Shown here: positions 1 to 64,000 of the stretch, in pieces
Layout of the letters: every line of letters begins with the position of its first letter
Numbering within the stretch: position 1 is the first letter of the stretch
Assembly (NCBI GenBank): GCA_964487255.1
Contig: CAZAQV010000002.1
Coordinates: 211,561 to 275,560 of the forward strand
Direction of reading: 5' to 3'
DNA length: 64,000 nt
From: an uncultured Polyangiales bacterium
GTDB lineage: Bacteria; Myxococcota_A; Polyangia; Polyangiales; CAZAQV01
Translations under genes and position numbers: made by a program
Notes under the pieces: model-generated
The model's database searches: none
Told to the model about the DNA's origin: nothing
The model's input: only the letters and a program-made list of their open reading frames with translations

Positions 1-717
1 GTGGTCGAGCACGTCGGCGGAGCCGCCCCAAAACACCGTGACGAGCTCACCGTCCTTCGCCTCGTCGAGGCCGACCACTTCGTCTCGAACCATCGCGTAT
101 AGGCGCTCAAGCGTCTCTTTGGCGCGTGCAGCCGGCAGCGAAAAGCTCAATGTCCGCGCGGTTCCGACACGCCGTGGGTAGTCCAGGAACCGGTGCTCGA
201 CGGCTTGCGAAAGCGCCCGCGCCAAGTTGCGGACGGCGTCGATCACCGGGCCAGGGTCGGTATCCACCGTGCTCATGAACGCTGCAGACAACCGTGCACG
301 CTCGCCGTCATGGTCGAGGACCCCGGATGCGGCGAGCGCTTCGACCGCCCGCAAAAGCGCATCATCAGGGTGCACGGCAAACTCACGTTTGAGCTGCTTG
401 AGCGCCACGTCCTGCTCGCCCTGCTCGGCCATCCAGGAGGCTATCTCTCTGCGCAGCGCAAAATGCTCCGAGTCGCTGAGCAGGTTCGATGGCGACTTTG
501 CGGCTTTGGCAAGATAGGCGACTTTGCGTCGGCTCTTGCCCAACCGTCGCGCGATGGCCGTGAACGAAAAGCCTTCGTCAATCTGGTGGCGCACGTATTC
601 GGTGAGCAAGAGGTCCACAAGTTCATCTGCCGGAATGCACAGGCGATGCGCCACTCGAATCGCCGGCTCCATCAGCGCCGCAATCAAACGGACCCGAAAC
701 TGCACCGAGACACTCAC
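1..717 (-). CDS. HTH-type regulator-like protein, 3' end lies beyond window start
   Basis: Reverse-strand reading from GTG at 717 stays open to position 1 (239 codons): VSVSVQFRVRLIAALMEPAIRVAHRLCIPADELVDLLLTEYVRHQIDEGFSFTAIARRLGKSRRKVAYLAKAAK... The FSFTAIARRLGKSRRKV segment looks like an HTH. It is absent from the ORF track because it runs off the edge. The start codon is uncertain. Confidence 0.45.
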   Translation of the reverse strand, partial: MSVSVQFRVRLIAALMEPAIRVAHRLCIPADELVDLLLTEYVRHQIDEGFSFTAIARRLGKSRRKVAYLAKAAKSPSNLLSDSEHFALRREIASWMAEQGEQDVALKQLKREFAVHPDDALLRAVEALAASGVLDHDGERARLSAAFMSTVDTDPGPVIDAVRNLARALSQAVEHRFLDYPRRVGTARTLSFSLPAARAKETLERLYAMVRDEVVGLDEAKDGELVTVFWGGSADVLDH

Positions 718-743
718 GCGCGCAGCCTAGCGCATTGCGCACC

Positions 744-766
744 CCGTTGGGCGGTTCGACCAACGG
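744..766. promoter_or_regulatory. Inverted repeat CCGTTGG-N9-CCAACGG in divergent promoter region
   Basis: A 7-bp perfect inverted repeat lies between the minus-strand regulator-like gene (start 717) and the plus-strand phosphoesterase gene (start 793). It is a candidate operator only. Confidence 0.2.
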
Positions 767-792
767 CTTTGTGCCGAGTAGACTAGGCCCAG

Positions 793-1857
793 ATGCGACT
801 GCTTGCTTGCATACTCGCCGTATTGGCCCTCGTCTCTTGTGGCAGCAGCGACTTCGTCAACGACTACAGCTGGGACGCTGCGACGCCCGACGCACAGAGT
901 CGACAGGACGCGCACTCACCTCTGGGTGATGCGGGTCGCCAAGACTCCCAACAGGTTGGCGATGCAACCCTCACACCAGACGGCAGCGCACCACAGTCGC
1001 TTCGCATCGCGGTCGTCTCCGACCTCAACGGCAGCTACGGTTCAACCAACTACGACGAGGCCGTGCACGGTGCGGTCGCGGCAATCATCTCTGGTAAGCC
1101 GGACGTAGTACTTTCGACCGGCGACATGGTCGCGGGTCAAAAAGAAGGCCTCGACTACCGCGCCATGTGGCGTGGTTTTCACGCCGCCGTCAGCGACCCG
1201 CTCTCCGCGGCGAATATTCCCTTCGCAGTGAGCCCGGGAAACCACGACGCCTCCGGCTACAATACCTTCGCTGCCGAGCGCGACATCTACGTCGACGAAT
1301 GGTCGAATCGAAAACCCGCGCTCGACTACGTCGACGACGAGTATTATCCGCTACGTTATGCATTCAAAGTGCAAGACACGCTTTTTATTGCGCTTGACGA
1401 CACCACCATCGGTCCGCTTTCCGATGGGCAAATGAAGTGGCTGAACAATGTGCTCTCGAGCAACCCAGCGAGGGTTAAAATCGTGTTCGGACACGTTCCG
1501 CTTTACCCGTTTTCTAGCGAAAAGGCCTCGGAGATCATCGGCGACGCCGCACTCGAAGACCTACTCAACGACCACCAAGTCGACGCTTTCATTTCTGGCC
1601 ACCACCATGCCTATTACCCGGGCAAGCGTGCATCGCTGCGACTCACGGGCATGCCTTGCATCGGCGCAGGACCGCGCAAGCTTGTCGGTCAAGCGGAGGT
1701 ATCTGTTCGCGCTATCGTGATGATAGAAATCGACGGCAAGCAGATTGGTTCAATCCACGGATACCCAGCCGGCGATTTCAGCAGCGCAATCGCGCGCAGC
1801 GCCTTGCCCGAATCGATCGGAAGCGGCTCTCAAGTGATCACACGCGACGACCTCTAA
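793..1857 (+). CDS. Calcineurin-like metallophosphoesterase lipoprotein
   Basis: Signal peptide with lipobox (LALVSCGSS). Metallophosphoesterase motifs are present: VVSDLNG, STGDMVAG, SPGNHD, GHVPLY, ISGHHHAY. Confidence 0.85.
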   Translation: MRLLACILAVLALVSCGSSDFVNDYSWDAATPDAQSRQDAHSPLGDAGRQDSQQVGDATLTPDGSAPQSLRIAVVSDLNGSYGSTNYDEAVHGAVAAIISGKPDVVLSTGDMVAGQKEGLDYRAMWRGFHAAVSDPLSAANIPFAVSPGNHDASGYNTFAAERDIYVDEWSNRKPALDYVDDEYYPLRYAFKVQDTLFIALDDTTIGPLSDGQMKWLNNVLSSNPARVKIVFGHVPLYPFSSEKASEIIGDAALEDLLNDHQVDAFISGHHHAYYPGKRASLRLTGMPCIGAGPRKLVGQAEVSVRAIVMIEIDGKQIGSIHGYPAGDFSSAIARSALPESIGSGSQVITRDDL

Positions 1858-2023
1858 ACTGCGCCAAGAGCCAGGGTCGACGACCTGCCGTTATCGCGGC
1901 GAAAGTGCCTCGATCTTCGATGCGCGAAGCTCGGCAGCATACATCTGACTACATTGCGATGCTCGATCTGTTCCTGGCGTCTGCTACAATTTGCAGGTGT
2001 ATGAACACAGTAAGCCCAGGTGC

Positions 2024-2698
2024 ATGAGCGTAGCCCTTTTCGTTACCTTGTTAGCCAGCTGCGCAGACGTCTCTTCACCAGCGGGTGGGACCATTCTCTT
2101 TGACTCCGACGGCGGAGACCATGAAGACGCGGCCTCGGTTCCAATGGACGCCGCGATAACGCCCTCAAAAGATGCCGCCGATACCGTAATGGACACCAGT
2201 CCGGCAATGGACGCAGCGCTTTCGGACGCCCCCGACGCTGTATTCGATGCAGCTCAGGAAGCAGATACAGAACCCGCCAACCCGTATGCGCACTACACGA
2301 ACCGTGAACTGTCGGAGCTACGCGGAGCCTTTGTATGGGATCAACATCTTGGCGTACTCGATTCAGCAAGCCTCCAAGATCGCATGGCAGAAGACATTGC
2401 GATCTCCGACGAGCAGAAGCGCCGCGTAGCCGCTGGAGAGTGGCCCACCAAGGCCTTCGAGGATCCGATGTACGAAACCAAGAGCAACGACGACCTCAAT
2501 CAGATGATCATCGAGAACAACGACTGGCTTCGCGCGCTCGATGGGCGAACATCGTTCACCGAAGCGGAGAAGACCGGCTTTGGCTGGGCGTCTGGAGGAA
2601 TCTACGTGCTGACCGTCGAGCTGCTCAATCGGGGGGCGTTTATCGTCGTTCCAGGCTACGTGCTCGACCCCGACACCGTGGCGGCGCTGACGTCCTAA
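2024..2698 (+). CDS. Hypothetical lipoprotein
   Basis: The internal ATG at 2024 gives MSVALFVTLLASCADV (lipobox). An acidic Ala/Asp-rich linker is followed by a globular C-terminus. No family was recognised. Confidence 0.55.
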   Translation: MSVALFVTLLASCADVSSPAGGTILFDSDGGDHEDAASVPMDAAITPSKDAADTVMDTSPAMDAALSDAPDAVFDAAQEADTEPANPYAHYTNRELSELRGAFVWDQHLGVLDSASLQDRMAEDIAISDEQKRRVAAGEWPTKAFEDPMYETKSNDDLNQMIIENNDWLRALDGRTSFTEAEKTGFGWASGGIYVLTVELLNRGAFIVVPGYVLDPDTVAALTS

Positions 2699-2711
2699 GT
2701 GCGAAGGCCGG

Positions 2712-2784
2712 AGCGGGAGACGAGATTCGAACTCGCGACTTCAACCTTGGCAAGGTTGCGCTCTACCAACTGAGCTACTCCCGC
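2712..2784 (-). tRNA. tRNA-Gly (anticodon GCC)
   Basis: Reverse complement is GCGGGAGTAGCTCAGTTGGTAGAGCGCAACCTTGCCAAGGTTGAAGTCGCGAGTTCGAATCTCGTCTCCCGCT. It folds as a cloverleaf with a 7-bp acceptor stem, anticodon loop TTGCCAA and T-loop TTCGAAT. CCA is not encoded. Confidence 0.95.
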
Positions 2785-2875
2785 AAGAGAGGGGCTGATC
2801 TAGACCAGGCTCAGGGGCCTGTCAACGACGACTTGACTCGAAGCCAAAGCCCTCATAAACCCGGGTCTCCATCAC

Positions 2876-2960
<85 letters not shown>

Positions 2961-3034
2961 CGATGTTTGATTCTTGCGGGGAAAGCTTCGCTCACTCGTG
3001 CGCGGGGCCCCACCCCTAGCTAAAGCGTCGACAA

Positions 3035-3178
3035 GCTCGTTTGCTAGCCTTTGCTCCGGTCAGCGATTTTGCACATCGCAAAATCGGACCTGCTCAAAGA
3101 GCGCTCATCGCAGACTTACGGCTCTTCGGCTCTCGCTGGCCTCATCGCGAACTTCACTGTCCACGGTAGCCTCATCGC
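3035..3178 (+). repeat. Structured intergenic repeat, copy E1 (subfamily A)
   Basis: The element has a 5' box GCTAGCCTTTGCTCCG (3043-3058) and a hairpin CGATTTTGC/GCAAAATCG (3064-3086). Its 3' box is CTCAAAGAGCGCTCATCGC (ends 3111). Two more CTCATCGC units follow at 3141 and 3171. Confidence 0.6.
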
Positions 3179-3269
3179 GATTGCTCAACACAGCGCGTGG
3201 TACTCTCGATCGGTGAGCGGTCGGAGGTGGAGGCCGGGTCGCCAGAGCCCGGGAACAAGACGGAGACAC

Positions 3270-4022
3270 GTGGCGACTAGCCTGTTCTTACTTGCCACTA
3301 TCGTCGCGTCTTGCGAACGGAAGCCGTCTGGGTCAAGTGCTGATGAAGTAAGCGCCACAGTCGTGGAGACGGCCACCAAAGCGTCAACCGAGTCAGAGGA
3401 GATCCTGTTGGTCGTGTTGGAAAGCGAGCGCACGATGGGCGAACGCCCCGAAGAAGTCAGCGTGTACGATTCAACTGGTTTATTGGAGGCGAAGACGTTA
3501 GAGCACGATGGTCGCACCATACGCGTGCGCGCACACTCGCCATCTATCGCGTCCGAGTGGCGAGTAATCCTCACGTTCGCCATCATTCAAGGACGCGCTC
3601 TCGTCGAGGTAATGCGACCGATGGAACCTATGTTGTATGAGGTAGAGAAGCGCTCGGGGAGTTGGGAGGTAGATCGCATCTACTCTCTCCCGATCCACCG
3701 CCCTGCACCGGCTGCTGTCCAGGCAGATGCAGAAGATCCTGTCATGGCGGCTGCTCTAGCCGACGCACATCAGTTTCGTAGAGACTTCTTCGAGAGACAC
3801 ACGGCTCACGTCGCGGCCAAGCGTGACGCTAGCAAGAGACGATTGAAGGAACTCGAAGAGACGCTCGCTGTCACAACGCATCCGGATGTGCGAGCGCGCT
3901 TTGAGCCGGAGTACCGGCGACTTCCGGCAGAGATCGAAGAGGCCACCGACGAGCTGCGCTGGCTTGGTATCTGGCAAGCGATCATCCAAGATTTGCCCAG
4001 GTCGCCGAGCGAGGAACCGTGA
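3270..4022 (+). CDS. Hypothetical lipoprotein (first gene of a 4-gene coupled operon)
   Basis: The in-frame GTG at 3270 gives VATSLFLLATIVASCERK (lipobox). The upstream part of track ORF 3051.. covers the repeat element and is Arg-rich junk. The stop overlaps the next start (GTGA). Confidence 0.5.
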   Translation: MATSLFLLATIVASCERKPSGSSADEVSATVVETATKASTESEEILLVVLESERTMGERPEEVSVYDSTGLLEAKTLEHDGRTIRVRAHSPSIASEWRVILTFAIIQGRALVEVMRPMEPMLYEVEKRSGSWEVDRIYSLPIHRPAPAAVQADAEDPVMAAALADAHQFRRDFFERHTAHVAAKRDASKRRLKELEETLAVTTHPDVRARFEPEYRRLPAEIEEATDELRWLGIWQAIIQDLPRSPSEEP

Positions 4023-4360
4023 CTGAAGGTCCTCGCATCCTTTTCGTGTGCAGTCGCAATCAATGGCGGAGCCCTACGGCGGAGCGCGTCTATGCGAAGC
4101 GTGAGGGTTTGGAAGTGCGGTCGGCAGGGGTCTCGGCAACTGCGCGAAGGCGAGTCACCGATGCCGACATCGAGTGGGCTGACCTGATCTTCGTGATGGA
4201 GGAGAAACACAAGGCGCGCCTCAAGCAGCTGTTTGGACGTGATCTGCCCGAACACGTGTTCGTCCTCGACATCCCCGACGACTACCAGTTCATGGATCCC
4301 GAACTCATCGATATGATTACCGCTGCAGTAGACCCGATCCTGGAAGGGGAACTTACGTGA
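4019..4360 (+). CDS. Small low-molecular-weight protein tyrosine phosphatase-like protein (COG4551 type)
   Basis: The sequence ILFVCSRNQWRSPTAE carries the CX5R(S/T) P-loop. A conserved ADLIFVME...LDIPDDYQFMDPELI tail is typical of the ~110-aa predicted PTP family. Confidence 0.75.
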   Translation: MTEGPRILFVCSRNQWRSPTAERVYAKREGLEVRSAGVSATARRRVTDADIEWADLIFVMEEKHKARLKQLFGRDLPEHVFVLDIPDDYQFMDPELIDMITAAVDPILEGELT

Positions 4361-4884
4361 ATCGTAATCGGCAGACGAAGCACACTAAGATCTGCGCGTG
4401 GTTCGCCGTGGGCGGGGGCGCGGCATCGGCAACGTTCTGCCTGTTCGGTTTGAGTATTGTGATGCTCCAGAAGGTCTTCATGGGTCTCATGCCTGCCGAG
4501 GCAGAAGGCGCTCAACTCGACCAGTTTCGATCAATGATGCTGAGCCTGCACACTCTGTGGCTGATCTTCATGCCCATCTGGATCGCCCTTGGCATCGGAC
4601 TCGTGATCTTTGGGCTCAAGATGCGCAATCAAGCTCGGTTCGGGCGTCATGTTGCGATCCTTTGTGCGGCGGGCCTGGCGGCCTTCGTTCCCTACATGTG
4701 GATCGCCACCACTGACTTCCTGCCACAGTTCGCCGAAGGGCATCCAATGATGGGCAAAGACGCGGTGCTTCCGTTTGCCATCATGCAGATCATTTCAATG
4801 CTCCCTCTCGTTATCGGAATTGCACTGTTTGCTTTCTGGGCATGGCGCATAGGCTCCAAAGCTCAGGTATCGAGGTCGGCATGA
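4357..4884 (+). CDS. Hypothetical integral membrane protein (about 4 TM segments)
   Basis: Four hydrophobic stretches are visible (FAVGGGAASATFCLFGLSIVML, LWLIFMPIWIALGIGLVIFGL, VAILCAAGLAAFVPYMWIA, ISMLPLVIGIALFAFWAW). The GTGA overlap with the upstream gene and the ATGA overlap with the downstream gene indicate coupling. Confidence 0.6.
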   Translation: MNRNRQTKHTKICAWFAVGGGAASATFCLFGLSIVMLQKVFMGLMPAEAEGAQLDQFRSMMLSLHTLWLIFMPIWIALGIGLVIFGLKMRNQARFGRHVAILCAAGLAAFVPYMWIATTDFLPQFAEGHPMMGKDAVLPFAIMQIISMLPLVIGIALFAFWAWRIGSKAQVSRSA

Positions 4885-5510
4885 CGACAGATCTGAACTG
4901 GAAAGAGTTTCTGCTCTCGGACGAGCATGTCGCTACATTGAAAGCGATCGTCGGGGCGACTCACGACCGAATCGTGTCGGATCACGTGAACGGTGGGTTT
5001 CTTTCTGAAGCGCATTCGTGGGAGACACGAGTCGAGGAATACAGAGCCATCGCACCAGATAGGGTGGATGAGGCGCTCGTCGTTCGTCCGTACGGGGCTC
5101 AGAACCGAGACTGGGGTGCTGCGCAGATCATTGGGGAGAATGTTACGATCAAGAGCTGCCACATCCTCCGGTGTCTCCTGTGGTTTACGCCAATGCGCAA
5201 CATGAGCGAGGACGAGATCTTGGCCGAGAGGGAAGCTGACCCAGCGATTGCTCACGTCTATCGAGGCCCGATGAGGGCCGCCGAGGAGATCGTGACGCAC
5301 CCATCCCGAGCCGAAGAGGTCGAGTCCGGTTTTGTGAACCTCGTGGATGCGGGTGTCATTCTGACTACCAAAGACCGACAGATCGCCTGCCTCTCGCGAT
5401 ACAACGGTTACCCGACAGACTGCGGCCTGATCAAGTCGCCCGAAGTGGAGGAACTGTCGGAATCTTACCGCTTCATCCCGTTGGAGCAGTACACCGAAAC
5501 AAAGCCGTAG
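4881..5510 (+). CDS. Hypothetical cytoplasmic protein
   Basis: ATG at 4881 (MTTDLNWKEF...) overlaps the upstream stop. Amino-acid composition is protein-like. No family was recognised. Confidence 0.5.
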   Translation: MTTDLNWKEFLLSDEHVATLKAIVGATHDRIVSDHVNGGFLSEAHSWETRVEEYRAIAPDRVDEALVVRPYGAQNRDWGAAQIIGENVTIKSCHILRCLLWFTPMRNMSEDEILAEREADPAIAHVYRGPMRAAEEIVTHPSRAEEVESGFVNLVDAGVILTTKDRQIACLSRYNGYPTDCGLIKSPEVEELSESYRFIPLEQYTETKP

Positions 5511-5532
5511 ACCTCAGCTCAATCGATCTGCG

Positions 5533-5832
5533 CTACGCGGCTTCGCGGGGGATGAGTTGGATGTCGGTGTCGAGGGCGGCAAGAAGCGCCATGAGCGTGC
5601 GCGTGGTGGGGTTGGCGTTGCCGTTTTCGATGCGGCTGATTTCGGCCTGGTCGATGCCGACGCGCTCGGCAAGCTCGGCTTGGGTCAGCCCTAGCTCGAC
5701 GCGGCGTTCACCGAGCGCAACTGCGAGTCGAAAGCGCATACGCAACGCCTCACGCTCGGCTTCGGCATCCGCGCCGAGCGCTTCGGTCTCCGCGTCTACA
5801 AAGCGCGTCAGGTCGTCGAGTGTCTTGGGCAT
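5533..5832 (-). CDS. XRE-family HTH antitoxin (HigA-like)
   Basis: LGLTQAELAERVGIDQAEISRIENGNANPTTRTLMALLAAL is a classic Cro/C1 HTH. The protein is 99 aa and sits directly downstream of a RelE-fold toxin remnant. Confidence 0.8.
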   Translation of the reverse strand: MPKTLDDLTRFVDAETEALGADAEAEREALRMRFRLAVALGERRVELGLTQAELAERVGIDQAEISRIENGNANPTTRTLMALLAALDTDIQLIPREAA

Positions 5833-5886
5833 CGTCTCTTAAGTATATGGGCTTTATCCCATACGTCAAAAGCGTCGATTTCGAGG

Positions 5887-6230
5887 CTATTTGTGGGACT
5901 TCTGTGCGGCTTTCCAGGCCCTAAGGCGTTTGCGAGCGATTTCGATCTGCTTGTTCTGATGGCGCGGCTTGGGCTGCTCGGCTTTGTCGTAACCACCGAG
6001 CAGAAGCACGATCCGGTCGCCATAAGCGTGGCAGAAGACACGCAGCAAGACCTTCTCCGAAGTACTGCTCTCGTCCACGGCATCTTTTCCAACCCTCGCG
6101 AGCAGTGTTGCGGCGTCTTGGCGGATGCGTAAGGTTTTCGCGCCAGGCGTTGGAGCAACTGCTCGTCGCGCCGGATTGGATCTGCAGGAAAGACAGAAAC
6201 AGTAATTAGGTTTTCGGCGTTCTTAAACAA
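5887..6230 (-). pseudogene. HigB/Gp49-type RelE-fold toxin, apparently frameshifted
   Basis: One frame gives ...TLRIRQDAATLLARVGKDAVDESSTSEKVLLRVFCHAYGDRIVLLLGGYDKAEQPKPRHQNKQIEIARKRL, the toxin core. A plausible N-terminus (TTG 6230: MFKNAENLITVSVFPADPIRRDEQLLQRLARK) lies in a different frame. The switch falls at the A4 run (plus-strand T4, 6135-6138). Confidence 0.4.
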
Positions 6231-6267
6231 CCGGTGGGAAGAACGATTGGTGGTGTGACACAGCCGT

Positions 6268-7641
6268 TCATACGCCGTCGCAGCGGTAGCGGCCTGCGTC
6301 CACGGTGGGCTCCGCACAAATGGAGCCCTGACAAAGCAGGCCGTATTCGCAATCGGAATGCGGGCCATCGCAGGGACCACCCTTCGCAGACGGATAAATT
6401 TCGCAAGTATCGGTCTGCGCAAAGCATTTCAGGCCATCCTCACACTGACCAGGTTCGTCGCTACTGGCGCAGCCTTCGCCCTCCTTGCCCGCTGGTTGAC
6501 AGGTCTTCGGCTCCGCGTTGCCAGCAGTGACCGGACGACAGGCGAGGCCATCCGCGCAACCGTAGAATTCGTCATCGCAGTTGGTACCGTTCGTCAGCCG
6601 CGGGCGACAGACGTGCTCTAGGTCGCTGCAAAAGAACCCGTCCGCACAGTCACTCGGAATATTGCTGTACCAAGGCTCACTACACGGATCGCCATCCGTT
6701 CCCTGGCTGGTCATGCAGCCCTCGTCGCCCTCGACCTCAGTCGGGCGGCAAAACAATCCATCCCCGCAGGGCTGCTGACTCGTACACGCATCGTTTTCGG
6801 CTTTGGGGGCGGCGCACTTGAAGTCGACGCAAACCAAGCCTTGTTCGCAATAAGTGCCGTCATAGCTACAGTCACCACCCTCAGCGTATCGATCTGCGCA
6901 AAGACCGGGATAGATGCAAATCTTGTCCGACGGGCAAATGCCAGGCGCTGCCCCATCGTCCACGATACAGCTGCAAACCTTCGTGGTCTCGCTGTCCACG
7001 CAAGCACCGCTGCGGCACTCAGTCAGAGAGGCACATTCATCCCCAGCGTCCAAGGTTGAACGATAAGGCCCGAACTCGTTCACGTCTTGGCCATACTCAT
7101 TTCGGCCCGGCTCACCACACCCGGAGAAACCAAACTCATCGTAGGGAGGGCTTTCATCACCGTCGCCCCGCCCGAACCATTCGCATCCGCGCGTCTTCAT
7201 CGATTCAAGGCAACTCGAGGCTCGGCTCTCGTCGTAGACGAGGCCTCCGTGTTCAAGGCCCGCGTTGATTCCGTAGCCGTGCACTTTCTCTGCAAAGGCC
7301 AAGATCAACGCATTGCATCCGTCGTCTCCAGCGTACTCGCTCGGGTCGAATCCGAAATCACTCACAAGGCGGTTGAGAGCTTCGTCGCGCTCGTCCGTCT
7401 TGCAGCACGACGCGATGTTCGCACAGTAGGCCTGCGCGTAGGCCGTCCAGAACTCTGAATGAGGCAAGGAGCCAACAGCACTGTCCCCGGACGCTCCGTC
7501 TCCCGTGTTGGCGGAATCACCGCTAGCATCGACGGCTGTATCCGCGCCCGCATCGGCAGTTGCTGAACCGCCATCATCGCCGCAGGACACAAGTACAGCT
7601 AAAGCGAAGAGAAGACAGGTGTTCGTTCGGCTGGGCTTCAT
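6268..7641 (-). CDS. Secreted Cys-rich repeat lipoprotein
   Basis: ATG at 7641 gives MKPSRTNTCLLFALAVLVSCGDD (lipobox). There are more than 50 Cys residues and recurring modules C-x(4-7)-C-x-D/E-G-L/F-x-C (CGDGLFC, CADGFFC, CADGLAC, CEDGLKC, CEYGLLC, CEQGLVC). Confidence 0.7.
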   Translation of the reverse strand: MKPSRTNTCLLFALAVLVSCGDDGGSATADAGADTAVDASGDSANTGDGASGDSAVGSLPHSEFWTAYAQAYCANIASCCKTDERDEALNRLVSDFGFDPSEYAGDDGCNALILAFAEKVHGYGINAGLEHGGLVYDESRASSCLESMKTRGCEWFGRGDGDESPPYDEFGFSGCGEPGRNEYGQDVNEFGPYRSTLDAGDECASLTECRSGACVDSETTKVCSCIVDDGAAPGICPSDKICIYPGLCADRYAEGGDCSYDGTYCEQGLVCVDFKCAAPKAENDACTSQQPCGDGLFCRPTEVEGDEGCMTSQGTDGDPCSEPWYSNIPSDCADGFFCSDLEHVCRPRLTNGTNCDDEFYGCADGLACRPVTAGNAEPKTCQPAGKEGEGCASSDEPGQCEDGLKCFAQTDTCEIYPSAKGGPCDGPHSDCEYGLLCQGSICAEPTVDAGRYRCDGV

Positions 7642-7975
7642 ATTTGCGAAGCGTACCGAACACACCCGTTCTCCACAACGCGGGCCATGGCCGATCAAGT
7701 GCAAGGGCCGTGAAGCAACTGAGCAAACTCACCGAACCTAAACGCCGCATCGGGATTTCCAGCGTTCTCGACTTGTCTAGTCAATGCTCCGATCTGTTCG
7801 GCTCATCACAGGCGAAGGTCGGGGAGCGGCAGGCGACATGCTTCGTTCGCCCCGCGCCACCAGTACATCTTCATGGTCAAAAAGGCCGGGTCGTTGTCGA
7901 CACGAATGTGCGTTTGAAGAAGTGTCTCGTCGCTGCAGGAAGGCGGCCATTGATCTTCGCTCAAGATCAGCGCGC

Positions 7976-8299
7976 TTAGCGACGGCGACAATGGGCTCCA
8001 ATCGTCTGTGGCCGTTGACTGGCCTTCGTTCCAACGGAAGGCTCGCTTTGGTCGCCCCGTGCTTGCTCTGGCGACTGAACAGGGCCGAGCGGTTTGAGCG
8101 TAATCTTCACAGCAAGCTCTTCGTCGTCGACGACAGCGGCTCCGCTCCAACTCTCGGCAAAGGGAAACGGCTCTCCGGTAGCAACCCAGCCAAAACAAGA
8201 GAGGCACGCAGCGTCATCGCATTCGTCATCAGCACAACCGAGCACGAGCAAAGAAAAGGCGACAAAGAAAACGAAAGTGGTTCGTGGCATCATTGGCAA
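7976..8299 (-). CDS. Small putative lipoprotein, possibly frameshifted
   Basis: The N-terminus MPMMPRTTFVFFVAFSLLVLGCADDECDD carries a lipobox. The C-terminal third looks non-protein-like, while the overlapping frame 7806..8207 becomes protein-like. Confidence 0.4.
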   Translation of the reverse strand: MPMMPRTTFVFFVAFSLLVLGCADDECDDAACLSCFGWVATGEPFPFAESWSGAAVVDDEELAVKITLKPLGPVQSPEQARGDQSEPSVGTKASQRPQTIGAHCRRR

Positions 8300-8328
8300 A
8301 TCGCAATCTTGGTTGGTGGCGCGCCTGG

Positions 8329-8793
8329 CTAGCGTTCAGCTAAGCACTCCGAGCAAAAGCAGTAGTCGAAGTTCCCACCTTGCTTGCAGACCATCGGTGA
8401 CCTGCATTGTTCGTCGCTTGAACATGGAACGCGGCACTGGCCTGTCACGTAACCGGCGCCACTGCAGCTCGACCCGACAGGGCAGTCGGCGTCCGTATCG
8501 CAGTTGGAGACAAGATACCCACCGGGATATCCACCGTTGTTCAGGCAGTACGCAATCCCCGGAGGAAGCTCATGTCGTTCCAGTGTGCCTTCCGGCGGTT
8601 CGTAGCCACAGGGCGCATCGCACCCGGCAGCGTCAGGCTGTGACCAAGGATAAGAAGGTTCATATCCATCGGAGGGCTCGCACGCATCACCGATAGCGAG
8701 CGAGGTATTCGTGAGCGGGGTGCGTTCTTCTGACTCACAACCGAACGTCGCGAAGAGCGCAAGAACAACCACGCTGTGAACGGTCAAACGCAC
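8329..8793 (-). CDS. Secreted Cys-rich lipoprotein
   Basis: The in-frame GTG at 8793 gives VRLTVHSVVVLALFATFGCESEE (lipobox). The mature part contains 16 Cys residues (…NCDTDADCPVGSSCSG…CRVPCSSDEQCRSPMVC…). Confidence 0.6.
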   Translation of the reverse strand: MRLTVHSVVVLALFATFGCESEERTPLTNTSLAIGDACEPSDGYEPSYPWSQPDAAGCDAPCGYEPPEGTLERHELPPGIAYCLNNGGYPGGYLVSNCDTDADCPVGSSCSGAGYVTGQCRVPCSSDEQCRSPMVCKQGGNFDYCFCSECLAER

Positions 8794-8896
8794 AGCACCA
8801 GTGTAGCAAGCGAGGTCGAGCACGCTCGTAGCGCTACGCAGATCTCGCTGCGCCGTGCTCGCTTGATACGTGGTCGAACGCACGCGAATCTGCGCG

Positions 8897-8954
8897 TGTA
8901 CAGACGTCTGTACATTGTCCAGACGACTGGACGTGCGTGTACAGACGACTGGAC
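8897..8954. promoter_or_regulatory. Perfect 18-bp palindrome plus related repeats in divergent intergenic region
   Basis: TGTACAGACGTCTGTACA (8897-8914) is its own reverse complement. It is followed by GTCCAGACGACTGGAC (8917-8932, inverted repeat) and GTGTACAGACGACTGGAC (8937-8954), a hybrid of both half-sites. Confidence 0.35.
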
Positions 8955-9008
8955 TCGCCCCACGCAGCTCTCCTACAAGCCGCGGCGCGGTGCTTGACCT
9001 TCTGACGC

Positions 9009-10436
9009 TTGGGATTTACGAACCCGATCGATGGGGGGCACGTGGCTTTAGAACCGGAAGAAATCGAACCTTTACTTCAGCACTTTCCGGACTCACTCAT
9101 CCTGCTCAATGATCGCGCGGAGTTGCTTTGGGTCAACCATGCCGACCCCAGCGCGAACCTCGACGAGGTGCTCGGAACCAGGCTCGATGCTTTGGTCGCC
9201 GATGAATACAAGGAGACCGTCCTCTCCTGCGTGCGACATACGCTCGAAACGGGTCAGCCCAGCTATTACGAGGCCTACCCCCTCGGCGAATACGACCGCA
9301 CGAAGGTATACGGCTCTCGCGTGGTGCCCGCTCCTCCAGCCGCCGACGGCTCATCTCGCGCCCTGGTCATCTGCAGCGACGTCACCGAGCGCCACAAGGC
9401 TGAAGCGAGCCTGGCGAAGAGTGAAGCTCTGCTTCGTTCGCTGCTAGAGTCATCGCCCAACTGGATACTCTCGGTGGATAGCGACCTTCGTATCACCTAC
9501 CTCAACCATCCTCCCCCCGTTGAGTACGGCCTAAGCATTGACGATGTCATCGGCATGCCAGTCGCGAACTACATCAGCCCAAAGTATCGTGAGAACGCGC
9601 TGAGGTGCATCAACGATGCTTTTCGGCTCAAGCAGCCCTTTCGCTATCAATCCCGCAGCAAACTTTTGGATCGTCGATATCAGGTCGATGTCGTTCCAGC
9701 CGACCCGAACGTACTTCTTGTCACGTGTGACGTCACCGAACAGCTTCAGATGATCGAAGAGCGTGATGCGGTGCTGGCTGAGCTGGACAAGCAAACCAAG
9801 AAGATCCAAAGACAGCTTCACGAAAAAGAGACGCTGCTTCGCGAGATCCATCACCGCGTCAAAAACAACCTTCAGGTGGTCTCGAGCCTGCTTTTTTTGC
9901 AGCAGAACACCGCGTCCGACCCGGCGGCTGTGAGCGCCCTCGAAGACAGCCGTGCACGCATCCGGGCCTTTTCCTTGGTTCACGAAAAGCTCTACGCATC
10001 CGAAAACATCGTCAATATCGATATCGGAGAGTACGCCATGGAGCTGGCTTCGGCGTGCCTGGCCACGCACGCGATGGATCAGCGCGTGGCCTTGAACGCG
10101 CAAGGAAAGTCCTTTTCGCTCGAGCTTGACGAAGCGATCCCAGCGGGACTCATCATCAACGAGCTACTCACCAATGCCATGAAGCATGCCTTCCCGGGGC
10201 AGCGCTCGGGGTCGATCACGGTTCGAACCGATGTGACCCCAACCTATCGATCGATTGCGATCTGCGACAACGGCGTGGGAAAACAGAAGCTAGAAACGAC
10301 CTCGCCAACTCTGGGCGAGAAGCTGATTCAGGGCCTAGCGCGGCAACTGCGCGCTGACGTACTCGAAGATACGAGCGGGGGCACGTCGGTTGAGCTCAGG
10401 CTGCCTATCGAACCCGATCAGGACGCGGTTTCATGA
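9009..10436 (+). CDS. PAS-PAS sensor histidine kinase (HisKA_2/HWE-type)
   Basis: Two PAS-like segments precede the H-box EIHHRVKNNLQVVSSLL and the ATPase motifs (LIINELLTNAMKHAF, DNGVG, GLARQL). The start codon is TTG, so the N-terminus is uncertain. Confidence 0.85.
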   Translation: MGFTNPIDGGHVALEPEEIEPLLQHFPDSLILLNDRAELLWVNHADPSANLDEVLGTRLDALVADEYKETVLSCVRHTLETGQPSYYEAYPLGEYDRTKVYGSRVVPAPPAADGSSRALVICSDVTERHKAEASLAKSEALLRSLLESSPNWILSVDSDLRITYLNHPPPVEYGLSIDDVIGMPVANYISPKYRENALRCINDAFRLKQPFRYQSRSKLLDRRYQVDVVPADPNVLLVTCDVTEQLQMIEERDAVLAELDKQTKKIQRQLHEKETLLREIHHRVKNNLQVVSSLLFLQQNTASDPAAVSALEDSRARIRAFSLVHEKLYASENIVNIDIGEYAMELASACLATHAMDQRVALNAQGKSFSLELDEAIPAGLIINELLTNAMKHAFPGQRSGSITVRTDVTPTYRSIAICDNGVGKQKLETTSPTLGEKLIQGLARQLRADVLEDTSGGTSVELRLPIEPDQDAVS

Positions 10437-10834
10437 TGCGCTAGCGCCTTGCGCACCGCGCACAGCAGCGAACGCGTGTCAAAGGGTTTGCCGAGTACGC
10501 TTTCGCCGGCGATCTCCGGATACATCAACTTCACATCGGCGTAAGCCGTCAGAAAAACAACCCTGACAGGAAACACTGCCCGACAGCGCGTAGCCAGCTC
10601 AATACCATCCACTTGGGAACGTAGGTTAACATCCATCAAGATCAGCGATGGCCGCAGGCGCACGATCTCTTCAAACGCAGCCTCTGGATCAGCGCACGAG
10701 CCACAAACGTCGATCCCGGCATCTCGCAGACGCTCTTCGAGCTCAAGCGCAATAATGGCTTCGTCCTCCACGACGTAGACTGTCTGCCCTGCTTCGATGT
10801 CTCTTTCGTACCGCTCATCATTTGAGTTCGTCAA
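10418..10834 (-). CDS. Single-domain response regulator (receiver)
   Basis: Receiver motifs are VYVVEDEAIIALEL, LILMDVNL and VVFLTAY. The likely TTG start at 10834 follows GGAG. Its 3' end overlaps the convergent kinase gene by 19 nt. Confidence 0.7.
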   Translation of the reverse strand: MTNSNDERYERDIEAGQTVYVVEDEAIIALELEERLRDAGIDVCGSCADPEAAFEEIVRLRPSLILMDVNLRSQVDGIELATRCRAVFPVRVVFLTAYADVKLMYPEIAGESVLGKPFDTRSLLCAVRKALAHHETAS

Positions 10835-11107
10835 TCCGCTCCACAACTTAAGCCGATGCTTTCGCGGTGAAAAAAATGCGCGCACCAGCTTTTTCGGCGA
10901 CTCACCTCGAGTTGCGCATCACTAGATAATTTCGACATGCGTCGAATCTTTGCCGCCAAAGCGGCGACGAACCGGAACGCCAAACGCTCCCGCGAAGCTA
11001 CGAATTGAGCTCGATGTTCCAACTGCGGCCACTTTCTCTCATGAGTTCGCAACGCAACGACCAGCGCACACATCTTGCAGAACATAAGGCCAACCCCAGG
11101 AGGTTTC

Positions 11108-11482
11108 ATGATCAGTCCCCGTATCGCCGAACCGTTTTTGTACGCCATCCTTCTCGCGCTCGCTCTTGCCTGCACGCAGAGCACGTCGCCCAGCTCAAGC
11201 GGCCTCGGACTGAGCGACGACGATGACGCCCCGGATGTGTCTGAGTTTGGCGACGAAGATGACGAGGCCGATGACGCCGACGAGGCCGATGGCGCCAATG
11301 ACGCCGACGAAGCCGATGACGCCGACGAGGCCGATGACGCCGATGACACCGACGAGACCGACGAGGCCGATGACACCGACGAGACCGACGAGGCCGATGA
11401 CACCGACGAGGCCGACGAGGCCGATGACGGCGAATGTGATGACGACGTAGACTGCGACGACGGCGATCAGCTCATCAACTAA
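11108..11482 (+). CDS. Acidic tandem-repeat lipoprotein
   Basis: AGGAGG lies 6 nt upstream of ATG 11108. The N-terminus is MISPRIAEPFLYAILLALALACTQS (lipobox). About 70 residues are D/E/A/T repeats (DTDETDEAD x3, from 27-nt DNA repeats). The protein ends GECDDDVDCDDGDQLIN. Confidence 0.65.
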   Translation: MISPRIAEPFLYAILLALALACTQSTSPSSSGLGLSDDDDAPDVSEFGDEDDEADDADEADGANDADEADDADEADDADDTDETDEADDTDETDEADDTDEADEADDGECDDDVDCDDGDQLIN

Positions 11483-11521
11483 CAGCGTATGAACTCGCGG
11501 CGAGACGCGTCGCGCCGCAGG

Positions 11522-12670
11522 CTATTTCCCTTCGAAGATGGAGCGGGCGATCAGCTCTTTCATGATTTCGGTGGTGCCTGCGTAGATCTGCTGAACACGG
11601 CAGTCTGCCCAAGCACGCGCGATGGGATATTCGGTCATGTAGCCGTAGCCCCCAAAAAGCTGCAAGCAGGTGTCGATGACGTTGAACTGGGCTTCACTCG
11701 CCCAGTATTTGGCCATCGCGGCTGTCGGCACATCCAGCTTCTTCTGCACATGAAGCTCGAGGCAGCGGTCGACAAATGTGCGCCCGACCTGCACCGTCGT
11801 CGCCACTTCCGCCAGCTTGAAGCGCGTGTTCTGAAAGTCCGCGATGCGCTTGCCAAACGCCTTTCGCTCAAGCACGTACTCGCGCGTCCAACCGAGCGCG
11901 CCTTCGGCTGCAGCAATGGCCGCAATCGCCACCGATAGACGCTCCTGCGCCAGCTCCTGCATCAGGTAGATAAACCCGCGGTTGAGTTCGCCGAGCAGCG
12001 CATCTTCGCCGACCTCGAGGTTTTCAAAGAACAACTCAGAGGTGTCCTGGGCCTTCATGCCGATCTTTTTGAGGTTCTTGCCTCGCGAAAAGCCGGGCTT
12101 GTCAGCCTCGACCAAAAAGAGCGACGTGCCTTTAGCTCCCTTGGAGGGCTCGGTCTTTGCGACCACGATCACCAAGTCCGCGAGCTGCCCATTGGTAATG
12201 AATGTCTTGCTTCCGTTGATCACATAGCCATCAGAAGTCCGCTCTGCGCTCGTGGCCACCCCTTGCAGGTCGCTACCGGCGCCTGGCTCCGACATCGCAA
12301 TCGCGGTAATCACCTCGCCGCTGACCATCTTGGGAATCCAGCGCTGTTTCTGCTCCTCGCTGCCGTGGTGCAGCAGGTACGGCAAGACGATGTCCGAGTG
12401 CAGCATAAAACCCGGTCCGGTCGCGCCCGCATAGAGTAGCTCTTCGTCGATCACCGCGTTGAACAAAAAGTCGCCGCCTGGACCGCCGTAGGCTTCGGGC
12501 GCGTCGGGACACAAAAAACCATGCTCCCCGGCCTTGGTCCACAGCTCACGCGGCACCACCTGCGCGCGCTCCCACTCCTCGTGAAAGGGCGTGATCTCTT
12601 CGGCCACAAAGCGTCGTGCAGACTGACGAAAGAGCTCATGCTCCTCTGAGAAAATCGTGCGTGGAACCAT
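11522..12670 (-). CDS. Acyl-CoA dehydrogenase
   Basis: The protein is 382 aa with full-length ACAD architecture. Diagnostic segments are ITAIAMSEPGAGSDL, GSKTFITNG and QLFGGYGYMTEYPIARAWADCRVQQIYAGTTEIMKE. Confidence 0.9.
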   Translation of the reverse strand: MVPRTIFSEEHELFRQSARRFVAEEITPFHEEWERAQVVPRELWTKAGEHGFLCPDAPEAYGGPGGDFLFNAVIDEELLYAGATGPGFMLHSDIVLPYLLHHGSEEQKQRWIPKMVSGEVITAIAMSEPGAGSDLQGVATSAERTSDGYVINGSKTFITNGQLADLVIVVAKTEPSKGAKGTSLFLVEADKPGFSRGKNLKKIGMKAQDTSELFFENLEVGEDALLGELNRGFIYLMQELAQERLSVAIAAIAAAEGALGWTREYVLERKAFGKRIADFQNTRFKLAEVATTVQVGRTFVDRCLELHVQKKLDVPTAAMAKYWASEAQFNVIDTCLQLFGGYGYMTEYPIARAWADCRVQQIYAGTTEIMKELIARSIFEGK

Positions 12671-12868
12671 CGCGGAAGGTTAGCAAGAGTCGCCGCCCTT
12701 CGATACCGCCCAAGACGCCGGCAGACCACGCCAGTCATGGCTCGAATCCGGAACCGCAGCCGCGCCGGAGTGTCAACACTGGCTTACAAAGCCAAGCCGC
12801 CGATTCGTCAATTCGCGGGAAAAGCACACGATTCGGGGTTGGAACGACGCTTGCTCTGTCTATCGCGC

Positions 12869-14587
12869 ATGAAGGTGTGCAAAGCGCAGGCGGTGGGGCT
12901 GCTCCTGGTGGTCAGCTGTCAGGGCTCGGTGGAAATGCCGGCCGGTCCCAATGACCCGAACAACCCCAATTACGATCCCAACAATCTCGTTCCGCAGACC
13001 CAGCCGCAAGAGCCGATTCCATGTGGCGACGGCATTGCACAAGCGGGCGCGGAGCGCATCTACAGGCTGACACCCAACGAGTATACGAACATTGTTCGCA
13101 CGCTCTTCAGCGACGACGCATTGGCGCCGCAACTCGATGTCGACCGCGAACTCATCGCGACCGGCTCGGCTGTCCGAAAATGGCAGTCCGCTGCACAAGC
13201 CGTCGTTCCAAACGGCAGCGACTGGACTCAGGCGTACGTTGCCTGTGACATCGATACGACGGCCTGCCAAAGCGAACTCTTCGAGGCCTTTGCCGAGCGT
13301 GCGTTTCGGCGACCGTTGCTGGAGGACGAGAAAGTCTGGCTAAGCGATCTGGCCGCCAGCATGCCCGTGGATGCGTCCAGCGACGAGGTCGTCAAAGCCG
13401 TCACCGAAGTGCTCCTTCAGACGCCGCAGTTTCTCTATGTATATGCCGAGGGAAGCGCCGTACCCGACTCGCCACACGCCTTGCGCGAACTCCGCGGCTA
13501 CGAACGCGCGCAGCGCTTGTCCCTGTTCTTGTGGGATAGCCTTCCCGATACCACGTTGCTCGAAGCCGCCCGAAGCGGCGCGCTCGACGCGCCCGATGGC
13601 ATGCGCACGCAGGCCGAGCGCATGCTCGTAGACGATCGCGCCAAGCCGGTACTGCGCGAGTTCTTGGTCGAGTGGCTCGAACTCAACGGCGCAACCATCT
13701 TGCCCACACTTGAGCAGACGCCCAAGTCGTCGGACATCTTCCCGGAAGTGAACGACGCACTTCGCTCAGCCATGCGCCGCGAGGTCGAGGCCTTGATGGA
13801 CTACGTGATGTTCGAAGCCGACGGCTCGCTCGAGACGCTTCTCACGTCCACACGAGCCTACGTCAACGGTCCACTCGCCAAGCTCTATGGCGTCGCAGGC
13901 GGTCCCACGACGGAGAGCGACTGGCGCTGGGTTGATTTGGACCCGAATGAGCGCGCTGGCATGCTGACGCGCGCGGGCTTTTTGACGGTGCACGCTGCAC
14001 AGACAGAAACGTCTCCGATTCGACGCGGCGTCTACATGCTGACCGAAGTGCTCTGTGTGAACCTGCCGTCACCGCCCGCAAACGTCGACAACACGCCGAT
14101 CGACGCTGCCGACCTCGACCCGGAAGAGGTGAGCACCGTGCGCAAGGCGACCGAACTTCGCACAGGGTCAGACGCTTGCACGGGCTGTCACACCCAGATC
14201 AACGAGCTCGGCTTTGCGTTTGAAAACTTCGATGCAATCGGCAAGTGGCAAGAGCAGGAGCGCGTGTCCGGTGCGCCTATCGATGCAAGCGCAAACCTTT
14301 CCTCGTCGGGAGAAGCCACCGACGGGCCTGTAGACGGCGCTCTCGAACTGAGCGCGCGCTTGGCTAAAAGCCCCGCTGTCGCTGCCTGCATGAGCGAGCG
14401 CTGGTTCGAAACGGCGCTCAAGCGAAGCCCGGTCGAGCTCGACGCTTGTACCGTGGAGACACTCAATCAGAACGCAGCGGCATCCGCCAACATGCGAGAC
14501 GCCATCTTGGACATCGTCACCAGCGATGCGTTCTTACACGTCAACCGAGGACCGACGGCGGGCGACCTACAAGCGGAGGGACAGTAA
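12869..14587 (+). CDS. DUF1592/DUF1588/DUF1585-family protein with CxxCH motif
   Basis: ATG 12869 gives MKVCKAQAVGLLLVVSC. Family-typical blocks are RLTPNEYTNIVRTLF, FAERAFRRPL, LLQTPQFLY, SPIRRGVYMLTEVLC and CTGCHTQINELGFAFENFD. Confidence 0.75.
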   Translation: MKVCKAQAVGLLLVVSCQGSVEMPAGPNDPNNPNYDPNNLVPQTQPQEPIPCGDGIAQAGAERIYRLTPNEYTNIVRTLFSDDALAPQLDVDRELIATGSAVRKWQSAAQAVVPNGSDWTQAYVACDIDTTACQSELFEAFAERAFRRPLLEDEKVWLSDLAASMPVDASSDEVVKAVTEVLLQTPQFLYVYAEGSAVPDSPHALRELRGYERAQRLSLFLWDSLPDTTLLEAARSGALDAPDGMRTQAERMLVDDRAKPVLREFLVEWLELNGATILPTLEQTPKSSDIFPEVNDALRSAMRREVEALMDYVMFEADGSLETLLTSTRAYVNGPLAKLYGVAGGPTTESDWRWVDLDPNERAGMLTRAGFLTVHAAQTETSPIRRGVYMLTEVLCVNLPSPPANVDNTPIDAADLDPEEVSTVRKATELRTGSDACTGCHTQINELGFAFENFDAIGKWQEQERVSGAPIDASANLSSSGEATDGPVDGALELSARLAKSPAVAACMSERWFETALKRSPVELDACTVETLNQNAAASANMRDAILDIVTSDAFLHVNRGPTAGDLQAEGQ

Positions 14588-14589
14588 GC

Positions 14590-16113
14590 ATGAGTCGCGA
14601 CAAACTAAAAAACAGCGGTCGACGTGCGTTCTTGCGCGGCGCAGGTGGCGTGGCGCTCGGCCTTCCCCTGCTCGAGTACACCCATGGCACCACGTGGGCT
14701 GCACCCGACGGTTTCGCCAAGCGCGTCGTGGTCGTACTCAACCATGGCGGCGAAGCGATGTGCGTGTTCAAGGACGGCCAACGCGGCGGCGAACAATGGG
14801 GCACGGTCATTCCGAACATTGACCACTGGCTGCCCAAATCGGGCTCACGCTTCGGCGAGGCGCACGAAGTGTTCGAGGGCACGCCCATCTACGACAAGAT
14901 GATCGTGGCGCGCGGCATCGACAACCGCGTGTGCACCCAAGGGCGCTACGGCGGCGACCATACGCTCTCAAACTGCAGCGTTCTGACGGCGCGCTCCACG
15001 AAGTGCGAAAGTGGCGGCAGTCCGGCCGATGGAAAGTGTCCGTCCGAGGAGAGCGACGAGCACGCAACAGGCCCCTCGATCGATTGGGTCTTGGCGCAGC
15101 GCCTCAACGCAAAATTTGGCGGCGCGAGTAAACCCTTCAACCTGAGTATTCCGGGACACTACTATGGCAGCGGGTTCTATTGGGGCGACGGCGGCGAACA
15201 GCGCACCGAAGGCGAGTACAATCCACGCGCGGCGTTCGACCGAATCTTTGCGGGTGTCACGAGTACTGAAACCGGCCCTACGCCTGAGGAGGTCCGTGCC
15301 AACGCGATCAAAGGCAGTCAGCTAAACGGCCTCATGGACGCCTATCGACGCTTCTCATCTCGTCTCGGTCAATACGATCAGCAGATCGTGGACGCGCACC
15401 TGGATCACCTTTCGGACCTCGAGCGAGAAATTCAACAAATTGAGGTCTCGGCGGGTTGCGTCGTGCCCAATGCACCCAAGAACTACAGCGACTACTGGGC
15501 CGCCAACGCTGAACCCGACGTCATCGGCCCTCTTCACGCGAAGCTGATCGTTGCGGCCATGCGCTGCGGTCTTACCCATGTGGCAGACCTCGAGATCACC
15601 GACTTCCTTACTCCTTGGGCACCCTCGGGGCTGCAGCTCGAGTCGGGTTACGATATCGGCCACTCACTGGGGCACTGGGTCTCGGACCTCAAAGGCGACC
15701 CGAGCATGATCGCCAGGTGGGAACTCGAGGTAAAAGAAAACCGTGCCTGGCGTATGGGCCTCGTCAAGATCATTGCCGAGGGTCTCGATGCCGTGCCCGA
15801 GGGCGATGGCACCATGCTCGACAACTCGGTCGTGTTCTACACCAACGAGTTTAGCTGTGGCGGTATCCACAGCTCGACCGACGGCCCATATATGTTCATC
15901 GGCGGCGCTGGCGGCTACTTCAATACCGGCCGCTATGTCGAACTCAACGAAAACCGCAAACGCGACCCGAACTCGCGCGAAAGTGGTGGCAACAGCTACT
16001 CCAACAACAATGTATTCGTCTCACTGCTCAACGCGATCGGCGAGACCGACACGAGCTTCGGCGAGTCCCAATACATGAAAGTCTCCGGCGGCATACCCGA
16101 ACTCAGGGCCTAG
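14590..16113 (+). CDS. DUF1552-family protein with Tat-type signal
   Basis: ATG 14590 gives MSRDKLKNSGRRAFLRGAGGVALGLPLLE (twin-arginine signal). It is the usual downstream partner of DUF1592-type genes. Confidence 0.75.
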   Translation: MSRDKLKNSGRRAFLRGAGGVALGLPLLEYTHGTTWAAPDGFAKRVVVVLNHGGEAMCVFKDGQRGGEQWGTVIPNIDHWLPKSGSRFGEAHEVFEGTPIYDKMIVARGIDNRVCTQGRYGGDHTLSNCSVLTARSTKCESGGSPADGKCPSEESDEHATGPSIDWVLAQRLNAKFGGASKPFNLSIPGHYYGSGFYWGDGGEQRTEGEYNPRAAFDRIFAGVTSTETGPTPEEVRANAIKGSQLNGLMDAYRRFSSRLGQYDQQIVDAHLDHLSDLEREIQQIEVSAGCVVPNAPKNYSDYWAANAEPDVIGPLHAKLIVAAMRCGLTHVADLEITDFLTPWAPSGLQLESGYDIGHSLGHWVSDLKGDPSMIARWELEVKENRAWRMGLVKIIAEGLDAVPEGDGTMLDNSVVFYTNEFSCGGIHSSTDGPYMFIGGAGGYFNTGRYVELNENRKRDPNSRESGGNSYSNNNVFVSLLNAIGETDTSFGESQYMKVSGGIPELRA

Positions 16114-16281
16114 ACGCGGCGCGCTTCGCGAGAAACAGCGGGGCTCGTGGGTCGCCCGCCCTTCTGTCGACCCAATATCGATTGGCTCAATACTGTGTTC
16201 TATCGAATCGATTGGATCGAAAGCGAATGGACCTCTAGGTTCTGACTATCGAGGCGCCGCGTGTGCCAGGAAGGTTTTTGA

Positions 16282-17007
16282 ATGGAGAACAAAGAAGGTA
16301 CCCGAGTCCCGAACGTGAAGTTTCGCAACCGTAAAGATGGCGACTGGCACGACGTCAGTAGCGAAGAGTTCTTCAGGGGCCGCAAAGTCGTGGTCTTCGC
16401 ACTGCCCGGCGCGTTTACCCCGACATGCTCGTCGACCCACCTGCCGCGTTACGAGGAGCTCACGCCCGTGTTTAAGGAGAATGGTATCGACGAGGTGGCC
16501 TGCCTGTCGGTCAACGACGGTTTCGTGATGGACGCCTGGGCCAAGAACCAGAGCATTGAGAACGTCACGGTCCTGGCGGACGGAAATGGTGCGTTTAGCG
16601 AGGGTTTGGGGTTCTTGGTCGACAAGTCGGAGCTCGGTTTCGGTAAACGTTCGTGGCGCTATTCGATGCTCGTCGACGATGGTGTGGTCAAAAAGATGTT
16701 CATCGAGCCGGACAAACCCGGCGACCCCTTTGAGGTCTCCGACGCGGACACTATGCTCAAGTACATCAATGAAAACGCGAAGCTTCCAGCTGAGGTGACG
16801 ATCTTCTCGAAACCGGGTTGCCCGTTTTGCCTCGAAGCCAAATCCATTCTCAGCGACAACGGCTACGTCTACGAAGAAATCCTCCTGGACAACGGCATCA
16901 GCTACAAGACGTTGCGCAACGTGACGGGCAAAGCCACGGCGCCGCAAATCTACATCGACGGCACGCACATCGGTGGCGTCAAGGAACTCAAGGCCTATCT
17001 CCGCTAG
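16282..17007 (+). CDS. Hybrid peroxiredoxin-glutaredoxin (Prx5-Grx)
   Basis: The N-terminal Prx5 motif is FALPGAFTPTCSSTHLP. The C-terminal glutaredoxin motif is FSKPGCPFCLEAK...TAPQIYIDGTHIGG. Confidence 0.9.
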   Translation: MENKEGTRVPNVKFRNRKDGDWHDVSSEEFFRGRKVVVFALPGAFTPTCSSTHLPRYEELTPVFKENGIDEVACLSVNDGFVMDAWAKNQSIENVTVLADGNGAFSEGLGFLVDKSELGFGKRSWRYSMLVDDGVVKKMFIEPDKPGDPFEVSDADTMLKYINENAKLPAEVTIFSKPGCPFCLEAKSILSDNGYVYEEILLDNGISYKTLRNVTGKATAPQIYIDGTHIGGVKELKAYLR

Positions 17008-17233
17008 CGCATCTTGATGAAGAACGGGCAACCGGCGTTCCCCGGCTTCGGTTCTGCTCGCACAGGAAAATTACAAAAACAGTCTGTGCGCTGTGGACTG
17101 CGGAGTGGAGGGAGGTTCGCTTGTTAGCCGCAACCACGCGCGATCGTCGATGTGCATTTTGCTACACTGTGTTGCAGACTTGCCAAGTCTCGCGATAACC
17201 TAAGAACACCACGTTAGAAAAGGGTGACGCAAC

Positions 17234-17833
17234 TTGGGGGAGCGACCGACCGTACTCGTTGTCGACGACAATGAGGTGATTTTAGAGATTATTGTGCAGC
17301 AACTTGCGCTGCACGATATCTACGTCGTTACGACCACGCGCTCGACCATCGGCGATGCGCTCGCCCAGGGCATCGACAACCTGATTGCATTCGTACTCGA
17401 CGTCGATATGCCAGACGTCGACGGAAGAACACTCTCGACCGCGCTTCGCAAGAACCCCAAGCACGACCGGGTGCCTATCATTTTCTTCACCGGAATGGAG
17501 CGGGCACGTGTCGAGAAGATGGCACAACGAATCGGCAACACCTCGGTGGTCTCCAAGTCCGAGGGCATCAATGGACTGTGGACGGAGATCTTGCGTGTCA
17601 CCGACATCGTCGTCGATGCCGAGGAGGTCGTAGATGGGGAGCCGGCACAAGCCATTTCGGACTTCGTCGACCTCGAAGACGATACTGACCACTCCCGAAG
17701 AACCGTCCAACCACCCGACGGGCGGCAGTCTCACGCGCGAATCTCATACCCCAATCGAGATTCTTTATCGTCGATACACAATCAGGTCACGACCAGGCCC
17801 CCAAAGATCGGGAACGATGACGGTCGGCGTTAA
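17234..17833 (+). CDS. Response regulator receiver with low-complexity C-terminal tail
   Basis: Receiver motifs are VLVVDDNEVILE, FVLDVDMPDVDG and IIFFTG. The start codon is TTG. Confidence 0.7.
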   Translation: MGERPTVLVVDDNEVILEIIVQQLALHDIYVVTTTRSTIGDALAQGIDNLIAFVLDVDMPDVDGRTLSTALRKNPKHDRVPIIFFTGMERARVEKMAQRIGNTSVVSKSEGINGLWTEILRVTDIVVDAEEVVDGEPAQAISDFVDLEDDTDHSRRTVQPPDGRQSHARISYPNRDSLSSIHNQVTTRPPKIGNDDGRR

Positions 17834-18506
17834 GCGCAAGAAGCTGCTCGCCGCGCTTGCTCTCGCGACATGGCTCGCCGCAATCGGCGTGGGCAACGCC
17901 ATGCTGTACAAATACTCTCTCACCCCAGGTGACGCCGGTGAGCGGCACGAGCTTTGGCCTCTTTCGGTCGAACTGCCACGCAACACAGAGCGCCAGACTT
18001 TGGTGATGGTTGCGCACCCTCATTGCAGCTGCACGCGCGCGAGTATCGCGGAACTATCGCGTCTCATGACTCGCCTTCAAGGACGCGTTCAAGCGTTCGT
18101 GCTCTTTGTCGTCCCAAGCGACGCAGATCGTGGCTGGGCAAAGACCGATCTTTGGCGCAGCGCAGACGTCATCGAGGGCGTCACCCCCGTTGTGGATATC
18201 GACGGAGCCATGGCAGAGGCCTTCGGTAGCAAGACCTCGGGGCAAACGTATCTTTACGACCCACAGGGCGTCTTGCGCTTCTCCGGAGGCATCACACCGA
18301 GTCGCAGCCACCAAGGCGACAGCGTGGGCCGCCAACAGATCATCCAGTGGGTCGAGACAAACTCTAACGAGTCGTCACAGAGTGCCGTCTATGGCTGCTC
18401 CCTTGAAGACGACGATGCACAAAATTTTCGGTTCCGGGAACTGCGCATGGCACAAACCCTCGGTTCCGGAGAAAACAAGCTGAGGTCACATGACAAAGAC
18501 AACTGA
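17817..18506 (+). CDS. Membrane-anchored thioredoxin-fold protein (C-x-C motif)
   Basis: ATG 17817 gives MTVGVKRKKLLAALALATWLAAIGV (TM anchor). The segment LVMVAHPHCSCTRASI carries the Cys pair, and the overall layout is TlpA/redoxin-like. Confidence 0.55.
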   Translation: MTVGVKRKKLLAALALATWLAAIGVGNAMLYKYSLTPGDAGERHELWPLSVELPRNTERQTLVMVAHPHCSCTRASIAELSRLMTRLQGRVQAFVLFVVPSDADRGWAKTDLWRSADVIEGVTPVVDIDGAMAEAFGSKTSGQTYLYDPQGVLRFSGGITPSRSHQGDSVGRQQIIQWVETNSNESSQSAVYGCSLEDDDAQNFRFRELRMAQTLGSGENKLRSHDKDN

Positions 18507-19836
18507 AAACCCTCAAGTTGAAGCACTGTTTCACGAACGATGGCAGATCATTCTAAAGAGAACCGACAAAATGTTCGCGACGCTGATGGTCGTCCAGTGG
18601 GTGGCCGCAATCGGGCTTGCGCTGTGGGTGTCTCCTCACGCGTGGGCCGGTAGAGAGAGCGTCATCCATGCCCACGTGTTCGCGGCGCTGTTTATCGGCG
18701 GAGCCATCAGCAGTCTGCCACTTTTCCTCGTATTCTATCGACCCGGTCACTTGTATACGCGCTACGTCATCGCTGCTGCGCAGATGTTGTGGGCGGGTTT
18801 ACTGATTCATCTGACCGGCGGTCGCATTGAGACGCACTTTCACATCTTCGGCTCATTGGCCTTTCTCGCGTTCTATCGAGACTTGCGCATTTTGATACCC
18901 GCCACCGTCGTCACCGCAGCGGACCACTTCATTCGCGGCCTGTACTGGCCCGAGTCGATCTACGGCATCGCCAACCCCGAATGGTGGCGGTTTTTGGAAC
19001 ACGCATGGTGGGTCATCTTCATCGACTTTTTCTTGATCACAAACTGCATTCAATCCTACCGCGACCTTTGGGGCCTTTGTGAACGCGAAGTAGAACTCGT
19101 TCAAGCGCAAGAGAGCGCAGTCCGGTTGGAACGGCTGGCAGCGGTGGGTCAGCTGGCCGCCAGTGTCGGGCATGAGCTACGCAACCCCCTTGCCGCGATC
19201 CGCAACGCACATGTTTACATCAGCCGTCAGCTCAAAAGCGATGCAGTCACAGGCCTCAATCCCCGCGTCGGCACCTTCCTCGACCTCATGGACCGCGAAC
19301 TCGACGCGAGCACGAAAATCATAGCCGATCTCCTCGACTTCTCCCGCGCTCGTGAGCCAGCTCGCACCTTATGCCCGCTTCAGCCGCTCGTGGATGAAGC
19401 CATCGAACTGATACCTGAGGAAAAAAAGGTGGGTGTGACGATTCGCAACGAAGTTGCAGCGGACCTACCCGTGCCGGCCGTCGACAAGGACCAGTTTCGA
19501 CAAGTACTGGTCAACCTTATCCAAAACGCTTCTGAGGCCGTGCAATCTCACAACGGTAGCGTGGCCATCGAGGCGGACGGCGGAAACGACCGCCCATGGC
19601 GAATCGTGGTTCGGGACGATGGCGGAGGTATCGACGCCGACGCACTCGAGAAGATTTTCGAGCCTCTTTTCAGCACAAAGACCAAGGGAACGGGTCTTGG
19701 GTTGGCGATCGTTCGAAGCATCGTGCAGCGGCACGGTGGCGACATCACAGTGACAAGCAGCAAAAGCAACGGGACAGTGTTCGTGGCGGAAATTCCGCCG
19801 CGTCCGGCAGAGTCCGCCAAGCAGGCGGCAGCATAG
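18490..19836 (+). CDS. Sensor histidine kinase with polytopic His-rich membrane sensor domain
   Basis: About 5-6 TM segments include GGRIETHFHIFGSLAFLAFYRD and EHAWWVIFIDFF. These are followed by the H-box SVGHELRNPLAAI and ATPase boxes (NLIQNASEA, DDGGGI, GTGLGLAIV). Confidence 0.85.
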   Translation: MTKTTENPQVEALFHERWQIILKRTDKMFATLMVVQWVAAIGLALWVSPHAWAGRESVIHAHVFAALFIGGAISSLPLFLVFYRPGHLYTRYVIAAAQMLWAGLLIHLTGGRIETHFHIFGSLAFLAFYRDLRILIPATVVTAADHFIRGLYWPESIYGIANPEWWRFLEHAWWVIFIDFFLITNCIQSYRDLWGLCEREVELVQAQESAVRLERLAAVGQLAASVGHELRNPLAAIRNAHVYISRQLKSDAVTGLNPRVGTFLDLMDRELDASTKIIADLLDFSRAREPARTLCPLQPLVDEAIELIPEEKKVGVTIRNEVAADLPVPAVDKDQFRQVLVNLIQNASEAVQSHNGSVAIEADGGNDRPWRIVVRDDGGGIDADALEKIFEPLFSTKTKGTGLGLAIVRSIVQRHGGDITVTSSKSNGTVFVAEIPPRPAESAKQAAA

Positions 19837-19845
19837 GGAATACGG

Positions 19846-20580
19846 ATGGATATTAAACGAATTATGTTGGTTGAAGATGAAGACTCCGTCAGGCTCACAC
19901 TGGCGGCCAATCTTGAGCTCGATGGTTTTGAGGTCGTGGAAGCCGAAAGCGCGGAAGAGGCACTGACTCTGCTCAAAGAGCACAAGGTCGATGTCGTGCT
20001 CTCGGACATTCGCATGCCGGGAATTAGCGGCGTCGAATTGTTCCGCGAAATCCGTCGACAGCACGCCGGCCTTCCCGTCATCTTGATGACGGCGTTTACG
20101 ACCGAAGAGTTTGTGGACCAAGCGATCGAAGAGGGCGTTTTCACCGTACTCTCCAAACCGGTAAACCTCGGAAAACTGGCGGGAACGCTTGAGCGCGCCA
20201 TCGAAACCCCGTTCATTCTCGTCGTCGACGACACGAAAGAAACCACGGCTCAAATCTCGGATGGCCTCGCGAAGCTCGGGTTTCGAACACGCTCTGCCTT
20301 CGATGCACAAGAGGCACTTGCCGCAATCCGCACTGGCTCCGTCGACGTATGTGTGACCCGCCTCACCCTCGACGAGCCAGGCGATGACAACATGATCGAG
20401 AAGATGCGCTCTCTCGATCCGGATGTCATCTGTATCGTGGTTGCAAAAGGAGACAACCAACCCAACGTCATTAACGCCACGCGCGCTGGCGCGTACTCCT
20501 GCATGAAAGAACCTGTAAGTATGCGGGACCTCCTACACAACATCGCACAAGGACGAGCGGCACGGGCGGGCGCGAGCTAG
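19846..20580 (+). CDS. Response regulator with a receiver plus a second, probably degenerate, receiver domain
   Basis: REC1 motifs are IMLVEDEDSV, VVLSDIRMPG and LMTAF. REC2 has ILVVDDTKE, but the acceptor position reads VDVCVTRLTLDE. Confidence 0.75.
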   Translation: MDIKRIMLVEDEDSVRLTLAANLELDGFEVVEAESAEEALTLLKEHKVDVVLSDIRMPGISGVELFREIRRQHAGLPVILMTAFTTEEFVDQAIEEGVFTVLSKPVNLGKLAGTLERAIETPFILVVDDTKETTAQISDGLAKLGFRTRSAFDAQEALAAIRTGSVDVCVTRLTLDEPGDDNMIEKMRSLDPDVICIVVAKGDNQPNVINATRAGAYSCMKEPVSMRDLLHNIAQGRAARAGAS

Positions 20581-20591
20581 AGGACGAACCG

Positions 20592-20939
20592 ATGTCCTCA
20601 AAGCGAATCTTGCTGGTCGACGACGACGACAGCAACCTGATGACCATGACCGCGTTGCTGGAAGATGAGGGTTTCGACGTTGCTTCTGCTCAGGCCTTGG
20701 ACCAGGCTCGCGTGCAGCTGCGCGACGAGGCTAGGTTCGATGCGGTCGTGTTGGACTACCACCTGGGCTCGGACAACGGGCTCGACCTCCTGCCCAATAT
20801 CGAGGCTCATCAACCTCGACCGAAGGTTGTGGTGATGAGCGGCTTCCAATTTGAGCAGTCCGTTCCGGGCGTAGACGCCGTTGCACTAAAGGGCGAGCAC
20901 TTCGACCGGTTCCTAGAAATGCTCACCGACCTGCTCTAG
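20592..20939 (+). CDS. Single-domain response regulator
   Basis: Receiver motifs are ILLVDDDDSNLMT, AVVLDYHLGSDNG and VVVMSG. Confidence 0.8.
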   Translation: MSSKRILLVDDDDSNLMTMTALLEDEGFDVASAQALDQARVQLRDEARFDAVVLDYHLGSDNGLDLLPNIEAHQPRPKVVVMSGFQFEQSVPGVDAVALKGEHFDRFLEMLTDLL

Positions 20940-20960
20940 ACGGCAAACACCTTCGCTGAT

Positions 20961-21347
20961 TCAACTGTCGACAAGGCCCAAGGCGTCCCGCAGGGCAATG
21001 CACGACTGGTCGTGCATCGACCTGAGGGCCTCGAGATCGATCGCGTCCAGTTCGCCGTTCTTTGCCGACATTTCGATCTGCGCAAGCATCGACGAGAGCC
21101 GGCTCGCACCGATATTGAGGCTCCCGCCCTTAAACGCATGCGCTGCGGAGCGACATGCCTCCGCGTCGGCTTGCTTAATGGAGCTCCTCAACGCTTCGAG
21201 ATACTCGCTCGCGGACCGCGTGTAGGTGTTGAACAACTTGTTTAAAAAACCGGGCCGTTTCGGCGTTTCCAGGCGTTTGAGCCGCGAAACAATGTCAACG
21301 TCCACAAGCGGTTTGGGATCCAAGTGGTCTGCTTCCGAAGTTGCCAT
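20961..21347 (-). CDS. Hpt (histidine phosphotransfer) domain protein
   Basis: AAHAFKGGSLNIGASRL contains the HxxKG phosphotransfer motif. The fold is predicted to be all-helical. The likely start is MATSEADH at 21347. Confidence 0.75.
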   Translation of the reverse strand: MATSEADHLDPKPLVDVDIVSRLKRLETPKRPGFLNKLFNTYTRSASEYLEALRSSIKQADAEACRSAAHAFKGGSLNIGASRLSSMLAQIEMSAKNGELDAIDLEALRSMHDQSCIALRDALGLVDS

Positions 21348-21491
21348 GACGCAAGTGAATTGTCCGCGCATCAACGACGAAGGTCAAGCTTTGTGGGTGC
21401 GTTCCCGCAAGCCTTTTATTATCGATATTGTCTATATGTATATTTCAACTATTGATTTGTTCAACACAGGGACTTTCGCTAGATTCTCAGC

Positions 21492-22940
21492 ATGTCGGCA
21501 CCGAAAAGGAAGACGAAGGTTGCGATCATAGGAGCGGGCACGGCGGGACTCAGCGCCCGACGTGAAGTTGCGAAAGAGACCGCTGATTATCTGGTGATCG
21601 ACGACGGCCCGCTCGGCACGACCTGCGCGCGCGTGGGCTGCATGCCGTCGAAGGTGCTGATTCAGGTCGCAAACGACTTTCACCGCCGTCATGCACTGGC
21701 CGAAGAAGGCATCGTCGGTGGCGCTGGCCTCAGCATCGACACCAAGGCGGCGCTCGCACACGTGCGAAAGCTTCGAGACCGCTTCGTGGCTGCCGTGCGC
21801 AGCGACATGCAAGAATGGGAGGACAAACTCGTGCGCAAGCGCGCCAAGTTCATAAGCTCCCACGTCCTGGAGCTCACAGCCGAGGGCGCGGAGCCCGAGC
21901 GCATCGAGGCCGAGCGCATCATTATCGCGACCGGTTCGAGCCCAGTCGTGCCCAAACCGTGGCAGGCCTTTGAACACCGATTGATCGATACCGACGCGTT
22001 CTTTGAGCTCGAGGACCTACCCGAGCGCGTCGTCGTCATCGGACTTGGGGTGATCGGTCTCGAACTCGGGCAGGCGCTGTCCCGACTCGGTGTCGAGGTG
22101 CAAGGTGTTACGCTCGACAAGCGCTTTGGCGGACTCAGCGATCCGGAGGTTCAAAGCTGCGTCTTCGAGGCCATCCAAAAGGAGTTTTCCGTGCACCTAA
22201 GCGCAGTCGAAAGACTCGCGGAGGTTGGTGGTGACCTGTTGGTCGAACTCGCCGACGGGACGGAGCTTCGCGCCGACGCCGCACTCGTGACCATGGGACG
22301 CCGGCCCAACATTCACAGTCTCGGCATCGAAGACCTCGGTGTTGACCTTAGCGCAGGGGCATCCGCGGTCGACCCAGGTACGTTCAAAGTCAGCGGGGAG
22401 CCTTGGTACATCGGAGGCGATGTTTACCCACATCGCCCGGTGCTTCACGAGGCCTCCGACGAGGGACGCATTGCGGGTTACAACGCGGTTCATGACGAAG
22501 ACCAATGCTTTCGACGACGCACACGTCTGACGATCACCTTTTCGGAGCCCAACATCGCTATGGTCGGGGAGACCTTCGAAGAGTTAGGCAAGCGCAACGC
22601 AGACTTTGTGATCGGTGAGGTCTCTTATCAGGGACAGGGTCGAGCCATCGTCAAGCTCAAAGAGACTGGGCTGCTGCGAGTGTACGCAAGTAGAAGAAGC
22701 GGAGCCATCTTGGGTGCAGAGCTTTTCGCACCTGACGGAGAACACCTCGCGCACCTCATCGCTTGGGCTCAAGCTTCGGATCTGACGGTCCGCGATGCAC
22801 TGAGTCTGCCTTTCTACCACCCGGTCGTTGAGGAGGGTTTGCGAACGGCACTTCGCTCAGCGGCACGCCAGTTAGACGACGAGCGATCACCGCTAGAGGT
22901 GCTGCGTTGCGCCGACCCACCCGTCGGTATCCGCGCCTAA
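21492..22940 (+). CDS. Dihydrolipoyl dehydrogenase-family pyridine nucleotide-disulfide oxidoreductase
   Basis: IIGAGTAGLSA is the FAD-binding motif and GTTCARVGCMPSK is the redox-active CxxxxC. VVIGLGVIGLELG is the NAD-binding motif, and a C-terminal dimerisation domain is present. Confidence 0.85.
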   Translation: MSAPKRKTKVAIIGAGTAGLSARREVAKETADYLVIDDGPLGTTCARVGCMPSKVLIQVANDFHRRHALAEEGIVGGAGLSIDTKAALAHVRKLRDRFVAAVRSDMQEWEDKLVRKRAKFISSHVLELTAEGAEPERIEAERIIIATGSSPVVPKPWQAFEHRLIDTDAFFELEDLPERVVVIGLGVIGLELGQALSRLGVEVQGVTLDKRFGGLSDPEVQSCVFEAIQKEFSVHLSAVERLAEVGGDLLVELADGTELRADAALVTMGRRPNIHSLGIEDLGVDLSAGASAVDPGTFKVSGEPWYIGGDVYPHRPVLHEASDEGRIAGYNAVHDEDQCFRRRTRLTITFSEPNIAMVGETFEELGKRNADFVIGEVSYQGQGRAIVKLKETGLLRVYASRRSGAILGAELFAPDGEHLAHLIAWAQASDLTVRDALSLPFYHPVVEEGLRTALRSAARQLDDERSPLEVLRCADPPVGIRA

Positions 22941-22963
22941 TGGCGTGATCGGGAAACACGGCG

Positions 22964-23920
22964 ATGGCAACTCTTCGACAACTCGAGTACGCCTTGGCGC
23001 TTGAAGAGCACCGCAACTTCGTGCGCGCAGCGCAGGCGTGCGAAGTGGGTCAACCGACACTGAGCACCCAGCTACAGAAACTCGAAGATGAGCTCGGAAT
23101 CGTACTCTTCGATCGCAGCCGCAAGCCCGTCGAACCGACGGAGGACGGCCATAAGCTGCTCGATCAGTTCCGACGTGTCATGCGCGAAAACGAACGGATC
23201 GAAGAGGTGGTTTACGAGCTGCGCGGTGTCGTCGCTGGACCCTACCGCCTCGGTATCATCCCGACCATGGCACCCACCATCTTGCCCGACCTGGTGGCCG
23301 CGATGTCCAAGCGCCACCCGGACGTCGAGTTGCGCCTCGAAGAGCTGACAACCCAGGAGATTATCGTTCGCTTGCAGCAAGAAACGCTCGACGGGGGCAT
23401 CTTGGCAACGCCCCTCGCCCACCCAAAGATCTGCGAGTTTCCCATCTGTCGCGAAGACTTCGTCGTTTATCACGCGCCCGAGCTTCAGCTGCCAACAGAC
23501 AAGAACGGTCGTGTGCGACTCACGCGCTTACCGCTCGAAAAGCTCGTGGTCATGCGCGACGGGCATTGCCTGCGCACCCAGACGCTCGACCTTTGCCAGC
23601 TCGACCAAAAGGCTGAGCACACGCAGTTCTTTACGTTTGAGGCCGGAAGCCTGGGGACCCTGTGTCGCATGGTCGAGCAGGGACCGTTCTTTACGGTGCT
23701 CCCCAAGCTCGCTGCGGCCGACCTTGAGGCTCGCGGTCGAGGACAATACATCAAGCCCATCGCCGGTTCCGTACCCTATCGCGAGATCGCAATCGTCGCG
23801 CACCGGGTCTCTACGCGCCGTGCTATTCGCGAAGCCGTGGGCGACATCTGCGGCCAAATCCTGCGTCGCGCAGAAAACCGCGAACGACGACATCGGGCGG
23901 CGCCAGTGCCGCCGTTATAA
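22964..23920 (+). CDS. oxyR: LysR-family peroxide regulator OxyR
   Basis: The N-terminal HTH is LRQLEYALALEEHRNFVRAAQACEVGQPTLSTQLQKLE. The OxyR-type redox Cys pair is in DGHCLRTQTLDLCQ. Confidence 0.8.
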   Translation: MATLRQLEYALALEEHRNFVRAAQACEVGQPTLSTQLQKLEDELGIVLFDRSRKPVEPTEDGHKLLDQFRRVMRENERIEEVVYELRGVVAGPYRLGIIPTMAPTILPDLVAAMSKRHPDVELRLEELTTQEIIVRLQQETLDGGILATPLAHPKICEFPICREDFVVYHAPELQLPTDKNGRVRLTRLPLEKLVVMRDGHCLRTQTLDLCQLDQKAEHTQFFTFEAGSLGTLCRMVEQGPFFTVLPKLAAADLEARGRGQYIKPIAGSVPYREIAIVAHRVSTRRAIREAVGDICGQILRRAENRERRHRAAPVPPL

Positions 23921-23936
23921 GCGCGCGAGTGGCGGA

Positions 23937-24311
23937 CTACGAGCCGCTCTCGTTTTCGAGGTCGTGGGTGCGCATCTGGCGCATCGTGCTCCTGCCCTCG
24001 AAACGCGCACCTTTTTCAATATAGAGATCCGGCGTATCGAGGTCGGCGTGCACCACGGCAGTCCGCAACAGTTCAATCGATTGCTCGGCGATGACCTTTC
24101 CGTGCAGCGTGCCGCCGAGCATGATCAGCGAGCCCACATGAATGACAGCGTCGACATCCGCGCCCTCACCGATCACGAGCGTCCCCTTGCCGCGAATCTC
24201 TCCCTTGAGCGTGCCGTCAATGCGTGTGCCATGCTCAAACACGAGCGAACCTTCGTAGCTGGCTCCCTTGCCAATGAGCGACTCGATCCCTTCCGTTTGC
24301 GTCTCACTCAC
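23937..24311 (-). CDS. Bactofilin
   Basis: A beta-helical repeat core (GKGTLVIGEGADVDAVIHVGSLIMLGGTLHGKVIAEQSIELLRTAVVHADL) is typical of the DUF583/bactofilin family. Confidence 0.85.
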   Translation of the reverse strand: MSETQTEGIESLIGKGASYEGSLVFEHGTRIDGTLKGEIRGKGTLVIGEGADVDAVIHVGSLIMLGGTLHGKVIAEQSIELLRTAVVHADLDTPDLYIEKGARFEGRSTMRQMRTHDLENESGS

Positions 24312-24907
24312 GGTCTAAGTTCCTTTCGCAGATCGCGCTCCAGCGAAGCCATACCTTCATCGTCATTGCGATAATACCCCCGGATGGTCGCCGTTGGATC
24401 CACGAGCACAAAATGTGTGGCGTGCAGGATATCGTACCCCTTTTCTCGCGCTTGCTTCTCGCCGATGGCCACTTTGAAACCTTGCTGGGCAACTTGCCCA
24501 ATCTGCCGCGTGTCTCCGGTCAAAAACCACCAGTTGTCGTGCTTTGCCCGTTGCTCCACGGCGTAGCGGCGAAGCACTTTGGGCGTATCGACCTCGGGGT
24601 CCACGCTGATCGAAACGAACTGAACGCCTTCTCCCAGGTCCTCTAGCTTTTTGTGGAGCGTCACTGCCCGTGAGGTCATGACCGGACACACGCTTGGACA
24701 GGATGTGAAAATGAAGTTCGCAACCGACCATTTCCCTCGCAAGCGCTCTACCGTAAAGGGTGTGTCGTTCTGGTCCACAAGCCCAAGCGACTGCACCTGC
24801 GAGAGCCTCGGCAAAGCCGGCTCCTGGCGGTCGCAACCCACCAAGCCAAGAGTCATCGTAACGACAAAGAACGGCGCCAGACGCCGCGATGAGCGTGCGG
24901 AGCCCAA
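24308..24907 (-). CDS. SCO1/SenC copper chaperone lipoprotein
   Basis: FIFTSCPSVCP is the CxxxC motif and HATHFVLVD is also family-typical. The TTG at 24907 gives (M)GSARSSRRLAPFFVVTMTLGLVGC, a good lipoprotein signal. The longer track ORF merely reads through the tandem repeat. Confidence 0.75.
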   Translation of the reverse strand: MGSARSSRRLAPFFVVTMTLGLVGCDRQEPALPRLSQVQSLGLVDQNDTPFTVERLRGKWSVANFIFTSCPSVCPVMTSRAVTLHKKLEDLGEGVQFVSISVDPEVDTPKVLRRYAVEQRAKHDNWWFLTGDTRQIGQVAQQGFKVAIGEKQAREKGYDILHATHFVLVDPTATIRGYYRNDDEGMASLERDLRKELRP

Positions 24908-25053
24908 ACAAGCCGATTTGCTACTTGCAAATCGCTGCTTGTGACGCGCTGCCGTGAAGAGCCGTAAGTTCAGCCGCGATGAGCGTGCGGAGCCCAAACA
25001 AGCCGATTTGCTACTTGCAAATCGCTGCTTGTGACGCGCTGCCGTGAAGAGCC
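24883..25053 (-). repeat. Structured intergenic repeat, copies E2a/E2b: perfect 81-bp tandem duplication
   Basis: 24883-24963 and 24973-25053 are identical, separated by 9 nt (90-bp period). Read on the minus strand: GGCTCTTCACGGCAGCGCGTCACAAGCAGCGATTTGCAAGTAGCAAATCGGCTTGTTTGGGCTCCGCACGCTCATCGCGGC. Confidence 0.85.
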
Positions 25054-25058
25054 ATGAG

Positions 25059-25961
25059 TCAGCGGGCATCGAGGAGGAGGACCGCAAAGAAAATCGGAAG
25101 GTAGAACAGCGAAACCACGAAGACGCGCCGAGCCCAGCGATCGTCCATGTCGCGCCACAAAGCAGGCAGGCACACCGCTGTGTAGGCCATGCCCAAAACC
25201 AGCGAAGTCACGGCATAGATCCAACCAGCCGTCCCGAAAAAGACGAGCGAGAACGAGATCGGCAAAAGCGACGCCGCCCAAACCGTCGCATGCACGGCAG
25301 AAAGCCTGTCACCCGCAACCAACGGCAATACACGCATCCCCGCGGCGGCATACTCGTCACGACGAAACGACGAGATCGCGATGACATGTGGAATCTGCCA
25401 AGCGAAAAGCACACCGAAAAGCGAAATCGCGGGCCAACTGATCTCATTCGTCGCGGCCGACCAGCCCATTAGTGGCGGCAGCGCTCCCGGCACAGCGCCC
25501 GCCAACACGGCCGTCGGTGTGAGCGTCTTCATCGGGGTGTAGATCGCAACATAGGAAACGATGGCACCCACCCCGAGCCAACCGGTGAGCGCATTGACGC
25601 CAAAGAAAAGCACTGGCAGCCCGAAAAGCGCCAGGGCGATGCCGAACATAAGACCTGCTCGCGGGGTGAGTCGCGCGTCGGGAAGCGGACGCTTTTGGGT
25701 GCGCGCCATGAGGCGATCCAGATCGCGCTCGACCCAGCAGTTGAGCGCGTTGGCAGCGCCTACAATGAGCAACATGCCCACAAGCGTGGCTGCCACTTTG
25801 GCGGCGCTAACGCTCACGGGTGCGATCCACATGCCGCCGGCGGCGGTGATCAGCACCATCAGGCTCACGCGTGGCTTGGTCAGCGAAACGAGGTCGCGGA
25901 CCTTGTCTGCGAGCGACGAAGAGTCGCTCGCTCGTTCCGTCATCGTGCCGGCGTCCGCCAT
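25059..25961 (-). CDS. ctaB: Protoheme IX farnesyltransferase (heme O synthase)
   Basis: The protein is a UbiA-family polytopic membrane protein. Diagnostic segments are LTKPRVSLMVLITAAGG, NCWVERDLDRLMARTQKRPLP and WQIPHVIAIS. Confidence 0.9.
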   Translation of the reverse strand: MADAGTMTERASDSSSLADKVRDLVSLTKPRVSLMVLITAAGGMWIAPVSVSAAKVAATLVGMLLIVGAANALNCWVERDLDRLMARTQKRPLPDARLTPRAGLMFGIALALFGLPVLFFGVNALTGWLGVGAIVSYVAIYTPMKTLTPTAVLAGAVPGALPPLMGWSAATNEISWPAISLFGVLFAWQIPHVIAISSFRRDEYAAAGMRVLPLVAGDRLSAVHATVWAASLLPISFSLVFFGTAGWIYAVTSLVLGMAYTAVCLPALWRDMDDRWARRVFVVSLFYLPIFFAVLLLDAR

Positions 25962-26168
25962 CGGTGCCGAATCCTGGGGTCAGCGCCCCTTGGAGTCAAA
26001 CGAAAAAGCCTGCACTTTTCGCTACATACTACTTTGCTCCCCCTGCCCACGTGCCAATCTGTGCCAGCGCCTGACATGCGCACCCCACACATACCGCGGC
26101 CACGCAGCTAGAACACCCAGAAACACACTCGGTCCAGGCATGGTTCGCATTTTGCTTTCTTGCCTTGC

Positions 26169-26582
26169 ATGACGATTCAACAAACTTTGCTCTTCGCCGC
26201 GCTTTTTCTGAACATGGTCGCCTGTAGCTCCGACAACGACTGTCCAGACGAAGCCATCTGTGAGTGCTCCGGTAGTTTTGGCATCTCGCTGGAGTTTACG
26301 GGTGACATCCCAGAGAACCTTCAGATTCTCTGGGACGGCGAAGAGGTTGTCAATGACTGCACTGGAACACGCAACGTGGCTTACGATCGCGACGGCGCGT
26401 TGGTTGATCTACACCTCGTGAGTTTCGGCTACACGCCACCTGGCACGGCCTCACTCGTGGTCCGAGATCAGAAAGACTGTACCGTCAGCGAAGAAGAGCT
26501 TCTGGCGGTCAACGACGAACCCGTTCCAGATGGACCGTACGAGCTGTGCACCGACGCTGCAATCGGCTTCACCATCGACTAG
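26169..26582 (+). CDS. Small hypothetical lipoprotein
   Basis: ATG 26169 gives MTIQQTLLFAALFLNMVACSSDNDC (lipobox). No family was recognised. Confidence 0.5.
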   Translation: MTIQQTLLFAALFLNMVACSSDNDCPDEAICECSGSFGISLEFTGDIPENLQILWDGEEVVNDCTGTRNVAYDRDGALVDLHLVSFGYTPPGTASLVVRDQKDCTVSEEELLAVNDEPVPDGPYELCTDAAIGFTID

Positions 26583-26641
26583 CAGCAACGCGTTTGCTTC
26601 CGCGCTCTGCGGCAGTGGACGGCGATGAATCGTCGTTGAAC

Positions 26642-27583
26642 TTAAACGAAGAGGCTGGAGACCGAATCGCTGTTGTGGATGCGCTTAATGGTCTCGCCGA
26701 GCAGCTTTGCAACCGAGAGAACGCGGAATTTGCGGCAAGCGTTGGCGCGCTCGCTTAGCGGAATCGAGTCGGTCACGATGACCTCCTCTAGCACGGAGTC
26801 TTCGACGCGGTCGACGGCCGGACCGCTCAGGATCGGATGCGTTGCACAGGCAATCACGGACTTTGCTCCCGCTTTAGAGAGCGCTGCCGCGGCGTTACAA
26901 AGTGTCCCTGCCGTATCGACCATGTCATCGAGCAGCACGCAATCGCGCCCCTCAACATCACCAATGATGTTCATGACCTCGCTCACGTTAGCGCGCGCAC
27001 GGCGCTTGTCGATAATGGCAAGGTCGGTGTGCAGTCGTTTTGCGTACGCGCGCGTACGTTCCACGCCCCCTGCATCCGGTGAGACAAACACGGGCAGTTT
27101 TTGAAAGCGCGGCCGCAGGTAGTCGAGAAACACCGGCATCGCATAGAGGTGATCAAAGGGCGTATTGAAGAAGCCCTGAATCTGACCTGCGTGCAAGTCC
27201 ATCGCGACGACACGGTCGCAACCCGACGTCGTGATCAAGTCGGCAACGAGCTTCGCGGTAATCGGTGTGCGCGGCGCGACTTTTCGATCTTGGCGACCGT
27301 AGCCGTAATAGGGGAGCACCGCCGTGATCGAACCCGCCGACGCTCGTCGCAAGGCATCGGTCATGACCAACAGCTCCATCAGGTGAACGGACGCTGGCGC
27401 GCTGGTGGGCTGAACGACATACACATCGACGCCCCGCACGTTCTCCTGAATCTCCGCAAAAGTCTCGCCGTCCGAGAAGTTGGTAACTTTCGCGCGCCCA
27501 AGCGGAACCTCGAGATACTGCGCGATCGATTCCGCGAGGGGTCGATTTGCGTTGCCAGAAAAAATACAGATGGATTTGAACAT
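26642..27583 (-). CDS. prs: Ribose-phosphate pyrophosphokinase
   Basis: The N-terminus [40 protein letters not shown] and the motifs [10 protein letters not shown] and [11 protein letters not shown] are diagnostic. Confidence 0.95.
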
Positions 27584-27700
27584 TGCTGTTTACCGAAACG
27601 TTGCCGCCTTGCCGCCGCGAGGAATAAGGTGTGCCTGATCTAACGGATCCACCCCTGGTCTTCAACCAAGCAATTGTATTACCTGGCGATCGCATCGGCC

Positions 27701-28960
27701 ATGTCCCAAAACACACCACACCTACATACACGCCGGCGCGTCGAATTCATCGATGCTCTACGTGGTCTGGCCGTGATCTTCATGATTCTCTGGCACACCG
27801 CCGACGGCTGGCTCACCGACGAGGCGCGGGCCGGTGCCGGCTGGACAGCGATCCGCTTGATGGGCGGCCTCGCGGCGCCACTGTTCGTTTTCCTTGCTGG
27901 TGTGGGCTCGGGTTTGGCGATCGGCGCGCGCCACGGCCGAGATCGTGACAAGATCTCATCGAGAATTTTCTGGCGTGGCCTTCAGATCGTCGTCCTGGGC
28001 TATCTTCTTCGACTGCAGTTTTGGGCGCTCGACAGTCTGGCTCTCTTCAAGCTCGGATCATTCTGGATTTGTTTACTGATTTTCTGCGGCTGGATGTCGG
28101 TGCTCTACGCCATTGGCCTCTTCCCGTACCGTTGGCTTCCAAAGCGTTGGCGCACGCCCCACCGCGGGGTCGCGCTGCTCGGCCTTACGGCTGCTGCCGT
28201 GGGCTACACCTTTATACATCTTCAATATCCTGGGCGCCTGAAGGGCCTACTCCGGGTCGACGTCCTGCACTGTATCGGAGTAAGCGTTGCGCTCGTGGCC
28301 TGGCTGTGGCGCAAGCGCGATCGCGCAGTGATGTCCCTCGCGGTCGCGCTCACCTTCGCGTTGCTGACGCACGCGATGCGCGCGACGATGCCCGCCGGCC
28401 TTCCCCCTTTTGTCGCAGCCTACCTCGCACTTTTCGATGCGCCGGGCGGAACCTGGACGCTGTTCCCCCTTTTCCCTTGGGCGTCCTACGCGTTCGCCGG
28501 TGCGGCCACTGGACTTGCCTGGAAGACGAACGAACAAAAGGTGTCACGACTGGGGTTGCGGCTCATGTTGGCAACTCTCGTCGGACTTGCTTCGTACGAA
28601 GGTTTCGCGCACGTCCATCACTGGATGCAGGCGACACCGGAGGGCGTTCAACCGCTTCGTGTGGTGTATCGCATGGCCTGGATCTTCGGGCTCAGCGCGG
28701 TCGTTCAGGCACTCTTTACTTTTGCACCCAAGTTACGCCTCGAACCCATTATTACACTTGGTCAAACGTCACTTTTAATCTACTGGGTGCACCTCGAATT
28801 CGCCTACGGGATCAGCGCTCGGATTTTTCGCAAACAGCTGATTGTCACACAATGGCTGCTCGGGCTTAGCTTTGTGCTGTTGTTGTCTTACATCGTTGCA
28901 AAAATTCGTGTGCGAAAAAAAGTTGCACAACAAACAAAACTTACTTCTTCAAAAACATGA
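27701..28960 (+). CDS. Polytopic membrane protein, DUF1624 / acyltransferase-3-like
   Basis: RVEFIDALRGLAVIFMILWH at the N-terminus is followed by about 10 TM segments. This resembles the heparan-alpha-glucosaminide N-acetyltransferase-like family. Confidence 0.6.
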   Translation: MSQNTPHLHTRRRVEFIDALRGLAVIFMILWHTADGWLTDEARAGAGWTAIRLMGGLAAPLFVFLAGVGSGLAIGARHGRDRDKISSRIFWRGLQIVVLGYLLRLQFWALDSLALFKLGSFWICLLIFCGWMSVLYAIGLFPYRWLPKRWRTPHRGVALLGLTAAAVGYTFIHLQYPGRLKGLLRVDVLHCIGVSVALVAWLWRKRDRAVMSLAVALTFALLTHAMRATMPAGLPPFVAAYLALFDAPGGTWTLFPLFPWASYAFAGAATGLAWKTNEQKVSRLGLRLMLATLVGLASYEGFAHVHHWMQATPEGVQPLRVVYRMAWIFGLSAVVQALFTFAPKLRLEPIITLGQTSLLIYWVHLEFAYGISARIFRKQLIVTQWLLGLSFVLLLSYIVAKIRVRKKVAQQTKLTSSKT

Positions 28961-29039
28961 CTTGAGAGTTGCAGATCGTGTGGCTATAACAGTCGCTCGC
29001 TGCTCGCGTTGGGCTTCGTACTTCAAGCCGTTTGTGTCG

Positions 29040-29867
29040 ATGATTGCAACCATACTCCTCTTCTCAGACGATCCTGTCTTCTCAAAACAATGGCGTCCTG
29101 CATTTGAGGAACTTGGTTGTGACGTACGCGCAACAGCGCCGGAGAATCTTCCCGTCGCCATCACGCGCGGCGGTGCAGCCATTTTCGACCTCAGCTGGGA
29201 TGGTTACGACGAAGACGAGATCCTGACCGCCGTCGGCTTTGCGGCTTCGCAAGACACCGTGGTCGCTGCCGATCTCTCTACCGCGGGAGGCGCAACCGAG
29301 CTCGACGAGGTACTCGACGAAATCTGTCAGGGCTTGGTTCTTCGGAACGCAAGCGACCGCAGCTGGGCGGCTTCGCTCATGGTGCGTCGTCTCGACAAGC
29401 AACGAAGCGGACGCTTCGAGTACATCACCATCTCGCCACGAGGCGACGCGGTGCTTATCATCTTGGCCGACGGTTACGCAACTTCGGCACCGCGCCCAAT
29501 CTGCGCAGAAGACGACGGGAGCGAAATCCAGGCCATCACCCTGAGCGACGATGCGACGATGGCAACCCTTGAGTTGGCCTCTGGTGTCGAACTCACGCTC
29601 GAGTCCGCCGCCGTCGCCAGGCAGAGCAATGGGCACGCCGAGGTGGGCCACCTCAACGGCAACATGGACCGCGGCGCGCTCGGCGCGCGACTGAAGAAAC
29701 TCCGGCTCTCTTCGGGCCTTACACAGGCCGAGCTGGCACGCCGAACGGGTATTCACCGCCCGAATATCGCGCGTGTCGAAGCCGGTCGGCACACCCCGTC
29801 GCTCGACACCATCTCGCGCATTGCCACCGCAATCGGCATTCCGGCCACGGAAATCCTTCGTGGTTGA
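29040..29867 (+). CDS. XRE-family HTH protein with N-terminal receiver-like domain
   Basis: The C-terminus GLTQAELARRTGIHRPNIARVEAGRHTPSLDTISRIATAIG is a Cro/C1 HTH. The N-terminus MIATILLFSDDPVFSKQW... resembles a degenerate receiver. Confidence 0.65.
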   Translation: MIATILLFSDDPVFSKQWRPAFEELGCDVRATAPENLPVAITRGGAAIFDLSWDGYDEDEILTAVGFAASQDTVVAADLSTAGGATELDEVLDEICQGLVLRNASDRSWAASLMVRRLDKQRSGRFEYITISPRGDAVLIILADGYATSAPRPICAEDDGSEIQAITLSDDATMATLELASGVELTLESAAVARQSNGHAEVGHLNGNMDRGALGARLKKLRLSSGLTQAELARRTGIHRPNIARVEAGRHTPSLDTISRIATAIGIPATEILRG

Positions 29868-30543
29868 CGGCAACGTTCGAGACGCTGCAACAGTTATTCT
29901 ACTTCGGCCGGCTCCGCGTGACGCCGCAGGGTTTGAAGTCTACATGGTCAAGCGCCCCTCGAAGAGCCGCTTCATGCCGGGCGCGTATGTCTTTCCCGGC
30001 GGACGTGTCGAATCGTCAGACGCCTCCATCGAGGCGGCCGCCATTCGTGAGACGCAAGAAGAAGCCAGCATCACTTTGCGAGCTGATGATCTTCTGCTTT
30101 GGTCGCGTTGGGTCACACCCGACGTCGAACCGCGACGTTACGACGCTCGCTTTTTTGTTGCCAAGGTCCCGCAGGGCACCGCGGCAACACCCGACCCGGT
30201 CGAAACCGTCGAAGGGCTTTGGACGACCGCGGGTGACATGCTGCTTCGAGCGGACGCCGGCGACGCGTTCCTGGCCCCACCCACGCAGCGCTGTCTTGAA
30301 CTCCTGAGCGCCTATCGACGAGTCGACGACGTCCTCCAAGACGTCCGTCAAAGCGCTGTCCCAATCATCAAGCCCGTGGTTGCGCAAGATGGCGACCAAA
30401 TCTTCGTCGCCCTGCCGGGTGACCCGGCCCACCCCGAAGACCGGGCGTGTATTGCAGGCTCTACGCGCATCGCGCTCCCGAGCGCATGGCTCGAGCTTCT
30501 TCAGGCCCGAAAAGGGGTTGGACCTTCCGGACGAACAGACTAA
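29860..30543 (+). CDS. NUDIX hydrolase
   Basis: The Nudix box is GGRVESSDASIEAAAIRETQEEASI. The GTG start at 29860 overlaps the upstream stop (GTGGTTGA). Confidence 0.75.
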   Translation: MVDGNVRDAATVILLRPAPRDAAGFEVYMVKRPSKSRFMPGAYVFPGGRVESSDASIEAAAIRETQEEASITLRADDLLLWSRWVTPDVEPRRYDARFFVAKVPQGTAATPDPVETVEGLWTTAGDMLLRADAGDAFLAPPTQRCLELLSAYRRVDDVLQDVRQSAVPIIKPVVAQDGDQIFVALPGDPAHPEDRACIAGSTRIALPSAWLELLQARKGVGPSGRTD

Positions 30544-30552
30544 CGTCCGACC

Positions 30553-31356
30553 ATGTCGAACGAACTGCTCAAACACGACGGCTACGCTCTAATTCTCGGT
30601 GCCTCAAGTGGTTTTGGTGCCGCGGTTAGCATCGCTCTGGCGGAGGCCGGGATGGACATCATCGGCGTGCACTTGGATCGCCGCTCGACCATGCCGCAGG
30701 TCGAAAGTATTCAGCAGGCGATTGAAGCGAAGGGCCGAAAAGCGCTCTTCTTCAACGTCAACGCAGCAGACGAAAAAAAGCGCGCCGCAGTCCTGGACGA
30801 AGTGCAAGAGAAGGTCGGCACCGGGAAGATCCGCGTACTCTTGCACTCGCTAGCCTTTGGTACACTCAAGCCGTACTGGTCGGACGAGGACAGCGCCAGC
30901 CTGATCAACAAGAGCAACATGGACATGACGCTCGACGTCATGGCACATAGCCTCCTCTACTGGACCCAGGACACGCTGCGTCGAGATCTTTTCGCCAACT
31001 GGGGCCGCATCTACGCGATGACCTCCGCAGGTTCGCACGCCGTCTGGCAAGGCTATGGCGCGGTCAGCGCCGCCAAGTCCGCGCTTGAGGCACACATTCG
31101 CCAACTCGCCGTCGAACTCGCGCCCAAAAACATCACGGCCAACTCCATTTGCGCAGGCGTGACCGACACACCGGCGCTACGAAAAATTCCCGGCAACGAC
31201 GTGATGATCGAGAACGCGATCAAGCGAAACCCCTACGACCGGCTCACCACCCCCGAGGACATCGCCAACTTCCTCGTCGCCTTCTCGACCCCTGCCACCG
31301 CCTGGGTCACGGGCAACACCCTCTTCGTCGACGGTGGCGAAGACATCGCGGGTTAA
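30553..31356 (+). CDS. Short-chain dehydrogenase/reductase family oxidoreductase
   Basis: ILGASSGFGAA is a Gly-rich dinucleotide motif. The SAG...Y...K catalytic region is YGAVSAAKSALE. The tail is WVTGNTLFVDGG. Confidence 0.8.
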   Translation: MSNELLKHDGYALILGASSGFGAAVSIALAEAGMDIIGVHLDRRSTMPQVESIQQAIEAKGRKALFFNVNAADEKKRAAVLDEVQEKVGTGKIRVLLHSLAFGTLKPYWSDEDSASLINKSNMDMTLDVMAHSLLYWTQDTLRRDLFANWGRIYAMTSAGSHAVWQGYGAVSAAKSALEAHIRQLAVELAPKNITANSICAGVTDTPALRKIPGNDVMIENAIKRNPYDRLTTPEDIANFLVAFSTPATAWVTGNTLFVDGGEDIAG

Positions 31357-31374
31357 CTCGTGCTCTGAGGTGTC

Positions 31375-31396
31375 GGGGACGAGATCCCCAGTTTTT
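31375..31396 (+). terminator. Weak rho-independent terminator candidate
   Basis: GGGGA-CGAGA-TCCCC is followed by AGTTTTT, 19 nt after the SDR stop codon. Confidence 0.35.
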
Positions 31397-31491
31397 AGCT
31401 GTTCTTGCCACTTTGGTCCGCACCTGGGCGGCAGAAAGCCAGTCATTCTGTGGCGCGCAGGCGGCTCGATCTTTGCTTCAGCACTGGAGCG

Positions 31492-32811
31492 ATGAGACTC
31501 GCACGATTCGCCAAAGCGCTGACGATGGTCCTGGCGGTTGGTGCATGCACAAGCCCGACGGGTGGCGGTTCGCAAAAAGTCATTCCCTCGGGCAAGGCGG
31601 ACGGCCTGGTCGAAGCCCAGGGCCTTCGCGCCTGGTATCTCAAGGCGGACGGCCATACCGAAGGCGACACGCAGCTCGACGCGCAACTCATCTCTGCCCG
31701 CCCCCTCGGAACGCTCGATGCCTGGATCGACGGCCGCTATATCGGCTCACAGCGTGCGCCCATCGACGAGCCTACCATCCGCGAGCTCACCATCGACATT
31801 TCCACGCTCGAGCCCGGCTCCCACAGCCTGGTCATCGCTGATCGCGACAGCTTCTCGCGCGTCGTTGAACACGAGTTTTCGGTCAGCTTCCCACTTTACG
31901 TTGTCGTCTCCAACGACTGGGATACTTCCGACAACGACGATATCGAGTTTGAGCGGCAAGATCGTCTGCACGAAGAGCACCCCGAGCTGGTGCTCACTCA
32001 CTTCGTCGGTCCCTACACGTTTACGGACCCAGCGGTCAGCGAGACTCGCCGCGATTGGATCGTCAACTGGCTGCTCACCAACCAAGAGCAGTATGGCGAC
32101 GAGATCGGCGTGCATGTTCACGCTTACTGCAGCTTTATCGAAAGTGCGGGCATACCCTGCAAGAGTGAACCCGTCTACGCCGACAACTGGGGTCGCCCCG
32201 AGGGCTACACCGTCATCGTCAGTGCCTACTCCGAGGACGAATTCACCCAAGTCTTGCGGCACGCCGACGAGATCTTCGAGGAACGCGGCCTGGGCAAGCC
32301 GGTCACTTTTCGTGCGGGGGGCTGGTCGGCTGAACTCCACACGCTCAAAGCATTGGCCAACGCCGGCTACATCGCCGACACGAGCGCGGTCAACTGGCGC
32401 CGCCTCGAAGAGTGGGAGAACCACGCGACAGCGCCACTCTACTCTTGGAACCGCGAGCATTGGGCCAACATCAAGACGACTTCACAGCCCTACTACCCCT
32501 CCGAGTTCGACGCGCTAAGCGCCGAAGCGCCGAACCTACCCGTGCTTGAAGTGCCCGACAACGGTGCGCTCGTGGACTACGTTACGGCCCAAGAGATGAT
32601 CGATATGTTCCACGAGAACTGGCCCGAAGGCAGTGCGCTCGGCTCGCCGACCAACTACTCGATCGGCTATCACCCTCCCAGCCTATCGGCAGAGTTTTAT
32701 CAACGCATGGACGATGCGCTCAGCCACATCGACGGCTTTCTCTACAGCAAAGATGCCGGTCCGGTCATCTACGCGCCCCTGCGCGACATGCCCAGCGTCA
32801 ACTGGCCCTAG
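31492..32811 (+). CDS. Hypothetical lipoprotein
   Basis: ATG 31492 gives MRLARFAKALTMVLAVGACTSP (lipobox). The large globular domain was not confidently assigned to any family. Confidence 0.55.
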   Translation: MRLARFAKALTMVLAVGACTSPTGGGSQKVIPSGKADGLVEAQGLRAWYLKADGHTEGDTQLDAQLISARPLGTLDAWIDGRYIGSQRAPIDEPTIRELTIDISTLEPGSHSLVIADRDSFSRVVEHEFSVSFPLYVVVSNDWDTSDNDDIEFERQDRLHEEHPELVLTHFVGPYTFTDPAVSETRRDWIVNWLLTNQEQYGDEIGVHVHAYCSFIESAGIPCKSEPVYADNWGRPEGYTVIVSAYSEDEFTQVLRHADEIFEERGLGKPVTFRAGGWSAELHTLKALANAGYIADTSAVNWRRLEEWENHATAPLYSWNREHWANIKTTSQPYYPSEFDALSAEAPNLPVLEVPDNGALVDYVTAQEMIDMFHENWPEGSALGSPTNYSIGYHPPSLSAEFYQRMDDALSHIDGFLYSKDAGPVIYAPLRDMPSVNWP

Positions 32812-34013
32812 GGCTCTGGGCGATCCAACCACGCAATCGCGCGCACAGGCTCGTCAAGCAGCGGCCCAAGAAGGTCTCCGTTCTCCAAGTCGATAAGCAG
32901 GTCACCGGGCCCACCATCGGCATATTCAGCGCCAACCGCGTAGGGAAGGTTGGGGTGAAACGTACCGAGCGAATGCAGCAAGGGTTTGACCTCGATACGA
33001 TCTCCCGTCGCGAGGTTGACAACAAAGTAAGGTCCTCTTGCATGTATCGCCGACTCCGACTCGCTCGCAGCAAACCAATCGTACCTCGATCGAATCGGCT
33101 CACAGCCTGGTCCGATGAGTTCCTCAGCTCCGAAAGCGTCAATGCTCAAGTCGATGACACGGAAGTCGAAGCAAGGTTGGTCGATTTCAAGCCCAAGAAT
33201 CCATCGCTTTTCCTGCATGTGAACAGAGCCTGTTCGCGAACCATCCGATTCAGGATAGGGAGCTTCGACAAGCGTGTTTCCCGCGTAGTCCAACCAGCCA
33301 AAGACGGGTGGGTCTTCGAAGGTGTCGAAGAAGAGATAAGTCTGCTGCTCCACGTCAAACGGACCGGTTCCATAGAACAGTTCAACGGGCTCGATCGTCC
33401 CGTCTGAATGCACTCTGCGATATTGGCCATTACGCGTCGCCACAACGGCTGTCAGAGGATTCTCCAGAAAGAAGTCAGAGTGGTTCTCGTACAAGACACT
33501 CACATTCAAGTTCCGCGATGCGTAGTGAAGTGTGTTCCCACCATCCTTGAGGCAGGTGAACCAGAAGCCATTTCCTGACGGCTCCCAGATGACTTGCGAA
33601 AGGTTTCCGTTGCAGGTTGGTGAAAGGGAGACTTCCTGGTGGTCTCCGTTCACCAGATCGACCAAAAAGAGGCCAGAGTAGTCGTAGCCACGCCCTAGGA
33701 CGATAAGGGCGGTTTCGTCGGCTGGACTCCGCCGTATCCAGGCGTGAACCAGGCCATCCAAGCGCGGAAAAGTGGTCAACACGCGCCTTCCCTCGGGGCT
33801 AAGTTCGGTGACTCTGAAACTTCCGGCAGAGCTCCGGCTGACGGCCAACATGGGCGCAGGAGGGAGAACAAGCTCTCCTCGTGAAATCGGCGGGGCTGCA
33901 TCGGCTAACGGCGGGACCGTTGCATCAGCCCCAACCAGAACGATTTCGTGCGAACGCGCACAGGCGCAGACGGACAGAGCAACCGCCACGAGCAAGGTAA
34001 CCGGTCGAAACAT
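32808..34013 (-). CDS. Hypothetical lipoprotein
   Basis: The N-terminus is MFRPVTLLVAVALSVCACARS (lipobox). Composition is W/Y/G-rich and beta-rich. The 3' end overlaps the convergent gene by 4 nt. Confidence 0.55.
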   Translation of the reverse strand: MFRPVTLLVAVALSVCACARSHEIVLVGADATVPPLADAAPPISRGELVLPPAPMLAVSRSSAGSFRVTELSPEGRRVLTTFPRLDGLVHAWIRRSPADETALIVLGRGYDYSGLFLVDLVNGDHQEVSLSPTCNGNLSQVIWEPSGNGFWFTCLKDGGNTLHYASRNLNVSVLYENHSDFFLENPLTAVVATRNGQYRRVHSDGTIEPVELFYGTGPFDVEQQTYLFFDTFEDPPVFGWLDYAGNTLVEAPYPESDGSRTGSVHMQEKRWILGLEIDQPCFDFRVIDLSIDAFGAEELIGPGCEPIRSRYDWFAASESESAIHARGPYFVVNLATGDRIEVKPLLHSLGTFHPNLPYAVGAEYADGGPGDLLIDLENGDLLGPLLDEPVRAIAWLDRPEP

Positions 34014-34036
34014 GTCCGCGGATCTATCACAAACGG

Positions 34037-34717
34037 CTACGGCTTCATACGACTGGCTTTTTCGTCAAGGCCGGAGGTGCCGAAGCGGGAGCGAAGGACG
34101 TCTACGACATCGAGTGGGTCGATGTCGCGGGCGAGGAGGCCTACCAGTGCATGGTAAAGCAAGTCGGCGGCTTCGCTTGCGACGCGTTTATCACTTTCGC
34201 CTGCGAGCGCATCGCAAAGCTCGCGCGCTTCCTCTGCAATCTTCTCGTTGATCTTCGCCACGCCACCCTCGAGCAAGCGCTTTGTGTAGCTCTTTTCGCC
34301 CGCAGCTTCTTTGCGGGCCCGAAGCACACGTGCGAGCTCAGCCAATGCCGGCAGCGCGACAGCTTTCGGCTCAGTGCCCGACGCATCTCTTTCACGATCG
34401 AGCCGCTCGAAAAAGCACGTCTGCTCACCGGTATGACAACTTGGCCCCGAGGGGTCGGCCACAAAGATCAGCGTATCGCCGTCACAGTCGAGCCACACGC
34501 TGCGAACATCGATGGTGTTGCCACTGCTCTCGCCTTTCATCCATTGCATCTCACGAGAACGCGAATAGAAGTGTGCCTTGCCGGTCGCGAGGGTCTTCTC
34601 AAGCGCTTTGCGGTTGCACCAGGCCAACATGCGGATCTCGCCGCCGAGGTCGGACTGCACGATGGCGGGCACAAGTCCCGCTTCATTCCACTTAAGCTTG
34701 TCGAGCATCTTACCCAT
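34037..34717 (-). CDS. hisIE: Bifunctional phosphoribosyl-AMP cyclohydrolase / phosphoribosyl-ATP pyrophosphatase
   Basis: The HisI part has GLVPAIVQ, AWCNRKALEKT, FYSRSR and CDGDTLIF. The HisE part has KSYTKRLLEGG and EAADLLYHALV. Confidence 0.9.
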   Translation of the reverse strand: MGKMLDKLKWNEAGLVPAIVQSDLGGEIRMLAWCNRKALEKTLATGKAHFYSRSREMQWMKGESSGNTIDVRSVWLDCDGDTLIFVADPSGPSCHTGEQTCFFERLDRERDASGTEPKAVALPALAELARVLRARKEAAGEKSYTKRLLEGGVAKINEKIAEEARELCDALAGESDKRVASEAADLLYHALVGLLARDIDPLDVVDVLRSRFGTSGLDEKASRMKP

Positions 34718-34765
34718 GGCGCTATTCTGCCCTCAGCGACCATTCGCACAACCAGAAAGAAGCCG

Positions 34766-35248
34766 CTATCCGCGGATAGCCTTCATACGAGCCTCGTGCA
34801 TCAGCCGCTGTATGTCGCTCAAGTGCGTCATCGCCTTGTCGGCAAGACGACTGCCCGACTGCGCCCCGTCGTCCTTCTCTCCCCGCACGTGTTCCATCAC
34901 CTTGGCTTTCTCTGCCAACGTGGCGGCATCGGCATCTTGGCCGGATTTGTGAAACACGAGCGCCTCAGAGACTAGGCTTCCCAGCGCCTGCATGGCCTTG
35001 CCTGCCGATTCGTCGATTGTCACGGAGAGCGCCCCCGCTCCCGCATTCACCAAGCCTGCGGCCAACTGGGTGGTTGCAGCGTCTCGCTGCCTCTCAATCG
35101 AGTGAAGCGCCGATTGGTGACGGACATTCTCCGCGTCTCGACTCGCCCTACGTTGCTCGGCTGCTTGGTCTTCGAGTTCAACGCTGAGCTTCGCGATCAT
35201 GTCGTCGATGCTTCCTGTCATAACTGGATGAGATGTCTTGATCTGCAT
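34766..35248 (-). CDS. Minor-translocator-like small helical protein (EspB/SseD/YopD-like), cassette gene P4
   Basis: ATG 35248 is preceded by GAAAGGAA. The protein is 160 aa and helical. It has a single Gly/Ala hydrophobic segment (LAAGLVNAGAGALSV) and is the last gene of the cassette. Confidence 0.5.
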   Translation of the reverse strand: MQIKTSHPVMTGSIDDMIAKLSVELEDQAAEQRRASRDAENVRHQSALHSIERQRDAATTQLAAGLVNAGAGALSVTIDESAGKAMQALGSLVSEALVFHKSGQDADAATLAEKAKVMEHVRGEKDDGAQSGSRLADKAMTHLSDIQRLMHEARMKAIRG

Positions 35249-35262
35249 ATTGTGTTCCTTTC

Positions 35263-36222
35263 CTACCACTCGCGAAGTGTTGCCATCTGCGCTTCGGCGC
35301 GTTCTTTTCGGATGCGCTCGAGCTGCTCATGGCTGCGCGAACTCTGTGCGAAGATCTCCTTGATGAGAGCCACTTGGTTGTCGGTGAGGACGTTGGCGTA
35401 CTCAACCTCTTCGCCAGCCTCTTCGCCGTCGAGGAGGTATCCGGTTTGGATTCGCTGCACGACCGAAGCGGCAGCGCCGTTTGCGGCCTGCAACACTTGG
35501 GTGACCGTCTTGACGGTTTCGGCAACCGTCTTGATCGCCTCGGCCGTTTGTGCGCCCACATTTACGACTTGAGCACCCGCCGCCGCACCATTCGCCGCGG
35601 AGCTCACAACGTTTGCAGCCGAGCTTCCAGCAGCAGCGCCACCACCTACAATGCCACTTCCGAGTGTCAACGCCGCACCCACGAGTTCGACACCGAGTTG
35701 GAACTTGGAAGCGTCTTCTTCACTGACAACGCCAAGCTCAACAGCAACATGAGTGACCGGCTTTGCGCACAGAATGAGTGCCGCGCCCGCAATCGCAAGC
35801 CCCGCACCAACGCCACCGGTACAAACCGCCGCAGCGACCGTCGTCGCAATCACTACGACCGCTTTGAGAACGTCCCCGAGCGGCCCAGAAAGACCGAGAA
35901 AACCGCCCGCTTCCTCTGCTTTCTTGAGCGCAACCTCCTGCATCAACTTCTGATGCTCCGCCCGCGACTGGTTCAGCTCGATACCAGACTCAGCACGCTC
36001 AACGCCGGCATCACGCATCCGTAGCTGCATCTGCATAAGCAACGAATCGGGATCAAGCTTGCTCGATTCGAGTACCATCGCCGCTCGGTCCATGCTCACG
36101 TCGCTGACGACTGTGGCGTATTGCTCTTCCGCTAAGCTCAGGGCGCCCACACTCAGCTCTCGAATCGCTTCCCGTCCAGCGGGCCCACTCGCCCCGGATC
36201 GATGTGTTGTTTGCATCATCAT
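35263..36222 (-). CDS. Major-translocator-like membrane protein (EspD/SseC/YopB-like), cassette gene P3
   Basis: A coiled-coil N-terminus ending KKAEEAGGFLGLSGPLGDVLKAVVVIATTVAAAVCTGGVGAGLAIAGAALILCA is followed by a second hydrophobic Gly/Ala stretch. The C-terminus is an amphipathic helix. Confidence 0.55.
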   Translation of the reverse strand: MMMQTTHRSGASGPAGREAIRELSVGALSLAEEQYATVVSDVSMDRAAMVLESSKLDPDSLLMQMQLRMRDAGVERAESGIELNQSRAEHQKLMQEVALKKAEEAGGFLGLSGPLGDVLKAVVVIATTVAAAVCTGGVGAGLAIAGAALILCAKPVTHVAVELGVVSEEDASKFQLGVELVGAALTLGSGIVGGGAAAGSSAANVVSSAANGAAAGAQVVNVGAQTAEAIKTVAETVKTVTQVLQAANGAAASVVQRIQTGYLLDGEEAGEEVEYANVLTDNQVALIKEIFAQSSRSHEQLERIRKERAEAQMATLREW

Positions 36223-36233
36223 CTCGGGTTCGT

Positions 36234-36896
36234 TTAAGCGAGATTACGCGTAATCGCCTGCGCACCTTCATCGAGTTTTTGCAGCAAGTTTGTCGCCAAC
36301 GTCACGATTTGTGTTCGCTGTTGCATCAGGGACTGCAGCTTCACCATCCGCAATTCATTTCCCGTATTGAGCTCTCGCTGATCGTCTTCGAGCTTCTTGA
36401 TTGCAGCATCGATCGTCTCAGCCTGAATACTCCGACGGCCGTGCGGTCCCATCGATGACTTGATGTCCTCCTCTAAGACAATACCGTGTGACTCGAGCAG
36501 CTCCTTCGCCGTCTGTGTCTTGCCATCGCCGCTCGCGACAAAGTTGTGACTCTTGTCCGTGTCGTTGGGCTCGATGTAAATACCCTCCTTGCCTGAAGCG
36601 GCCAGATGCTCCTGGAGCTCTCGAAGACCTCTGATCTTTTCTCCAATCTTCTTCGAATCTGCCTGGCTCACCTCAAGGTCGCTCATGCTGGCACGGACTT
36701 GGCCGTCGATGTCTTCCATCCGCTTTTTTGCAACGTACAGAATCATCTCTGGGCTCAGGGTCGCGAAGTCGCTGAGATCAACGCTGCTCACCACGGCGGG
36801 GCCAGTGAATCCGCGCACTTGGGTGCTCGCTCTGCTTGGTTCGCGGCCGTTGCTGTCCGGGGCGTACGAAACGGGCTGCCAGATAACGATTGTCAT
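36234..36896 (-). CDS. EspA/SseB-like filament/sheath-type protein, cassette gene P2
   Basis: The C-terminal half (AKELLESHGIVLEED...TIDAAIKKLEDDQRELNTGNELRMVKLQSLMQQRTQIVTLATNLLQKLDEGAQAITRNLA) parallels, by eye, the conserved C-terminal helical hairpin of EspA/SseB. Confidence 0.55.
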   Translation of the reverse strand: MTIVIWQPVSYAPDSNGREPSRASTQVRGFTGPAVVSSVDLSDFATLSPEMILYVAKKRMEDIDGQVRASMSDLEVSQADSKKIGEKIRGLRELQEHLAASGKEGIYIEPNDTDKSHNFVASGDGKTQTAKELLESHGIVLEEDIKSSMGPHGRRSIQAETIDAAIKKLEDDQRELNTGNELRMVKLQSLMQQRTQIVTLATNLLQKLDEGAQAITRNLA

Positions 36897-37150
36897 GAAT
36901 AGATTCCTTTCGGCATGGCGGAGAGGGAAAGGACAGACATGGCCGCGTCATCCACAGCTTCTTCGAACCGCGCTTGCAGTGACTCAAAAGCCCCATCACC
37001 GATGAACGCCTCGTCAATGTCGTCTGCTAGGTTGACGCCCGCCTGAGAAGCAAGGCTCTTGAGCTCAAGCGTCTGCCGTTCGAGCTCGAGCAAGATGCGC
37101 TCAAGTTGTTCCGAAAGACTTCGGTCGAAGAATGAAAATGAGTCGGCCAT
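36893..37150 (-). CDS. Small acidic coiled-coil protein (possible chaperone/partner), cassette gene P1
   Basis: ATG 37150 gives MADSFSFFDRSLSEQLERILLELERQTLELKSL... The protein is 85 aa and strongly acidic. An ATGA overlap couples it to P2. Confidence 0.45.
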   Translation of the reverse strand: MADSFSFFDRSLSEQLERILLELERQTLELKSLASQAGVNLADDIDEAFIGDGAFESLQARFEEAVDDAAMSVLSLSAMPKGIYS

Positions 37151-37350
37151 GTGCTGTTTTCCCTTTCCCCATCCTTCTCGGAGCAAGCGGCAGCACGGTT
37201 GCGAACTTTCTTAGGGAGTCCGTAAATTTTCTAAAAGGCTCGGTTTTCGTAGCTCTCGAAGCGCCTCAAGTACCCGACGGTAGAGTTGCTTTTCCCACCC
37301 AATGCCGCGGACTGTCGGAAAGTCCGCCATCGCAAGGCATCCGCGGCGAT

Positions 37351-39393
37351 TCACAACGACTCTAGGTACGCGACCAAGGCTTCCTTGTCCGTTCGACTCA
37401 AGTGCGACGAATGACCCATTTTTCCGTCCGTGCCATCGAGCATCGCGAGCAGCGTCGGGAACCGGCCATCATGGAAGTATGGCGCCGTGTTCGCGAGTCC
37501 AACGAGCGCGGGCGTATTGAAATCACTTTTTTGGTCCGCACTGGCGCGCACGATCGGGTAGCTCATCGTGTCCGAGAACGAACGCTTCTCGACATGGCAG
37601 CTCGAACACTCGGCCTGCTCGGAGTGAAAGATCGCCTTGCCTTTGGCAACGAGCTGCTTGCGGGAGAGGTCCGGCGCCTTGGTCGGTACTCGCAGGCTCT
37701 TGACGTAGGCCACCAATGCTTTTTGGTCATGCGCGCCAAGCCCCTTTCCGCCGAGCCGCTTAAAGGTCTGCGTCAGGTGATCGTCGATGCTCTTGGCGCC
37801 GCCGTTCCAACCGTAAGGCGCCGTACCGCTCAGCTTGCCCGCGAGCATGGGCGTTTGCCGCGGCCCGTTGGGCGTCGACCAGACCAGGCCGTCCTGTCGA
37901 CCCCCGGGGTGACAGCTCGCGCACGAACGGCCGTCCTTCGAGATGCGGCGATCGGTCGCGAAAAAGAGTTCGCGCCCGTGGGTCACCAACGGGTCACGGC
38001 TCACGAATGGCATCGCGTGGTTCACGATCTTTGGCCTCGCCGGATCGTTCGCAGCGTTAACCACACTCAGCTGCCGCGCTTGCTGAGACCACACGACGAG
38101 GCGATCGTGCTGCTCATCCCACGCGAGCCCCGTCGGTCCGGCGGGCACCTCGACCGAACCCCAGCCGCCATCGGAAACGACGGTCGAGTCTCCCTGACAG
38201 ACCACAAAAACCTTTCCCTCACGGTTGCTCGCGGCCGCTCGAGGAATGCGACAACGCGGCAGGTGCCCGAAACGTCGCTTTTTAGCGACGTTATCCGCTG
38301 TCGAAAGCTCGAGCAGTCGCTCTTGGACGGGACGTTCGGAGATGACGGACGAGCCGTAACCTGTGCTGATGCGCTGCGGCTCCCCGGGGAAGATTTCCGA
38401 AACCGGAATGATCACGTCATCGCCGTGGGACACCATCGCAAATCCATGTACAGGCGTGCGGCGGATCACCGGTTGGCGGACCGGCCTACGCCCAACGTGT
38501 TTGGGCAGGGCGATGGGGTGCTGTGGCCCAAAGGGATCGAGTTGGTTGACCATATGAAGGGGACGTCGATGTCGGATGTGACGCCTCACGACAGGCGTGT
38601 GAACACGGTGCGAGTGGTCCCGACTCGACACGCTCCAAGTATTGAGGTCGACGCGCGACACCTTGCCACCTGTCACATGGCTGACGAAAGCTTGCTTGCC
38701 ATCTCGGCTCACAACGGCTGCGAAGGGGTCGGCGTCCAGCTTGAGGCTCCGAGCCACAAAAGGCGCTCCGCCTGCGGGCATCTTCACTTCAGAGATCTTT
38801 GCGCCCCAGCGGCTCACGACGAGTGCGCGGTCCGATAACGGCGTCGCGGCGATGGCGGTGGGTTCGGTCGGGACCGGCACCACCGAATGCGCTCGCAGCG
38901 GTAGCGAAAGACTTGACGCGGGGATCAGAACCGCAAAGCGATGAACGTCGCTAAGTGTGACCAAGACACGTCCGTCCGGCAGCGTCAGCACCGAACTTGG
39001 TGTCGCACCAAGGCTCGTCTTCGCGAGCTGCTTGCCGCTCTCGACGTCCACCGTGAGCAGCGCACGCGCGTCCTCATCCGCAACGTAGGCGATCGTTCGT
39101 CCCGCCGCTCGCGCAAGCGATACGGTGCCGGACGTACGCTGAATGCGCGCCGGCTTCGGAGCGCTGGCCAGAAGCTGCGGTTTGGCGGGAAGAGTCGGTT
39201 GAGATTTGCCGCTGACCTCTGGCGTGGTCGATGCGGCGAACGACTCCGCGGCCAAGCCGCCATCGCTCGCCCCACATCCGGTCGCAACCACCAAGCAAAC
39301 GACCCACAAGCATGTAACCGCGAGCACCCAGAGCGCAGCACACGCCCTCACACTCCAGTCTGCATTACGCTTCGCGCTCCCCACGTCTCGCAT
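37351..39393 (-). CDS. Lipoprotein with beta-propeller-like N-terminal region fused to di-heme cytochrome c peroxidase/MauG-like domain
   Basis: The lipobox is in LVVATGCGAS. Two CxxCH sites are present (CASCHPGGRQDG, CSSCHVEK). PALVGLANTAPYFHDGRFPTL is typical of the CCP family. Confidence 0.8.
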   Translation of the reverse strand: MRDVGSAKRNADWSVRACAALWVLAVTCLWVVCLVVATGCGASDGGLAAESFAASTTPEVSGKSQPTLPAKPQLLASAPKPARIQRTSGTVSLARAAGRTIAYVADEDARALLTVDVESGKQLAKTSLGATPSSVLTLPDGRVLVTLSDVHRFAVLIPASSLSLPLRAHSVVPVPTEPTAIAATPLSDRALVVSRWGAKISEVKMPAGGAPFVARSLKLDADPFAAVVSRDGKQAFVSHVTGGKVSRVDLNTWSVSSRDHSHRVHTPVVRRHIRHRRPLHMVNQLDPFGPQHPIALPKHVGRRPVRQPVIRRTPVHGFAMVSHGDDVIIPVSEIFPGEPQRISTGYGSSVISERPVQERLLELSTADNVAKKRRFGHLPRCRIPRAAASNREGKVFVVCQGDSTVVSDGGWGSVEVPAGPTGLAWDEQHDRLVVWSQQARQLSVVNAANDPARPKIVNHAMPFVSRDPLVTHGRELFFATDRRISKDGRSCASCHPGGRQDGLVWSTPNGPRQTPMLAGKLSGTAPYGWNGGAKSIDDHLTQTFKRLGGKGLGAHDQKALVAYVKSLRVPTKAPDLSRKQLVAKGKAIFHSEQAECSSCHVEKRSFSDTMSYPIVRASADQKSDFNTPALVGLANTAPYFHDGRFPTLLAMLDGTDGKMGHSSHLSRTDKEALVAYLESL

Positions 39394-39426
39394 GAAAGGT
39401 TGAGACGGGTCGCTTTTGAAAAGGAT

Positions 39427-39915
39427 CTACGGGCCGAGAATCTTCTCGATATCTTGGTGGATCTTGTCGGTTTTGACCTTGCGGGCCAACGCCAGCTCCG
39501 AAATCAACAGTGACTCCGCCTGCTCAAGAAGACGGCGCTCACTAAAGCTGAGCTCCTTGTCCGACTTGAGACGGTAGAGGTCACGGAAGACCTTGGCGAC
39601 CTCAAAAGGGGAACCGCTGTTGAGCATCTCGTTGTACTCGCGCTGTCGACGATTCCATGGCTGCGACTTGACCGCCACTTCATCGGACTTGAGCACGTCC
39701 ATGACCTTTTTGACGTCATTGCGGGAGATCACGCGGCGAAGCCCCATCCGCTTGGCTGCGTCGACCGCCACAATCACCGTTCGAGACTTCTTTTCAAGCG
39801 TCTTGATGATGTAGAACTCGGTCTTGTTGCCCGCTATTTCCTTCGCTTGAACCGCACTGACTTCGCCCACGCCATGGGACGGATGCACTGCATAATCTCC
39901 GACCTTAAACTTCAT
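39427..39915 (-). CDS. carD: CarD/CdnL-family RNA polymerase-binding transcription factor
   Basis: ATG 39915 gives MKFKVGDYAVHPSHGVGEV... The protein is 162 aa, with a C-terminal ...SFSERRLLEQAESLLISELA. Confidence 0.9.
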   Translation of the reverse strand: MKFKVGDYAVHPSHGVGEVSAVQAKEIAGNKTEFYIIKTLEKKSRTVIVAVDAAKRMGLRRVISRNDVKKVMDVLKSDEVAVKSQPWNRRQREYNEMLNSGSPFEVAKVFRDLYRLKSDKELSFSERRLLEQAESLLISELALARKVKTDKIHQDIEKILGP

Positions 39916-40013
39916 TGGTCTTTTGCCCCTCAGGTATTGTCCCCCTGCTGAAACTCGTTTCAGTAGGTTTCTGGGCGTAGCATGAAGGCCTACCGCGTCA
40001 ACGCGATATCGAT

Positions 40014-40091
40014 GGCTCTTCACGGCTCCGCGTCGCAAGCACCGATGTGGTTATACCACATCGGCTTGCTTCGTCTGCGCACGCTCATCGC
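40014..40091 (+). repeat. Structured intergenic repeat, copy E4 (subfamily B) between recA and carD
   Basis: Sequence is GGCTCTTCACGGCTCCGCGTCGCAAGCACCGATGTGGTTATACCACATCGGCTTGCTTCGTCTGCGCACGCTCATCGC. Its flanks are near-identical to E2. The hairpin stem is different but still fully paired (CCGATGTGGT/ACCACATCGG). Confidence 0.65.
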
Positions 40092-40109
40092 ATTATAATT
40101 ACATGGAAA

Positions 40110-41252
40110 TCAAGCCTGTGCGCGGGCGCGACCGTTGGCCGACGAGGCCCCGTTTTTCTTAGCCTTCGCGGAGCCACTCTCGTCGCTCTGCGAGGCGGCT
40201 TCTTGAGTCTCGGGGGCTTCGAGCAGGCCGTGCTTGATAAGCAGTTGTTTTTCAATATCTGCAAGCATTTCCGGATGCTCCTCGAGGAAAGAGCGCGCGT
40301 TATCGCGGCCTTGGCCGATACGATCGCCGTTGTAGCTGTACCAAGAGCCTGATTTATCAATGATTTTGTCCTCGACACCGAGGTCAAGGACGTCCCCGGT
40401 CCGGCTGATGCCGTGGCCGTAAAGAATGTCGAACTCGCAGGTCTGAAAAGGTGGTGCGACTTTGTTCTTCACGACCTTGACCCGTGTCCGGTTGCCGACG
40501 GCTTGGTCGCCAACTTTGATGGTGCCAATCCGGCGAATGTCGAGGCGCTGCGAGGAGTAAAACTTGAGTGCGTTACCCCCGGTCGTGGTCTCTGGGCTGC
40601 CGAACATCACACCGATCTTCATGCGGATTTGGTTGATGAAAAAGAGTGTGGTGTTGCTCTTATGAACCGTTGCGGTGAGCTTGCGAAGCGCTTGGCTCAT
40701 CAGACGCGCTTGAAGACCCACGTGACTGTCACCCATTTCGCCCTCGATTTCTGCCTTTGGAACGAGCGCAGCCACCGAGTCGATGACAATGAGGTCGACC
40801 GCGCCAGAGCGCACGAGCGTGTCCGCGATTTCAAGGGCCTGTTCACCGTGGTCAGGCTGAGAGACGAGCAGCTCGTCGACGTTGACCCCAAGCTTTCGGG
40901 CGTAGATCGGATCGAGCGCATGCTCGGCATCGATGAAAGCCGCAACGCCACCCTTCTTTTGGCACTCGGAGATAGCGTGAAGCGTAAGCGTCGTTTTACC
41001 GCTCGACTCCGGCCCATAGATTTCGACGATGCGCCCACACGCATAGCCCCCGACACCAAGCGCCAAGTCGAGCGAGATGGACCCCGTCGAAATGGTGGGG
41101 ATGTTGCGAACCGCGGCCTCGTCGCCAAGACGCATGATAGCGCCTTTTCCGTAGGCCTTTTCGATGGTGCCGAGCGCCAAATCGAGCGCTTTTTGCTTGT
41201 TGGAGTCGGTGTTGACGGTCTTGGATGCTGACTTTGTGTTGGAGCGGCTCAT
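40110..41252 (-). CDS. recA: Recombinase RecA
   Basis: Diagnostic segments are [15 protein letters not shown] (Walker A), VIDSVAAL and [28 protein letters not shown]. The protein is 380 aa, with N- and C-terminal extensions. Confidence 0.97.
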
Positions 41253-41292
41253 GGGTACCTCGTGCGGTTCTTAAATGGCTGGGTGTTGGGTC

Positions 41293-41369
41293 CTGTGTAA
41301 ACGTTCAGTGCCTGGTGTATCGCAGTTTTTCCAAGGGGTGGCAAGAAAAAAGATACGTCTGTTCAGTGC
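41293..41369. promoter_or_regulatory. Two GTTCAGTGC-containing boxes upstream of recA (candidate LexA/SOS boxes)
   Basis: CTGTGTAAACGTTCAGTGC (41293-41311) and AGATACGTCTGTTCAGTGC (41351-41369) lie 41-117 nt upstream of the recA start. They resemble the GTTCAG-containing LexA box described for Myxococcus. Confidence 0.3.
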
Positions 41370-41450
41370 GGCAGAGTGTGATGCACAAGCGGTTGGGGAG
41401 GCTTAGCACCTGAGCCACAAGAGAGGTGAATTGTTCGCTCCGATCAATCA

Positions 41451-41539
41451 AATTTGTGGAGCTACCACAAATTCGATTTCGATCTGCGCCTGTCTTCTTG
41501 CTCTTCGGCCAAGACATCTTCGCTGCGCACGCTCATCAC
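41451..41539 (+). repeat. Degenerate copy (E5) of the structured repeat between cinA and recA
   Basis: A hairpin AATTTGTGG/CCACAAATT (41451-41473) is followed by ...GCTCTTCGGCC... and GCGCACGCTCATCAC (ends 41539, overlapping the cinA stop). The similarity to E4 is weaker. Confidence 0.35.
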
Positions 41540-42789
41540 GAACGGGTGGCGCGCGCGACGAGGTGAAGCGCGATGTAGGCTGCAAGCTTCTGAATGCGTG
41601 TGCGATCACCCGGCAAGACTTTGTGTTTGGTGACGATCGACGCGCCGTCCGCGCGTGCAACAGCGAACCACACCGTGCCCACGGGTTTGGTTTCGGTCGC
41701 GCCACCGGGCCCCGCGATGCCCGTCACCGAGACCGCGACGTCCGCTCCCGAAACACGAAGCGCGCCTTCGGCCATCTGCACTGCCACCTCTTCGCTCACC
41801 GCGCCGTGCGCGCGCAAGGTGTCTTCGCGCACGCCGAGCAGCGTCGTCTTGGACGCGTTCGAGTAACACACAGCGTCCATCAGCAAGTAGTCGGAGCTGC
41901 CGGGTATCTCGGTCAACATCGCACCGATGAGCCCGCCCGTGCACGACTCAGCGACCGAAAGCGTCCAACCCCGGTCTCGAAGCGCACGTCCGACGAAGCC
42001 GGCGAAGCGCTCGTCGCGACCGCCGTAGACGTGTTGACCCAATCGCTCGCGAAGCTGTTTTTCAACTTTGCCACACAACGCCTCTACGCTCTGCCACGCA
42101 GCAGCCGTCATGGCGGTACGGTCTGCCTTGATCTTGAGTTCGATCTCGGGAAAGTGGACGCGATAACCGAGGGTCACGCCGGGAAACGCGGCCTCGATGT
42201 CTCGGAGTTTGTCGGCCAGCTCCGACTCGGGAAGCCCGAAGGTACGGAGATGAAGTTGATAGGACGTGCGCTCGGTCAGCGGAGCGAGAAGCGGCTCGAT
42301 TTCGTCGGCGAAGATGCCCTTCATTTCGCGTGGCACGCCGGGCAGGCACACGATCAACGTGTCCCTGTGTTGGACACGAAAGCCCGGCGCGGTGCCATGT
42401 CGATTCGTGATGATCTGCGCGCCACGCGGGAAGAGTGCCTGTCGTTCATTAGACTGCGGCATGGGTCGACCACGTGCGCCCCAGCGTCTGCGAATCGCCT
42501 CCAGACTCGGTGGGTCGATGGCGAGTTCGGCACCGATGAGCTGCGCAACCGCATGGCGCGTGAGGTCGTCGCTGGTCGGACCCAGCCCACCGGTGGTGAC
42601 GATCAGATCGACGTCTGCACAAAGGCGCTCGAAGGCCTTGCCCATCACGTTCGCCTCGTCTTCGACGGAGACGTGTTCGACGACGTGAAACCCAAGCGCG
42701 GTGAGCGCTTCACCCAACCACGCGGCATTGCTGTTGACAAGTTCGCCGCGGGTCACTTCCGTCCCGATGGTAAGCACAGCGGCGCGCAT
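41536..42789 (-). CDS. cinA: Competence/damage-inducible protein CinA (with PncC-like domain)
   Basis: ATG 42789 gives MRAAVLTIGTEVTRGELVNSNAAWL. TTGGLGPTSDDLT is family-typical, and the C-terminal part has SVAESCTGG and GTVWFA. Confidence 0.9.
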   Translation of the reverse strand: MRAAVLTIGTEVTRGELVNSNAAWLGEALTALGFHVVEHVSVEDEANVMGKAFERLCADVDLIVTTGGLGPTSDDLTRHAVAQLIGAELAIDPPSLEAIRRRWGARGRPMPQSNERQALFPRGAQIITNRHGTAPGFRVQHRDTLIVCLPGVPREMKGIFADEIEPLLAPLTERTSYQLHLRTFGLPESELADKLRDIEAAFPGVTLGYRVHFPEIELKIKADRTAMTAAAWQSVEALCGKVEKQLRERLGQHVYGGRDERFAGFVGRALRDRGWTLSVAESCTGGLIGAMLTEIPGSSDYLLMDAVCYSNASKTTLLGVREDTLRAHGAVSEEVAVQMAEGALRVSGADVAVSVTGIAGPGGATETKPVGTVWFAVARADGASIVTKHKVLPGDRTRIQKLAAYIALHLVARATRS

Positions 42790-42856
42790 GACGGGCTCAC
42801 ATAACGCGGAAACGTTCGATTTGCCAGCTATCCGAGGGTGGCAGTCGGTGGCCCAC

Positions 42857-42888
42857 AAAAAAACGCGGCCTCCGTCTGGAAGCCGCGT
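42857..42888 (-). terminator. Rho-independent terminator after the Cys-rich lipoprotein gene
   Basis: Minus-strand reading is ACGCGGCTTCCAGACGGAGGCCGCGTTTTTTT: a GC-rich stem followed by a T7 run, about 25 nt after the stop at 42913. Confidence 0.6.
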
Positions 42889-42912
42889 CTCTTTTACGTA
42901 TGGGCCTGGCTA

Positions 42913-43476
42913 CTATCCGCCGCAGTTATCGCCTTCGAATGAAAAGCCCGAGCAGACGTCAAAGGCCTCGTAGCAACCGGAGTCACAGCGACACTGAATA
43001 CATTGGTCGGAGCCCGGATCGGCGATGCACTTATCCAAGCAGAACTCGCTGCCACAGTTGGCGCTCACGCCATAGCAGTAGCCGCAGCCGTCGGTGATGT
43101 CTGCGTCGGTCGCCTTCACGGCGTCGCGTACACAGTTACGGAACTTCTCGTCGTCTCCTTCGGAGGTGCCAAAGCAGGCGACGGCATTGTCGCTCGCTGC
43201 GGTAGCGGCTGCGTTGGTGTCGAAATCGAGACCATCACATTGGTTGGGGTCACCGGTGTAATATCCGGTCGATGCGTCGGCGGTCGATGCGTCGTCAGCC
43301 GATGCATCGTCAGCCGATGCATCGTCAGCCGATGCGTCGTCAGCCGATGCGTCGTCAGCCGATGCGTCGTCCACCGTCGCGTCGGTGCCCGAGTCGGTTG
43401 TGCCAGGATCATCATCATCTCCGCAGGCGGCAAACCCCGCGAGACAGAAAGCCAGTAGGTACATGTGAATCTTCAT
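42913..43476 (-). CDS. Cys-rich lipoprotein with DDASA tandem repeats
   Basis: The N-terminus is MKIHMYLLAFCLAGFAACGDDDD (lipobox). DDASA is repeated six times (15-nt DNA repeat). The C-terminal domain has 14 Cys residues. Confidence 0.65.
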   Translation of the reverse strand: MKIHMYLLAFCLAGFAACGDDDDPGTTDSGTDATVDDASADDASADDASADDASADDASADDASTADASTGYYTGDPNQCDGLDFDTNAAATAASDNAVACFGTSEGDDEKFRNCVRDAVKATDADITDGCGYCYGVSANCGSEFCLDKCIADPGSDQCIQCRCDSGCYEAFDVCSGFSFEGDNCGG

Positions 43477-43613
43477 GCGCGTAAGCGTTCAACAAGGGTG
43501 CCGGTCACGCAACTAAATGAAAGTGCGCAAATTTTTGGCTACGCAAAGTTTACATGTGCCGCGACATGCCTGTCCCAGACACACGCCTAGAACACGACAA
43601 TTGTGTGTCCTTT

Positions 43614-44966
43614 CTATCTGCCGGCAGGCCGGTACGAGTCTTCTTGCGGAAGCAACGGTGCCGCACCACCACCGAACTGGATGGAGAAGTCAGCATAGAT
43701 GCCGTGAAGGCTCATTTCGTAATCGCCGGGCTTGCCGCAAAAGGAGCAGTTTTGCTCTGCAGAAGCAATATCTTCGGGGGTTACGGTCGCTCCGCCGAAG
43801 CGGTACGCGTAGGCGATGTTGGCCTGCCAATCACCAGCATCATATCCACAACCAGCCGTGATCGAGTTGGTGGGCGCAGGCGGCGTACCAAAAGGCGTCG
43901 GGTATGCCTTCTGCGAAGTGCGAGCGTCGAAGATGTACCCAAGACGCAGGGCGAGTTGGCCCTTCTCGAGCAGGCGGGCCTCGGCTCCGAAACGAAGTGT
44001 CACCGCGTCGTCCCAATCGAAGACATTCGCGGGGGCCATCGACTCCCCCATGCCCGGGTTTTCGCTCAGCACCAGAGGACCGGCTTTGCCGGAAATATAG
44101 GAGGCCTCGTTTTGGCTTTGGAAGCCGTACTCGAAGTCGAATGCTGCGCCGAAGCGACCGTAGTCGCCACGAATGCCGGCCGTAAGACGTGCCGGCAAGA
44201 CGAAGGTCGAGCTCAAGTCGGTGGCGTCAAGAGAAAGCGCGCGGCCTTCGTCCGCGGAAATGTCGACTTCTGTCCTGTGTCGGTAGTTTAGGCCAATCGA
44301 AAAATGCTCGCGTTCGGTGGGCAAGCCACGATCGACAGGCGTCCATTGCGCGCCAGCGCGAAAGCTAAACCAGTTAACACCCGTCAGGTTGAACTCGAGG
44401 TTCGGATCGCTGTCTCCGAAGGTTTGCGAGCGGTCGAGCGACATGTACGTGACGCGATAACCGAGTCCGAGTCTGACGCCTTGCGGAAGCTTGAAAGCGA
44501 TGCCTGGTGTTGCCTCGATAAAAACGAGTGTCGTCGAGTCGACCGCTGCGTTACCCTGGAAGTCATATTCGTAGCTCGCGCCCGCTGAAGCGACAGGGAA
44601 GATCGCGAAGCCCGCGCTCATCCATTCGGTGATCGGCACCGCAACACCCACTAAGAACAAAGGTGCGATGGTGGTCTCCGAATCGATGTTGGTGTCCGCT
44701 TGAGGCGAACCCTTCACGCCGCCCACCAGAAGCGAGAAGTCGGCCAGCAAGGTGAGCTTTTCGGACCCGGCGAGACCGGCCGGGTTGTGAAAGAGGGAAG
44801 AAGGGTCGTTGACGTAGCCCACGGCAGTGCCGCCCATTCCCATATGGCGCGCAGAGTAGAGAATCGGCGTGTCGTAGCCGCCTGCCTGTGCAGCGCGCGG
44901 GCTCGAGCCAAACGCGGCGAGCGCGCAGAGAACACTGAGAATGTGAATAATAGCGTGGCGTTGCAT
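43614..44966 (-). CDS. FadL/OmpP1/TodX-family outer membrane transporter
   Basis: A signal peptide is followed by GGYDTPILYSARHMGMGGTAVGYVNDPSSLFHNPAGLA. The rest shows an alternating beta-strand pattern throughout. Confidence 0.75.
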   Translation of the reverse strand: MQRHAIIHILSVLCALAAFGSSPRAAQAGGYDTPILYSARHMGMGGTAVGYVNDPSSLFHNPAGLAGSEKLTLLADFSLLVGGVKGSPQADTNIDSETTIAPLFLVGVAVPITEWMSAGFAIFPVASAGASYEYDFQGNAAVDSTTLVFIEATPGIAFKLPQGVRLGLGYRVTYMSLDRSQTFGDSDPNLEFNLTGVNWFSFRAGAQWTPVDRGLPTEREHFSIGLNYRHRTEVDISADEGRALSLDATDLSSTFVLPARLTAGIRGDYGRFGAAFDFEYGFQSQNEASYISGKAGPLVLSENPGMGESMAPANVFDWDDAVTLRFGAEARLLEKGQLALRLGYIFDARTSQKAYPTPFGTPPAPTNSITAGCGYDAGDWQANIAYAYRFGGATVTPEDIASAEQNCSFCGKPGDYEMSLHGIYADFSIQFGGGAAPLLPQEDSYRPAGR

Positions 44967-45161
44967 GGCGTCGAACCCCCTTATGGATGTGGTGGGAGCT
45001 ACCCGATTGCGCGTGGAGTTTCAACCACCGCACGTGCGCACGCGCATTTTCCAACGTTTCCGCGCGTGAGCGCACCTGCTCGCGGCGCATGACAATCAAG
45101 AGCTGTCCACGGATGACACTTCGGTCCGGCCGAGCCCCATGCTAAGAGTGCGCGCTGAAAC

Positions 45162-46589
45162 ATGCCTCGTACATCCCCGCACTTGTATAAGCGCCAAACG
45201 GTCCGAGCTGACCTGGCATTCCTTTTGATCCTGGCTTTCGTGACGCTGGCGCCCGACGCTGCCCGCGCAAACGATGGCCCGCTCGCCGACCTACCCATTG
45301 TCGTCGAGAAGCTCGACAACGGGTTGACCGTCGTGATGAGCCCGAGCCGCACGATCCCGACGGTTGCCATCGCGGTCTACTACGACGTCGGCTCACGCAA
45401 CGAAGCGCAAGGCCGCTCTGGCTTCGCGCACCTCTTCGAGCACATGATGTTCCAAGGCTCGGCCAATGTGGACAAGGGCGAGCACTTTGCGCTCGTGATG
45501 AACCGAGGCGGCACGATGAACGGCACAACTAGCGTCGACCGCACGAACTACTATGAGACGCTGCCTTCGAACGAACTCGAACTCGGCTTGTGGCTTGAGG
45601 CAGACCGCATGCGGTCGCTGCGCATCAGCGAAGAAAACTTCGAAAATCAACGACAAGTCGTCATGGAAGAGCGACGCCAGAGCTACATGAACCGCCCGTA
45701 CATGCTGAGCATGCTGCGCATCAACGAGCTTGCGTACGGCAAGTACTGGCCCTACGCGCACTCCACCATCGGTGACATGGAGGACCTGCAAAAGGCACCG
45801 CTTTCTGCGGTTCAAGCTTTTTTTGATACCTATTATGCCCCCAACAACGCAGTTCTGAGCGTCGCAGGTGATTTCGAGCCGGCGGAGCTGATGTCCCTTG
45901 CTCGTAAGCATTTTGGCAACATCCCCCCGAGTGTCGTCCCGGAATTTGAGCCCGAGCCGATCAAGCCACAGACACAGGAACAAATCGAAACGATGCAAGA
46001 TTCGCTCGCGAAACTCCCGGCGTTTCATATCGCGTACCACATCCCACCGATACGGACGACAGACCATTACGCGCTGGAGATGCTGGCCGCCGTGCTCGGC
46101 GATGGTGAGTCCTCGCGGCTGTACCAGAAGCTCGTCAAAGAAGAAGAACTCGTCCAGGAGATTCATGTCAACACCGATGACCGGCGCGGTCCGGACCTGT
46201 TTTCGTTCTGGGTCGTCATGGCCGAGGGCAAGAAGGCTGAAGATGCGCGAACGATGATCTTCGAAGAGTTCGAGAAAATCGCAAGTGAGGGCATCACCGA
46301 CCAGGAACTCGAGCGCGTTCGAGCACAAACGCGCGCCTCGTTTGTCTATTCACTCGAATCAAACATGTCGCGCGCCATGCAGCTCGCGGAATTCCAAGTG
46401 TACTTCGGAGATGCGACGCTCTTGCGCGGCGAACCGGCTCGCTACGCCGCGGTCAAAGGCGACGACATCCAACGCGTCGCAAAGAAGTATTTTGCTTCCA
46501 CGAATCGTACGGTGCTCGACGTCGTCCCCGCACCGCCCAAGGCGGACGAAAAGGCTCCGGCCACGCCTGCCAAGAAAGGAAAGAAGTAG
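45162..46589 (+). CDS. M16 (pitrilysin) family zinc peptidase, active subunit
   Basis: The HxxEH zinc motif is in FAHLFEHMMFQGS. NGTTSVDRTNYYE and a downstream Glu (EERRQS) are also present. Confidence 0.9.
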   Translation: MPRTSPHLYKRQTVRADLAFLLILAFVTLAPDAARANDGPLADLPIVVEKLDNGLTVVMSPSRTIPTVAIAVYYDVGSRNEAQGRSGFAHLFEHMMFQGSANVDKGEHFALVMNRGGTMNGTTSVDRTNYYETLPSNELELGLWLEADRMRSLRISEENFENQRQVVMEERRQSYMNRPYMLSMLRINELAYGKYWPYAHSTIGDMEDLQKAPLSAVQAFFDTYYAPNNAVLSVAGDFEPAELMSLARKHFGNIPPSVVPEFEPEPIKPQTQEQIETMQDSLAKLPAFHIAYHIPPIRTTDHYALEMLAAVLGDGESSRLYQKLVKEEELVQEIHVNTDDRRGPDLFSFWVVMAEGKKAEDARTMIFEEFEKIASEGITDQELERVRAQTRASFVYSLESNMSRAMQLAEFQVYFGDATLLRGEPARYAAVKGDDIQRVAKKYFASTNRTVLDVVPAPPKADEKAPATPAKKGKK

Positions 46590-46591
46590 CC

Positions 46592-48187
46592 ATGCGATAC
46601 TCGACCCAAAGCCTTCTGTGCACCTTGGTTTGCGCAACGCTCATCGCCTGCGGCGGTAGCGCAACGGTGAGAACCGACAACGGCAAGGGCGAACCCATCG
46701 TTCGCAGCGACGGCACCGAAGTGCCGCCCGCGGCCATGTCGACACCACCCGAGTCCGCGCCGCCTCGTGACATCAAGTTCCCGCCGATGACGCGCTTCAC
46801 GCTCGACAACGGGCTCGAGGTCAATGTCGTCGAACACAAAGAGCTTCCCGTCGTCCACTTTGGCCTCATGTTCAAAAGTGGCGGCGAGACCGACCCCGCA
46901 CGCTTCGCCGGGCTTTCCGACTTGGTCGCAAAGATGCTCAAAGAGGGCACCAAGAAGCGCTCCGGCGTGGAGCTTGCCGAAGCCGTGGCGCTCCTCGGCG
47001 CAGATCTGTGGACGAGCACAGACAAGGAAAACACCTACGTCACGATGCGTTCGCTGAGCGACAAATTCTCCCCCGCGCTCGAGATTTTGGGTGAGGTGGT
47101 GATGGAGCCGGCGTTCGCCCCCAAAGAGGTCGTCAAACTCCTGCGTCGCGAAAAGGATCGCCTCAAGGTCGAACTCAGCCAACCGAAGTACCTCGCGCGC
47201 CGAGAGGTTGCGCGACAGGCTTTCGGGCAGAAGCACCCCTACGCGGTGACCGACACGACGCTCGATGCACTCGGGCGCGTCAAGCGCACGCACTTTTTCC
47301 AGTGGCGCAGCAAACACTTCGTGCCCAACAACGCTGTGCTGGTGGTGGTCGGAGACGTCAGCACGGACCAGGTCAAAACGGAGGTCGAAAAGATCTTCAA
47401 GAAGTGGAAGAAGAAGACGGTCAAGCCCGTCCGCTACCCAGAGCTGCCCGAGCGTGAGACACGTGAAATCGTGCTTCTGGACGTACCCGAGGCCGAGCAG
47501 TCGATCATTACCATCGTCAACCCGGCCTTCAAAGGCTACCGCAAGAGCGACGAGTTCATTCCGTTCACCGTGGCCAATCAGGTGCTCGGGGGCTCGGCAG
47601 CATCACGCCTATTCATGGACCTGCGAGAAAAGCGCTCACTGACTTACGGTGCGTACAGCTGGATTACCGAAGGTGAGGACCGAAACCTCTTCGCGGCCTA
47701 TGCGCAGGTGCGAAACGAAGTCACCGGCGAAGCCATGGACGCGTTCTTCGAACACCTTGAGCGCATCACGAACGAACCCGCTTCTGAACAAGAGATCGAC
47801 AACGCGCACCGATACTTGAGCGACAGTTTCCCGCTCAAGATCGACACGCCGCGACGCATCCTGAGCATGATCATGGAGCAGCGTTCGCTCGAGCTCGATG
47901 ACGACTACTGGGACAACTATCGCTCGGCCATTCGCGACGTCTCGCAGGAAGAAGCCTTTTCAGCTGCACAAGCGCACATCCACCCGGACAAGGCCTTGGT
48001 CGTGGTGGTGGGACGTGCGGCAGATATTGCGGGCGACCTCAGTAAGTTCGGCACCGTCAAAGTCATCGACAAAGACGGCAAAGTGCAGCGTAAAATCGAA
48101 GCCCAAACCGCCGACGACGAAGGGGCTACCAGCGAACCAAAGGCAGCCAAAGGTGAGAAGGCCGCAAAGAAAGCCGCGGCCGAATAA
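46592..48187 (+). CDS. M16 family peptidase-like protein, probably non-catalytic partner
   Basis: The fold and length match M16 but there is no HxxEH motif. It starts 3 nt after the upstream M16 gene. Confidence 0.8.
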   Translation: MRYSTQSLLCTLVCATLIACGGSATVRTDNGKGEPIVRSDGTEVPPAAMSTPPESAPPRDIKFPPMTRFTLDNGLEVNVVEHKELPVVHFGLMFKSGGETDPARFAGLSDLVAKMLKEGTKKRSGVELAEAVALLGADLWTSTDKENTYVTMRSLSDKFSPALEILGEVVMEPAFAPKEVVKLLRREKDRLKVELSQPKYLARREVARQAFGQKHPYAVTDTTLDALGRVKRTHFFQWRSKHFVPNNAVLVVVGDVSTDQVKTEVEKIFKKWKKKTVKPVRYPELPERETREIVLLDVPEAEQSIITIVNPAFKGYRKSDEFIPFTVANQVLGGSAASRLFMDLREKRSLTYGAYSWITEGEDRNLFAAYAQVRNEVTGEAMDAFFEHLERITNEPASEQEIDNAHRYLSDSFPLKIDTPRRILSMIMEQRSLELDDDYWDNYRSAIRDVSQEEAFSAAQAHIHPDKALVVVVGRAADIAGDLSKFGTVKVIDKDGKVQRKIEAQTADDEGATSEPKAAKGEKAAKKAAAE

Positions 48188-48210
48188 CCGACCCCATTTC
48201 TTGCCATGTC

Positions 48211-48239
48211 AAAAGCCCTCCACCCGGAGGGCTTTTTTG
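48211..48239. terminator. Bidirectional rho-independent terminator
   Basis: AAAAGCCCTCCACCCGGAGGGCTTTTTT has an 8-bp GC-rich stem with an A-run on one side and a T-run on the other. It lies between convergent genes. Confidence 0.75.
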
Positions 48240-48263
48240 TTTACCTGAAAGCGTCGCGTCGGC

Positions 48264-49040
48264 TCAGCTGCAGGTTGCGGTCTTGGGAAGGCACGCGCCG
48301 TCGGCGTTGCACTGATGAATTACGTCCGGATGTGAGCAGTTGGGGTCGTTCTCCGGGCAGTCCGGAATGCACTCGTCACCACACAGTTTGTCCGCGCACG
48401 CATAGCCTTGACTTGGATGACCGCACCAAGCCTCGGTGCAGTACACCGAGCCGTCATCACATCCGCAGCTGTTGCAGCCGTCGGCAGCGCCGAAGCTCTC
48501 ACCATGCTTGTACTCTTTGCCGTAGTAGATGCAGGAGGAGCTGGGCTCGGGCTCGCACAAGAGCTCGGTGCAAGACACTTGACCGTCGTTGCAGCCACAA
48601 CCGTTGCAGCCGTCGGTCGACGGAAAGCCTTCGCCGTCCTGATAGGTCATGCCGTTGTACTCGCACGACGCCGGCGCTGGGCCGCAGTCCAGCTCGGTAC
48701 AGACCACGTCGCCGTCGTTACAGCCACAGCTGTTACAACCATCGGTAGACGCAAACCCCTCTCCGTCTGAATAGACCACGCCATCATAGGTGCAGGTGCC
48801 TGCGCCGCAGTCGGGGTCGGGCGCTTGGCAGAACGCATCACACTGACCGTCGCCATACCAACCTTGTCGGTCGCATAGGTCACAGGGCTCGCCGTAGAGC
48901 AGTCTGCACAGCGCGGCCACGGCCGACGAGTCGGCTTTGCCGTCCATCGCCAGCGAAGCCTTGCTTACGGTCACAGGTTCAGTGGTGGAAGCACAGGCAC
49001 AAAGCGCCAGGCTGAGAAGAAAAAAAGCTTGTGTTTTCAT
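48264..49040 (-). CDS. Cys-rich lipoprotein with three VWFC-like (chordin-type) repeats
   Basis: ATG 49040 gives MKTQAFFLLSLALCACAST. Three repeats of C-x-Y-x-G-x2-Y-x2-GE-x-F-x3-DGCN-x-C-x-C-x-DG-x-V-x-CTE-x2-C are present. Confidence 0.7.
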   Translation of the reverse strand: MKTQAFFLLSLALCACASTTEPVTVSKASLAMDGKADSSAVAALCRLLYGEPCDLCDRQGWYGDGQCDAFCQAPDPDCGAGTCTYDGVVYSDGEGFASTDGCNSCGCNDGDVVCTELDCGPAPASCEYNGMTYQDGEGFPSTDGCNGCGCNDGQVSCTELLCEPEPSSSCIYYGKEYKHGESFGAADGCNSCGCDDGSVYCTEAWCGHPSQGYACADKLCGDECIPDCPENDPNCSHPDVIHQCNADGACLPKTATCS

Positions 49041-49189
49041 GAGGTTTCTCCTTTGCAACGGTTGGTTTTTCGCCACGTGTCCAACGTACTCGCTGAACCC
49101 CCAATTTCAAGCTTCGCAAACACCATACTGTATACGGATGTTTGATTTTTGTATTCTGAAACATGTGATCACGTTGAATCGTAGACTTT

Positions 49190-50071
49190 ATGCTGTATAC
49201 ATTTGGGGTGTTGAAGGAGTTGTACGAATATCGCGATTATCGGGCGTTTCTTCGCGATTTCTACGATCGGGCGAAAAAGAAGCGGGGCTTCTCTTATCGC
49301 GCCTTTTCACGTCGGGCGGGCCTTAGCTCGCCCAACTACCTCAAGTTGGTCATCGAAGGAGACCGCAACTTGTCGGAGAACATGGCGGAGCGCTTTGCGA
49401 CCGCGTGCGGACTCGACGACGAACAGTCGCGCTTTTTCACGACCCTCGTCGAACACAACCAGGCGAAAGACAGTGAGACAAAGCTGCGGGCCGAACAGCG
49501 GCTCTACGAGTTTTCACGCTTTCGCAAAGTCCACCGCATGCGCTCGGAGCTGACGGACTACTACACGACCTGGTACGTGCCAGTCGTGCGGGAGCTGGCC
49601 TCACGCCCGGACTTCGAAGCCGATCCCAAGTGGGTCGCTCGACAGGTTCGCCCGCGAATCAGCGTGAGCCAAGCGCGCAAGGCCTTGGCGATCTTGGAGC
49701 GCACGGGAATGCTCGTCGAAGAGGACGGAAAGTGGACGCAGTCCGACCCGCTTGTGAGCACGCCGCATGAAATCCCGCTCCCTGCGATCGCAGCTTTTCA
49801 CCGCGCGATGATGGACATGGCGTCGCAAGCCATCGACAATGTCGAGCGGGAGGAGCGGGACATCTCGTCGCTGACGATGTGTGTGCCCCGAGCCCAGGTG
49901 CCAGCGATCAAGTCACGTATTCAAGAGTTCCGACGAGAACTGCTCAAGCTCTCTGCGACGGGCGAAAACCCAGAACAGGTCGTGCAGCTCAACATGCAGT
50001 TTTTCCCCCTGTCGAAAGCGCCCGACAACCCACAAGCGGAGAAAGCAAAAGGAGAACCCAGCGATGCTTAG
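49190..50071 (+). CDS. TIGR02147/DUF4423-type putative DNA-binding protein
   Basis: The N-terminus YRDYRAFLRDFYDRAKKKRGFSYRAFSRRAGLSSPNYLKLVIEGDRNLS matches the remembered signature of this family. Confidence 0.6.
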   Translation: MLYTFGVLKELYEYRDYRAFLRDFYDRAKKKRGFSYRAFSRRAGLSSPNYLKLVIEGDRNLSENMAERFATACGLDDEQSRFFTTLVEHNQAKDSETKLRAEQRLYEFSRFRKVHRMRSELTDYYTTWYVPVVRELASRPDFEADPKWVARQVRPRISVSQARKALAILERTGMLVEEDGKWTQSDPLVSTPHEIPLPAIAAFHRAMMDMASQAIDNVEREERDISSLTMCVPRAQVPAIKSRIQEFRRELLKLSATGENPEQVVQLNMQFFPLSKAPDNPQAEKAKGEPSDA

Positions 50072-50723
50072 GTCCACGACATCCGTTCTATTACTCGTTT
50101 GCACGACCGGCTGCATTGGCACCGAGACGGGCAATCCCGTTAAGCCGATGATCGACGCCTCTCGCATTGAGCTCGTGATGCACTCCGACAGTTATGAAGT
50201 GGTTGGTCGGGCCGGCGCTGTATCAGAGGACGGTGAGATCGCGAGTTTCGAGGTCTGGTCGAGCGAAGAGCCGCTACGCAGCCCCGTCAAGCCATCAACA
50301 GGGTTCGCGTTCGAGTTCTTTGGCTCAACGCCCCCATTTCGCGTGTATGCCGAAAACGAAGCCGGTCAAAGCGAGATGCTCGCTCTTGGCACTGAGAACA
50401 CCGCTGAGACCTTCTCTTGTTTCAGCTACGTGGGAGAGTTCGATTTTGAGCTTGGCGTCATTCCCGCGACCGAAGGCGACATTGAGCTCTTGACCCTTCG
50501 TTTCCTGAACATGTGCGGGACGGAGGCCACTCTCGAAAACGTACGACTTCGACTGCAGCAAGACGGCCTGAGCATCCGTGGGCCAGCAGGTCCCACCCCC
50601 GCCACAGAGGCCGCGGTTGTCACCATCGTCGCCAACGCCTCTGTCACAGAGTTCGCCGACATCGTCCTGGTCGGCGATCGAAACGTTGGCTCGATCAGCT
50701 TCCGGGGACGGGTTCAGCGCTAG
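50064..50723 (+). CDS. Hypothetical lipoprotein
   Basis: ATG 50064 overlaps the upstream gene by 8 nt. The N-terminus is MLRSTTSVLLLVCTTGCIGTE (lipobox). Confidence 0.5.
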   Translation: MLRSTTSVLLLVCTTGCIGTETGNPVKPMIDASRIELVMHSDSYEVVGRAGAVSEDGEIASFEVWSSEEPLRSPVKPSTGFAFEFFGSTPPFRVYAENEAGQSEMLALGTENTAETFSCFSYVGEFDFELGVIPATEGDIELLTLRFLNMCGTEATLENVRLRLQQDGLSIRGPAGPTPATEAAVVTIVANASVTEFADIVLVGDRNVGSISFRGRVQR

Positions 50724-50770
50724 GATGTTGCCAATAGCGCCTGGGTTTCATCCGGGCTAGGCTCCGCCCA

Positions 50771-52603
50771 ATGTGCGGAATTGTTGGTTATCTGGGTCCC
50801 GAGGCGAGCGCCCCGATCCTGCTCGACGGCCTGCGTCGACTTGAGTATCGGGGCTACGATTCAGCCGGATTGGCAGTCGTCGCCGATGGCAAGATCGAGA
50901 CGATCCGCGCGGTGGGCAAGCTTCGCAATCTCGAAGCGGCACTTCAGGAGCGCGCCCTACCGGGCACAACGGGCATCGGTCACACCAGGTGGGCAACGCA
51001 TGGTGCGCCCACCGAGGTCAACGCACACCCGCACGCGGTCGGGGACATCGCTGTCGTGCACAACGGCATCATCGAAAACCACATCGAGATCCGCAAACGT
51101 CTGGTCCAAGCCGGCGCAAAGATCCAAAGCGATACCGACACCGAGCTCGTCGCGCACCTGATTCATTTGCGCTGCAGCAAAGGCAGCGGGCTGTTCGATG
51201 CCGTTCGTGAAACACTCTCCGAGCTCGAAGGCGCATACGCGATCGCGGTCGTTTCGACCAAAGCGCCGGACGAGATTGTAGTCGCAAAGAACTCATCGCC
51301 ACTCGTGCTCGGACTCGGCGAAGGTGAAGCCTTTTGCGCAAGCGATATTCCCGCCATCCTTCCTTATACGCGGCAAATGGTCTTTTTGGAGGACGGCGAC
51401 TGTGCCCTTCTGAAACGAGACGGCGTACGTATTGTCGACGGCGACGGAACCGCGGTCGAGCGCGCAGCGCAGCGCATTGACTGGTCCCCAACGATGGCCG
51501 AGAAGGCCGGCTACAAGCACTTCATGCTCAAAGAGATCTTCGAACAGCCTCGGGCCATCGAAGACACCCTTCGGGGCCGACTCGAGCGTGAAGCAGGCAC
51601 GATCAATGGCCTCGAAATCGGTCTGAGCGCGCAAGACGCGAGCGAGATCAAACGCGTCATTTTCGTCGCGTGTGGGACGAGCCACTACGCTTCGATGGTG
51701 GGGCGGCATTTTGTCGAAAGTATCGCGAAGGTACCGGCGACCTGCGAGCTGGCGAGCGAGTTCCGCAACCGCGAACCAGTCGTGGGTCCGGGCGACCTGG
51801 TCATCGCGGTGAGCCAGTCGGGCGAGACGCTGGACACGTTAACGGCAGCCCAAAAGGCAAAGGCAGGCGGCGCGAAGGTTCTAGCCATTGTCAACGTGAT
51901 CGGCAGCGCCATCGCACGAATGGCCGATGCCGCCTTCTATACCCATGCGGGTCCGGAGATCAGCGTGGCGTCGACCAAGTGCTTCAGCGCACAAATGGCG
52001 AACTTCTTGATGTTCGCCATCTGGCTGGGCCAATCGCGCGACACGCTCTCCGGCGATCAAACGCGACAGCTCGTTGAAGACCTTGCGCGCATTCCACAAC
52101 AGATGGACAGCACCCTTGCAAGTGTGCGGCAGGTGTGCGCAAATCTGGCCAAGCGCTACCGCGACGCACGAGACGTGCTCTTTTTGGGACGCGGCTACAA
52201 CTATCCGATCGCGCTTGAGGGCGCGCTCAAACTCAAGGAAATCTCCTACGTGCACGCCGAAGGCTACGCAGCCGGCGAAATGAAGCACGGGCCGATCGCG
52301 CTGATCGACGAGAACGTGCCGGTTTTTGTGATCGCCACCAAAGATTCCTCGTACGAGCGAACACTGAGCAACTTGCAGGAAGCCAAGGCGCGCGAGGCGA
52401 TGGTGATCGGCATCGCGACCGAGGGCGACGAGGACGCGCGCGAGCAGAGCGACGACTTGATCGAGGTCCCCGCGGTGCGCGAGGAGCTCGTGCCCTTTCT
52501 GAGCGTACTGCCGCTCCAGATGTATGCGTACTACGTCGCGGACTTCAAAGGGACGGATGTCGACCAGCCGCGCAACCTCGCCAAGACGGTCACCGTCGAG
52601 TAG
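50771..52603 (+). CDS. glmS: Glutamine--fructose-6-phosphate aminotransferase
   Basis: The N-terminus MCGIVGY carries the catalytic Cys. Two SIS domains follow, and the protein ends ...DVDQPRNLAKTVTVE. Confidence 0.97.
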   Translation: MCGIVGYLGPEASAPILLDGLRRLEYRGYDSAGLAVVADGKIETIRAVGKLRNLEAALQERALPGTTGIGHTRWATHGAPTEVNAHPHAVGDIAVVHNGIIENHIEIRKRLVQAGAKIQSDTDTELVAHLIHLRCSKGSGLFDAVRETLSELEGAYAIAVVSTKAPDEIVVAKNSSPLVLGLGEGEAFCASDIPAILPYTRQMVFLEDGDCALLKRDGVRIVDGDGTAVERAAQRIDWSPTMAEKAGYKHFMLKEIFEQPRAIEDTLRGRLEREAGTINGLEIGLSAQDASEIKRVIFVACGTSHYASMVGRHFVESIAKVPATCELASEFRNREPVVGPGDLVIAVSQSGETLDTLTAAQKAKAGGAKVLAIVNVIGSAIARMADAAFYTHAGPEISVASTKCFSAQMANFLMFAIWLGQSRDTLSGDQTRQLVEDLARIPQQMDSTLASVRQVCANLAKRYRDARDVLFLGRGYNYPIALEGALKLKEISYVHAEGYAAGEMKHGPIALIDENVPVFVIATKDSSYERTLSNLQEAKAREAMVIGIATEGDEDAREQSDDLIEVPAVREELVPFLSVLPLQMYAYYVADFKGTDVDQPRNLAKTVTVE

Positions 52604-52616
52604 GAGAGCTCGATCC

Positions 52617-53315
52617 GTGTACAACGGTAAACGCATCGGCATCGTGGTGCCGGCCTTTAACGAAGAGCTACACATTGCACGTGTGCTTCGGACCCTTCCG
52701 ACTTGGGTCGACCGTATCTGGGTCGTGGACGATGGCTCAACCGATCGCACGACCGAACGCGCATCCGAAGTAGGCGATGCCCGACTCACCATCATTCGCT
52801 TACCCCAGCGTCGGGGCGTGGGCGCGGCCATCGCTGAGGGCTACCGCAGAGCTTTTTCGGCGAACGACCGGGTCGACATCGCGTGTGTGATGGCGGGCGA
52901 CGGGCAGATGGACCCGGCCGACCTGTCGCGCGTCCTCTCCCCGGTCACCTCTGGAAAAGCTGATTACGTCAAAGGCAACCGGTTCGCACATCGGGAGGCA
53001 GACCGGATCCCGCTCGACCGCGCCCTCGGCAACCGGGTTCTCAGCTGGATGACCCGCCAACAAACAGGACTCGCGATCACCGACGCTCAGTGCGGTTATA
53101 CCGCGATCTCTTCCAATGCCGCCCGGATCGTCGATCTGCACACTATCTGGCCTGGCTATGGCTACCCGAACCAGATGTTGGCGCGACTCGCGAAAGCCAA
53201 GCTACGCATCGAGGAGGTGCCAGTGCGTCCGATTTATGCCGGCGAGCGCAGTTACCTACGGCTACACCATGCGCTCTTTGTCGTACCTTGGGTTATCTTG
53301 CGCGGCTCGCGATGA
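52617..53315 (+). CDS. Family 2 glycosyltransferase
   Basis: GTG 52617 gives VYNGKRIGIVVPAFNEE. DDGSTD and GDGQMDP are also present. Confidence 0.8.
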   Translation: MYNGKRIGIVVPAFNEELHIARVLRTLPTWVDRIWVVDDGSTDRTTERASEVGDARLTIIRLPQRRGVGAAIAEGYRRAFSANDRVDIACVMAGDGQMDPADLSRVLSPVTSGKADYVKGNRFAHREADRIPLDRALGNRVLSWMTRQQTGLAITDAQCGYTAISSNAARIVDLHTIWPGYGYPNQMLARLAKAKLRIEEVPVRPIYAGERSYLRLHHALFVVPWVILRGSR

Positions 53316-53316
53316 G

Positions 53317-53379
53317 TCTCATTCGGGCCCCGGCTCCCATTGAGACTGTCTCATTCGGGCCCCGGCTCCCATTGAGACT
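53317..53379 (+). repeat. Tandem pair of identical 31-nt hairpin units
   Basis: TCTCATTCGGGCCCCGGCTCCCATTGAGACT occurs at 53317-53347 and 53349-53379. Each unit can pair AGTCTCA...TGAGACT. The pair begins right after the GT2 stop codon. Confidence 0.85.
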
Positions 53380-53409
53380 ACGAGGTCACTTGTGGCAGTG
53401 GGGTGGACG

Positions 53410-54540
53410 ATGATCGGCGTAGTGACAACCTCGTTTCCGCGGTGCGACGGAGACTACGCGGGTAGTTTCGTGCTTGAGTACGTGGAAGCGCTCCGACGGG
53501 CCGGTCACAAGGTCGAAGTGGTCGCACCCGCTCTACCCGAAAGCGTGAACGGGGACTGGGCAAGCACCCAATCGCTCTCGTACTTACCCGCTGGCGGTGG
53601 CCATCTGAACCCTTTTTACCGAAGTGGGGTCCCGGACAATCTGCGCCGACGGCCCTATTCCGCCATAGGTTTGGTCTGCTTCGGCCGAGCGCTGAAGCGA
53701 GATCTTATCACGCGTCGCTGGGACGCGCAGATCAACCACTGGGTGTTTCCATACGGCTTGTTCCGAGCACCCGGTACGCGGCAGCTCGGAGTCTTTCATT
53801 CAGCTGATCTCTTCGCGCTCCGGCGGGTTCCGGGCCGCGGGCGACTCGCCGAGCAGATCGCGCAGCGCATGGATGGCCTGCATTTCGTCAACGACCAACA
53901 GCGACAACGTTTTGAGAGCCTCTTGCCAGCAGGAAGTCGCTGCGCTTTGCGTGCGCGCGCGTCGGTTGGCCCCATGCCGGTGGAGCCACCAGCACTGCAC
54001 TGTGATCGCGACGCGCTGCGCTCGCAGCTGAACTTACACGCTCGAACAGCCTTGGTGCTGGGTCGGCTTGTGCCCATCAAAGCCCTCGACCGCGCCATCG
54101 CACTTGCAGAAGCAGAACCAAGCCTTCAGCTCGTCGTCGCTGGATCAGGGCCGGAGCGACGCGCTCTGATGCGACTCGCCGCTCCGCTTGCTCGACGCGT
54201 CCGCTTCGTGGGGGAGCTCACGACCGCACAGAAATGGTTATGGCTGTATGCCTCTGACGTTCTGCTCGTCCCTTCAAAGACCACGCCACTAGGGCGTCGA
54301 GAGGGCATGCCGACCGTGATCAGCGAGGCCCGAGCTGTCGGCTGCCCGGTTGTGACGACCGTCGAAAGCGCGTCCGAAGCTTTTGCGAATGACCCGGGCG
54401 TTCAAGTCGTCACGTTCCCCACGCATGCGGCACTACTGCGCGCCGTCGACCGAGTCGTCACGTCGCCGCGGACGAAATTTCGCCTTCGCACGATGAACGA
54501 TCTGGTCGCGCAACACAGTCAATTGCTGGGCTTAGTTTGA
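53410..54540 (+). CDS. GT-B fold glycosyltransferase (family 4/1-like)
   Basis: The N-terminus is MIGVVTTSFPRCDGDYAGSFV. The C-terminal EGMPTVISEARAVGCPVVTT is an E-x7-E-like motif. Confidence 0.75.
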   Translation: MIGVVTTSFPRCDGDYAGSFVLEYVEALRRAGHKVEVVAPALPESVNGDWASTQSLSYLPAGGGHLNPFYRSGVPDNLRRRPYSAIGLVCFGRALKRDLITRRWDAQINHWVFPYGLFRAPGTRQLGVFHSADLFALRRVPGRGRLAEQIAQRMDGLHFVNDQQRQRFESLLPAGSRCALRARASVGPMPVEPPALHCDRDALRSQLNLHARTALVLGRLVPIKALDRAIALAEAEPSLQLVVAGSGPERRALMRLAAPLARRVRFVGELTTAQKWLWLYASDVLLVPSKTTPLGRREGMPTVISEARAVGCPVVTTVESASEAFANDPGVQVVTFPTHAALLRAVDRVVTSPRTKFRLRTMNDLVAQHSQLLGLV

Positions 54541-54554
54541 GCGCAGAGGCAATG

Positions 54555-55241
54555 CTAGGTGCGGATTCGACGCGTGCCAGCGGGAACTTTGAGTTTGAAG
54601 GTGTCCTTGTCGGTCTTGGGGTTCCACTCAAACTTCGAGAAGTCGAAACGGTTTCGGTTGCCTTGATTGTCGACGATCAGCACGCGCTGAACGATACCCG
54701 TCGGCTTTCCGTCTTTGGCCAGGACATAAAGAAGGACCCGTTCGTATTGAGGCGAGGGCTTGCGTGGACGCATCTCTAGAACGATTCCCTGCTTGAAGCC
54801 GGCCTTCTTGCTGCTGACGAGGCGGAACGTGAAGTCGTTCTCAAGCTTTCCCGCACCGGTCAAAAACGAGAACGCCGCCGGCAGCGACTCTTCGGAAATA
54901 TTGCTTTCGAAAAGCTGGGGCTCGTCGCCATCGTCACCCGGTTCAAACACACGAAGACTCTCTGCATCCGAGACGATCACTTTGCCATTGGGTTTGGCGT
55001 AGTCCCACCGCATTTTGCCGGGTTTAACGAACGTGACTGAACCTTTGGAGCGATCGGTCTTCTGGTAGAGCTTGTGGACGTAGGTTTGGTAGAAGCTGGC
55101 TTTGACGCCTTTGCTCTGGTTGTAGAAGGCCTGGACGGCAGCCGCGACTCGCGGGGCAGTCACTTCATCCTGCGCCTTTGCAGGGGGAGCCTGAATGACA
55201 GTGGGTAAAAAGATAAACGCGAGCACAGATAGATTCGCCAT
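54555..55241 (-). CDS. LolA-like outer-membrane lipoprotein carrier protein
   Basis: ATG 55241 gives MANLSVLAFIFLPTVIQAPPAKAQ (signal peptide). FYQTYVHKLYQKTDRSKGSVTFVKPGKMRWDY is typical of LolA. Confidence 0.7.
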   Translation of the reverse strand: MANLSVLAFIFLPTVIQAPPAKAQDEVTAPRVAAAVQAFYNQSKGVKASFYQTYVHKLYQKTDRSKGSVTFVKPGKMRWDYAKPNGKVIVSDAESLRVFEPGDDGDEPQLFESNISEESLPAAFSFLTGAGKLENDFTFRLVSSKKAGFKQGIVLEMRPRKPSPQYERVLLYVLAKDGKPTGIVQRVLIVDNQGNRNRFDFSKFEWNPKTDKDTFKLKVPAGTRRIRT

Positions 55242-55341
55242 ACCCTTGAGACGACTATTGGCTGGTGGGGATTCATCCATGCGACCCAGTGGCTCAAACA
55301 TACGACCGCCTAGCTCAAAAAAAGGCCAGGCTCAAAAAGAA

Positions 55342-55374
55342 GTCACCCGCCAAACCGGGAGGTGGGCGGGTGAC
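55342..55374 (-). terminator. Orphan terminator-like hairpin
   Basis: GTCACCCGCC-N13-GGCGGGTGAC forms a 10-bp GC-rich stem. On the minus strand it is followed by TTCTTTTT. No annotated minus-strand gene lies upstream of it. Confidence 0.35.
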
Positions 55375-55698
55375 GAAAAACCAAGAGTTCGTGTTGCGAC
55401 GAACAAAGGTAGATTAAGCTAGTGATTCGTATCGATGCAACTCCGATGCCAACCACTTCGTTTTGATATTATTTTCTTTTTTATCGACGCATTGGGCCAA
55501 CCCGCACGCATGTCCGACATCGGTGTCATGGTCGCGCTCACCCGGTTTGCCGGCCCGATGTAAGGACTTGTGGGCACAAAAGTCCCCATTCGGTGGCCGA
55601 TCTTGTTTTGCGAGTGAACTCACAGCCCCAGTGGTGGAAGAATTCCTGAATGATTCCGATCGGTTGATCTGGCATGTGTTTCGCAAAGCATCTGGGAC

Positions 55699-57819
55699 AT
55701 GGGATTCCACGCAATTCGTTTGACGCGACGCCCCCAGGGCAACTCCACCACCGGCTCGCTTGCGATTCTCGCAAGTGTGGGTGTCTTGGGGATCGCTTCG
55801 TTCACGCAGTTCGGGGCTGCCCTCGAAGAGAACGTAAAGGGCGAGACTCAGGCAAGTGCGTTCGCAAACCCGGACGATGGGGAGATGGCATTCAACTCGC
55901 CCAGTGAAAGCGCTCAGACGCCCAACGTTGAACTCGGCAGCAGCTCGTCTGCAGCGATCGATGGTGGCATCGCCAACAACCTGATCGACTACGTCGCGGG
56001 CAAAGGTTCTCGTCCATCCCAAATCCCTGCAGGCTCCGATGCCGATGAGTTACTTGATGAGGTGCTCAAGGCCGTCAAAACATTGGTCGGTGACGACACG
56101 GCAACAAAGAATGCCGTCACCACGGCACTCAAGAATAACCATGGCGATCTCGAAAAGATCCTCTTCGAGGGTATCAACGACATTAACGACGTAAGCGAAG
56201 AGGTTCGAACTGCGATCCTTGAAGGAATTGGCAAGCGAATCGCGGACGGTGAAGGCGTCGGTCTACTCGGCGAGATACTCGAATCACTTGAGAACCTTGG
56301 TCGGAACCTCGAAAAGAACCACGCCGCCGGTCGTGCAGAACTACGCAAAGTGCTCCGCGGTGAATCGATCGCCGATGAACCGGCCGCAGACGAGCCCAGG
56401 GCCAACACGCCGGCTTCGGATGACGCGAATACGGCAGACGAACCTACTGCGGATGACACGAGTGCGACAAACGAACCCGCTGCGAATGATACCAATGCGG
56501 CAGACGAACCTACCGCGGAACAACCGGCAGTCGAAGACTCAGACCAAGCTGGCGCTGGAGCGCTCGGGGCAGAGGAAACGGGCAAGGCGATCCTCGATGC
56601 CATCAACGCCAACCCCGAGGCCTCAGCGGCTGCGGCAACGCTGCTCGAAGATCCTGAAGTGATCGAGCTGGTGAGCGACGCCGCCAGCGGCAAGCTCAGC
56701 CTGGACGCGAAATCCATCATTGAGCTGCTGCGCGACAAGCCTGGCATCGTGGCGGTGCTCGAGGCGCTCGTCAAAGACAAGAAGGTGATGGCCCTACTGG
56801 AGAGCCAGGTCGATCCGCAGTTCCTGCCGCTGCTCAAACTCCTAGCCGCCAACCCGGACATCGTCGAGAAGATCGCCGGTTTCGTGCGGGGCGCAAGCCC
56901 GAGCGACATGGACGCACTGCTCGGCATCATCGATGCCGCGCAAAACGGAAGCTTCGATCCTGTTACCGACTTGCCCAAAGTCTTGACGCTTCTCGGCAAT
57001 GACCAGCTGATGGGTTTGGTCCGGGAACTGAGCCAAAATGAAGACGCGCTGGCCCTCGCTTCGCAGTATGTTCCGCCCGTCTATCTGCGGGTCATCCTGG
57101 AGCATCCGGAACTTATCCAAGACGTGAGCAACTACTTGCAAAATGCATCACAAGCCGAACTCGCGCTCGTCGCAGAGGTCATGAATGATGCGCGGAATGG
57201 CGAATTCAGCCTGGGGAAGGCCATGGAGCTGCTGCTCAACCCCGGCGCCTACGACCTGGTGAACAAGCTCTGGGATAGCGAAGCGGGACGCGCAGCCATC
57301 ATCGACTCGATCAAGGCATATGCTCCGGGAGGCCGAATCTGGGGCCCGATGCTTGGCTGGCCCGTCATCAACCGTTTCGTTCCGTCAGTGGCTCGCTTCA
57401 TCGGTCTACGCAACCGCGTTGGAACATGGAATGCGATCAAGATGACGTTCAACGGTTGGCTCACCAACGTGACGGGACAAGAATGCTCCGGCATCTTCAA
57501 CATGTGCCGCGTGCGCCAGGCGGGGGGCCTGTTCGCTGCCGGCGTGAAGAAAGTTGGCGGCTGGATCGGCGGCCTGTTCGGCGGCGGCGACGACGAACCA
57601 GCGAAGGCGGTTGGTACCACAGCACGCGAGCCCGTCACGACTGAAGGCACTCCGATGACACCAAGCGCTGGCGATGGGCCTTCGAGTGCAGCGCCCGCAA
57701 CGGTTGCGGCAAACCTACCCCCCGTTTTTGGCTATACGCCCGCGTTCCCAGGCTTGCTTCAACGCCAAATGATGCGCATCGCTGCGGAGCGCTCCCTCGA
57801 GAGCGCACCCAACGACTAG
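55699..57819 (+). CDS. Large secreted/membrane-associated helical-repeat protein, unknown family
   Basis: The protein is 706 aa. An N-terminal hydrophobic segment (LAILASVGVLGIASF) is followed by acidic ADEPTA-type repeats and long helical Leu-rich repeats. The tail is Gly-rich (GGWIGGLFGGGDDE). Confidence 0.6.
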   Translation: MGFHAIRLTRRPQGNSTTGSLAILASVGVLGIASFTQFGAALEENVKGETQASAFANPDDGEMAFNSPSESAQTPNVELGSSSSAAIDGGIANNLIDYVAGKGSRPSQIPAGSDADELLDEVLKAVKTLVGDDTATKNAVTTALKNNHGDLEKILFEGINDINDVSEEVRTAILEGIGKRIADGEGVGLLGEILESLENLGRNLEKNHAAGRAELRKVLRGESIADEPAADEPRANTPASDDANTADEPTADDTSATNEPAANDTNAADEPTAEQPAVEDSDQAGAGALGAEETGKAILDAINANPEASAAAATLLEDPEVIELVSDAASGKLSLDAKSIIELLRDKPGIVAVLEALVKDKKVMALLESQVDPQFLPLLKLLAANPDIVEKIAGFVRGASPSDMDALLGIIDAAQNGSFDPVTDLPKVLTLLGNDQLMGLVRELSQNEDALALASQYVPPVYLRVILEHPELIQDVSNYLQNASQAELALVAEVMNDARNGEFSLGKAMELLLNPGAYDLVNKLWDSEAGRAAIIDSIKAYAPGGRIWGPMLGWPVINRFVPSVARFIGLRNRVGTWNAIKMTFNGWLTNVTGQECSGIFNMCRVRQAGGLFAAGVKKVGGWIGGLFGGGDDEPAKAVGTTAREPVTTEGTPMTPSAGDGPSSAAPATVAANLPPVFGYTPAFPGLLQRQMMRIAAERSLESAPND

Positions 57820-59018
57820 AGCTTAGCGAGAGCCTCTTCGATACGGGAAAGGCCTTCGTCGATCTGTCGCTCCGAGCAGGCATACGAGATGCGCAGGTGT
57901 CCCGGTGCGCCGAAGGCAGAACCGGGCACCACCGCGCAGCGCGCCTCATCGAGCAGGTACCCTGCGAGCGCTAGGTCGTCGTCGAGCGCGCTTGAGGCAA
58001 GCACCTCCTCGACATTGCAGAATGCATAAAACGCCCCTTGCGGCATCTCGCACTTGAGACCTTTGATCGCGCGCAGGCCCTCCACCATACGGGCTCGCCG
58101 CTTTTCGAATATCGCGCGCATCTCCTCGACGGGCTCTTGCGGGCCTTGCAACGCAGCGATCGCTGCGTATTGCGCCACTGCGGTCGGGTTGGTCGTCCCC
58201 TGTCCTTGGAGCTTGTCGCAGGCCTGGGCCACAGCAGCCGGACCGAGCATCCAACCAATGCGCCACCCCGTCATGGCGAAGGTCTTCGACACGCCATCAA
58301 CGATGATCGTCCGATCACGAAGGTCAGGTGCGACCGAAAGCAGCGAGTGTTGCTCGAAATCGCCGTACACCAAGCGTCCGTAGATCTCGTCGACGATGAT
58401 CCAGATCTTGCTGTCGCGCAGGACGTCCGCAAGCGCCTCGAGTTCGCTTCGCGAGTACGCGGCGCCCGTCGGGTTCGATGGCGAGCAAAGGATGAGGCCC
58501 TTGGTCTTGGGGCCGATGGCCGCGCGCAGCTGCTCGGGCGTCATCAGGTAACCATCGTCTTTGGTGGTCTCGATGATTTTCGGCGTGGCCTGTGCCAGCT
58601 CGACCTGCGCGGGGTAGCTCACCCAGTAGGGCGCTGGGATCAGGACCTCGTCGCCGCCCTCGAAGAGTGTAAGAGCAATGTTGAAGAGACTGTGCTTTGC
58701 GCCGACCGAAACCACGACCTCTTCGGGCTTATGCTCGATGCCGCGACGCTCCGCGGAGTCCTGACAGATCGCCTGGCGCAAGCTGGGGATCCCACGCGCC
58801 GCCGTGTAGTGCGAGCAGCCGGATTCGATGGCCTCGATCGCCGCCCGCCGAATGTGGGTCGGCGTCTCAAAATCGGGCTCGCCTACGCTAAAGGACAGGA
58901 CGTCGACCCCGTCGGCCTTCAGTTGCTTGGCTTTGGTAGAAATCGCGACCGTCGCCGAGGGCTTCATCGCCTGAATTCGTTGAGTCAGTGGGAATGTTTC
59001 ACTTTTTTCTGTTGCCAT
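57816..59018 (-). CDS. Pyridoxal-phosphate-dependent aspartate aminotransferase (class I)
   Basis: ATG 59018 gives MATEKSETFPLTQRIQAMKPSAT. FSVGEPDF, PSNPTGA and SKTFAMTGWRIG (PLP-binding Lys) are present. The longer track ORF extension is antisense to the next gene. Confidence 0.9.
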   Translation of the reverse strand: MATEKSETFPLTQRIQAMKPSATVAISTKAKQLKADGVDVLSFSVGEPDFETPTHIRRAAIEAIESGCSHYTAARGIPSLRQAICQDSAERRGIEHKPEEVVVSVGAKHSLFNIALTLFEGGDEVLIPAPYWVSYPAQVELAQATPKIIETTKDDGYLMTPEQLRAAIGPKTKGLILCSPSNPTGAAYSRSELEALADVLRDSKIWIIVDEIYGRLVYGDFEQHSLLSVAPDLRDRTIIVDGVSKTFAMTGWRIGWMLGPAAVAQACDKLQGQGTTNPTAVAQYAAIAALQGPQEPVEEMRAIFEKRRARMVEGLRAIKGLKCEMPQGAFYAFCNVEEVLASSALDDDLALAGYLLDEARCAVVPGSAFGAPGHLRISYACSERQIDEGLSRIEEALAKL

Positions 59019-59133
59019 GGCTAAGTTCGCAAAACCTAACGCGCTTCGAAACAAGACGCTACATCGAGCTGGTGCGCAATCCCTGTGCCCCGACGAGACA
59101 TGCGTTGTGCTAAACAGCCAGAGGACCACGCCT

Positions 59134-59922
59134 ATGATCAGAACTTTTTCACTTACCCTCGCATTGCTTTGCTCCGGTTGCGTCTCAAGCAGCCGGGTCG
59201 ACGACCTCGAAACTCGAATCAGGAAGCTCGAAAATGGCCATGAGCAAGAAAGGGAAGACCTTCGAGAGCAGGTAGCCGCGGCAAAAAAACAGCTCGCGGA
59301 ACTCGAAACACTGATGGAATCGGCGACCGGAGTTGTCAAACGCAACAACGCGGATATCGCGTTGGAGGTCAAGTCCCTCAAAAATGAGATGCAGGCCATC
59401 CAAGGCGAAATGGCCGAGATTCGCAACAGCAGCGAACAGACAAACCGCGAACTCGAGCAACGGATGCAACAGTTCGCGCGCAAGGCAGGGGTCGATGTGC
59501 CCATCGACCCGTCGATCATCCCGAAAGACAAGGACGCACACTTCAAGGCTGCGATGCGTTCGCACCAGAACAGCGATCACACGATCGCGCGCGGACTGCT
59601 TCGCGAGTACATCAAACGCTACCCAGACGACGACCGGGTCCCTGAGGCGCAATACTACCTCGGCGCGAGCTACCTGAAGCAAGGCCAGCCTGCGACCGCC
59701 CTCGGCGAGTACCGTGTAGTCATTACGCAGCACGCCCAGAGCAACGTCGTGGAGCGAACCCTCTTCGATATGGGCACGGCTTTTTGGGAGCTTCACTCGT
59801 GCGACGATGCGCGCGCGGCATTGCAGGCGCTCCTCAAGCGCGCCCCGAAATCCAGCTATGCGACGCAGGCCAAATCAAAACTGCGCGCGTGGAAAAGCCC
59901 GCCTCCGAACTACTGCCAGTAA
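59134..59922 (+). CDS. YbgF/CpoB-like TPR lipoprotein (Tol-Pal associated type)
   Basis: The N-terminus is MIRTFSLTLALLCSGCVSS (lipobox). An N-terminal coiled coil is followed by C-terminal TPR repeats (EAQYYLGASYLKQGQPATALGEY). Confidence 0.65.
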   Translation: MIRTFSLTLALLCSGCVSSSRVDDLETRIRKLENGHEQEREDLREQVAAAKKQLAELETLMESATGVVKRNNADIALEVKSLKNEMQAIQGEMAEIRNSSEQTNRELEQRMQQFARKAGVDVPIDPSIIPKDKDAHFKAAMRSHQNSDHTIARGLLREYIKRYPDDDRVPEAQYYLGASYLKQGQPATALGEYRVVITQHAQSNVVERTLFDMGTAFWELHSCDDARAALQALLKRAPKSSYATQAKSKLRAWKSPPPNYCQ

Positions 59923-60026
59923 CTCGGCCGCTCAGCGTCCGCTAGTTCGCGCTGCGGCGCCCGGGTCTGGTAGACTCTTGGGGCGTGACCGAGGTGCGTC
60001 CAAAATCGCAGCAGAGAGTCGACACC

Positions 60027-61550
60027 ATGATCGGACGCACGGTGCTGGACCGCTATCGGGTCGTCCGGCGTCTAGCGCGCGGCGGAATGGGGGTTGTTTA
60101 CCTGGCGCGCAGTGAAGGTGCGGCAGGTTTCGCGCGACCCGTCGTCGTAAAGCGCATCCTGCCAGCGATGGCGTACGAAGAATCGATGGCCAAGATGTTC
60201 GTGCGCGAAGCCCGCATTCTTTCGAACCTGAACCATCCAAATATCGTGTCGGTGCTCGACTTTGCGGAGGAGAATGACGCTTACGTCATGGTCATCGAGT
60301 ACGTCCATGGCTATCACGTGGGCAACTGGGCCAAATTTTGCTGGCAGCAGGGCACACGCGTGCCGGCCCTACTCGCCATGCACATCGTCATCAAAGTGCT
60401 CGATGCCCTGCACCATGCACACACGATGACGCGTGCCGATGGCACTCCTTATCAGATCGTTCACCGCGATATTTCACCGGCCAACGTTCACCTTTCTGTC
60501 GACGGTCAGGTCAAACTGCTCGACTTCGGTATCGCCCGCGTCTCCCATGGTGCTGGCGAGTACCAGACCGAAGAGATCGCCCTCAAAGGCAAGCTACCCT
60601 ACATTTCCCCGGAGCTCTTTCGATCTGGAGAACCTTCGCCCAAGAGCGACCTCTACGCAGCGGGCGTGATGCTGCACGAACTTCTGGTCGGAAAGAATGA
60701 GTTTCGCGGCAAGGAGATGAGTGAGACCGTCGGCCGTGTCGTCAATCACCACGCTTCGCCGGTCGCATCGATACGCAAAGATATCCCCGAGCGGCTGGAC
60801 GACGTGATCGCCAAGGCGCTTCAAAAGGATCCTCACCGACGTTATCCAGATGCAGCGGCTTTCGCACGCGACCTCCGCATGCTTCGTGCAATGAGCGAGT
60901 CGGACGCAGATGCGATGCTCGCCAAACGTGTCGCGGCAGATTTTACGCACGAGATGTCGAGCCGCATGGGGCTCGTTTCGTTGGACGAGCTGGACGACGC
61001 GTGGCGCAATCCTCCAAAGGTCCCCTCTGACGAGCCGCCGGCCGCAGAACGAAGCGAGGCAGGTACGACTCGAACCGAAGTCGACCTGCCCAAAGATACT
61101 TCACCCCGCTGGATGCTCGGGCTCGCAGCGGTGATGATCCTGATCGGGGTGGGCGGCTACGGCGTTCTGTACATGCAGCGTCAGCAAGCGACGACGGTTA
61201 GCATCATCAAACCCGTAAAACTCGACGATCATGGCGATCCCGTGGCGGACGAGATCGAGCCTATCGCTCCCATTGCAGGCGCCTCGGTGGGCGAAACCAT
61301 CGAAGAGACCGTCGCGCGGCACCTCCCCCAATTTGGAAACTGTAAACAAGCGCACCTGCCAAACGCGAGTAGCAAGTTCACACTCTTCTTTGAGATCGGC
61401 ACGGACGGAAGAGTCGAGAGCGTGCACATCTCGCCATCAAAGATTGCTGACAACCCATTGGGCAAGTGTTACGAGCGCGTTGCCAGACGTCTTCGCTTCG
61501 ACAAGTCGACAGAAGGCCTGACCAGCAGCATTCCCATCACCATCAATTAG
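60027..61550 (+). CDS. Ser/Thr protein kinase with TM segment and TonB-C/AgmX-like C-terminal domain
   Basis: Hanks kinase motifs are GGMGVVYLA, VVVKRI, HRDISPANV, DFGIA and PYISPE. A TM segment (WMLGLAAVMILIGVGGYGVLY) follows. The start may be GTG at 59985 instead. Confidence 0.85.
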   Translation: MIGRTVLDRYRVVRRLARGGMGVVYLARSEGAAGFARPVVVKRILPAMAYEESMAKMFVREARILSNLNHPNIVSVLDFAEENDAYVMVIEYVHGYHVGNWAKFCWQQGTRVPALLAMHIVIKVLDALHHAHTMTRADGTPYQIVHRDISPANVHLSVDGQVKLLDFGIARVSHGAGEYQTEEIALKGKLPYISPELFRSGEPSPKSDLYAAGVMLHELLVGKNEFRGKEMSETVGRVVNHHASPVASIRKDIPERLDDVIAKALQKDPHRRYPDAAAFARDLRMLRAMSESDADAMLAKRVAADFTHEMSSRMGLVSLDELDDAWRNPPKVPSDEPPAAERSEAGTTRTEVDLPKDTSPRWMLGLAAVMILIGVGGYGVLYMQRQQATTVSIIKPVKLDDHGDPVADEIEPIAPIAGASVGETIEETVARHLPQFGNCKQAHLPNASSKFTLFFEIGTDGRVESVHISPSKIADNPLGKCYERVARRLRFDKSTEGLTSSIPITIN

Positions 61551-61556
61551 CTTTCT

Positions 61557-61685
61557 GGCTCTTCGCTAGCCTTTGCTCCGAACCAGCAATCTGCTGATAG
61601 CAGATTGGGTTCTCACAAAGAGCGCTCATCGCGTCGGCCACCAGGAGCGCTCATCGCGTCGGCCACCAGGAGCGCTCATCGCGTT
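61557..61685 (+). repeat. Structured intergenic repeat, copy E3 (subfamily A) with 25-bp tandem expansion
   Basis: GGCTCTTC plus GCTAGCCTTTGCTCCG (61565-61580) precede the hairpin CAATCTGCT/AGCAGATTG (61587-61607). CTCACAAAG follows, then AGCGCTCATCGCGTCGGCCACCAGG in 2.6 tandem units (61621-61685). Confidence 0.7.
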
Positions 61686-61696
61686 AGTTCTGATCA

Positions 61697-64000
61697 CTAG
61701 CTGGGGGGCTCTTCGTCGGGTTGCTCGGGGTCGGGTTTTGACGCTGGACTGGGTCTCGGTGGGCCCGGCAAGGTCACGTCGAGCAGGACAAACTTGTTGT
61801 TCAGCCTCTTGTCGGACGCTTCCTTGATTTCGCCGCCGCGAACCAACGAGCGAAAACCCCCGAGGCGGGAGTGCTCAAGCACGAAGAACGCGCGCTTGCC
61901 CGCGTTTTCTTTGATCCAGCGTTTGATCTCAATGTTGTCGAGCTTTTGAAAGACGTGGATGCGATTTCCGGCGTAAAAGTTCTCGCCCTTCCAGTTCATC
62001 TGCCAGGCGACAAGTGGTTCGCTCGCGTCCTTGCGCTGCTCGTAGTAGCGCTTGACGAGTTCACGTTGTCCCCAGTGCGGCGACAGGTCGGGGATGTAAA
62101 CGTTGAGCGCCCAGGCGGAAAACGCCAGGCTTAAACCGAGCAGCGCCCCAAGCGCGAGTCGCCCGCGCCGCCACATCGCGCATGCCACAAGCACCAACAC
62201 AACGGTGACCGCGAGCCCCCAGAGCACCGCGCGGTAGTCGAACTGCACGGGCCAGGGGCGCTCGTAGTTGTAGACAAATAAGTGGATGAGGCGTTCTTGG
62301 CCGTCGGGACGCGCGTCCGTGAACCACGACAGGTCACGCGCAACGATCGCGACGAGAGCTGCTGCCGTGGCAAAAAACAACAAGCGAAAAGCGAGCAGAG
62401 CAGGCGCCTGCTGCGGCGGCTGACCGGCTTCATCGTCCTCGTAGAGCATGCGATCGAGCCACCAAGCGCTGGCCGCAAACACGACCGTGAGCGCGACAAA
62501 AAGCCCGATGACCCAAGTCGGCTCGGTATTCTCGAAAATCCACAGATGTCGCGTCTCCGCCGTCACTTCTTCAGGAATCACCCCGCGTAAGTTTCCGCGC
62601 CACGCCCCAAAGCCGAGCGCTGCGCAAATCGCGGAAAGTCCAGCCAGCAGCATCGATATCTTGCCTAGGTTGCGAACCGGTCCTGCTGCTGCACCGTCAT
62701 TCAAGGAGCTGGGATACGCGCGGGCTAGGCCGATCGCGACGAGCATTGCCGCCGGTGGGACCGCCGGGAAGATGTAGTGATGGAACTTGGTGATCATCGC
62801 GCTGAAGAGCACAAAGGCCGCGGTGAACCACAGTCCAAGCAGCATCGCAATCTCGAACTGATCTGCCACTGGCGCATCGCCGGTCAGTGCCGCGGTGCCT
62901 TGCTCGTCGAGCAGAAGAGCTCGGTCGTCGCGGGAACGGAACCACAGAAACGCGGCCAAGGCGACTGGAACAAAGCCAAACCAAGGGAACATCCCCACGC
63001 CCATCTGTTCGATGAAGTATTGGATGCTGCCCTTGTCCCCATGGACACCCGAAGCCAAACGATTGATATGGTCGTGAATCAGCAAGCGATCGGTGAAGGG
63101 AGGCCCATGGCGAATGTACATCGCCAAATACCAAGGCATGCCCACGCACAGGACGGTCAAGATACCGCGCGCAACATGGAAGTGGCCATCGACCAGGAGC
63201 TCCCAGCGCCTCGAACCGATGAGAAAGAGCAGCGCGACCAGACCAGGAAGCGCAAAGCCAGGAATGCCCTTGCCCATAAACGCAAACCCGCAAAACACGT
63301 AGAAGCCGTGCATCCAGAGCGAGCGTCGACGGTCTTCCTTGCACAAGCGCCAGACCAACACGCCCAGAAGAACGAGCCACATGCTGCCTTGGACGGCCGG
63401 TTGGAAGAGCCAGTCGCGCGCATACGGAAGGCGGTCGGAGGGAGTGGGATTGCCCTCGACCTGTCCATTGCCGGCAGACCCGAACACGAAACTATCGCCA
63501 TGCGAGGAGAAGCCGAACGCCCCGTCCGGACCCATGCCAGAGAAAAACGTGAAGTTGCGCGAAATCAAGTACAGCGCCTGCGGCAAGACGACAGCCACGA
63601 GTGCCGCGATCACCAGCCCGTTGCCGGAAAACTGCCAACGAAAAAAACGCCGCGGTCTGCTGAGCGCGTCTGGGTCACTGCGCAGCGCCACGATGAAGCA
63701 GCAAATGGCCATGGTCATGTTGGCCACAAAGGGCATGTCGGTGATCGCCTGGTGCGCGATCATGAAGAAATGCGGCATCGTGCCCAGAACGAGCACACCC
63801 AAGAATGCAGCATGTTTCGAGAACGTCTCCCTCAAAGCGAGGTAGACGAGCGTAAGCGCACCAAAGGCCATCAGCACGATGGGCAGGCGAATCGCCCACT
63901 CCGGCTCGGGAGGGTTCGCGCCTGGAAGGTAGTCGACCCCAAGCGCACTCATGCTGATCGCTTCACTCCAAAAGATGAGGATCGGCTTCGACCAGAACCA
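61697..64000 (-). CDS. Family 39 (ArnT/PMT-like) glycosyltransferase, 5' end beyond window
   Basis: The protein is a large polytopic membrane protein. The frame stays open upstream of the listed Met to position 64000 (WFWSKPILIFWSEAIS...). A soluble C-terminal domain follows. Confidence 0.75.
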   Translation of the reverse strand, partial: WFWSKPILIFWSEAISMSALGVDYLPGANPPEPEWAIRLPIVLMAFGALTLVYLALRETFSKHAAFLGVLVLGTMPHFFMIAHQAITDMPFVANMTMAICCFIVALRSDPDALSRPRRFFRWQFSGNGLVIAALVAVVLPQALYLISRNFTFFSGMGPDGAFGFSSHGDSFVFGSAGNGQVEGNPTPSDRLPYARDWLFQPAVQGSMWLVLLGVLVWRLCKEDRRRSLWMHGFYVFCGFAFMGKGIPGFALPGLVALLFLIGSRRWELLVDGHFHVARGILTVLCVGMPWYLAMYIRHGPPFTDRLLIHDHINRLASGVHGDKGSIQYFIEQMGVGMFPWFGFVPVALAAFLWFRSRDDRALLLDEQGTAALTGDAPVADQFEIAMLLGLWFTAAFVLFSAMITKFHHYIFPAVPPAAMLVAIGLARAYPSSLNDGAAAGPVRNLGKISMLLAGLSAICAALGFGAWRGNLRGVIPEEVTAETRHLWIFENTEPTWVIGLFVALTVVFAASAWWLDRMLYEDDEAGQPPQQAPALLAFRLLFFATAAALVAIVARDLSWFTDARPDGQERLIHLFVYNYERPWPVQFDYRAVLWGLAVTVVLVLVACAMWRRGRLALGALLGLSLAFSAWALNVYIPDLSPHWGQRELVKRYYEQRKDASEPLVAWQMNWKGENFYAGNRIHVFQKLDNIEIKRWIKENAGKRAFFVLEHSRLGGFRSLVRGGEIKEASDKRLNNKFVLLDVTLPGPPRPSPASKPDPEQPDEEPPS

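Follow-up and report, generated by a model that had tools for sequence, protein, structure and literature searches.

[quoted passage not shown] Analyzed individually, P1–P4 of the window (the whole 64 kb stretch of DNA that was studied) gave no significant match to Pfam or NCBIfam, whereas profiles built at the family level recovered T3SS families for P2, P3 and P4. The three neighbouring genes point to the needle, SseC and SseD families, respectively, each a cognate T3SS family and in the canonical order.

Layout of the cassette

The four packed minus-strand genes described earlier, with their overlap and short gaps, were all found again from the open reading frames (ORFs), and the sequences quoted from them were correct. 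The stop codon of P1 (36893–37150, 85 aa) and the start of P2 (36234–36896, 220 aa) share an ATGA at 36893–36896, P2 is separated by 11 nt from P3 (35263–36222, 319 aa), and P3 by 14 nt from P4 (34766–35248, 160 aa). The longest ORFs of P1 and P4 cover 36893–37186 and 34766–35269; the ATG at 37150 was chosen for P1, the orthologues having the same start, and the ATG at 35248 for P4, the orthologues of which likewise begin with MQI. Also the housekeeping flanks proved to be as described: a cytochrome-c-peroxidase-like gene (37351–39393) and hisIE (34037–34717) are neighbours of the cassette, as are carD and recA.

The intergenic leader upstream of P1 (37151–37350, minus strand) presumably contains the promoter and the ribosome-binding site. 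A candidate purine-rich ribosome-binding site, GGGAAAGGGAAA, is present 6 nt ahead of the P1 ATG, and parts of the leader are kept in the two nearest relatives, namely GCAACCG and the purine-rich block preceding the ATG. The consensus scan did not find a sigma-70 consensus in the leader. At the other end, it identified a candidate terminator-like hairpin, GCTATCCGCGGATAGC followed by GGCTTCTTTC (34765–34780, minus strand), which overlaps the P4 stop codon and possibly closes the operon ahead of hisIE; the number of terminator-like sites in the region, eight, is not above the expectation from shuffled sequence (6.3 ± 2.3).

Similarity of the cassette proteins to type III secretion families

The sequence comparisons support P3 as a divergent SctE major translocator (SseC/YopB/EspD/IpaB family) through transitive, significant profile links. 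A profile of three P3 sequences, searched against 1.84 billion proteins, matched 84 cluster representatives, 30 of them at E ≤ 1e-10, and the links were full-length with E-values down to 1e-30. In a scan of 60 sequences, made up of the 57 best of the 84 profile matches plus two close homologues and the window P3 itself, the Pfam SseC model (PF04888; SctE) was detected in 26 (best E 1.6e-32), with no match in the window P3 at E ≤ 10. The PF04888 gathering score was passed by P0005, which has E 3e-28 against the P3 profile, and by the syntenic P3 orthologue P0014 (3.6e-19), and P0053 (7.3e-7) bears the NCBI name SctE. A broad P3 family profile, which contains canonical SseC-family members, matched the Ysc-type translocator AopB (3wxx_B; E 1.6e-11) in an alignment that covers the two hydrophobic helices as well as the N-terminal coiled coil, whereas a profile limited to the eight closest P3 homologues did not directly reach AopB or EspD. 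Among 26 T3SS proteins of the E. coli LEE, the best partner of P3 was EspD.

The major-translocator layout ascribed to P3 was upheld, hydropathy and the structural model being in agreement on a predicted transmembrane (TM) hairpin. The hydrophobic stretch at residues 114–157 (Kyte-Doolittle 19-aa mean up to 2.03) is broken by TGGVG and is compatible with a two-helix hairpin, and the model, from which only the secondary structure was taken as its pLDDT was low, has helices at 114–133 and 138–151 as well as long flanking helices at 79–108 and 281–318. The predicted layout thus consists of an N-terminal helical region, the hairpin at approximately 114–157, a third hydrophobic, Gly/Ala-rich helix at approximately 171–192 and a C-terminal amphipathic helix, in other words the central TM-helix pair between coiled-coil/amphipathic helices by which SctE is recognized.

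P4, which lies directly 3' of the SctE homologue P3, is supported by the family-level matches as a minor-translocator-like protein (SctB; SseD/EspB type), the SctB family (SseD/EspB/YopD) being covered by the models NF052420, PF05802 and NF038055. The NCBIfam model translocon_SseD (SctB) was the top match for 8 of the 12 P4 orthologues, in register, the best E-values being 3.6e-7 (locus L101), 4.5e-5 (L092) and 5.5e-4; the window P4 alone gave E 0.56. The P4 family also matched the SctB subfamily model (E 0.0071) and PF05802 (E 0.068). Because all the SctB and SseD matches of the family are below the NCBI equivalog cut-off, P4 is classed as distantly related rather than as an equivalog of SseD. 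In hhalign comparisons with the 26 LEE proteins EspB ranked first (E 0.0022), the alignment spanning the coiled coil into the Gly/Ala segment so that P4 residues 57–78 pair with the hydrophobic segment of EspB. The earlier assignment of P4 as a minor translocator stands at the level of the family, but the single Gly/Ala segment of this helical protein (approximately 57–78) is only mildly hydrophobic (hydropathy maximum 1.21).

For P2, profile and model results together support a needle/filament-like subunit with a C-terminal helix resembling that of SctF, the needle similarity being sub-threshold throughout. The Pfam needle model (PF09392, T3SS_needle_F) matched six of nine P2 homologues, the window P2 not among them, with sub-gathering scores (best E 9e-4); the matches are located at the extreme C-terminus and reach profile position 70–71 of 71. 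TIGR02105 matched three homologues (best E 0.011), and precomputed 'weak' PF09392 matches are present on both P2 paralogues of locus L097. The last 38 residues of P2 are collinear with EscF 36–73 to the last residue (approximately 26% identity), and the best non-repeat match of a P2 C-terminal HMM in the PDB was the needle fragment 7y6c_F (E 0.048); both alignments are to needles of the Ssa-Esc type. The C-terminal motif NSGNELxMxxLQSxMQQRxQ...AVIRNL is kept invariant in 12 lineages, though P2 proteins are otherwise only approximately 30% identical between lineages.

In the AlphaFold model of P2 (pLDDT 72.8), a small domain interrupts a long helical hairpin: the model has a disordered N-terminus (1–46), antiparallel helices at 49–101 and 159–219, and an insert at 105–158. 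With its 220 aa, N-terminal extension and insert of approximately 55 aa, P2 differs from SctF, a simple helix-turn-helix of approximately 70–90 aa, and its two long terminal helices, variable middle and position just 5' of an sctE homologue correspond to the EspA/SseB-style layout. No PF03433 (EspA/SseB) match was found in the nine homologues at E ≤ 1, however, and hhalign gave no meaningful alignment with EspA. In the Foldseek check of the model, nothing reached E ≤ 0.001; the EspA filament 7khw_A was listed non-significantly (E 0.12, prob 0.93, TM 0.41/0.49) and outscored by generic hairpins of the prefoldin type, IpaD and flagellin were also among the top non-significant matches, and XaxB (E 0.31) and PaxB (0.63–0.75) appeared within the range of E 0.3–0.75. 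Of the proposal that P2 is an EspA/SseB-type filament protein, the helical hairpin and a needle-like C-terminus remain, and a weak needle match takes the place of the PF03433 match.

P1, the first cassette gene, encodes an acidic (pI 4.05) helical protein that is of chaperone size as described, but similarity to small acidic chaperones of the CesAB/SseA/YscE type was not seen in the profiles: P1 and ten orthologues had no Pfam or NCBIfam match, and hhalign comparisons with CesAB, EscE and EscG gave nothing. The orthologues are 79–93 aa long and always occupy the first position in every full cassette found. Size, charge and position alone make P1 a candidate small chaperone, or a regulator, for P2.

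The order P2-P3-P4 is that of espA-espD-espB and sseB-sseC-sseD, as previously noted. With P1 included, the cassette follows the order of the SPI-2 (sseA-sseB-sscA-sseC-sseD) and LEE loci of the Ssa-Esc family, i.e. small acidic protein, filament/sheath-like protein, SctE and SctB, and shares their tight packing; SseD is the best curated match of the P4 family, and EspD and EspB are the best LEE partners of P3 and P4. There are also several differences. Identity to the canonical SPI-2 and LEE members is undetectable by BLAST, P2 lacks a PF03433 match, and no SscA/CesD-type TPR chaperone gene is present in the window. P3 (319 aa) and P4 (160 aa) are shorter than EspD/SseC (374–484 aa) and EspB/SseD (195–312 aa).

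The matches could in principle be driven by composition, P2–P4 then being unrelated coiled-coil or Gly/Ala-rich membrane proteins of the ClyA/XaxAB/Nhe or tape-measure-like type. The window proteins indeed have no significant direct matches, Ala/Gly-rich hydrophobic stretches attract spurious ones, the window P4 weakly matches a phage tape-measure model (E 0.008), one P4 orthologue matches NheB (E 0.052), and XaxB and PaxB are in the Foldseek list. Such false homology is nevertheless highly improbable, as three neighbouring genes lead to cognate T3SS families in canonical order, the P3 links are full-length and include proteins above the curated Pfam threshold, additional genes in two of the orthologous cassettes have weak matches to T3SS chaperones, and no toxin family has a comparable score. 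The XaxAB/YaxAB, Nhe/Hbl and AhlABC toxins likewise have adjacent genes for helical-bundle proteins, a hydrophobic helical hairpin and a multi-component pore, but the matches to alpha-pore-forming toxins are non-significant and all significant links of the cassette are to T3SS families. An identity as a ClyA, XaxAB or Nhe-Hbl toxin was rejected, with no significant match for P2 or P4 and nothing for P3.

Conservation and surroundings in related lineages

The cassette was found in 11 other independent lineages, in all of them beside hisIE and, wherever the flank was captured, beside carD. The assemblies are uncultured and only Polyangiales/Sandaracinaceae-like or unclassified Myxococcota, and the surroundings in the loci examined consist of housekeeping genes (recA, carD, hisIE, prs and ribosomal protein genes). 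This recurrence, together with dN/dS values of 0.07–0.21 for all four genes, similar to those of the neighbouring hisIE and cytochrome gene, identifies P1–P4 as real, selected genes; the ratios indicate purifying selection, by which a function is maintained. For P1, dN/dS is 0.10–0.17 with unusually low dS.

Machine genes were not found near the cassette. A Pfam search of the 30 largest ORFs of the window identified no injectisome gene, and six-frame tblastn with the 26 LEE proteins gave nothing below E = 0.01 in the 64 kb, both in line with the earlier observation that no ORF there resembles SctN, SctV, SctC or SctRSTU. No sct machine gene was present either in the flanks (up to 10 kb on each side) retrieved for the related loci of the 11 lineages. 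Unlike SPI-2 and LEE, the cassette is neither within nor beside an injectisome cluster in the sequence covered, its neighbours being the core-genome genes carD and hisIE. This absence, as well as the very high divergence from canonical families, would fit a decaying, non-functional remnant of a lost injectisome island. That reading is hardly credible and already largely refuted by selection and conservation, since the four ORFs are intact in each lineage wherever the contig spans them, the dN/dS values resemble those of hisIE and the cytochrome gene, the P2 C-terminal motif is invariant and the translational coupling signals are kept in the relatives.

No translocator-type class II TPR chaperone gene is present in the cassette or elsewhere in the window. 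Four of the orthologous cassettes (L096, L097, L100 and L103) include an additional gene encoding 86–113 aa just 5' of the P3 homologue, a position comparable to that of lcrH ahead of yopB in Ysc-type systems. The top matches of the additional genes of L096 and L097 were, weakly, the T3SS chaperones SctY and LcrH/SycD (E 0.001–0.02), that of L103 matched generic TPR models only, and that of L100 had no match in the profile scan. Unlike LcrH, PcrH and AcrH, the additional proteins are small, approximately half the size of LcrH.

Proposed export and possible function

Sec and Tat signals are absent from the sequences of all four proteins. Since Sec signals are lacking, export could proceed via a T3SS apparatus encoded elsewhere in the genome, and the cassette is favoured, with modest confidence, as a functional distal T3SS module exported by such a machine. 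It would then be the distal, target-contacting part of a type III injectisome. A Polyangiales/Sandaracinaceae-like lineage has fixed the cassette itself in its core genome, beside carD and hisIE. P2 would polymerise via its needle-like C-terminal helix, with the N-terminal extension and the insert as in EspA-type filaments, and P3 (SctE) and P4 (SctB) would jointly enter the membrane of the target cell, either prey or eukaryotic, to form a translocation pore. P1 would be a small acidic partner, probably preventing P2 or P4 from polymerising inside the cell.

It is also conceivable, if unlikely, that the T3SS-derived cassette has been exapted in a lineage without an injectisome, as a set of alpha-helical membrane-inserting or pore-forming proteins working independently of a machine, for instance to kill prey on contact; the proteins would function unaided or by another route such as outer-membrane vesicles, lysis, or a Tad/Kil-like or other secretion system. 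The constant location amid housekeeping genes and never beside sct genes in the loci examined agrees with such an origin, as do the extreme divergence from canonical families and the function maintained by purifying selection. We know of no precedent for T3SS translocators acting without a T3SS, however, and the lack of Sec and Tat signals also argues against it. So does the conservation of the P2 polymerisation helix to the last residue, which would be expected if P2 still docked to and passed through a T3SS channel, and so do the chaperone-like small genes of the four orthologous cassettes, two of them SctY/LcrH-like. Surveys in which myxobacterial T3SS genes are reported mainly from class Myxococcia, in degenerate form and with neither needle nor translocon (PMC3459982, PMC10196010, bioRxiv 10.64898/2026.07.10.737566), speak for exaptation and against a T3SS-exported module, but SctV and SctR homologues are reported from some Polyangia genomes (PMC11509652).

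Export by a T3SS encoded at a distance has a parallel in Chlamydia, in which the T3SS genes are distributed over several loci and the needle, tip and translocator genes are far from the core machine genes (PMC3459982). There the machine is known to be present; here it is presumed, and the host lineage is a free-living myxobacterial clade. Within the same phylum, the T3SS* of Myxococcus xanthus (mxan_2434–2464) is described as 'needleless', with neither needle nor translocon (PMC3459982, PMC12075869), and the missing parts are exactly those that the cassette resembles; T3SS* belongs to Myxococcia, while the cassette was found only in the Polyangiales/Sandaracinaceae-like and unclassified Myxococcota assemblies. 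Tentatively, and at rather low probability, a Polyangia lineage at the family or order level may carry in its core genome either an injectisome-free, exapted membrane-attacking device, self-sufficient or exported differently, or the needle and translocon missing from a needleless T3SS-like basal body directed against prey and not against eukaryotic hosts.

The myxobacterial T3SS, for which the literature describes no needle, tip or translocon and a distribution mainly in Myxococcia, serves as a model for an ancestral, non-injecting T3SS (PMC3459982, PMC12075869). The conserved, selected needle-like/SctE/SctB cassette in Polyangia shows that translocon homologues are present in the phylum, and it provides a handle on possible protein injection by some myxobacteria, be it into prey or into eukaryotic cells, and also on translocator function without an injectisome. 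Such fast-evolving families can escape scans of single sequences entirely and come to light only with lineage-specific profiles, and in public records the cassette proteins are labelled simply as hypothetical.

Similarity of the cassette proteins to type III secretion proteins

As single sequences, P1–P4 had no significant match in Pfam or NCBIfam, the sole thematic hint being the translocon_SseD model on P4 (E 0.63), and sequence searches of the PDB with P2 and P3 found no match. The firm evidence for homology comes entirely from family-level searches. A word-indexed search found two close homologues of P3 (63–67% identity), and the HMMER profile of these three sequences detected 84 proteins at E ≤ 1e-3 among 1.84 billion cluster representatives, 30 of which reached E ≤ 1e-10; nearly all have lengths of 260–400 aa, and the alignments cover most of each protein. 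The Pfam family PF04888 (SseC/YopB/IpaB/EspD) was present in 26 of the 60 sequences scanned, which comprised P3, its two close homologues and the top 57 matches (best E 1.6e-32). Two numbered matches of the profile, P0005 (E 3e-28) and P0014 (E 3.6e-19), scored 39 and 32.5 bits against SseC, above the gathering score of 30.2, and a third, P0053 (E 7.3e-7), is annotated in NCBI as 'type III secretion system translocon subunit SctE'. The profile of all 60 sequences reached the Aeromonas translocator AopB in the PDB (3WXX; E 1.6e-11), covering the coiled coil and both hydrophobic helices. In P3 itself, a 44-residue hydrophobic stretch interrupted by TGGVG (residues 114–157) is followed by a second Gly/Ala-rich helix. 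The narrow P3 profile had no match in the PDB, and since the profile of the eight closest homologues reached neither AopB nor EspD, the link between P3 and SctE is a transitive one, each step of it being strong. Among 26 type III secretion system (T3SS) proteins of the E. coli LEE island, EspD was the best partner of P3 in hhalign. An AlphaFold model of P3 from the 3-sequence alignment (pLDDT 46) was set aside in the fold search.

P4 has a single, mildly hydrophobic Gly/Ala segment. The NCBIfam model translocon_SseD was the top match in eight of the 12 P4 orthologues, with collinear alignments (protein about 36–180 against profile about 14–144 of 152) and E-values of 3.6e-7, 4.5e-5, 5.5e-4, 0.047, 0.24, 0.54 and 0.56. 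One orthologue matched a SctB subfamily model (E 0.0071), and Pfam SctB2 gave 0.068. EspB was the best of the LEE proteins for P4 (hhalign, E 0.0022), the alignment pairing ...IEEKKAAATAALVGGIISSALGILGS with ...IERQRDAATTQLAAGLVNAGAGALSV. The sequence-only reading of P3 as the major translocator and P4 as the minor one is supported by these family matches with high confidence. Two other readings were rejected: phage tape-measure protein for P4, which reached only E 0.008, and ClyA/Xax/Nhe-type toxins, for which all matches were non-significant.

P2 is about 26–50% identical between lineages, with an almost invariant C-terminus (NSGNELxMxxLQSxMQQRxQxIxLxxNLLKxLxxxxxAVIRNL). The needle family PF09392 (T3SS_needle_F) was found on six of nine P2 homologues (best E 9e-4), always at the extreme C-terminus and ending at profile position 70–71 of 71; it is also present in the precomputed annotations of both P2 paralogues of locus L097. 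TIGR02105 (SctF) matched three family members (best 0.011). The last 38 residues of P2 align without gaps to residues 36–73 of EscF, with coinciding C-termini and about 26% identity. When an HMM of the 62 C-terminal residues was compared with the whole PDB, the best non-repeat match was a 43-residue T3SS needle fragment, 7y6c chain F (E 0.048). In the entry that chain goes under the name 'EscG/YscG/SsaH family needle protein co-chaperone', and since the sequence AMLKAQFAMQQYSVMIGYQSSVMKTVKDMMMSIISK resembles the C-terminal helix of a needle subunit, this molecule name may be misassigned.

The AlphaFold model of P2 from eight sequences (pLDDT 72.8) consists of a disordered N-terminus (1–46), two long helices (49–101 and 159–219, pLDDT about 90) and a small alpha/beta insert (105–158). 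Foldseek found no significant match for it in the PDB; the non-significant list was led by prefoldin and included IpaD, the EspA filament (E 0.12, prob 0.93, TM 0.41/0.49), XaxB and flagellins. The P2 family profile found nothing relevant in the PDB, neither Pfam nor hhalign against EspA connected the homologues examined with the EspA/SseB family, and hhalign of P2 and P1 against single LEE proteins gave weak alignments. With moderate confidence, P2 can be described as a needle-type subunit that is extended at its N-terminus and carries an inserted domain. Of the proposed EspA/SseB-type filament, the needle-like C-terminus and the helical hairpin hold at this level of confidence and the family assignment does not: the architecture is EspA-like or flagellin-like, and membership in the EspA family is not demonstrable.

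The proposed homology of the cassette to T3SS translocon and filament genes is therefore upheld, to the degree given for each protein. False homology, in which the matches would reflect composition alone, would have in its favour the silence of the single-sequence scans; a compositional coincidence is not plausible, because every informative position points to its cognate T3SS family, in canonical order, and we regard this explanation as very unlikely.

Gene layout, P1 and small chaperone-like genes

ORF calling placed four minus-strand ORFs at 34766–37186: P1 (36893–37150, 85 aa), P2 (36234–36896, 220 aa), P3 (35263–36222, 319 aa) and P4 (34766–35248, 160 aa), each with a start codon common to its orthologues. 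The described ATGA overlap of the P1 stop and the P2 start is seen in the sequence, and the gaps of 11 nt (P2–P3) and 14 nt (P3–P4) are exact. The G+C content of the cassette equals that of its surroundings (0.58–0.60). On the same strand lie recA (40110–41252), carD (39427–40038) and hisIE (34037–34717), and between carD and P1 a cytochrome-c-peroxidase-like gene (37351–39393, minus strand). Its 680-aa product has a hydrophobic segment at the N-terminus and C-terminal di-haem cytochrome c peroxidase/RoxA-like motifs. This gene is present only in the window's own subclade (the window and the contigs L001 and L004); in more distant relatives the cassette directly follows carD.

P1 is acidic (pI 4.05), and no similarity was found for it or its orthologues in Pfam, NCBIfam or hhalign against the LEE proteins. 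Its proposed role as a chaperone agrees with its size, charge and position and has no counterpart in sequence similarity to any family; P1 is accordingly a putative chaperone on those three features alone. In four loci an extra gene of 86–113 aa lies immediately upstream of the P3 homologue (L096 9744–10004, L097 9729–10004, L100 9705–9974 and L103 4921–5262), in two of them overlapping its start. The copies of L096 and L097 had weak best NCBIfam matches to SctY (0.001 and 0.003) and LcrH/SycD (0.021), that of L103 matched generic TPR models only, and that of L100 had no match. The window cassette has no such gene before P3. In L096 an ORF of 60 aa also separates the homologues of P3 and P4, and the two P2 paralogues of L097 are 212 and 293 aa long.

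Distribution and selection

The cassette was found in 11 further independent lineages. The loci were Logan contigs (L001–L003, L004–L009 and L093; the six shortest of L001–L009 hold the cassette only in part), an ENA contig (L092), a 545 kb ENA/NCBI contig (L096), the assemblies GCA_041389625.1 (L090), GCA_905168835.1 (L097/L098), GCA_048623775.1 (L100) and GCA_030427835.1 (L101), and two JGI metagenome contigs (L102, L103) found by a metagenome scan with the P2 profile. One ENA record with the cassette is ERZ25039495 contig_103554. The relatives are labelled 'Polyangiales bacterium' or 'Myxococcota bacterium' in NCBI. hisIE adjoins the cassette in every lineage and carD wherever that flank was captured; L101 has no carD call, and L102 and L103 include the hisIE side only. 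The conserved neighbourhood runs from M16 peptidases, cinA, recA, a gene without assigned function and carD through the cassette to hisIE, followed by a short-chain dehydrogenase, an HTH regulator, prs, rplY, pth, rpsF/R, rplI and dnaB. The gene between recA and carD (317–336 aa, no Pfam domain) is conserved in most cassette-bearing relatives (L090 7454–8407, L092 3–977, L093 390–1400, L097 5026–5997, L100 7195–8157, L101 7538–8548); it is missing from the window, in which recA directly adjoins carD.

Among GTDB species representatives, the RecA sequences nearest to that of the window came from two Sandaracinaceae MAGs, CAYZDM01 and JBGAQA01 (80 and 77%; by tblastn 83 and 77%). In both, carD directly adjoins hisIE, and the cassette lies neither between these two genes nor next to them (L010 1629–2790, L011 7296–9126). 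The RecA of these MAGs is as close to that of the window as are those of L090 and L097, which carry the cassette; some close relatives have therefore lost the cassette or never gained it, and the carD–hisIE locus shows a presence/absence polymorphism at a conserved site. None of the genomes behind 80 fetched RecA loci had the cassette; a weak P1-like match in one of these comparison loci, L059, got no support from the ORF layout. The P3 profile had no match in GTDB genomes or JGI metagenome contigs, the back-translated patterns being too specific, and word-indexed searches with the P2 and P3 family alignments found in-clade proteins only.

Between the window and L090/L097, RecA is about 82–84% identical and P3 about 30%. 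The cassette proteins evolve very fast, a behaviour known from the tip and translocon proteins of T3SS (PMC3459982). Against the two closest relatives, dN/dS was 0.07–0.21 for P1–P4, an approximate estimate with dS saturated for P2–P4, and the four genes are under purifying selection. In view of this selection and the conservation of the cassette, its decay as a remnant is highly improbable. In the same comparison the dS of P1 was unusually low (0.50–0.83), that of P2–P4, carD, hisIE and the cytochrome gene being 1.5–3.8 (saturated). The DNA of the 3' half of P1 is nearly invariant, third codon positions and the purine-rich site preceding the P2 ATG included, which suggests constraint on mRNA or DNA itself besides that on protein, e.g. 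through translational coupling, a regulatory structure or a binding site.

Machine genes and the route of export

The absence of injectisome genes from the window, as earlier described, was borne out. The Pfam scan of its 30 largest ORFs found none, only housekeeping and regulatory genes (including M16 peptidases, GlmS, an aminotransferase, kinases, CinA, RecA and an acyl-CoA dehydrogenase), and six-frame tblastn of the whole window with the 26 LEE proteins of E. coli O157 (including EscN, V, C, J, D, R, S, T, U and SepQ) gave no match below E = 0.01. Neither paralogues of the cassette genes nor a TPR chaperone gene were found within the window. Also the flanks of the relatives, fetched up to 10 kb per side where the contig was long enough, had no T3SS machine genes in precomputed Pfam lists or in tblastn with LEE proteins.

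The favoured explanation, held somewhat above even odds, is that the cassette proteins are exported by a T3SS encoded elsewhere in the genome, because conservation of the needle-type C-terminal helix extends to its last residue, because P1–P4 lack Sec signals (no N-terminal signal peptide in any of the four, read directly from the sequences) and have disordered, acid-poor N-termini, and because several orthologous cassettes include chaperone-like genes. The proteins would then pass through a T3SS channel and assemble on it, and these three features make sense only with such a passage and assembly. The main rival, an exapted membrane-attacking module working independently of a machine, is a distinctly less probable possibility; the lack of linked machine genes would agree with it, and the same three features speak for T3SS export instead.

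To our knowledge, no translocon has been described from Polyangia. The components belong to known families, and host clade, location and divergence depart from known systems: the cassette has a fixed place in the core genome, between carD and hisIE, and no machine is linked to it. Its divergence is extreme, and public records list its proteins as 'hypothetical protein' only. Myxobacterial T3SS have been described without secretin, needle, tip and translocon (PMC3459982; PMC12075869, 'needleless T3SS*'), mainly in Myxococcia (PMC10196010; bioRxiv 10.64898/2026.07.10.737566); one comparative study reported SctV and SctR homologues in Polyangia genomes (PMC11509652). If the cassette-bearing genomes prove to be without an injectisome, the system would be considerably more unusual.

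Elsewhere in the window, a gene pair at 12737–16113 (plus strand) has PSD/PSCyt domains (DUF1592, DUF1588, DUF1585, DUF1595) and DUF1552 (HXXSHH). Such pairs are characteristic of genomes of the Planctomycetes and Myxococcota type, and this one fits a Polyangiales/Myxococcota-type genome here. Four ORFs had no Pfam match at E ≤ 1e-5: 55699–57819 (plus, 706 aa), 6268–7704 (minus, 478 aa), 31405–32811 (plus, 468 aa) and 32808–34013 (minus, 401 aa). The last of these, immediately downstream of hisIE, starts with a lipoprotein-like signal that has a Cys at its end.

Follow-up and report, generated by a model that had tools for sequence, protein, structure and literature searches.

Proteobacteria, Firmicutes and mycobacteria are well-known hosts of small interspersed palindromic repeats, and those REPs that carry a GTAG tag are mobilised by RAYT/TnpA-REP. 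In Enterobacteriaceae and Pseudomonas, the REP/BIME repeats are short, extragenic, multi-copy and gene-less, and are built as a bulged imperfect palindrome; their subfamilies differ by complementary stem changes, and they often lie after genes or between convergent genes, assemble into mosaic clusters and vary between related genomes (PMC3733652, PMC2817692, PMC3184786). REPs favour head-head or tail-tail dimers, head-tail dimers being rare, and the CGTC REPs (Di Nocera et al. 2013) combine a CGTC tag with an 8–9 bp stem that starts with A-T pairs, a 4–5 nt loop and a CCA tail (PMC3733652). BOX of Streptococcus pneumoniae (boxA-boxB(n)-boxC) is a modular, non-autonomous element with a stable predicted fold that affects neighbouring genes (PMC3184786, PMC3049150). 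MIRUs, units of 40–100 bp, stand in tandem inside operons, carry open frames that overlap neighbouring genes and are absent from the homologous site in related species (PMC3184786).

The 78-base sequence that follows recA in the genome of an uncultured myxobacterium is a member of a family of small, gene-less repeats dispersed through that genome. We regard the family, with a probability of roughly 0.6, as a lineage-restricted, non-autonomous, non-coding, interspersed mosaic repeat of the broad class to which REP/BIME, BOX and MIRU belong, the hairpin of which is constrained as a single strand. The window, that is, the whole stretch of 64,000 nucleotides (64 kb) that was analysed, holds five full copies, one decayed copy and hairpin-less short forms, or 5–6 copies per 64 kb. 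A preliminary description had reported the repeat, and the sequences it quoted are present where it placed them. The copy after recA, here called E4, is laid out as follows.

40014–40091, plus strand: E4, full unit of subfamily A; 82.4 bits with covariance model R1, E 1e-20
40015–40023, plus strand: 5' box of E4, GCTCTTCAC
40036–40040 with 40064–40068, plus strand: outer stem of E4
40041–40042, plus strand: bulge of E4, AC
40043–40051 with 40055–40063, plus strand: inner stem of E4, with its loop at 40052–40054
40083–40091, plus strand: 3' box of E4, GCTCATCGC

The five full copies in the window are 76–78 nt long and follow one order: a 9-mer box, a linker of 13–14 nt, a two-part hairpin, a second linker of 14–18 nt and the 9-mer box GCTCATCGC. 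The 5' box reads GCTCTTC(A/G)C, also written (Y)GGCTCTTC(A/G)C; it and the 3' box, which is the most invariant portion of the unit, are variants of a single 9-mer, GCTCWTCRC, in direct orientation. The hairpin consists of a 5-bp outer helix, a conserved 2-nt bulge (AG/AC) on the 5' side, an inner helix of 8–9 bp and a loop of 3–5 nt, so that every full copy embeds a bulged palindrome of 33–35 nt. Two subfamilies, A and B, have the boxes in common. The stems are flanked by ...CGTC(A/G) or ...GCTC(C) on the 5' side and by C/T on the 3' side; in subfamily A (E4, E2 and the copy in the related genome L144) CGTC stands one base 5' of the outer helix (CGTC-A/G-CAAGC), and subfamily B has GCTC there. 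A third, outermost helix seen in single-sequence folds was rejected, as it differs between the subfamilies and between E4 and E2. The remaining copies in the window are these.

24886–24963, minus strand: E2a, full unit of subfamily A, 79.1 bits; promoter-distal member of a tandem pair between ctaB and the SCO1 domain
24976–25053, minus strand: E2b, full unit, starting 5 nt past the ctaB stop codon
24964–24975: 12-nt spacer between E2a and E2b, GGCTGAACTTAC on the minus strand, giving a 90-nt period
3034–3111, plus strand: E1, full unit of subfamily B, 71.9 bits, with a decayed 5' box, AGCTCGTTTGC
3112–3178, plus strand: tail of E1, made of the spacer AGACTTAC and then two short forms
3120–3148, plus strand: hairpin-less short form in the E1 tail, GGCTCTTCGGCTCTCGCTGGCCTCATCGC; 14.5 bits with the covariance model, boxes only
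3169–3178, plus strand: GCCTCATCGC, the end of a second, decayed short form in the E1 tail
61557–61632, plus strand: E5, full unit of subfamily B, 89.4 bits
61633–61682, plus strand: two more 25-nt tandem copies of the 3' module, GTCGGCCACCAGGAGCGCTCATCGC, after E5
41431–41539, plus strand: decayed, subfamily-B-like copy between cinA and recA
41499–41539, plus strand: hairpin-less short form, TGCTCTTCGGCC...CGCTCATCAC, behind the decayed hairpin

The copies listed in the preliminary description are borne out. Its end-to-end alignment of E4 with the element between ctaB and SCO1 holds, E4 and E2a aligning without gaps at 81% over 78–80 nt; that element had been taken for one copy (24883–24963), however, and is in fact two in tandem, 98–100% identical to each other (98% over 87 nt inclusive). 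The further copies placed at 3035–3178 and 61557–61685 are the full units E1 (inner stem CGATTTTGC/GCAAAATCG) and E5 (inner stem CAATCTGCT/AGCAGATTG, outer stem GAACC/GGTTC) with short forms or 3' modules behind them. The degenerate copy seen near 41451–41539 is the decayed copy between cinA and recA, in which the hairpin (41445–41479) is intact: CAATC, a bulged A and AATTTGTGG face CCACAAATT, a bulged C and GATTT. It scores 15.8 bits with the covariance model, through its boxes, and 30.3 bits with the hairpin model. The parts of the unit also occur in other combinations, with the whole unit doubled head to tail at ctaB/SCO1, the 3' module triplicated after E5, boxes without a hairpin in the short forms and, in the decayed copy, a hairpin whose boxes are eroding. 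All such arrangements in the window (E2b-E2a, E1 with its short forms, the E5 3' modules) are head-to-tail.

These copies stand well clear of chance. With the covariance model the five full copies score 72–89 bits (E 1e-18 to 1e-22), and the rest of the 64 kb reaches 16 bits at most. The box-gap-box pattern occurs in four copies, against 0.00 expected from shuffles, and GCTCATCGC occurs eight times in the window, against 1.6 expected. A hairpin-model match at 55953–55988 (22.9 bits) lies inside a long ORF, is without boxes and is attributed to chance. The 9-mer GCTCWTCRC itself has 19 matches (5.4 expected), and each locus carries two to five direct repeats of it, spaced 18–30 nt apart in the tails or 66–68 nt across the hairpin. 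Such figures, and the constancy of the 3' box, would suit an array of double-stranded binding sites for a nucleoid-associated or regulatory host protein, with the hairpin incidental. We hold that explanation to be very unlikely: 12 of the 19 matches fall inside elements and the seven outside are at chance level, and duplex binding has no need of the folded-strand constraint evident in compensatory changes at 12 of 14 stem positions.

It is in the hairpin that this constraint is most apparent. The hairpin is constrained as a folded single strand, its sequence drifting and its pairing being restored. Across the copies, 67 of 70 stem positions are Watson–Crick and none is a G-T wobble, compared with 51% Watson–Crick when arms from different copies are combined, and the true pairing of arms is better than all 119 other arm permutations. 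At least two pair types are seen at those 12 of 14 stem positions, a covariation drawn from 4–6 independent copies only. The inner helix has 92.9% of its cells paired (73.5% in shuffles), with none of 500 shuffles matching either the observed percentage or the covariation score; in slid controls the paired fraction drops to 22–42%. Both sides have changed in five of the ten inner-helix pairs, and one-sided change is seen in none. The stems had been described as unrelated in sequence yet complementary. Their complementarity is indeed maintained, by compensatory changes; the stems are nonetheless homologous, starting C(G/A)AT...AT(C/T)G, and the outer 5-bp helix and the 2-nt bulge belong to the structure as well. 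The proposal of a selected hairpin is thus upheld by the pairing counts and shuffles given above. Predicted stabilities run from -25 to -35 kcal/mol (z -1.9 to -4.6), that of E4 being -32.3 kcal/mol (z -4.0). From the exclusively Watson–Crick pairs we infer that the hairpin has to form from whichever strand is present, be it single-stranded DNA or an RNA read in one direction or the other.

Stable, conserved secondary structure in multiple copies might also be expected of a family of independently transcribed small RNA genes, a candidate named in the preliminary description, but this we judge highly improbable. No sigma-70-like promoter is found at any of four loci. Terminator-like sites are absent from E4, E5 and E1, and E2 alone has a weak match, with a GCTTGTTTGG tail. 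In Rfam 15, only two tRNAs in the window reach the gathering score, and for E4 and E5 nothing exceeds 13 bits at E up to 10. The copies sit tight against stop codons, the tandem pair lies inside an open frame, none of the 67 pairs is G-U, and copies occur in both orientations relative to transcription, as had been noted from the start.

The gene context varies from copy to copy. E4 lies 18 nt past the recA stop codon and 7 nt upstream of a conserved carD promoter block; its reported position downstream of recA (plus strand) is right as to place, but recA is on the minus strand, and E4 is therefore antisense to recA/carD. E5, situated between convergent genes, begins 6 nt past a Ser/Thr kinase stop codon, and E1 is 73 nt downstream of tRNA-Leu(CAG). 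At ctaB-SCO1 the copies point the same way as a flanking gene, as does E5 relative to the kinase and E1 relative to tRNA-Leu, which makes three co-oriented loci. The antisense copies, E4 and the decayed one, nevertheless have the same boxes and the same bulge side.

At ctaB–SCO1 the claim that all copies are intergenic becomes doubtful, although the family is mostly extragenic. Starting at an ATG that overlaps the ctaB stop codon, a frame stays open across E2b and E2a and into SCO1; the 78-nt E2 unit and the 90-nt period are both multiples of 3, so that both copies are in frame with the SCO1 ORF. The repeat might then be protein-coding, either as an in-frame insert, as in the Rickettsia palindromic elements, which are translated in-frame inserts, or as a small ORF on the reverse strand, where E4 and E2 (subfamily A) each have a 22-codon frame from ATG to TGA (ATGAGC...TGA). 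The SCO1-linked frame is also kept in L144 despite a 6-nt difference in the spacer, and three of the five substitutions between E2 and L144 are synonymous third positions in that frame. For the family as a whole we give coding almost no credence. No frame is open in all copies, the reverse strand of E1 meeting a stop after four codons; the tail period of 25 nt is not divisible by 3; E5 is flanked by convergent stop codons; and an intercistronic open frame like that at ctaB–SCO1 is absent at E1, E4, E5 and the decayed copy. A protein search with concatenated six-frame translations of the elements gave no match. Third positions inside the element, moreover, are identical at 14 of 17 sites between E2 and L144, far above the 43.5% of ctaB, a conservation for which coding cannot account. 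As a local side effect, the E2 pair may be translated as an N-terminal tail of SCO1; an exact look-up of seven alternative SCO1 N-termini in protein records, aimed at the annotated start, returned none.

Related genomes show the family both present and absent at orthologous sites, a variation that the preliminary description had marked for comparison. L115 (RecA 88%), which has the gene order in common, carries no element at either recA-carD or cinA-recA, although the adjacent promoter blocks are conserved. L144 (CtaB 83%) has a copy directly after ctaB, truncated by the contig end, and L142 and L143 (CtaB 84%) have unrelated sequence at the ctaB-SCO1 site; the L142 spacer was considered as a decayed element and rejected, its local alignment score of 22 comparing with 19.6 ± 3.8 for shuffled sequence and being equalled or exceeded in 121 of 500 shuffles. 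Two more distant relatives (41 kb) have no copy. It is from this presence and absence that mobility of the family may be surmised. No direct repeat is shared by the flanks of E4, E2, E5 and E1 as a target-site duplication, and the flanks of the empty L115 sites are too diverged to define junctions.

The L144 copy (4389–4440) extends the family beyond the loci first listed, which counts against its being confined to them, and its surviving stem is paired. It is identical to E2b at 47 of 52 positions (90%); the inner stem and the two surviving outer-stem positions are intact, three outer pairs having been lost at the contig end, and none of 23 stem positions has changed (P = 0.046). In the same comparison ctaB is 73% identical overall and, as above, far less so at third codon positions. 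A purely selfish element should decay, and conservation of the ctaB copy at 90% near synonymous saturation therefore argues for a function at the level of the host, or for a recent independent insertion or conversion.

Could the repeats, then, be host-selected, cis-acting RNA structures and not mobile DNA, placed in 3' untranslated or intercistronic RNA and recruited to stabilise the upstream message, to pause or terminate transcription, or to tune ctaB-SCO1 translational coupling? This we consider unlikely. Copies start 5, 6 and 18 nt past stop codons, the hairpins are very stable, the hairpin of the decayed copy is kept while its boxes erode, and the orthologous ctaB copy is conserved, with an unchanged stem, to the degree just described. 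On the other hand, E4 and the decayed copy are antisense with boxes and bulge side as elsewhere, only three loci being co-oriented with the flanking gene; a U-tract follows the hairpin only weakly, in E2; a relative as close as L115 lacks the element at recA-carD and cinA-recA; and no RNA role is obvious for the short forms without a hairpin or for the arrays of 3' boxes.

As a mosaic repeat of the REP/BIME, BOX or MIRU kind, the family would have its copies come and go in the course of evolution by means of a trans-acting function, encoded by a gene that lies outside the window. No transposase, Y1 transposase, recombinase or integrase domain is found among the roughly 70 ORFs of the window. 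By analogy with REP/RAYT and IS200/IS605, the trans factor may be an enzyme that recognises the bulged single-stranded DNA hairpin together with its flanking boxes. After insertion just past a stop codon, the hairpin could act on the flanking transcripts by protecting 3' ends or coupling cistrons, which would explain, at least for the ctaB-SCO1 copy, a conservation far beyond what neutrality predicts. A bolder version of this scheme, speculative and in our estimation rather improbable, would make the family the substrate of an unrecognised enzyme specific for single-strand hairpins, with the 5'-side bulge marking the active strand and the 9-mer boxes, 13–18 nt to either side, serving as cleavage or guide sites. 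The architecture would then be a new non-autonomous one, distinct from GTAG and CGTC REPs, IS200/IS605 ends and attC, with some copies retained by the host and the ctaB-SCO1 pair under strong purifying selection and possibly translated within SCO1.

Wider searches returned chance matches. In a genome collection, the loose pattern GGCTCTTC-N50-68-CGCTCATCGC matched at 114 places, each of them single, in unrelated phyla and lacking the hairpin of the family, and R1 found nothing at E<=1e-5 in the first 100 of these loci. A tighter degenerate pattern gave 26 matches in a metagenome collection, all chance and no further members among them, and an exact-box scan of a viral-contig collection produced box-only chance matches and no family members. 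At L123, from the metagenome scan, 30-nt tandem repeats with both box motifs proved to be a 10-residue coding repeat (AMSASEEPTT) beside an unrelated gene. L010, from the genome-collection scan, has box matches at 30-nt spacing, known from the box positions alone. Full-text searching of the literature, both for the box sequence and for Myxococcota REPs, yielded nothing relevant. The REP surveys consulted do not mention Myxococcus, Sorangium or Haliangium.

The family thus adds a repeat from a group, the Myxococcota, unsurveyed for such elements, and provides a clean case of structural constraint, in which the hairpin of a repeat, bulge included, is kept by compensatory change. It can serve as a marker for this uncultured lineage, and it accounts for the breaks at these sites in short-read assemblies of relatives. 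Annotators should be aware that repeat DNA is present at the SCO1 start and between recA and the carD promoter. Only one feature goes beyond the routine picture of a selfish repeat: an orthologous copy has stayed 90% identical although synonymous divergence is close to saturation.

How the family stands to described systems may be seen by beginning with the more remote. Intrinsic (Rho-independent) terminators differ from it in that no U-tract follows the hairpin, apart from the weak one in E2. With integron attC sites the family has in common the conservation of structure over sequence, a bulge whose extrahelical bases mark one strand and a site just past a stop codon. It lacks the inverse core sites (RYYYAAC / GTTRRRY), however, its boxes GGCTCTTC / GCTCATCGC being direct and not inverted; its neighbours are recA, carD, ctaB, SCO1, a tRNA and a kinase, in an order common to relatives, and the window has no integrase. 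Like the MITEs (Correia/NEMIS, RUP, ERIC), it is small, non-autonomous, mostly intergenic and foldable, with filled and empty sites among relatives, and at 78 nt is too short to hold a gene. Its ends do not form inverted repeats, as comparison of GGCTCTTCACGGC with the reverse complement of the 3' end, GCGATGAGCGTGC, makes clear, and with no recognisable target duplication either, the MITE candidate of the preliminary description, in its classical form, is not supported.

The ctaB-SCO1 pair, at 2 x 90 nt and with an open frame from an ATG overlapping the ctaB stop, is reminiscent of MIRUs; the other copies, by contrast, lie between convergent genes, after a tRNA or antisense, and MIRUs are not defined by a covarying hairpin. 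BOX, compared by description only, is similar in having conserved end modules and one internal or terminal module amplified in tandem, but its modules are 45–59 nt long and its fold comes from A/C complementarity, whereas the present family has a central hairpin and direct-repeat ends.

CGTC REPs resemble the family in their 8–9 bp stems and 4–5 nt loops, and we also list as likenesses that no dedicated transposase is known for them and that intragenic units exist (PMC3733652). The CGTC near the outer helix is a likeness of subfamily A only, where it stands one base away, subfamily B having GCTC. The stems of the family start C-G/G-C (inner) or C-G/A-T (outer) and not A-T, there is no CCA tail, the helix is bulged and in two parts (5 + 9 bp), and CGTC REPs have nothing that corresponds to the long conserved boxes. 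From GTAG REPs it differs in that no copy contains GTAG, hence no tag beside the stem, and in having no G-T pairs where GTAG REPs often do. A REP, moreover, is a bare palindrome of 20–40 nt, in contrast to the unit of 76–78 nt with two direct, non-palindromic boxes described here, and the family forms tandems that are only head-to-tail, with none of the inverted dimers of REPs/REPINs.

These differences apart, this family, like REP/BIME, is short, mostly extragenic, gene-less and, within the window, multi-copy; it has a bulged palindrome with complementary stem changes, several of its copies lie after genes or between convergent genes, and it is mosaic and variable among relatives. Among the candidates put forward at the outset, a REP/BIME-like element fits best, given the mosaic and tandem arrangement, the presence and absence among relatives and the lack of coding capacity. 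The family is a new one, but of an already familiar kind of bacterial repeat, REP/BIME-, BOX- or MIRU-like.

Hairpin-bearing repeat units of about 80 nt are scattered through the window in both orientations, and a read-out of the sequence returned the elements quoted in the preliminary description at their positions. The unit downstream of recA (E4, plus strand) and the element 3' of ctaB (minus strand) align without gaps over 78-80 nt at 81% identity. What had been taken for a single element at the ctaB locus is in fact two identical units, E2a and E2b, arranged head to tail with a period of 90 nt. A pattern consisting of the two end boxes alone finds four copies in the window and none in 100 shuffles. 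With filters off and both strands of the 64 kb searched, a covariance model of the unit built from four copies gives exactly five strong matches (72-89 bits), the runners-up (~15 bits) being the reverse strands of the same family hairpins and the short forms. Six of the ~18 different hairpins in the window with a perfect stem of 8 bp or longer are members of the family.

Copies of the repeat in the window
3034-3111 (+): E1, full unit
3120-3148: short form, both boxes without the hairpin, ~15 bits
24886-24963 (-): E2a, full unit
24976-25053 (-): E2b, full unit
40014-40091 (+): E4, full unit
41431-41539 (+): decayed copy in the cinA-recA gap
41499-41539: short form, both boxes without the hairpin, ~15 bits
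61557-61632 (+): E5, full unit
61648-61682: short form, both boxes without the hairpin, ~15 bits

Two subfamilies, A (E4, E2a and E2b) and B (E1 and E5), share a common plan.

Parts of the unit
5' box: (Y)GGCTCTTC(A/G)C, followed by a linker
Outer helix: 5 bp
Bulge: 2 nt on the 5' side, AG, but AC in E4
Inner helix: 8-9 bp, always starting C(G/A)AT and ending AT(C/T)G
Loop: 3-5 nt, followed by a second linker
3' box: (A/G)CGCTCATCGC

Both boxes are versions of a single 9-mer, GCTCWTCRC, in direct orientation, which occurs 19 times in the window against an expected 5.4, with 12 of the 19 inside elements. The modules of the unit behave independently of each other. Two extra 25-nt copies of the 3' module directly follow E5, two short forms follow E1, and the decayed cinA-recA copy retains the complete two-part hairpin, then a short form, its boxes eroded. 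Both tandem junctions have a spacer with ACTTAC as its last six bases; the unit ends carry no inverted repeats, and no flanking duplication is visible around the elements.

The same two-part hairpin is predicted for each copy, with an energy 1.9-4.6 SD below that of shuffles on either strand. The stems had been thought unrelated in sequence; they are homologous, E4 and E2 sharing the outer helix and six of the 8-9 inner positions. Compared position by position in five independent copies, the stems have Watson-Crick pairs at 67 of 70 positions within a copy, as opposed to 51% when the 5' and 3' arms are taken from different copies, and the true assignment of arms is better than all 119 other permutations. 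Two or three different Watson-Crick pairs are seen at 12 of the 14 stem positions, and G-T pairs are absent from the stems of these five copies. In a MAFFT alignment of six sequences, including a copy from a relative, 92.9% of inner-helix cells are paired, a value reached by 0 of 500 shuffles (73.5%), and sliding the partner column lowers pairing to 22-42%. Five of the ten inner-helix pairs have changed on both sides and none on one side only, in a sample that is small and in which an inserted T-A pair, shifting the register, accounts for part of the variation in E1 and the decayed copy. Even so, pairing has clearly been restored after sequence change. Because there are no wobble pairs, both strands fold equally well, which, together with the constant side of the bulge, would suit a hairpin recognised as single-stranded DNA, or one functioning as RNA whichever strand is transcribed.

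On the evidence of RecA, CtaB and the genes around them, the window belongs to an uncultured lineage of Myxococcota. Among named relatives, Polyangiales/Myxococcales MAGs come closest (RecA ~80%, CtaB 50-60% identity), with only one to three closer relatives in the collections. E4 is 18 nt past the recA stop codon and antisense to that gene, since cinA, recA and carD lie in this order on the minus strand.

Genes around E4
41536-42858 (-): cinA
40110-41252 (-): recA
39427-39915 (-): carD

E2b begins 5 nt after the stop codon of ctaB, with which it is co-oriented, and E5 begins 6 nt after that of a Ser/Thr kinase gene, filling with its tail the 146-nt gap up to a convergent glycosyltransferase-like gene. 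E1 lies between tRNA-Leu(CAG), 73 nt upstream, and a lipoprotein-like gene; this tRNA (plus strand) forms a divergent pair with tRNA-Gly(GCC) (minus strand) at 2710-2961. Four element loci were scanned for promoter-like sites, with none found, and for terminators, with a weak match at E2 only. Elsewhere, a hairpin of 11 perfectly matched base pairs at 48211-48236, between convergent M16 peptidase and VWC-domain genes, is flanked by runs of A and of T (AAAAGCCCTCCACCCGGAGGGCTTTT) and has the appearance of an intrinsic terminator working in both directions; the genome does, then, use canonical terminators, in contrast to the repeat family.

Other repeats also occur in the window. At 53316-53379 a 32-nt unit (GTCTCATTCGGGCCCCGGCTCCCATTGAGACT) is present twice in tandem without a mismatch, taking up most of a 76-nt gap between two glycosyltransferase genes; the ends of this unit are inverted (GTCTCA...TGAGAC), and it is unrelated to the hairpin family. 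Long tandem runs inside ORFs at 11206-11480 (9 nt, GCCGAYGAS-like) and 43255-43399 (15 nt, CGATGCRTCGTCAGC) are presumably low-complexity coding repeats, as their periods are multiples of three.

The analysis covered the 64 kb of the window and about 60 kb from related genomes. In L115, a contig from Logan SRR24956019 (RecA 88%), cinA-recA-carD is present with no element: the recA-carD spacer is 33 nt as opposed to 104 nt in the window, and conservation restarts 7 nt from the edge of E4 at TCGCGTTGACGC, the carD promoter block. The cinA-recA site of L115 is empty too, with the recA promoter ~85% conserved. Two CACTGAAC-containing motifs upstream of recA, CACTGAACAGACGTAT and CACTGAACGTTTAC, which we take to resemble the myxobacterial LexA (SOS) box, are conserved between the window (41297-41368 (-)) and L115 (3150-3225). 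At ctaB, contig L144 (SRR24956251; CtaB 83%) carries a copy directly 3' of the gene (4389-4440; 30.9 bits, E 4e-7), cut by the contig end 52 nt into the unit, as would be expected if the repeat is multi-copy there and breaks short-read assembly. L142 and L143 (SRR30765336/8; CtaB 84%) have after ctaB a stretch of similar length, the similarity of which to the element is no better than chance. The three CtaB lineages are roughly equidistant. Contigs L145 and L146 (RecA 80-83%; 41 kb, same gene order) hold no copy. Judged from these filled and empty sites, the family is limited to a narrow clade, with gain or loss at individual sites.

Exact-box scans of metagenome and viral-contig collections returned no real family member. 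One match, a 30-nt tandem repeat with both box motifs (GGCTCTTCGCTGGCGCTCATCGCGGTTGTC) on an unrelated G+C-rich contig (L123, 50-160), reads on the reverse strand as a 10-residue coding repeat (AMSASEEPTT) and was rejected as a chance likeness. Another contig (L010, 7086-7209), on which the 3' box recurs at 30-nt spacing, is known from box matches alone and may hold the same kind of repeat.

The ctaB copy can be set against its neighbouring gene. Window and L144 ctaB are 73% identical in DNA (83%, 93% and 43.5% by codon position), the last value indicating that synonymous sites are near saturation. The element after ctaB is identical at 47 of 52 positions (90%); its five substitutions all fall on unpaired bases, leaving the 23 stem positions unchanged (P = 0.046), and the spacer from the ctaB stop codon is not conserved (5 nt in the window, 11 nt in L144). 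A neutrally decaying relic of a selfish insertion would no longer be alignable at this distance. The conservation may reflect either nucleotide-level purifying selection on this copy or a recent renewal of the copy, by conversion or re-insertion, in each of the two lineages.

Protein coding offers another reading at this locus. A stop-free frame starts at an ATG overlapping the last ctaB codons (25069-25067), reads through E2b and, beyond the spacer, E2a, and continues into the SCO1 domain, yielding two 30-residue repeats (LFTAARHKQRFASSKSACLGSARSSR...). A ctaB-overlapping ATG opens an SCO1-ward frame in the window (24780-25087 (-)), L144 (4367-4440) and L142 (1804-2517) alike. Translation fits several observations: the 78-nt unit and the 90-nt period are both multiples of three, the L144 ATG enters the element in the same frame despite a 6-nt longer spacer (MPASQFSWLFTAARHKQRFADSKS against MPADSWLFTAARHKQRFASSKS), the called SCO1 gene of L142 begins at the corresponding ATG, and three of the five E2-L144 substitutions are synonymous third positions. 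SCO1 may thus carry a basic N-terminal tail encoded by the E2 pair; alternatively, SCO1 may start at a TTG inside E2a, which would give a textbook lipoprotein signal, MGSARSSRRLAPFFVVTMTLGLVGC. As a rationale for the whole family, coding was rejected: every reading frame is interrupted in at least one copy, and third positions of the element are conserved at 14 of 17, far above ctaB. On the other side of ctaB, the prs-ctaB gap (25962-26641) is longer in the window (680 nt) than in L144 (92 nt) or L142 (134 nt). The additional sequence holds a small opposite-strand gene (ORF 26160-26582 (+)), the product of which has a lipoprotein-type signal (MTIQQTLLFAALFLNMVAC...) and matches no Pfam family.

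Small interspersed repeats of the REP/BIME, BOX and MIRU types serve as the comparison class (PMC3184786, PMC3733652, PMC2817692). The family is not a MITE, as it lacks terminal inverted repeats, nor is it an attC site, a terminator or a described RNA family; its elements have no Rfam match even at E up to 10. Among the ~70 ORFs of the window there is no transposase, recombinase or Y1/HUH domain. Most likely, copies would be dispersed by a trans-acting enzyme recognising the single-stranded hairpin and boxes, and those retained would exert a local effect, as RNA or DNA hairpins beside gene ends.

Like REP/BIME, BOX and MIRU repeats, the family is short, gene-less, mostly extragenic and found in both orientations, with two subfamilies, arrays that are mosaic or tandem, sites that are filled in some close relatives and empty in others, and a covarying bulged hairpin. 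It matches neither the GTAG nor the CGTC REP super-family as defined: it has no GTAG, it has CGTC close to the stem in subfamily A alone, its stem starts differently, and its dimers are head-to-tail. On these grounds we class it as a new small interspersed-repeat family, of the known REP/BIME-, BOX- and MIRU-like kind.
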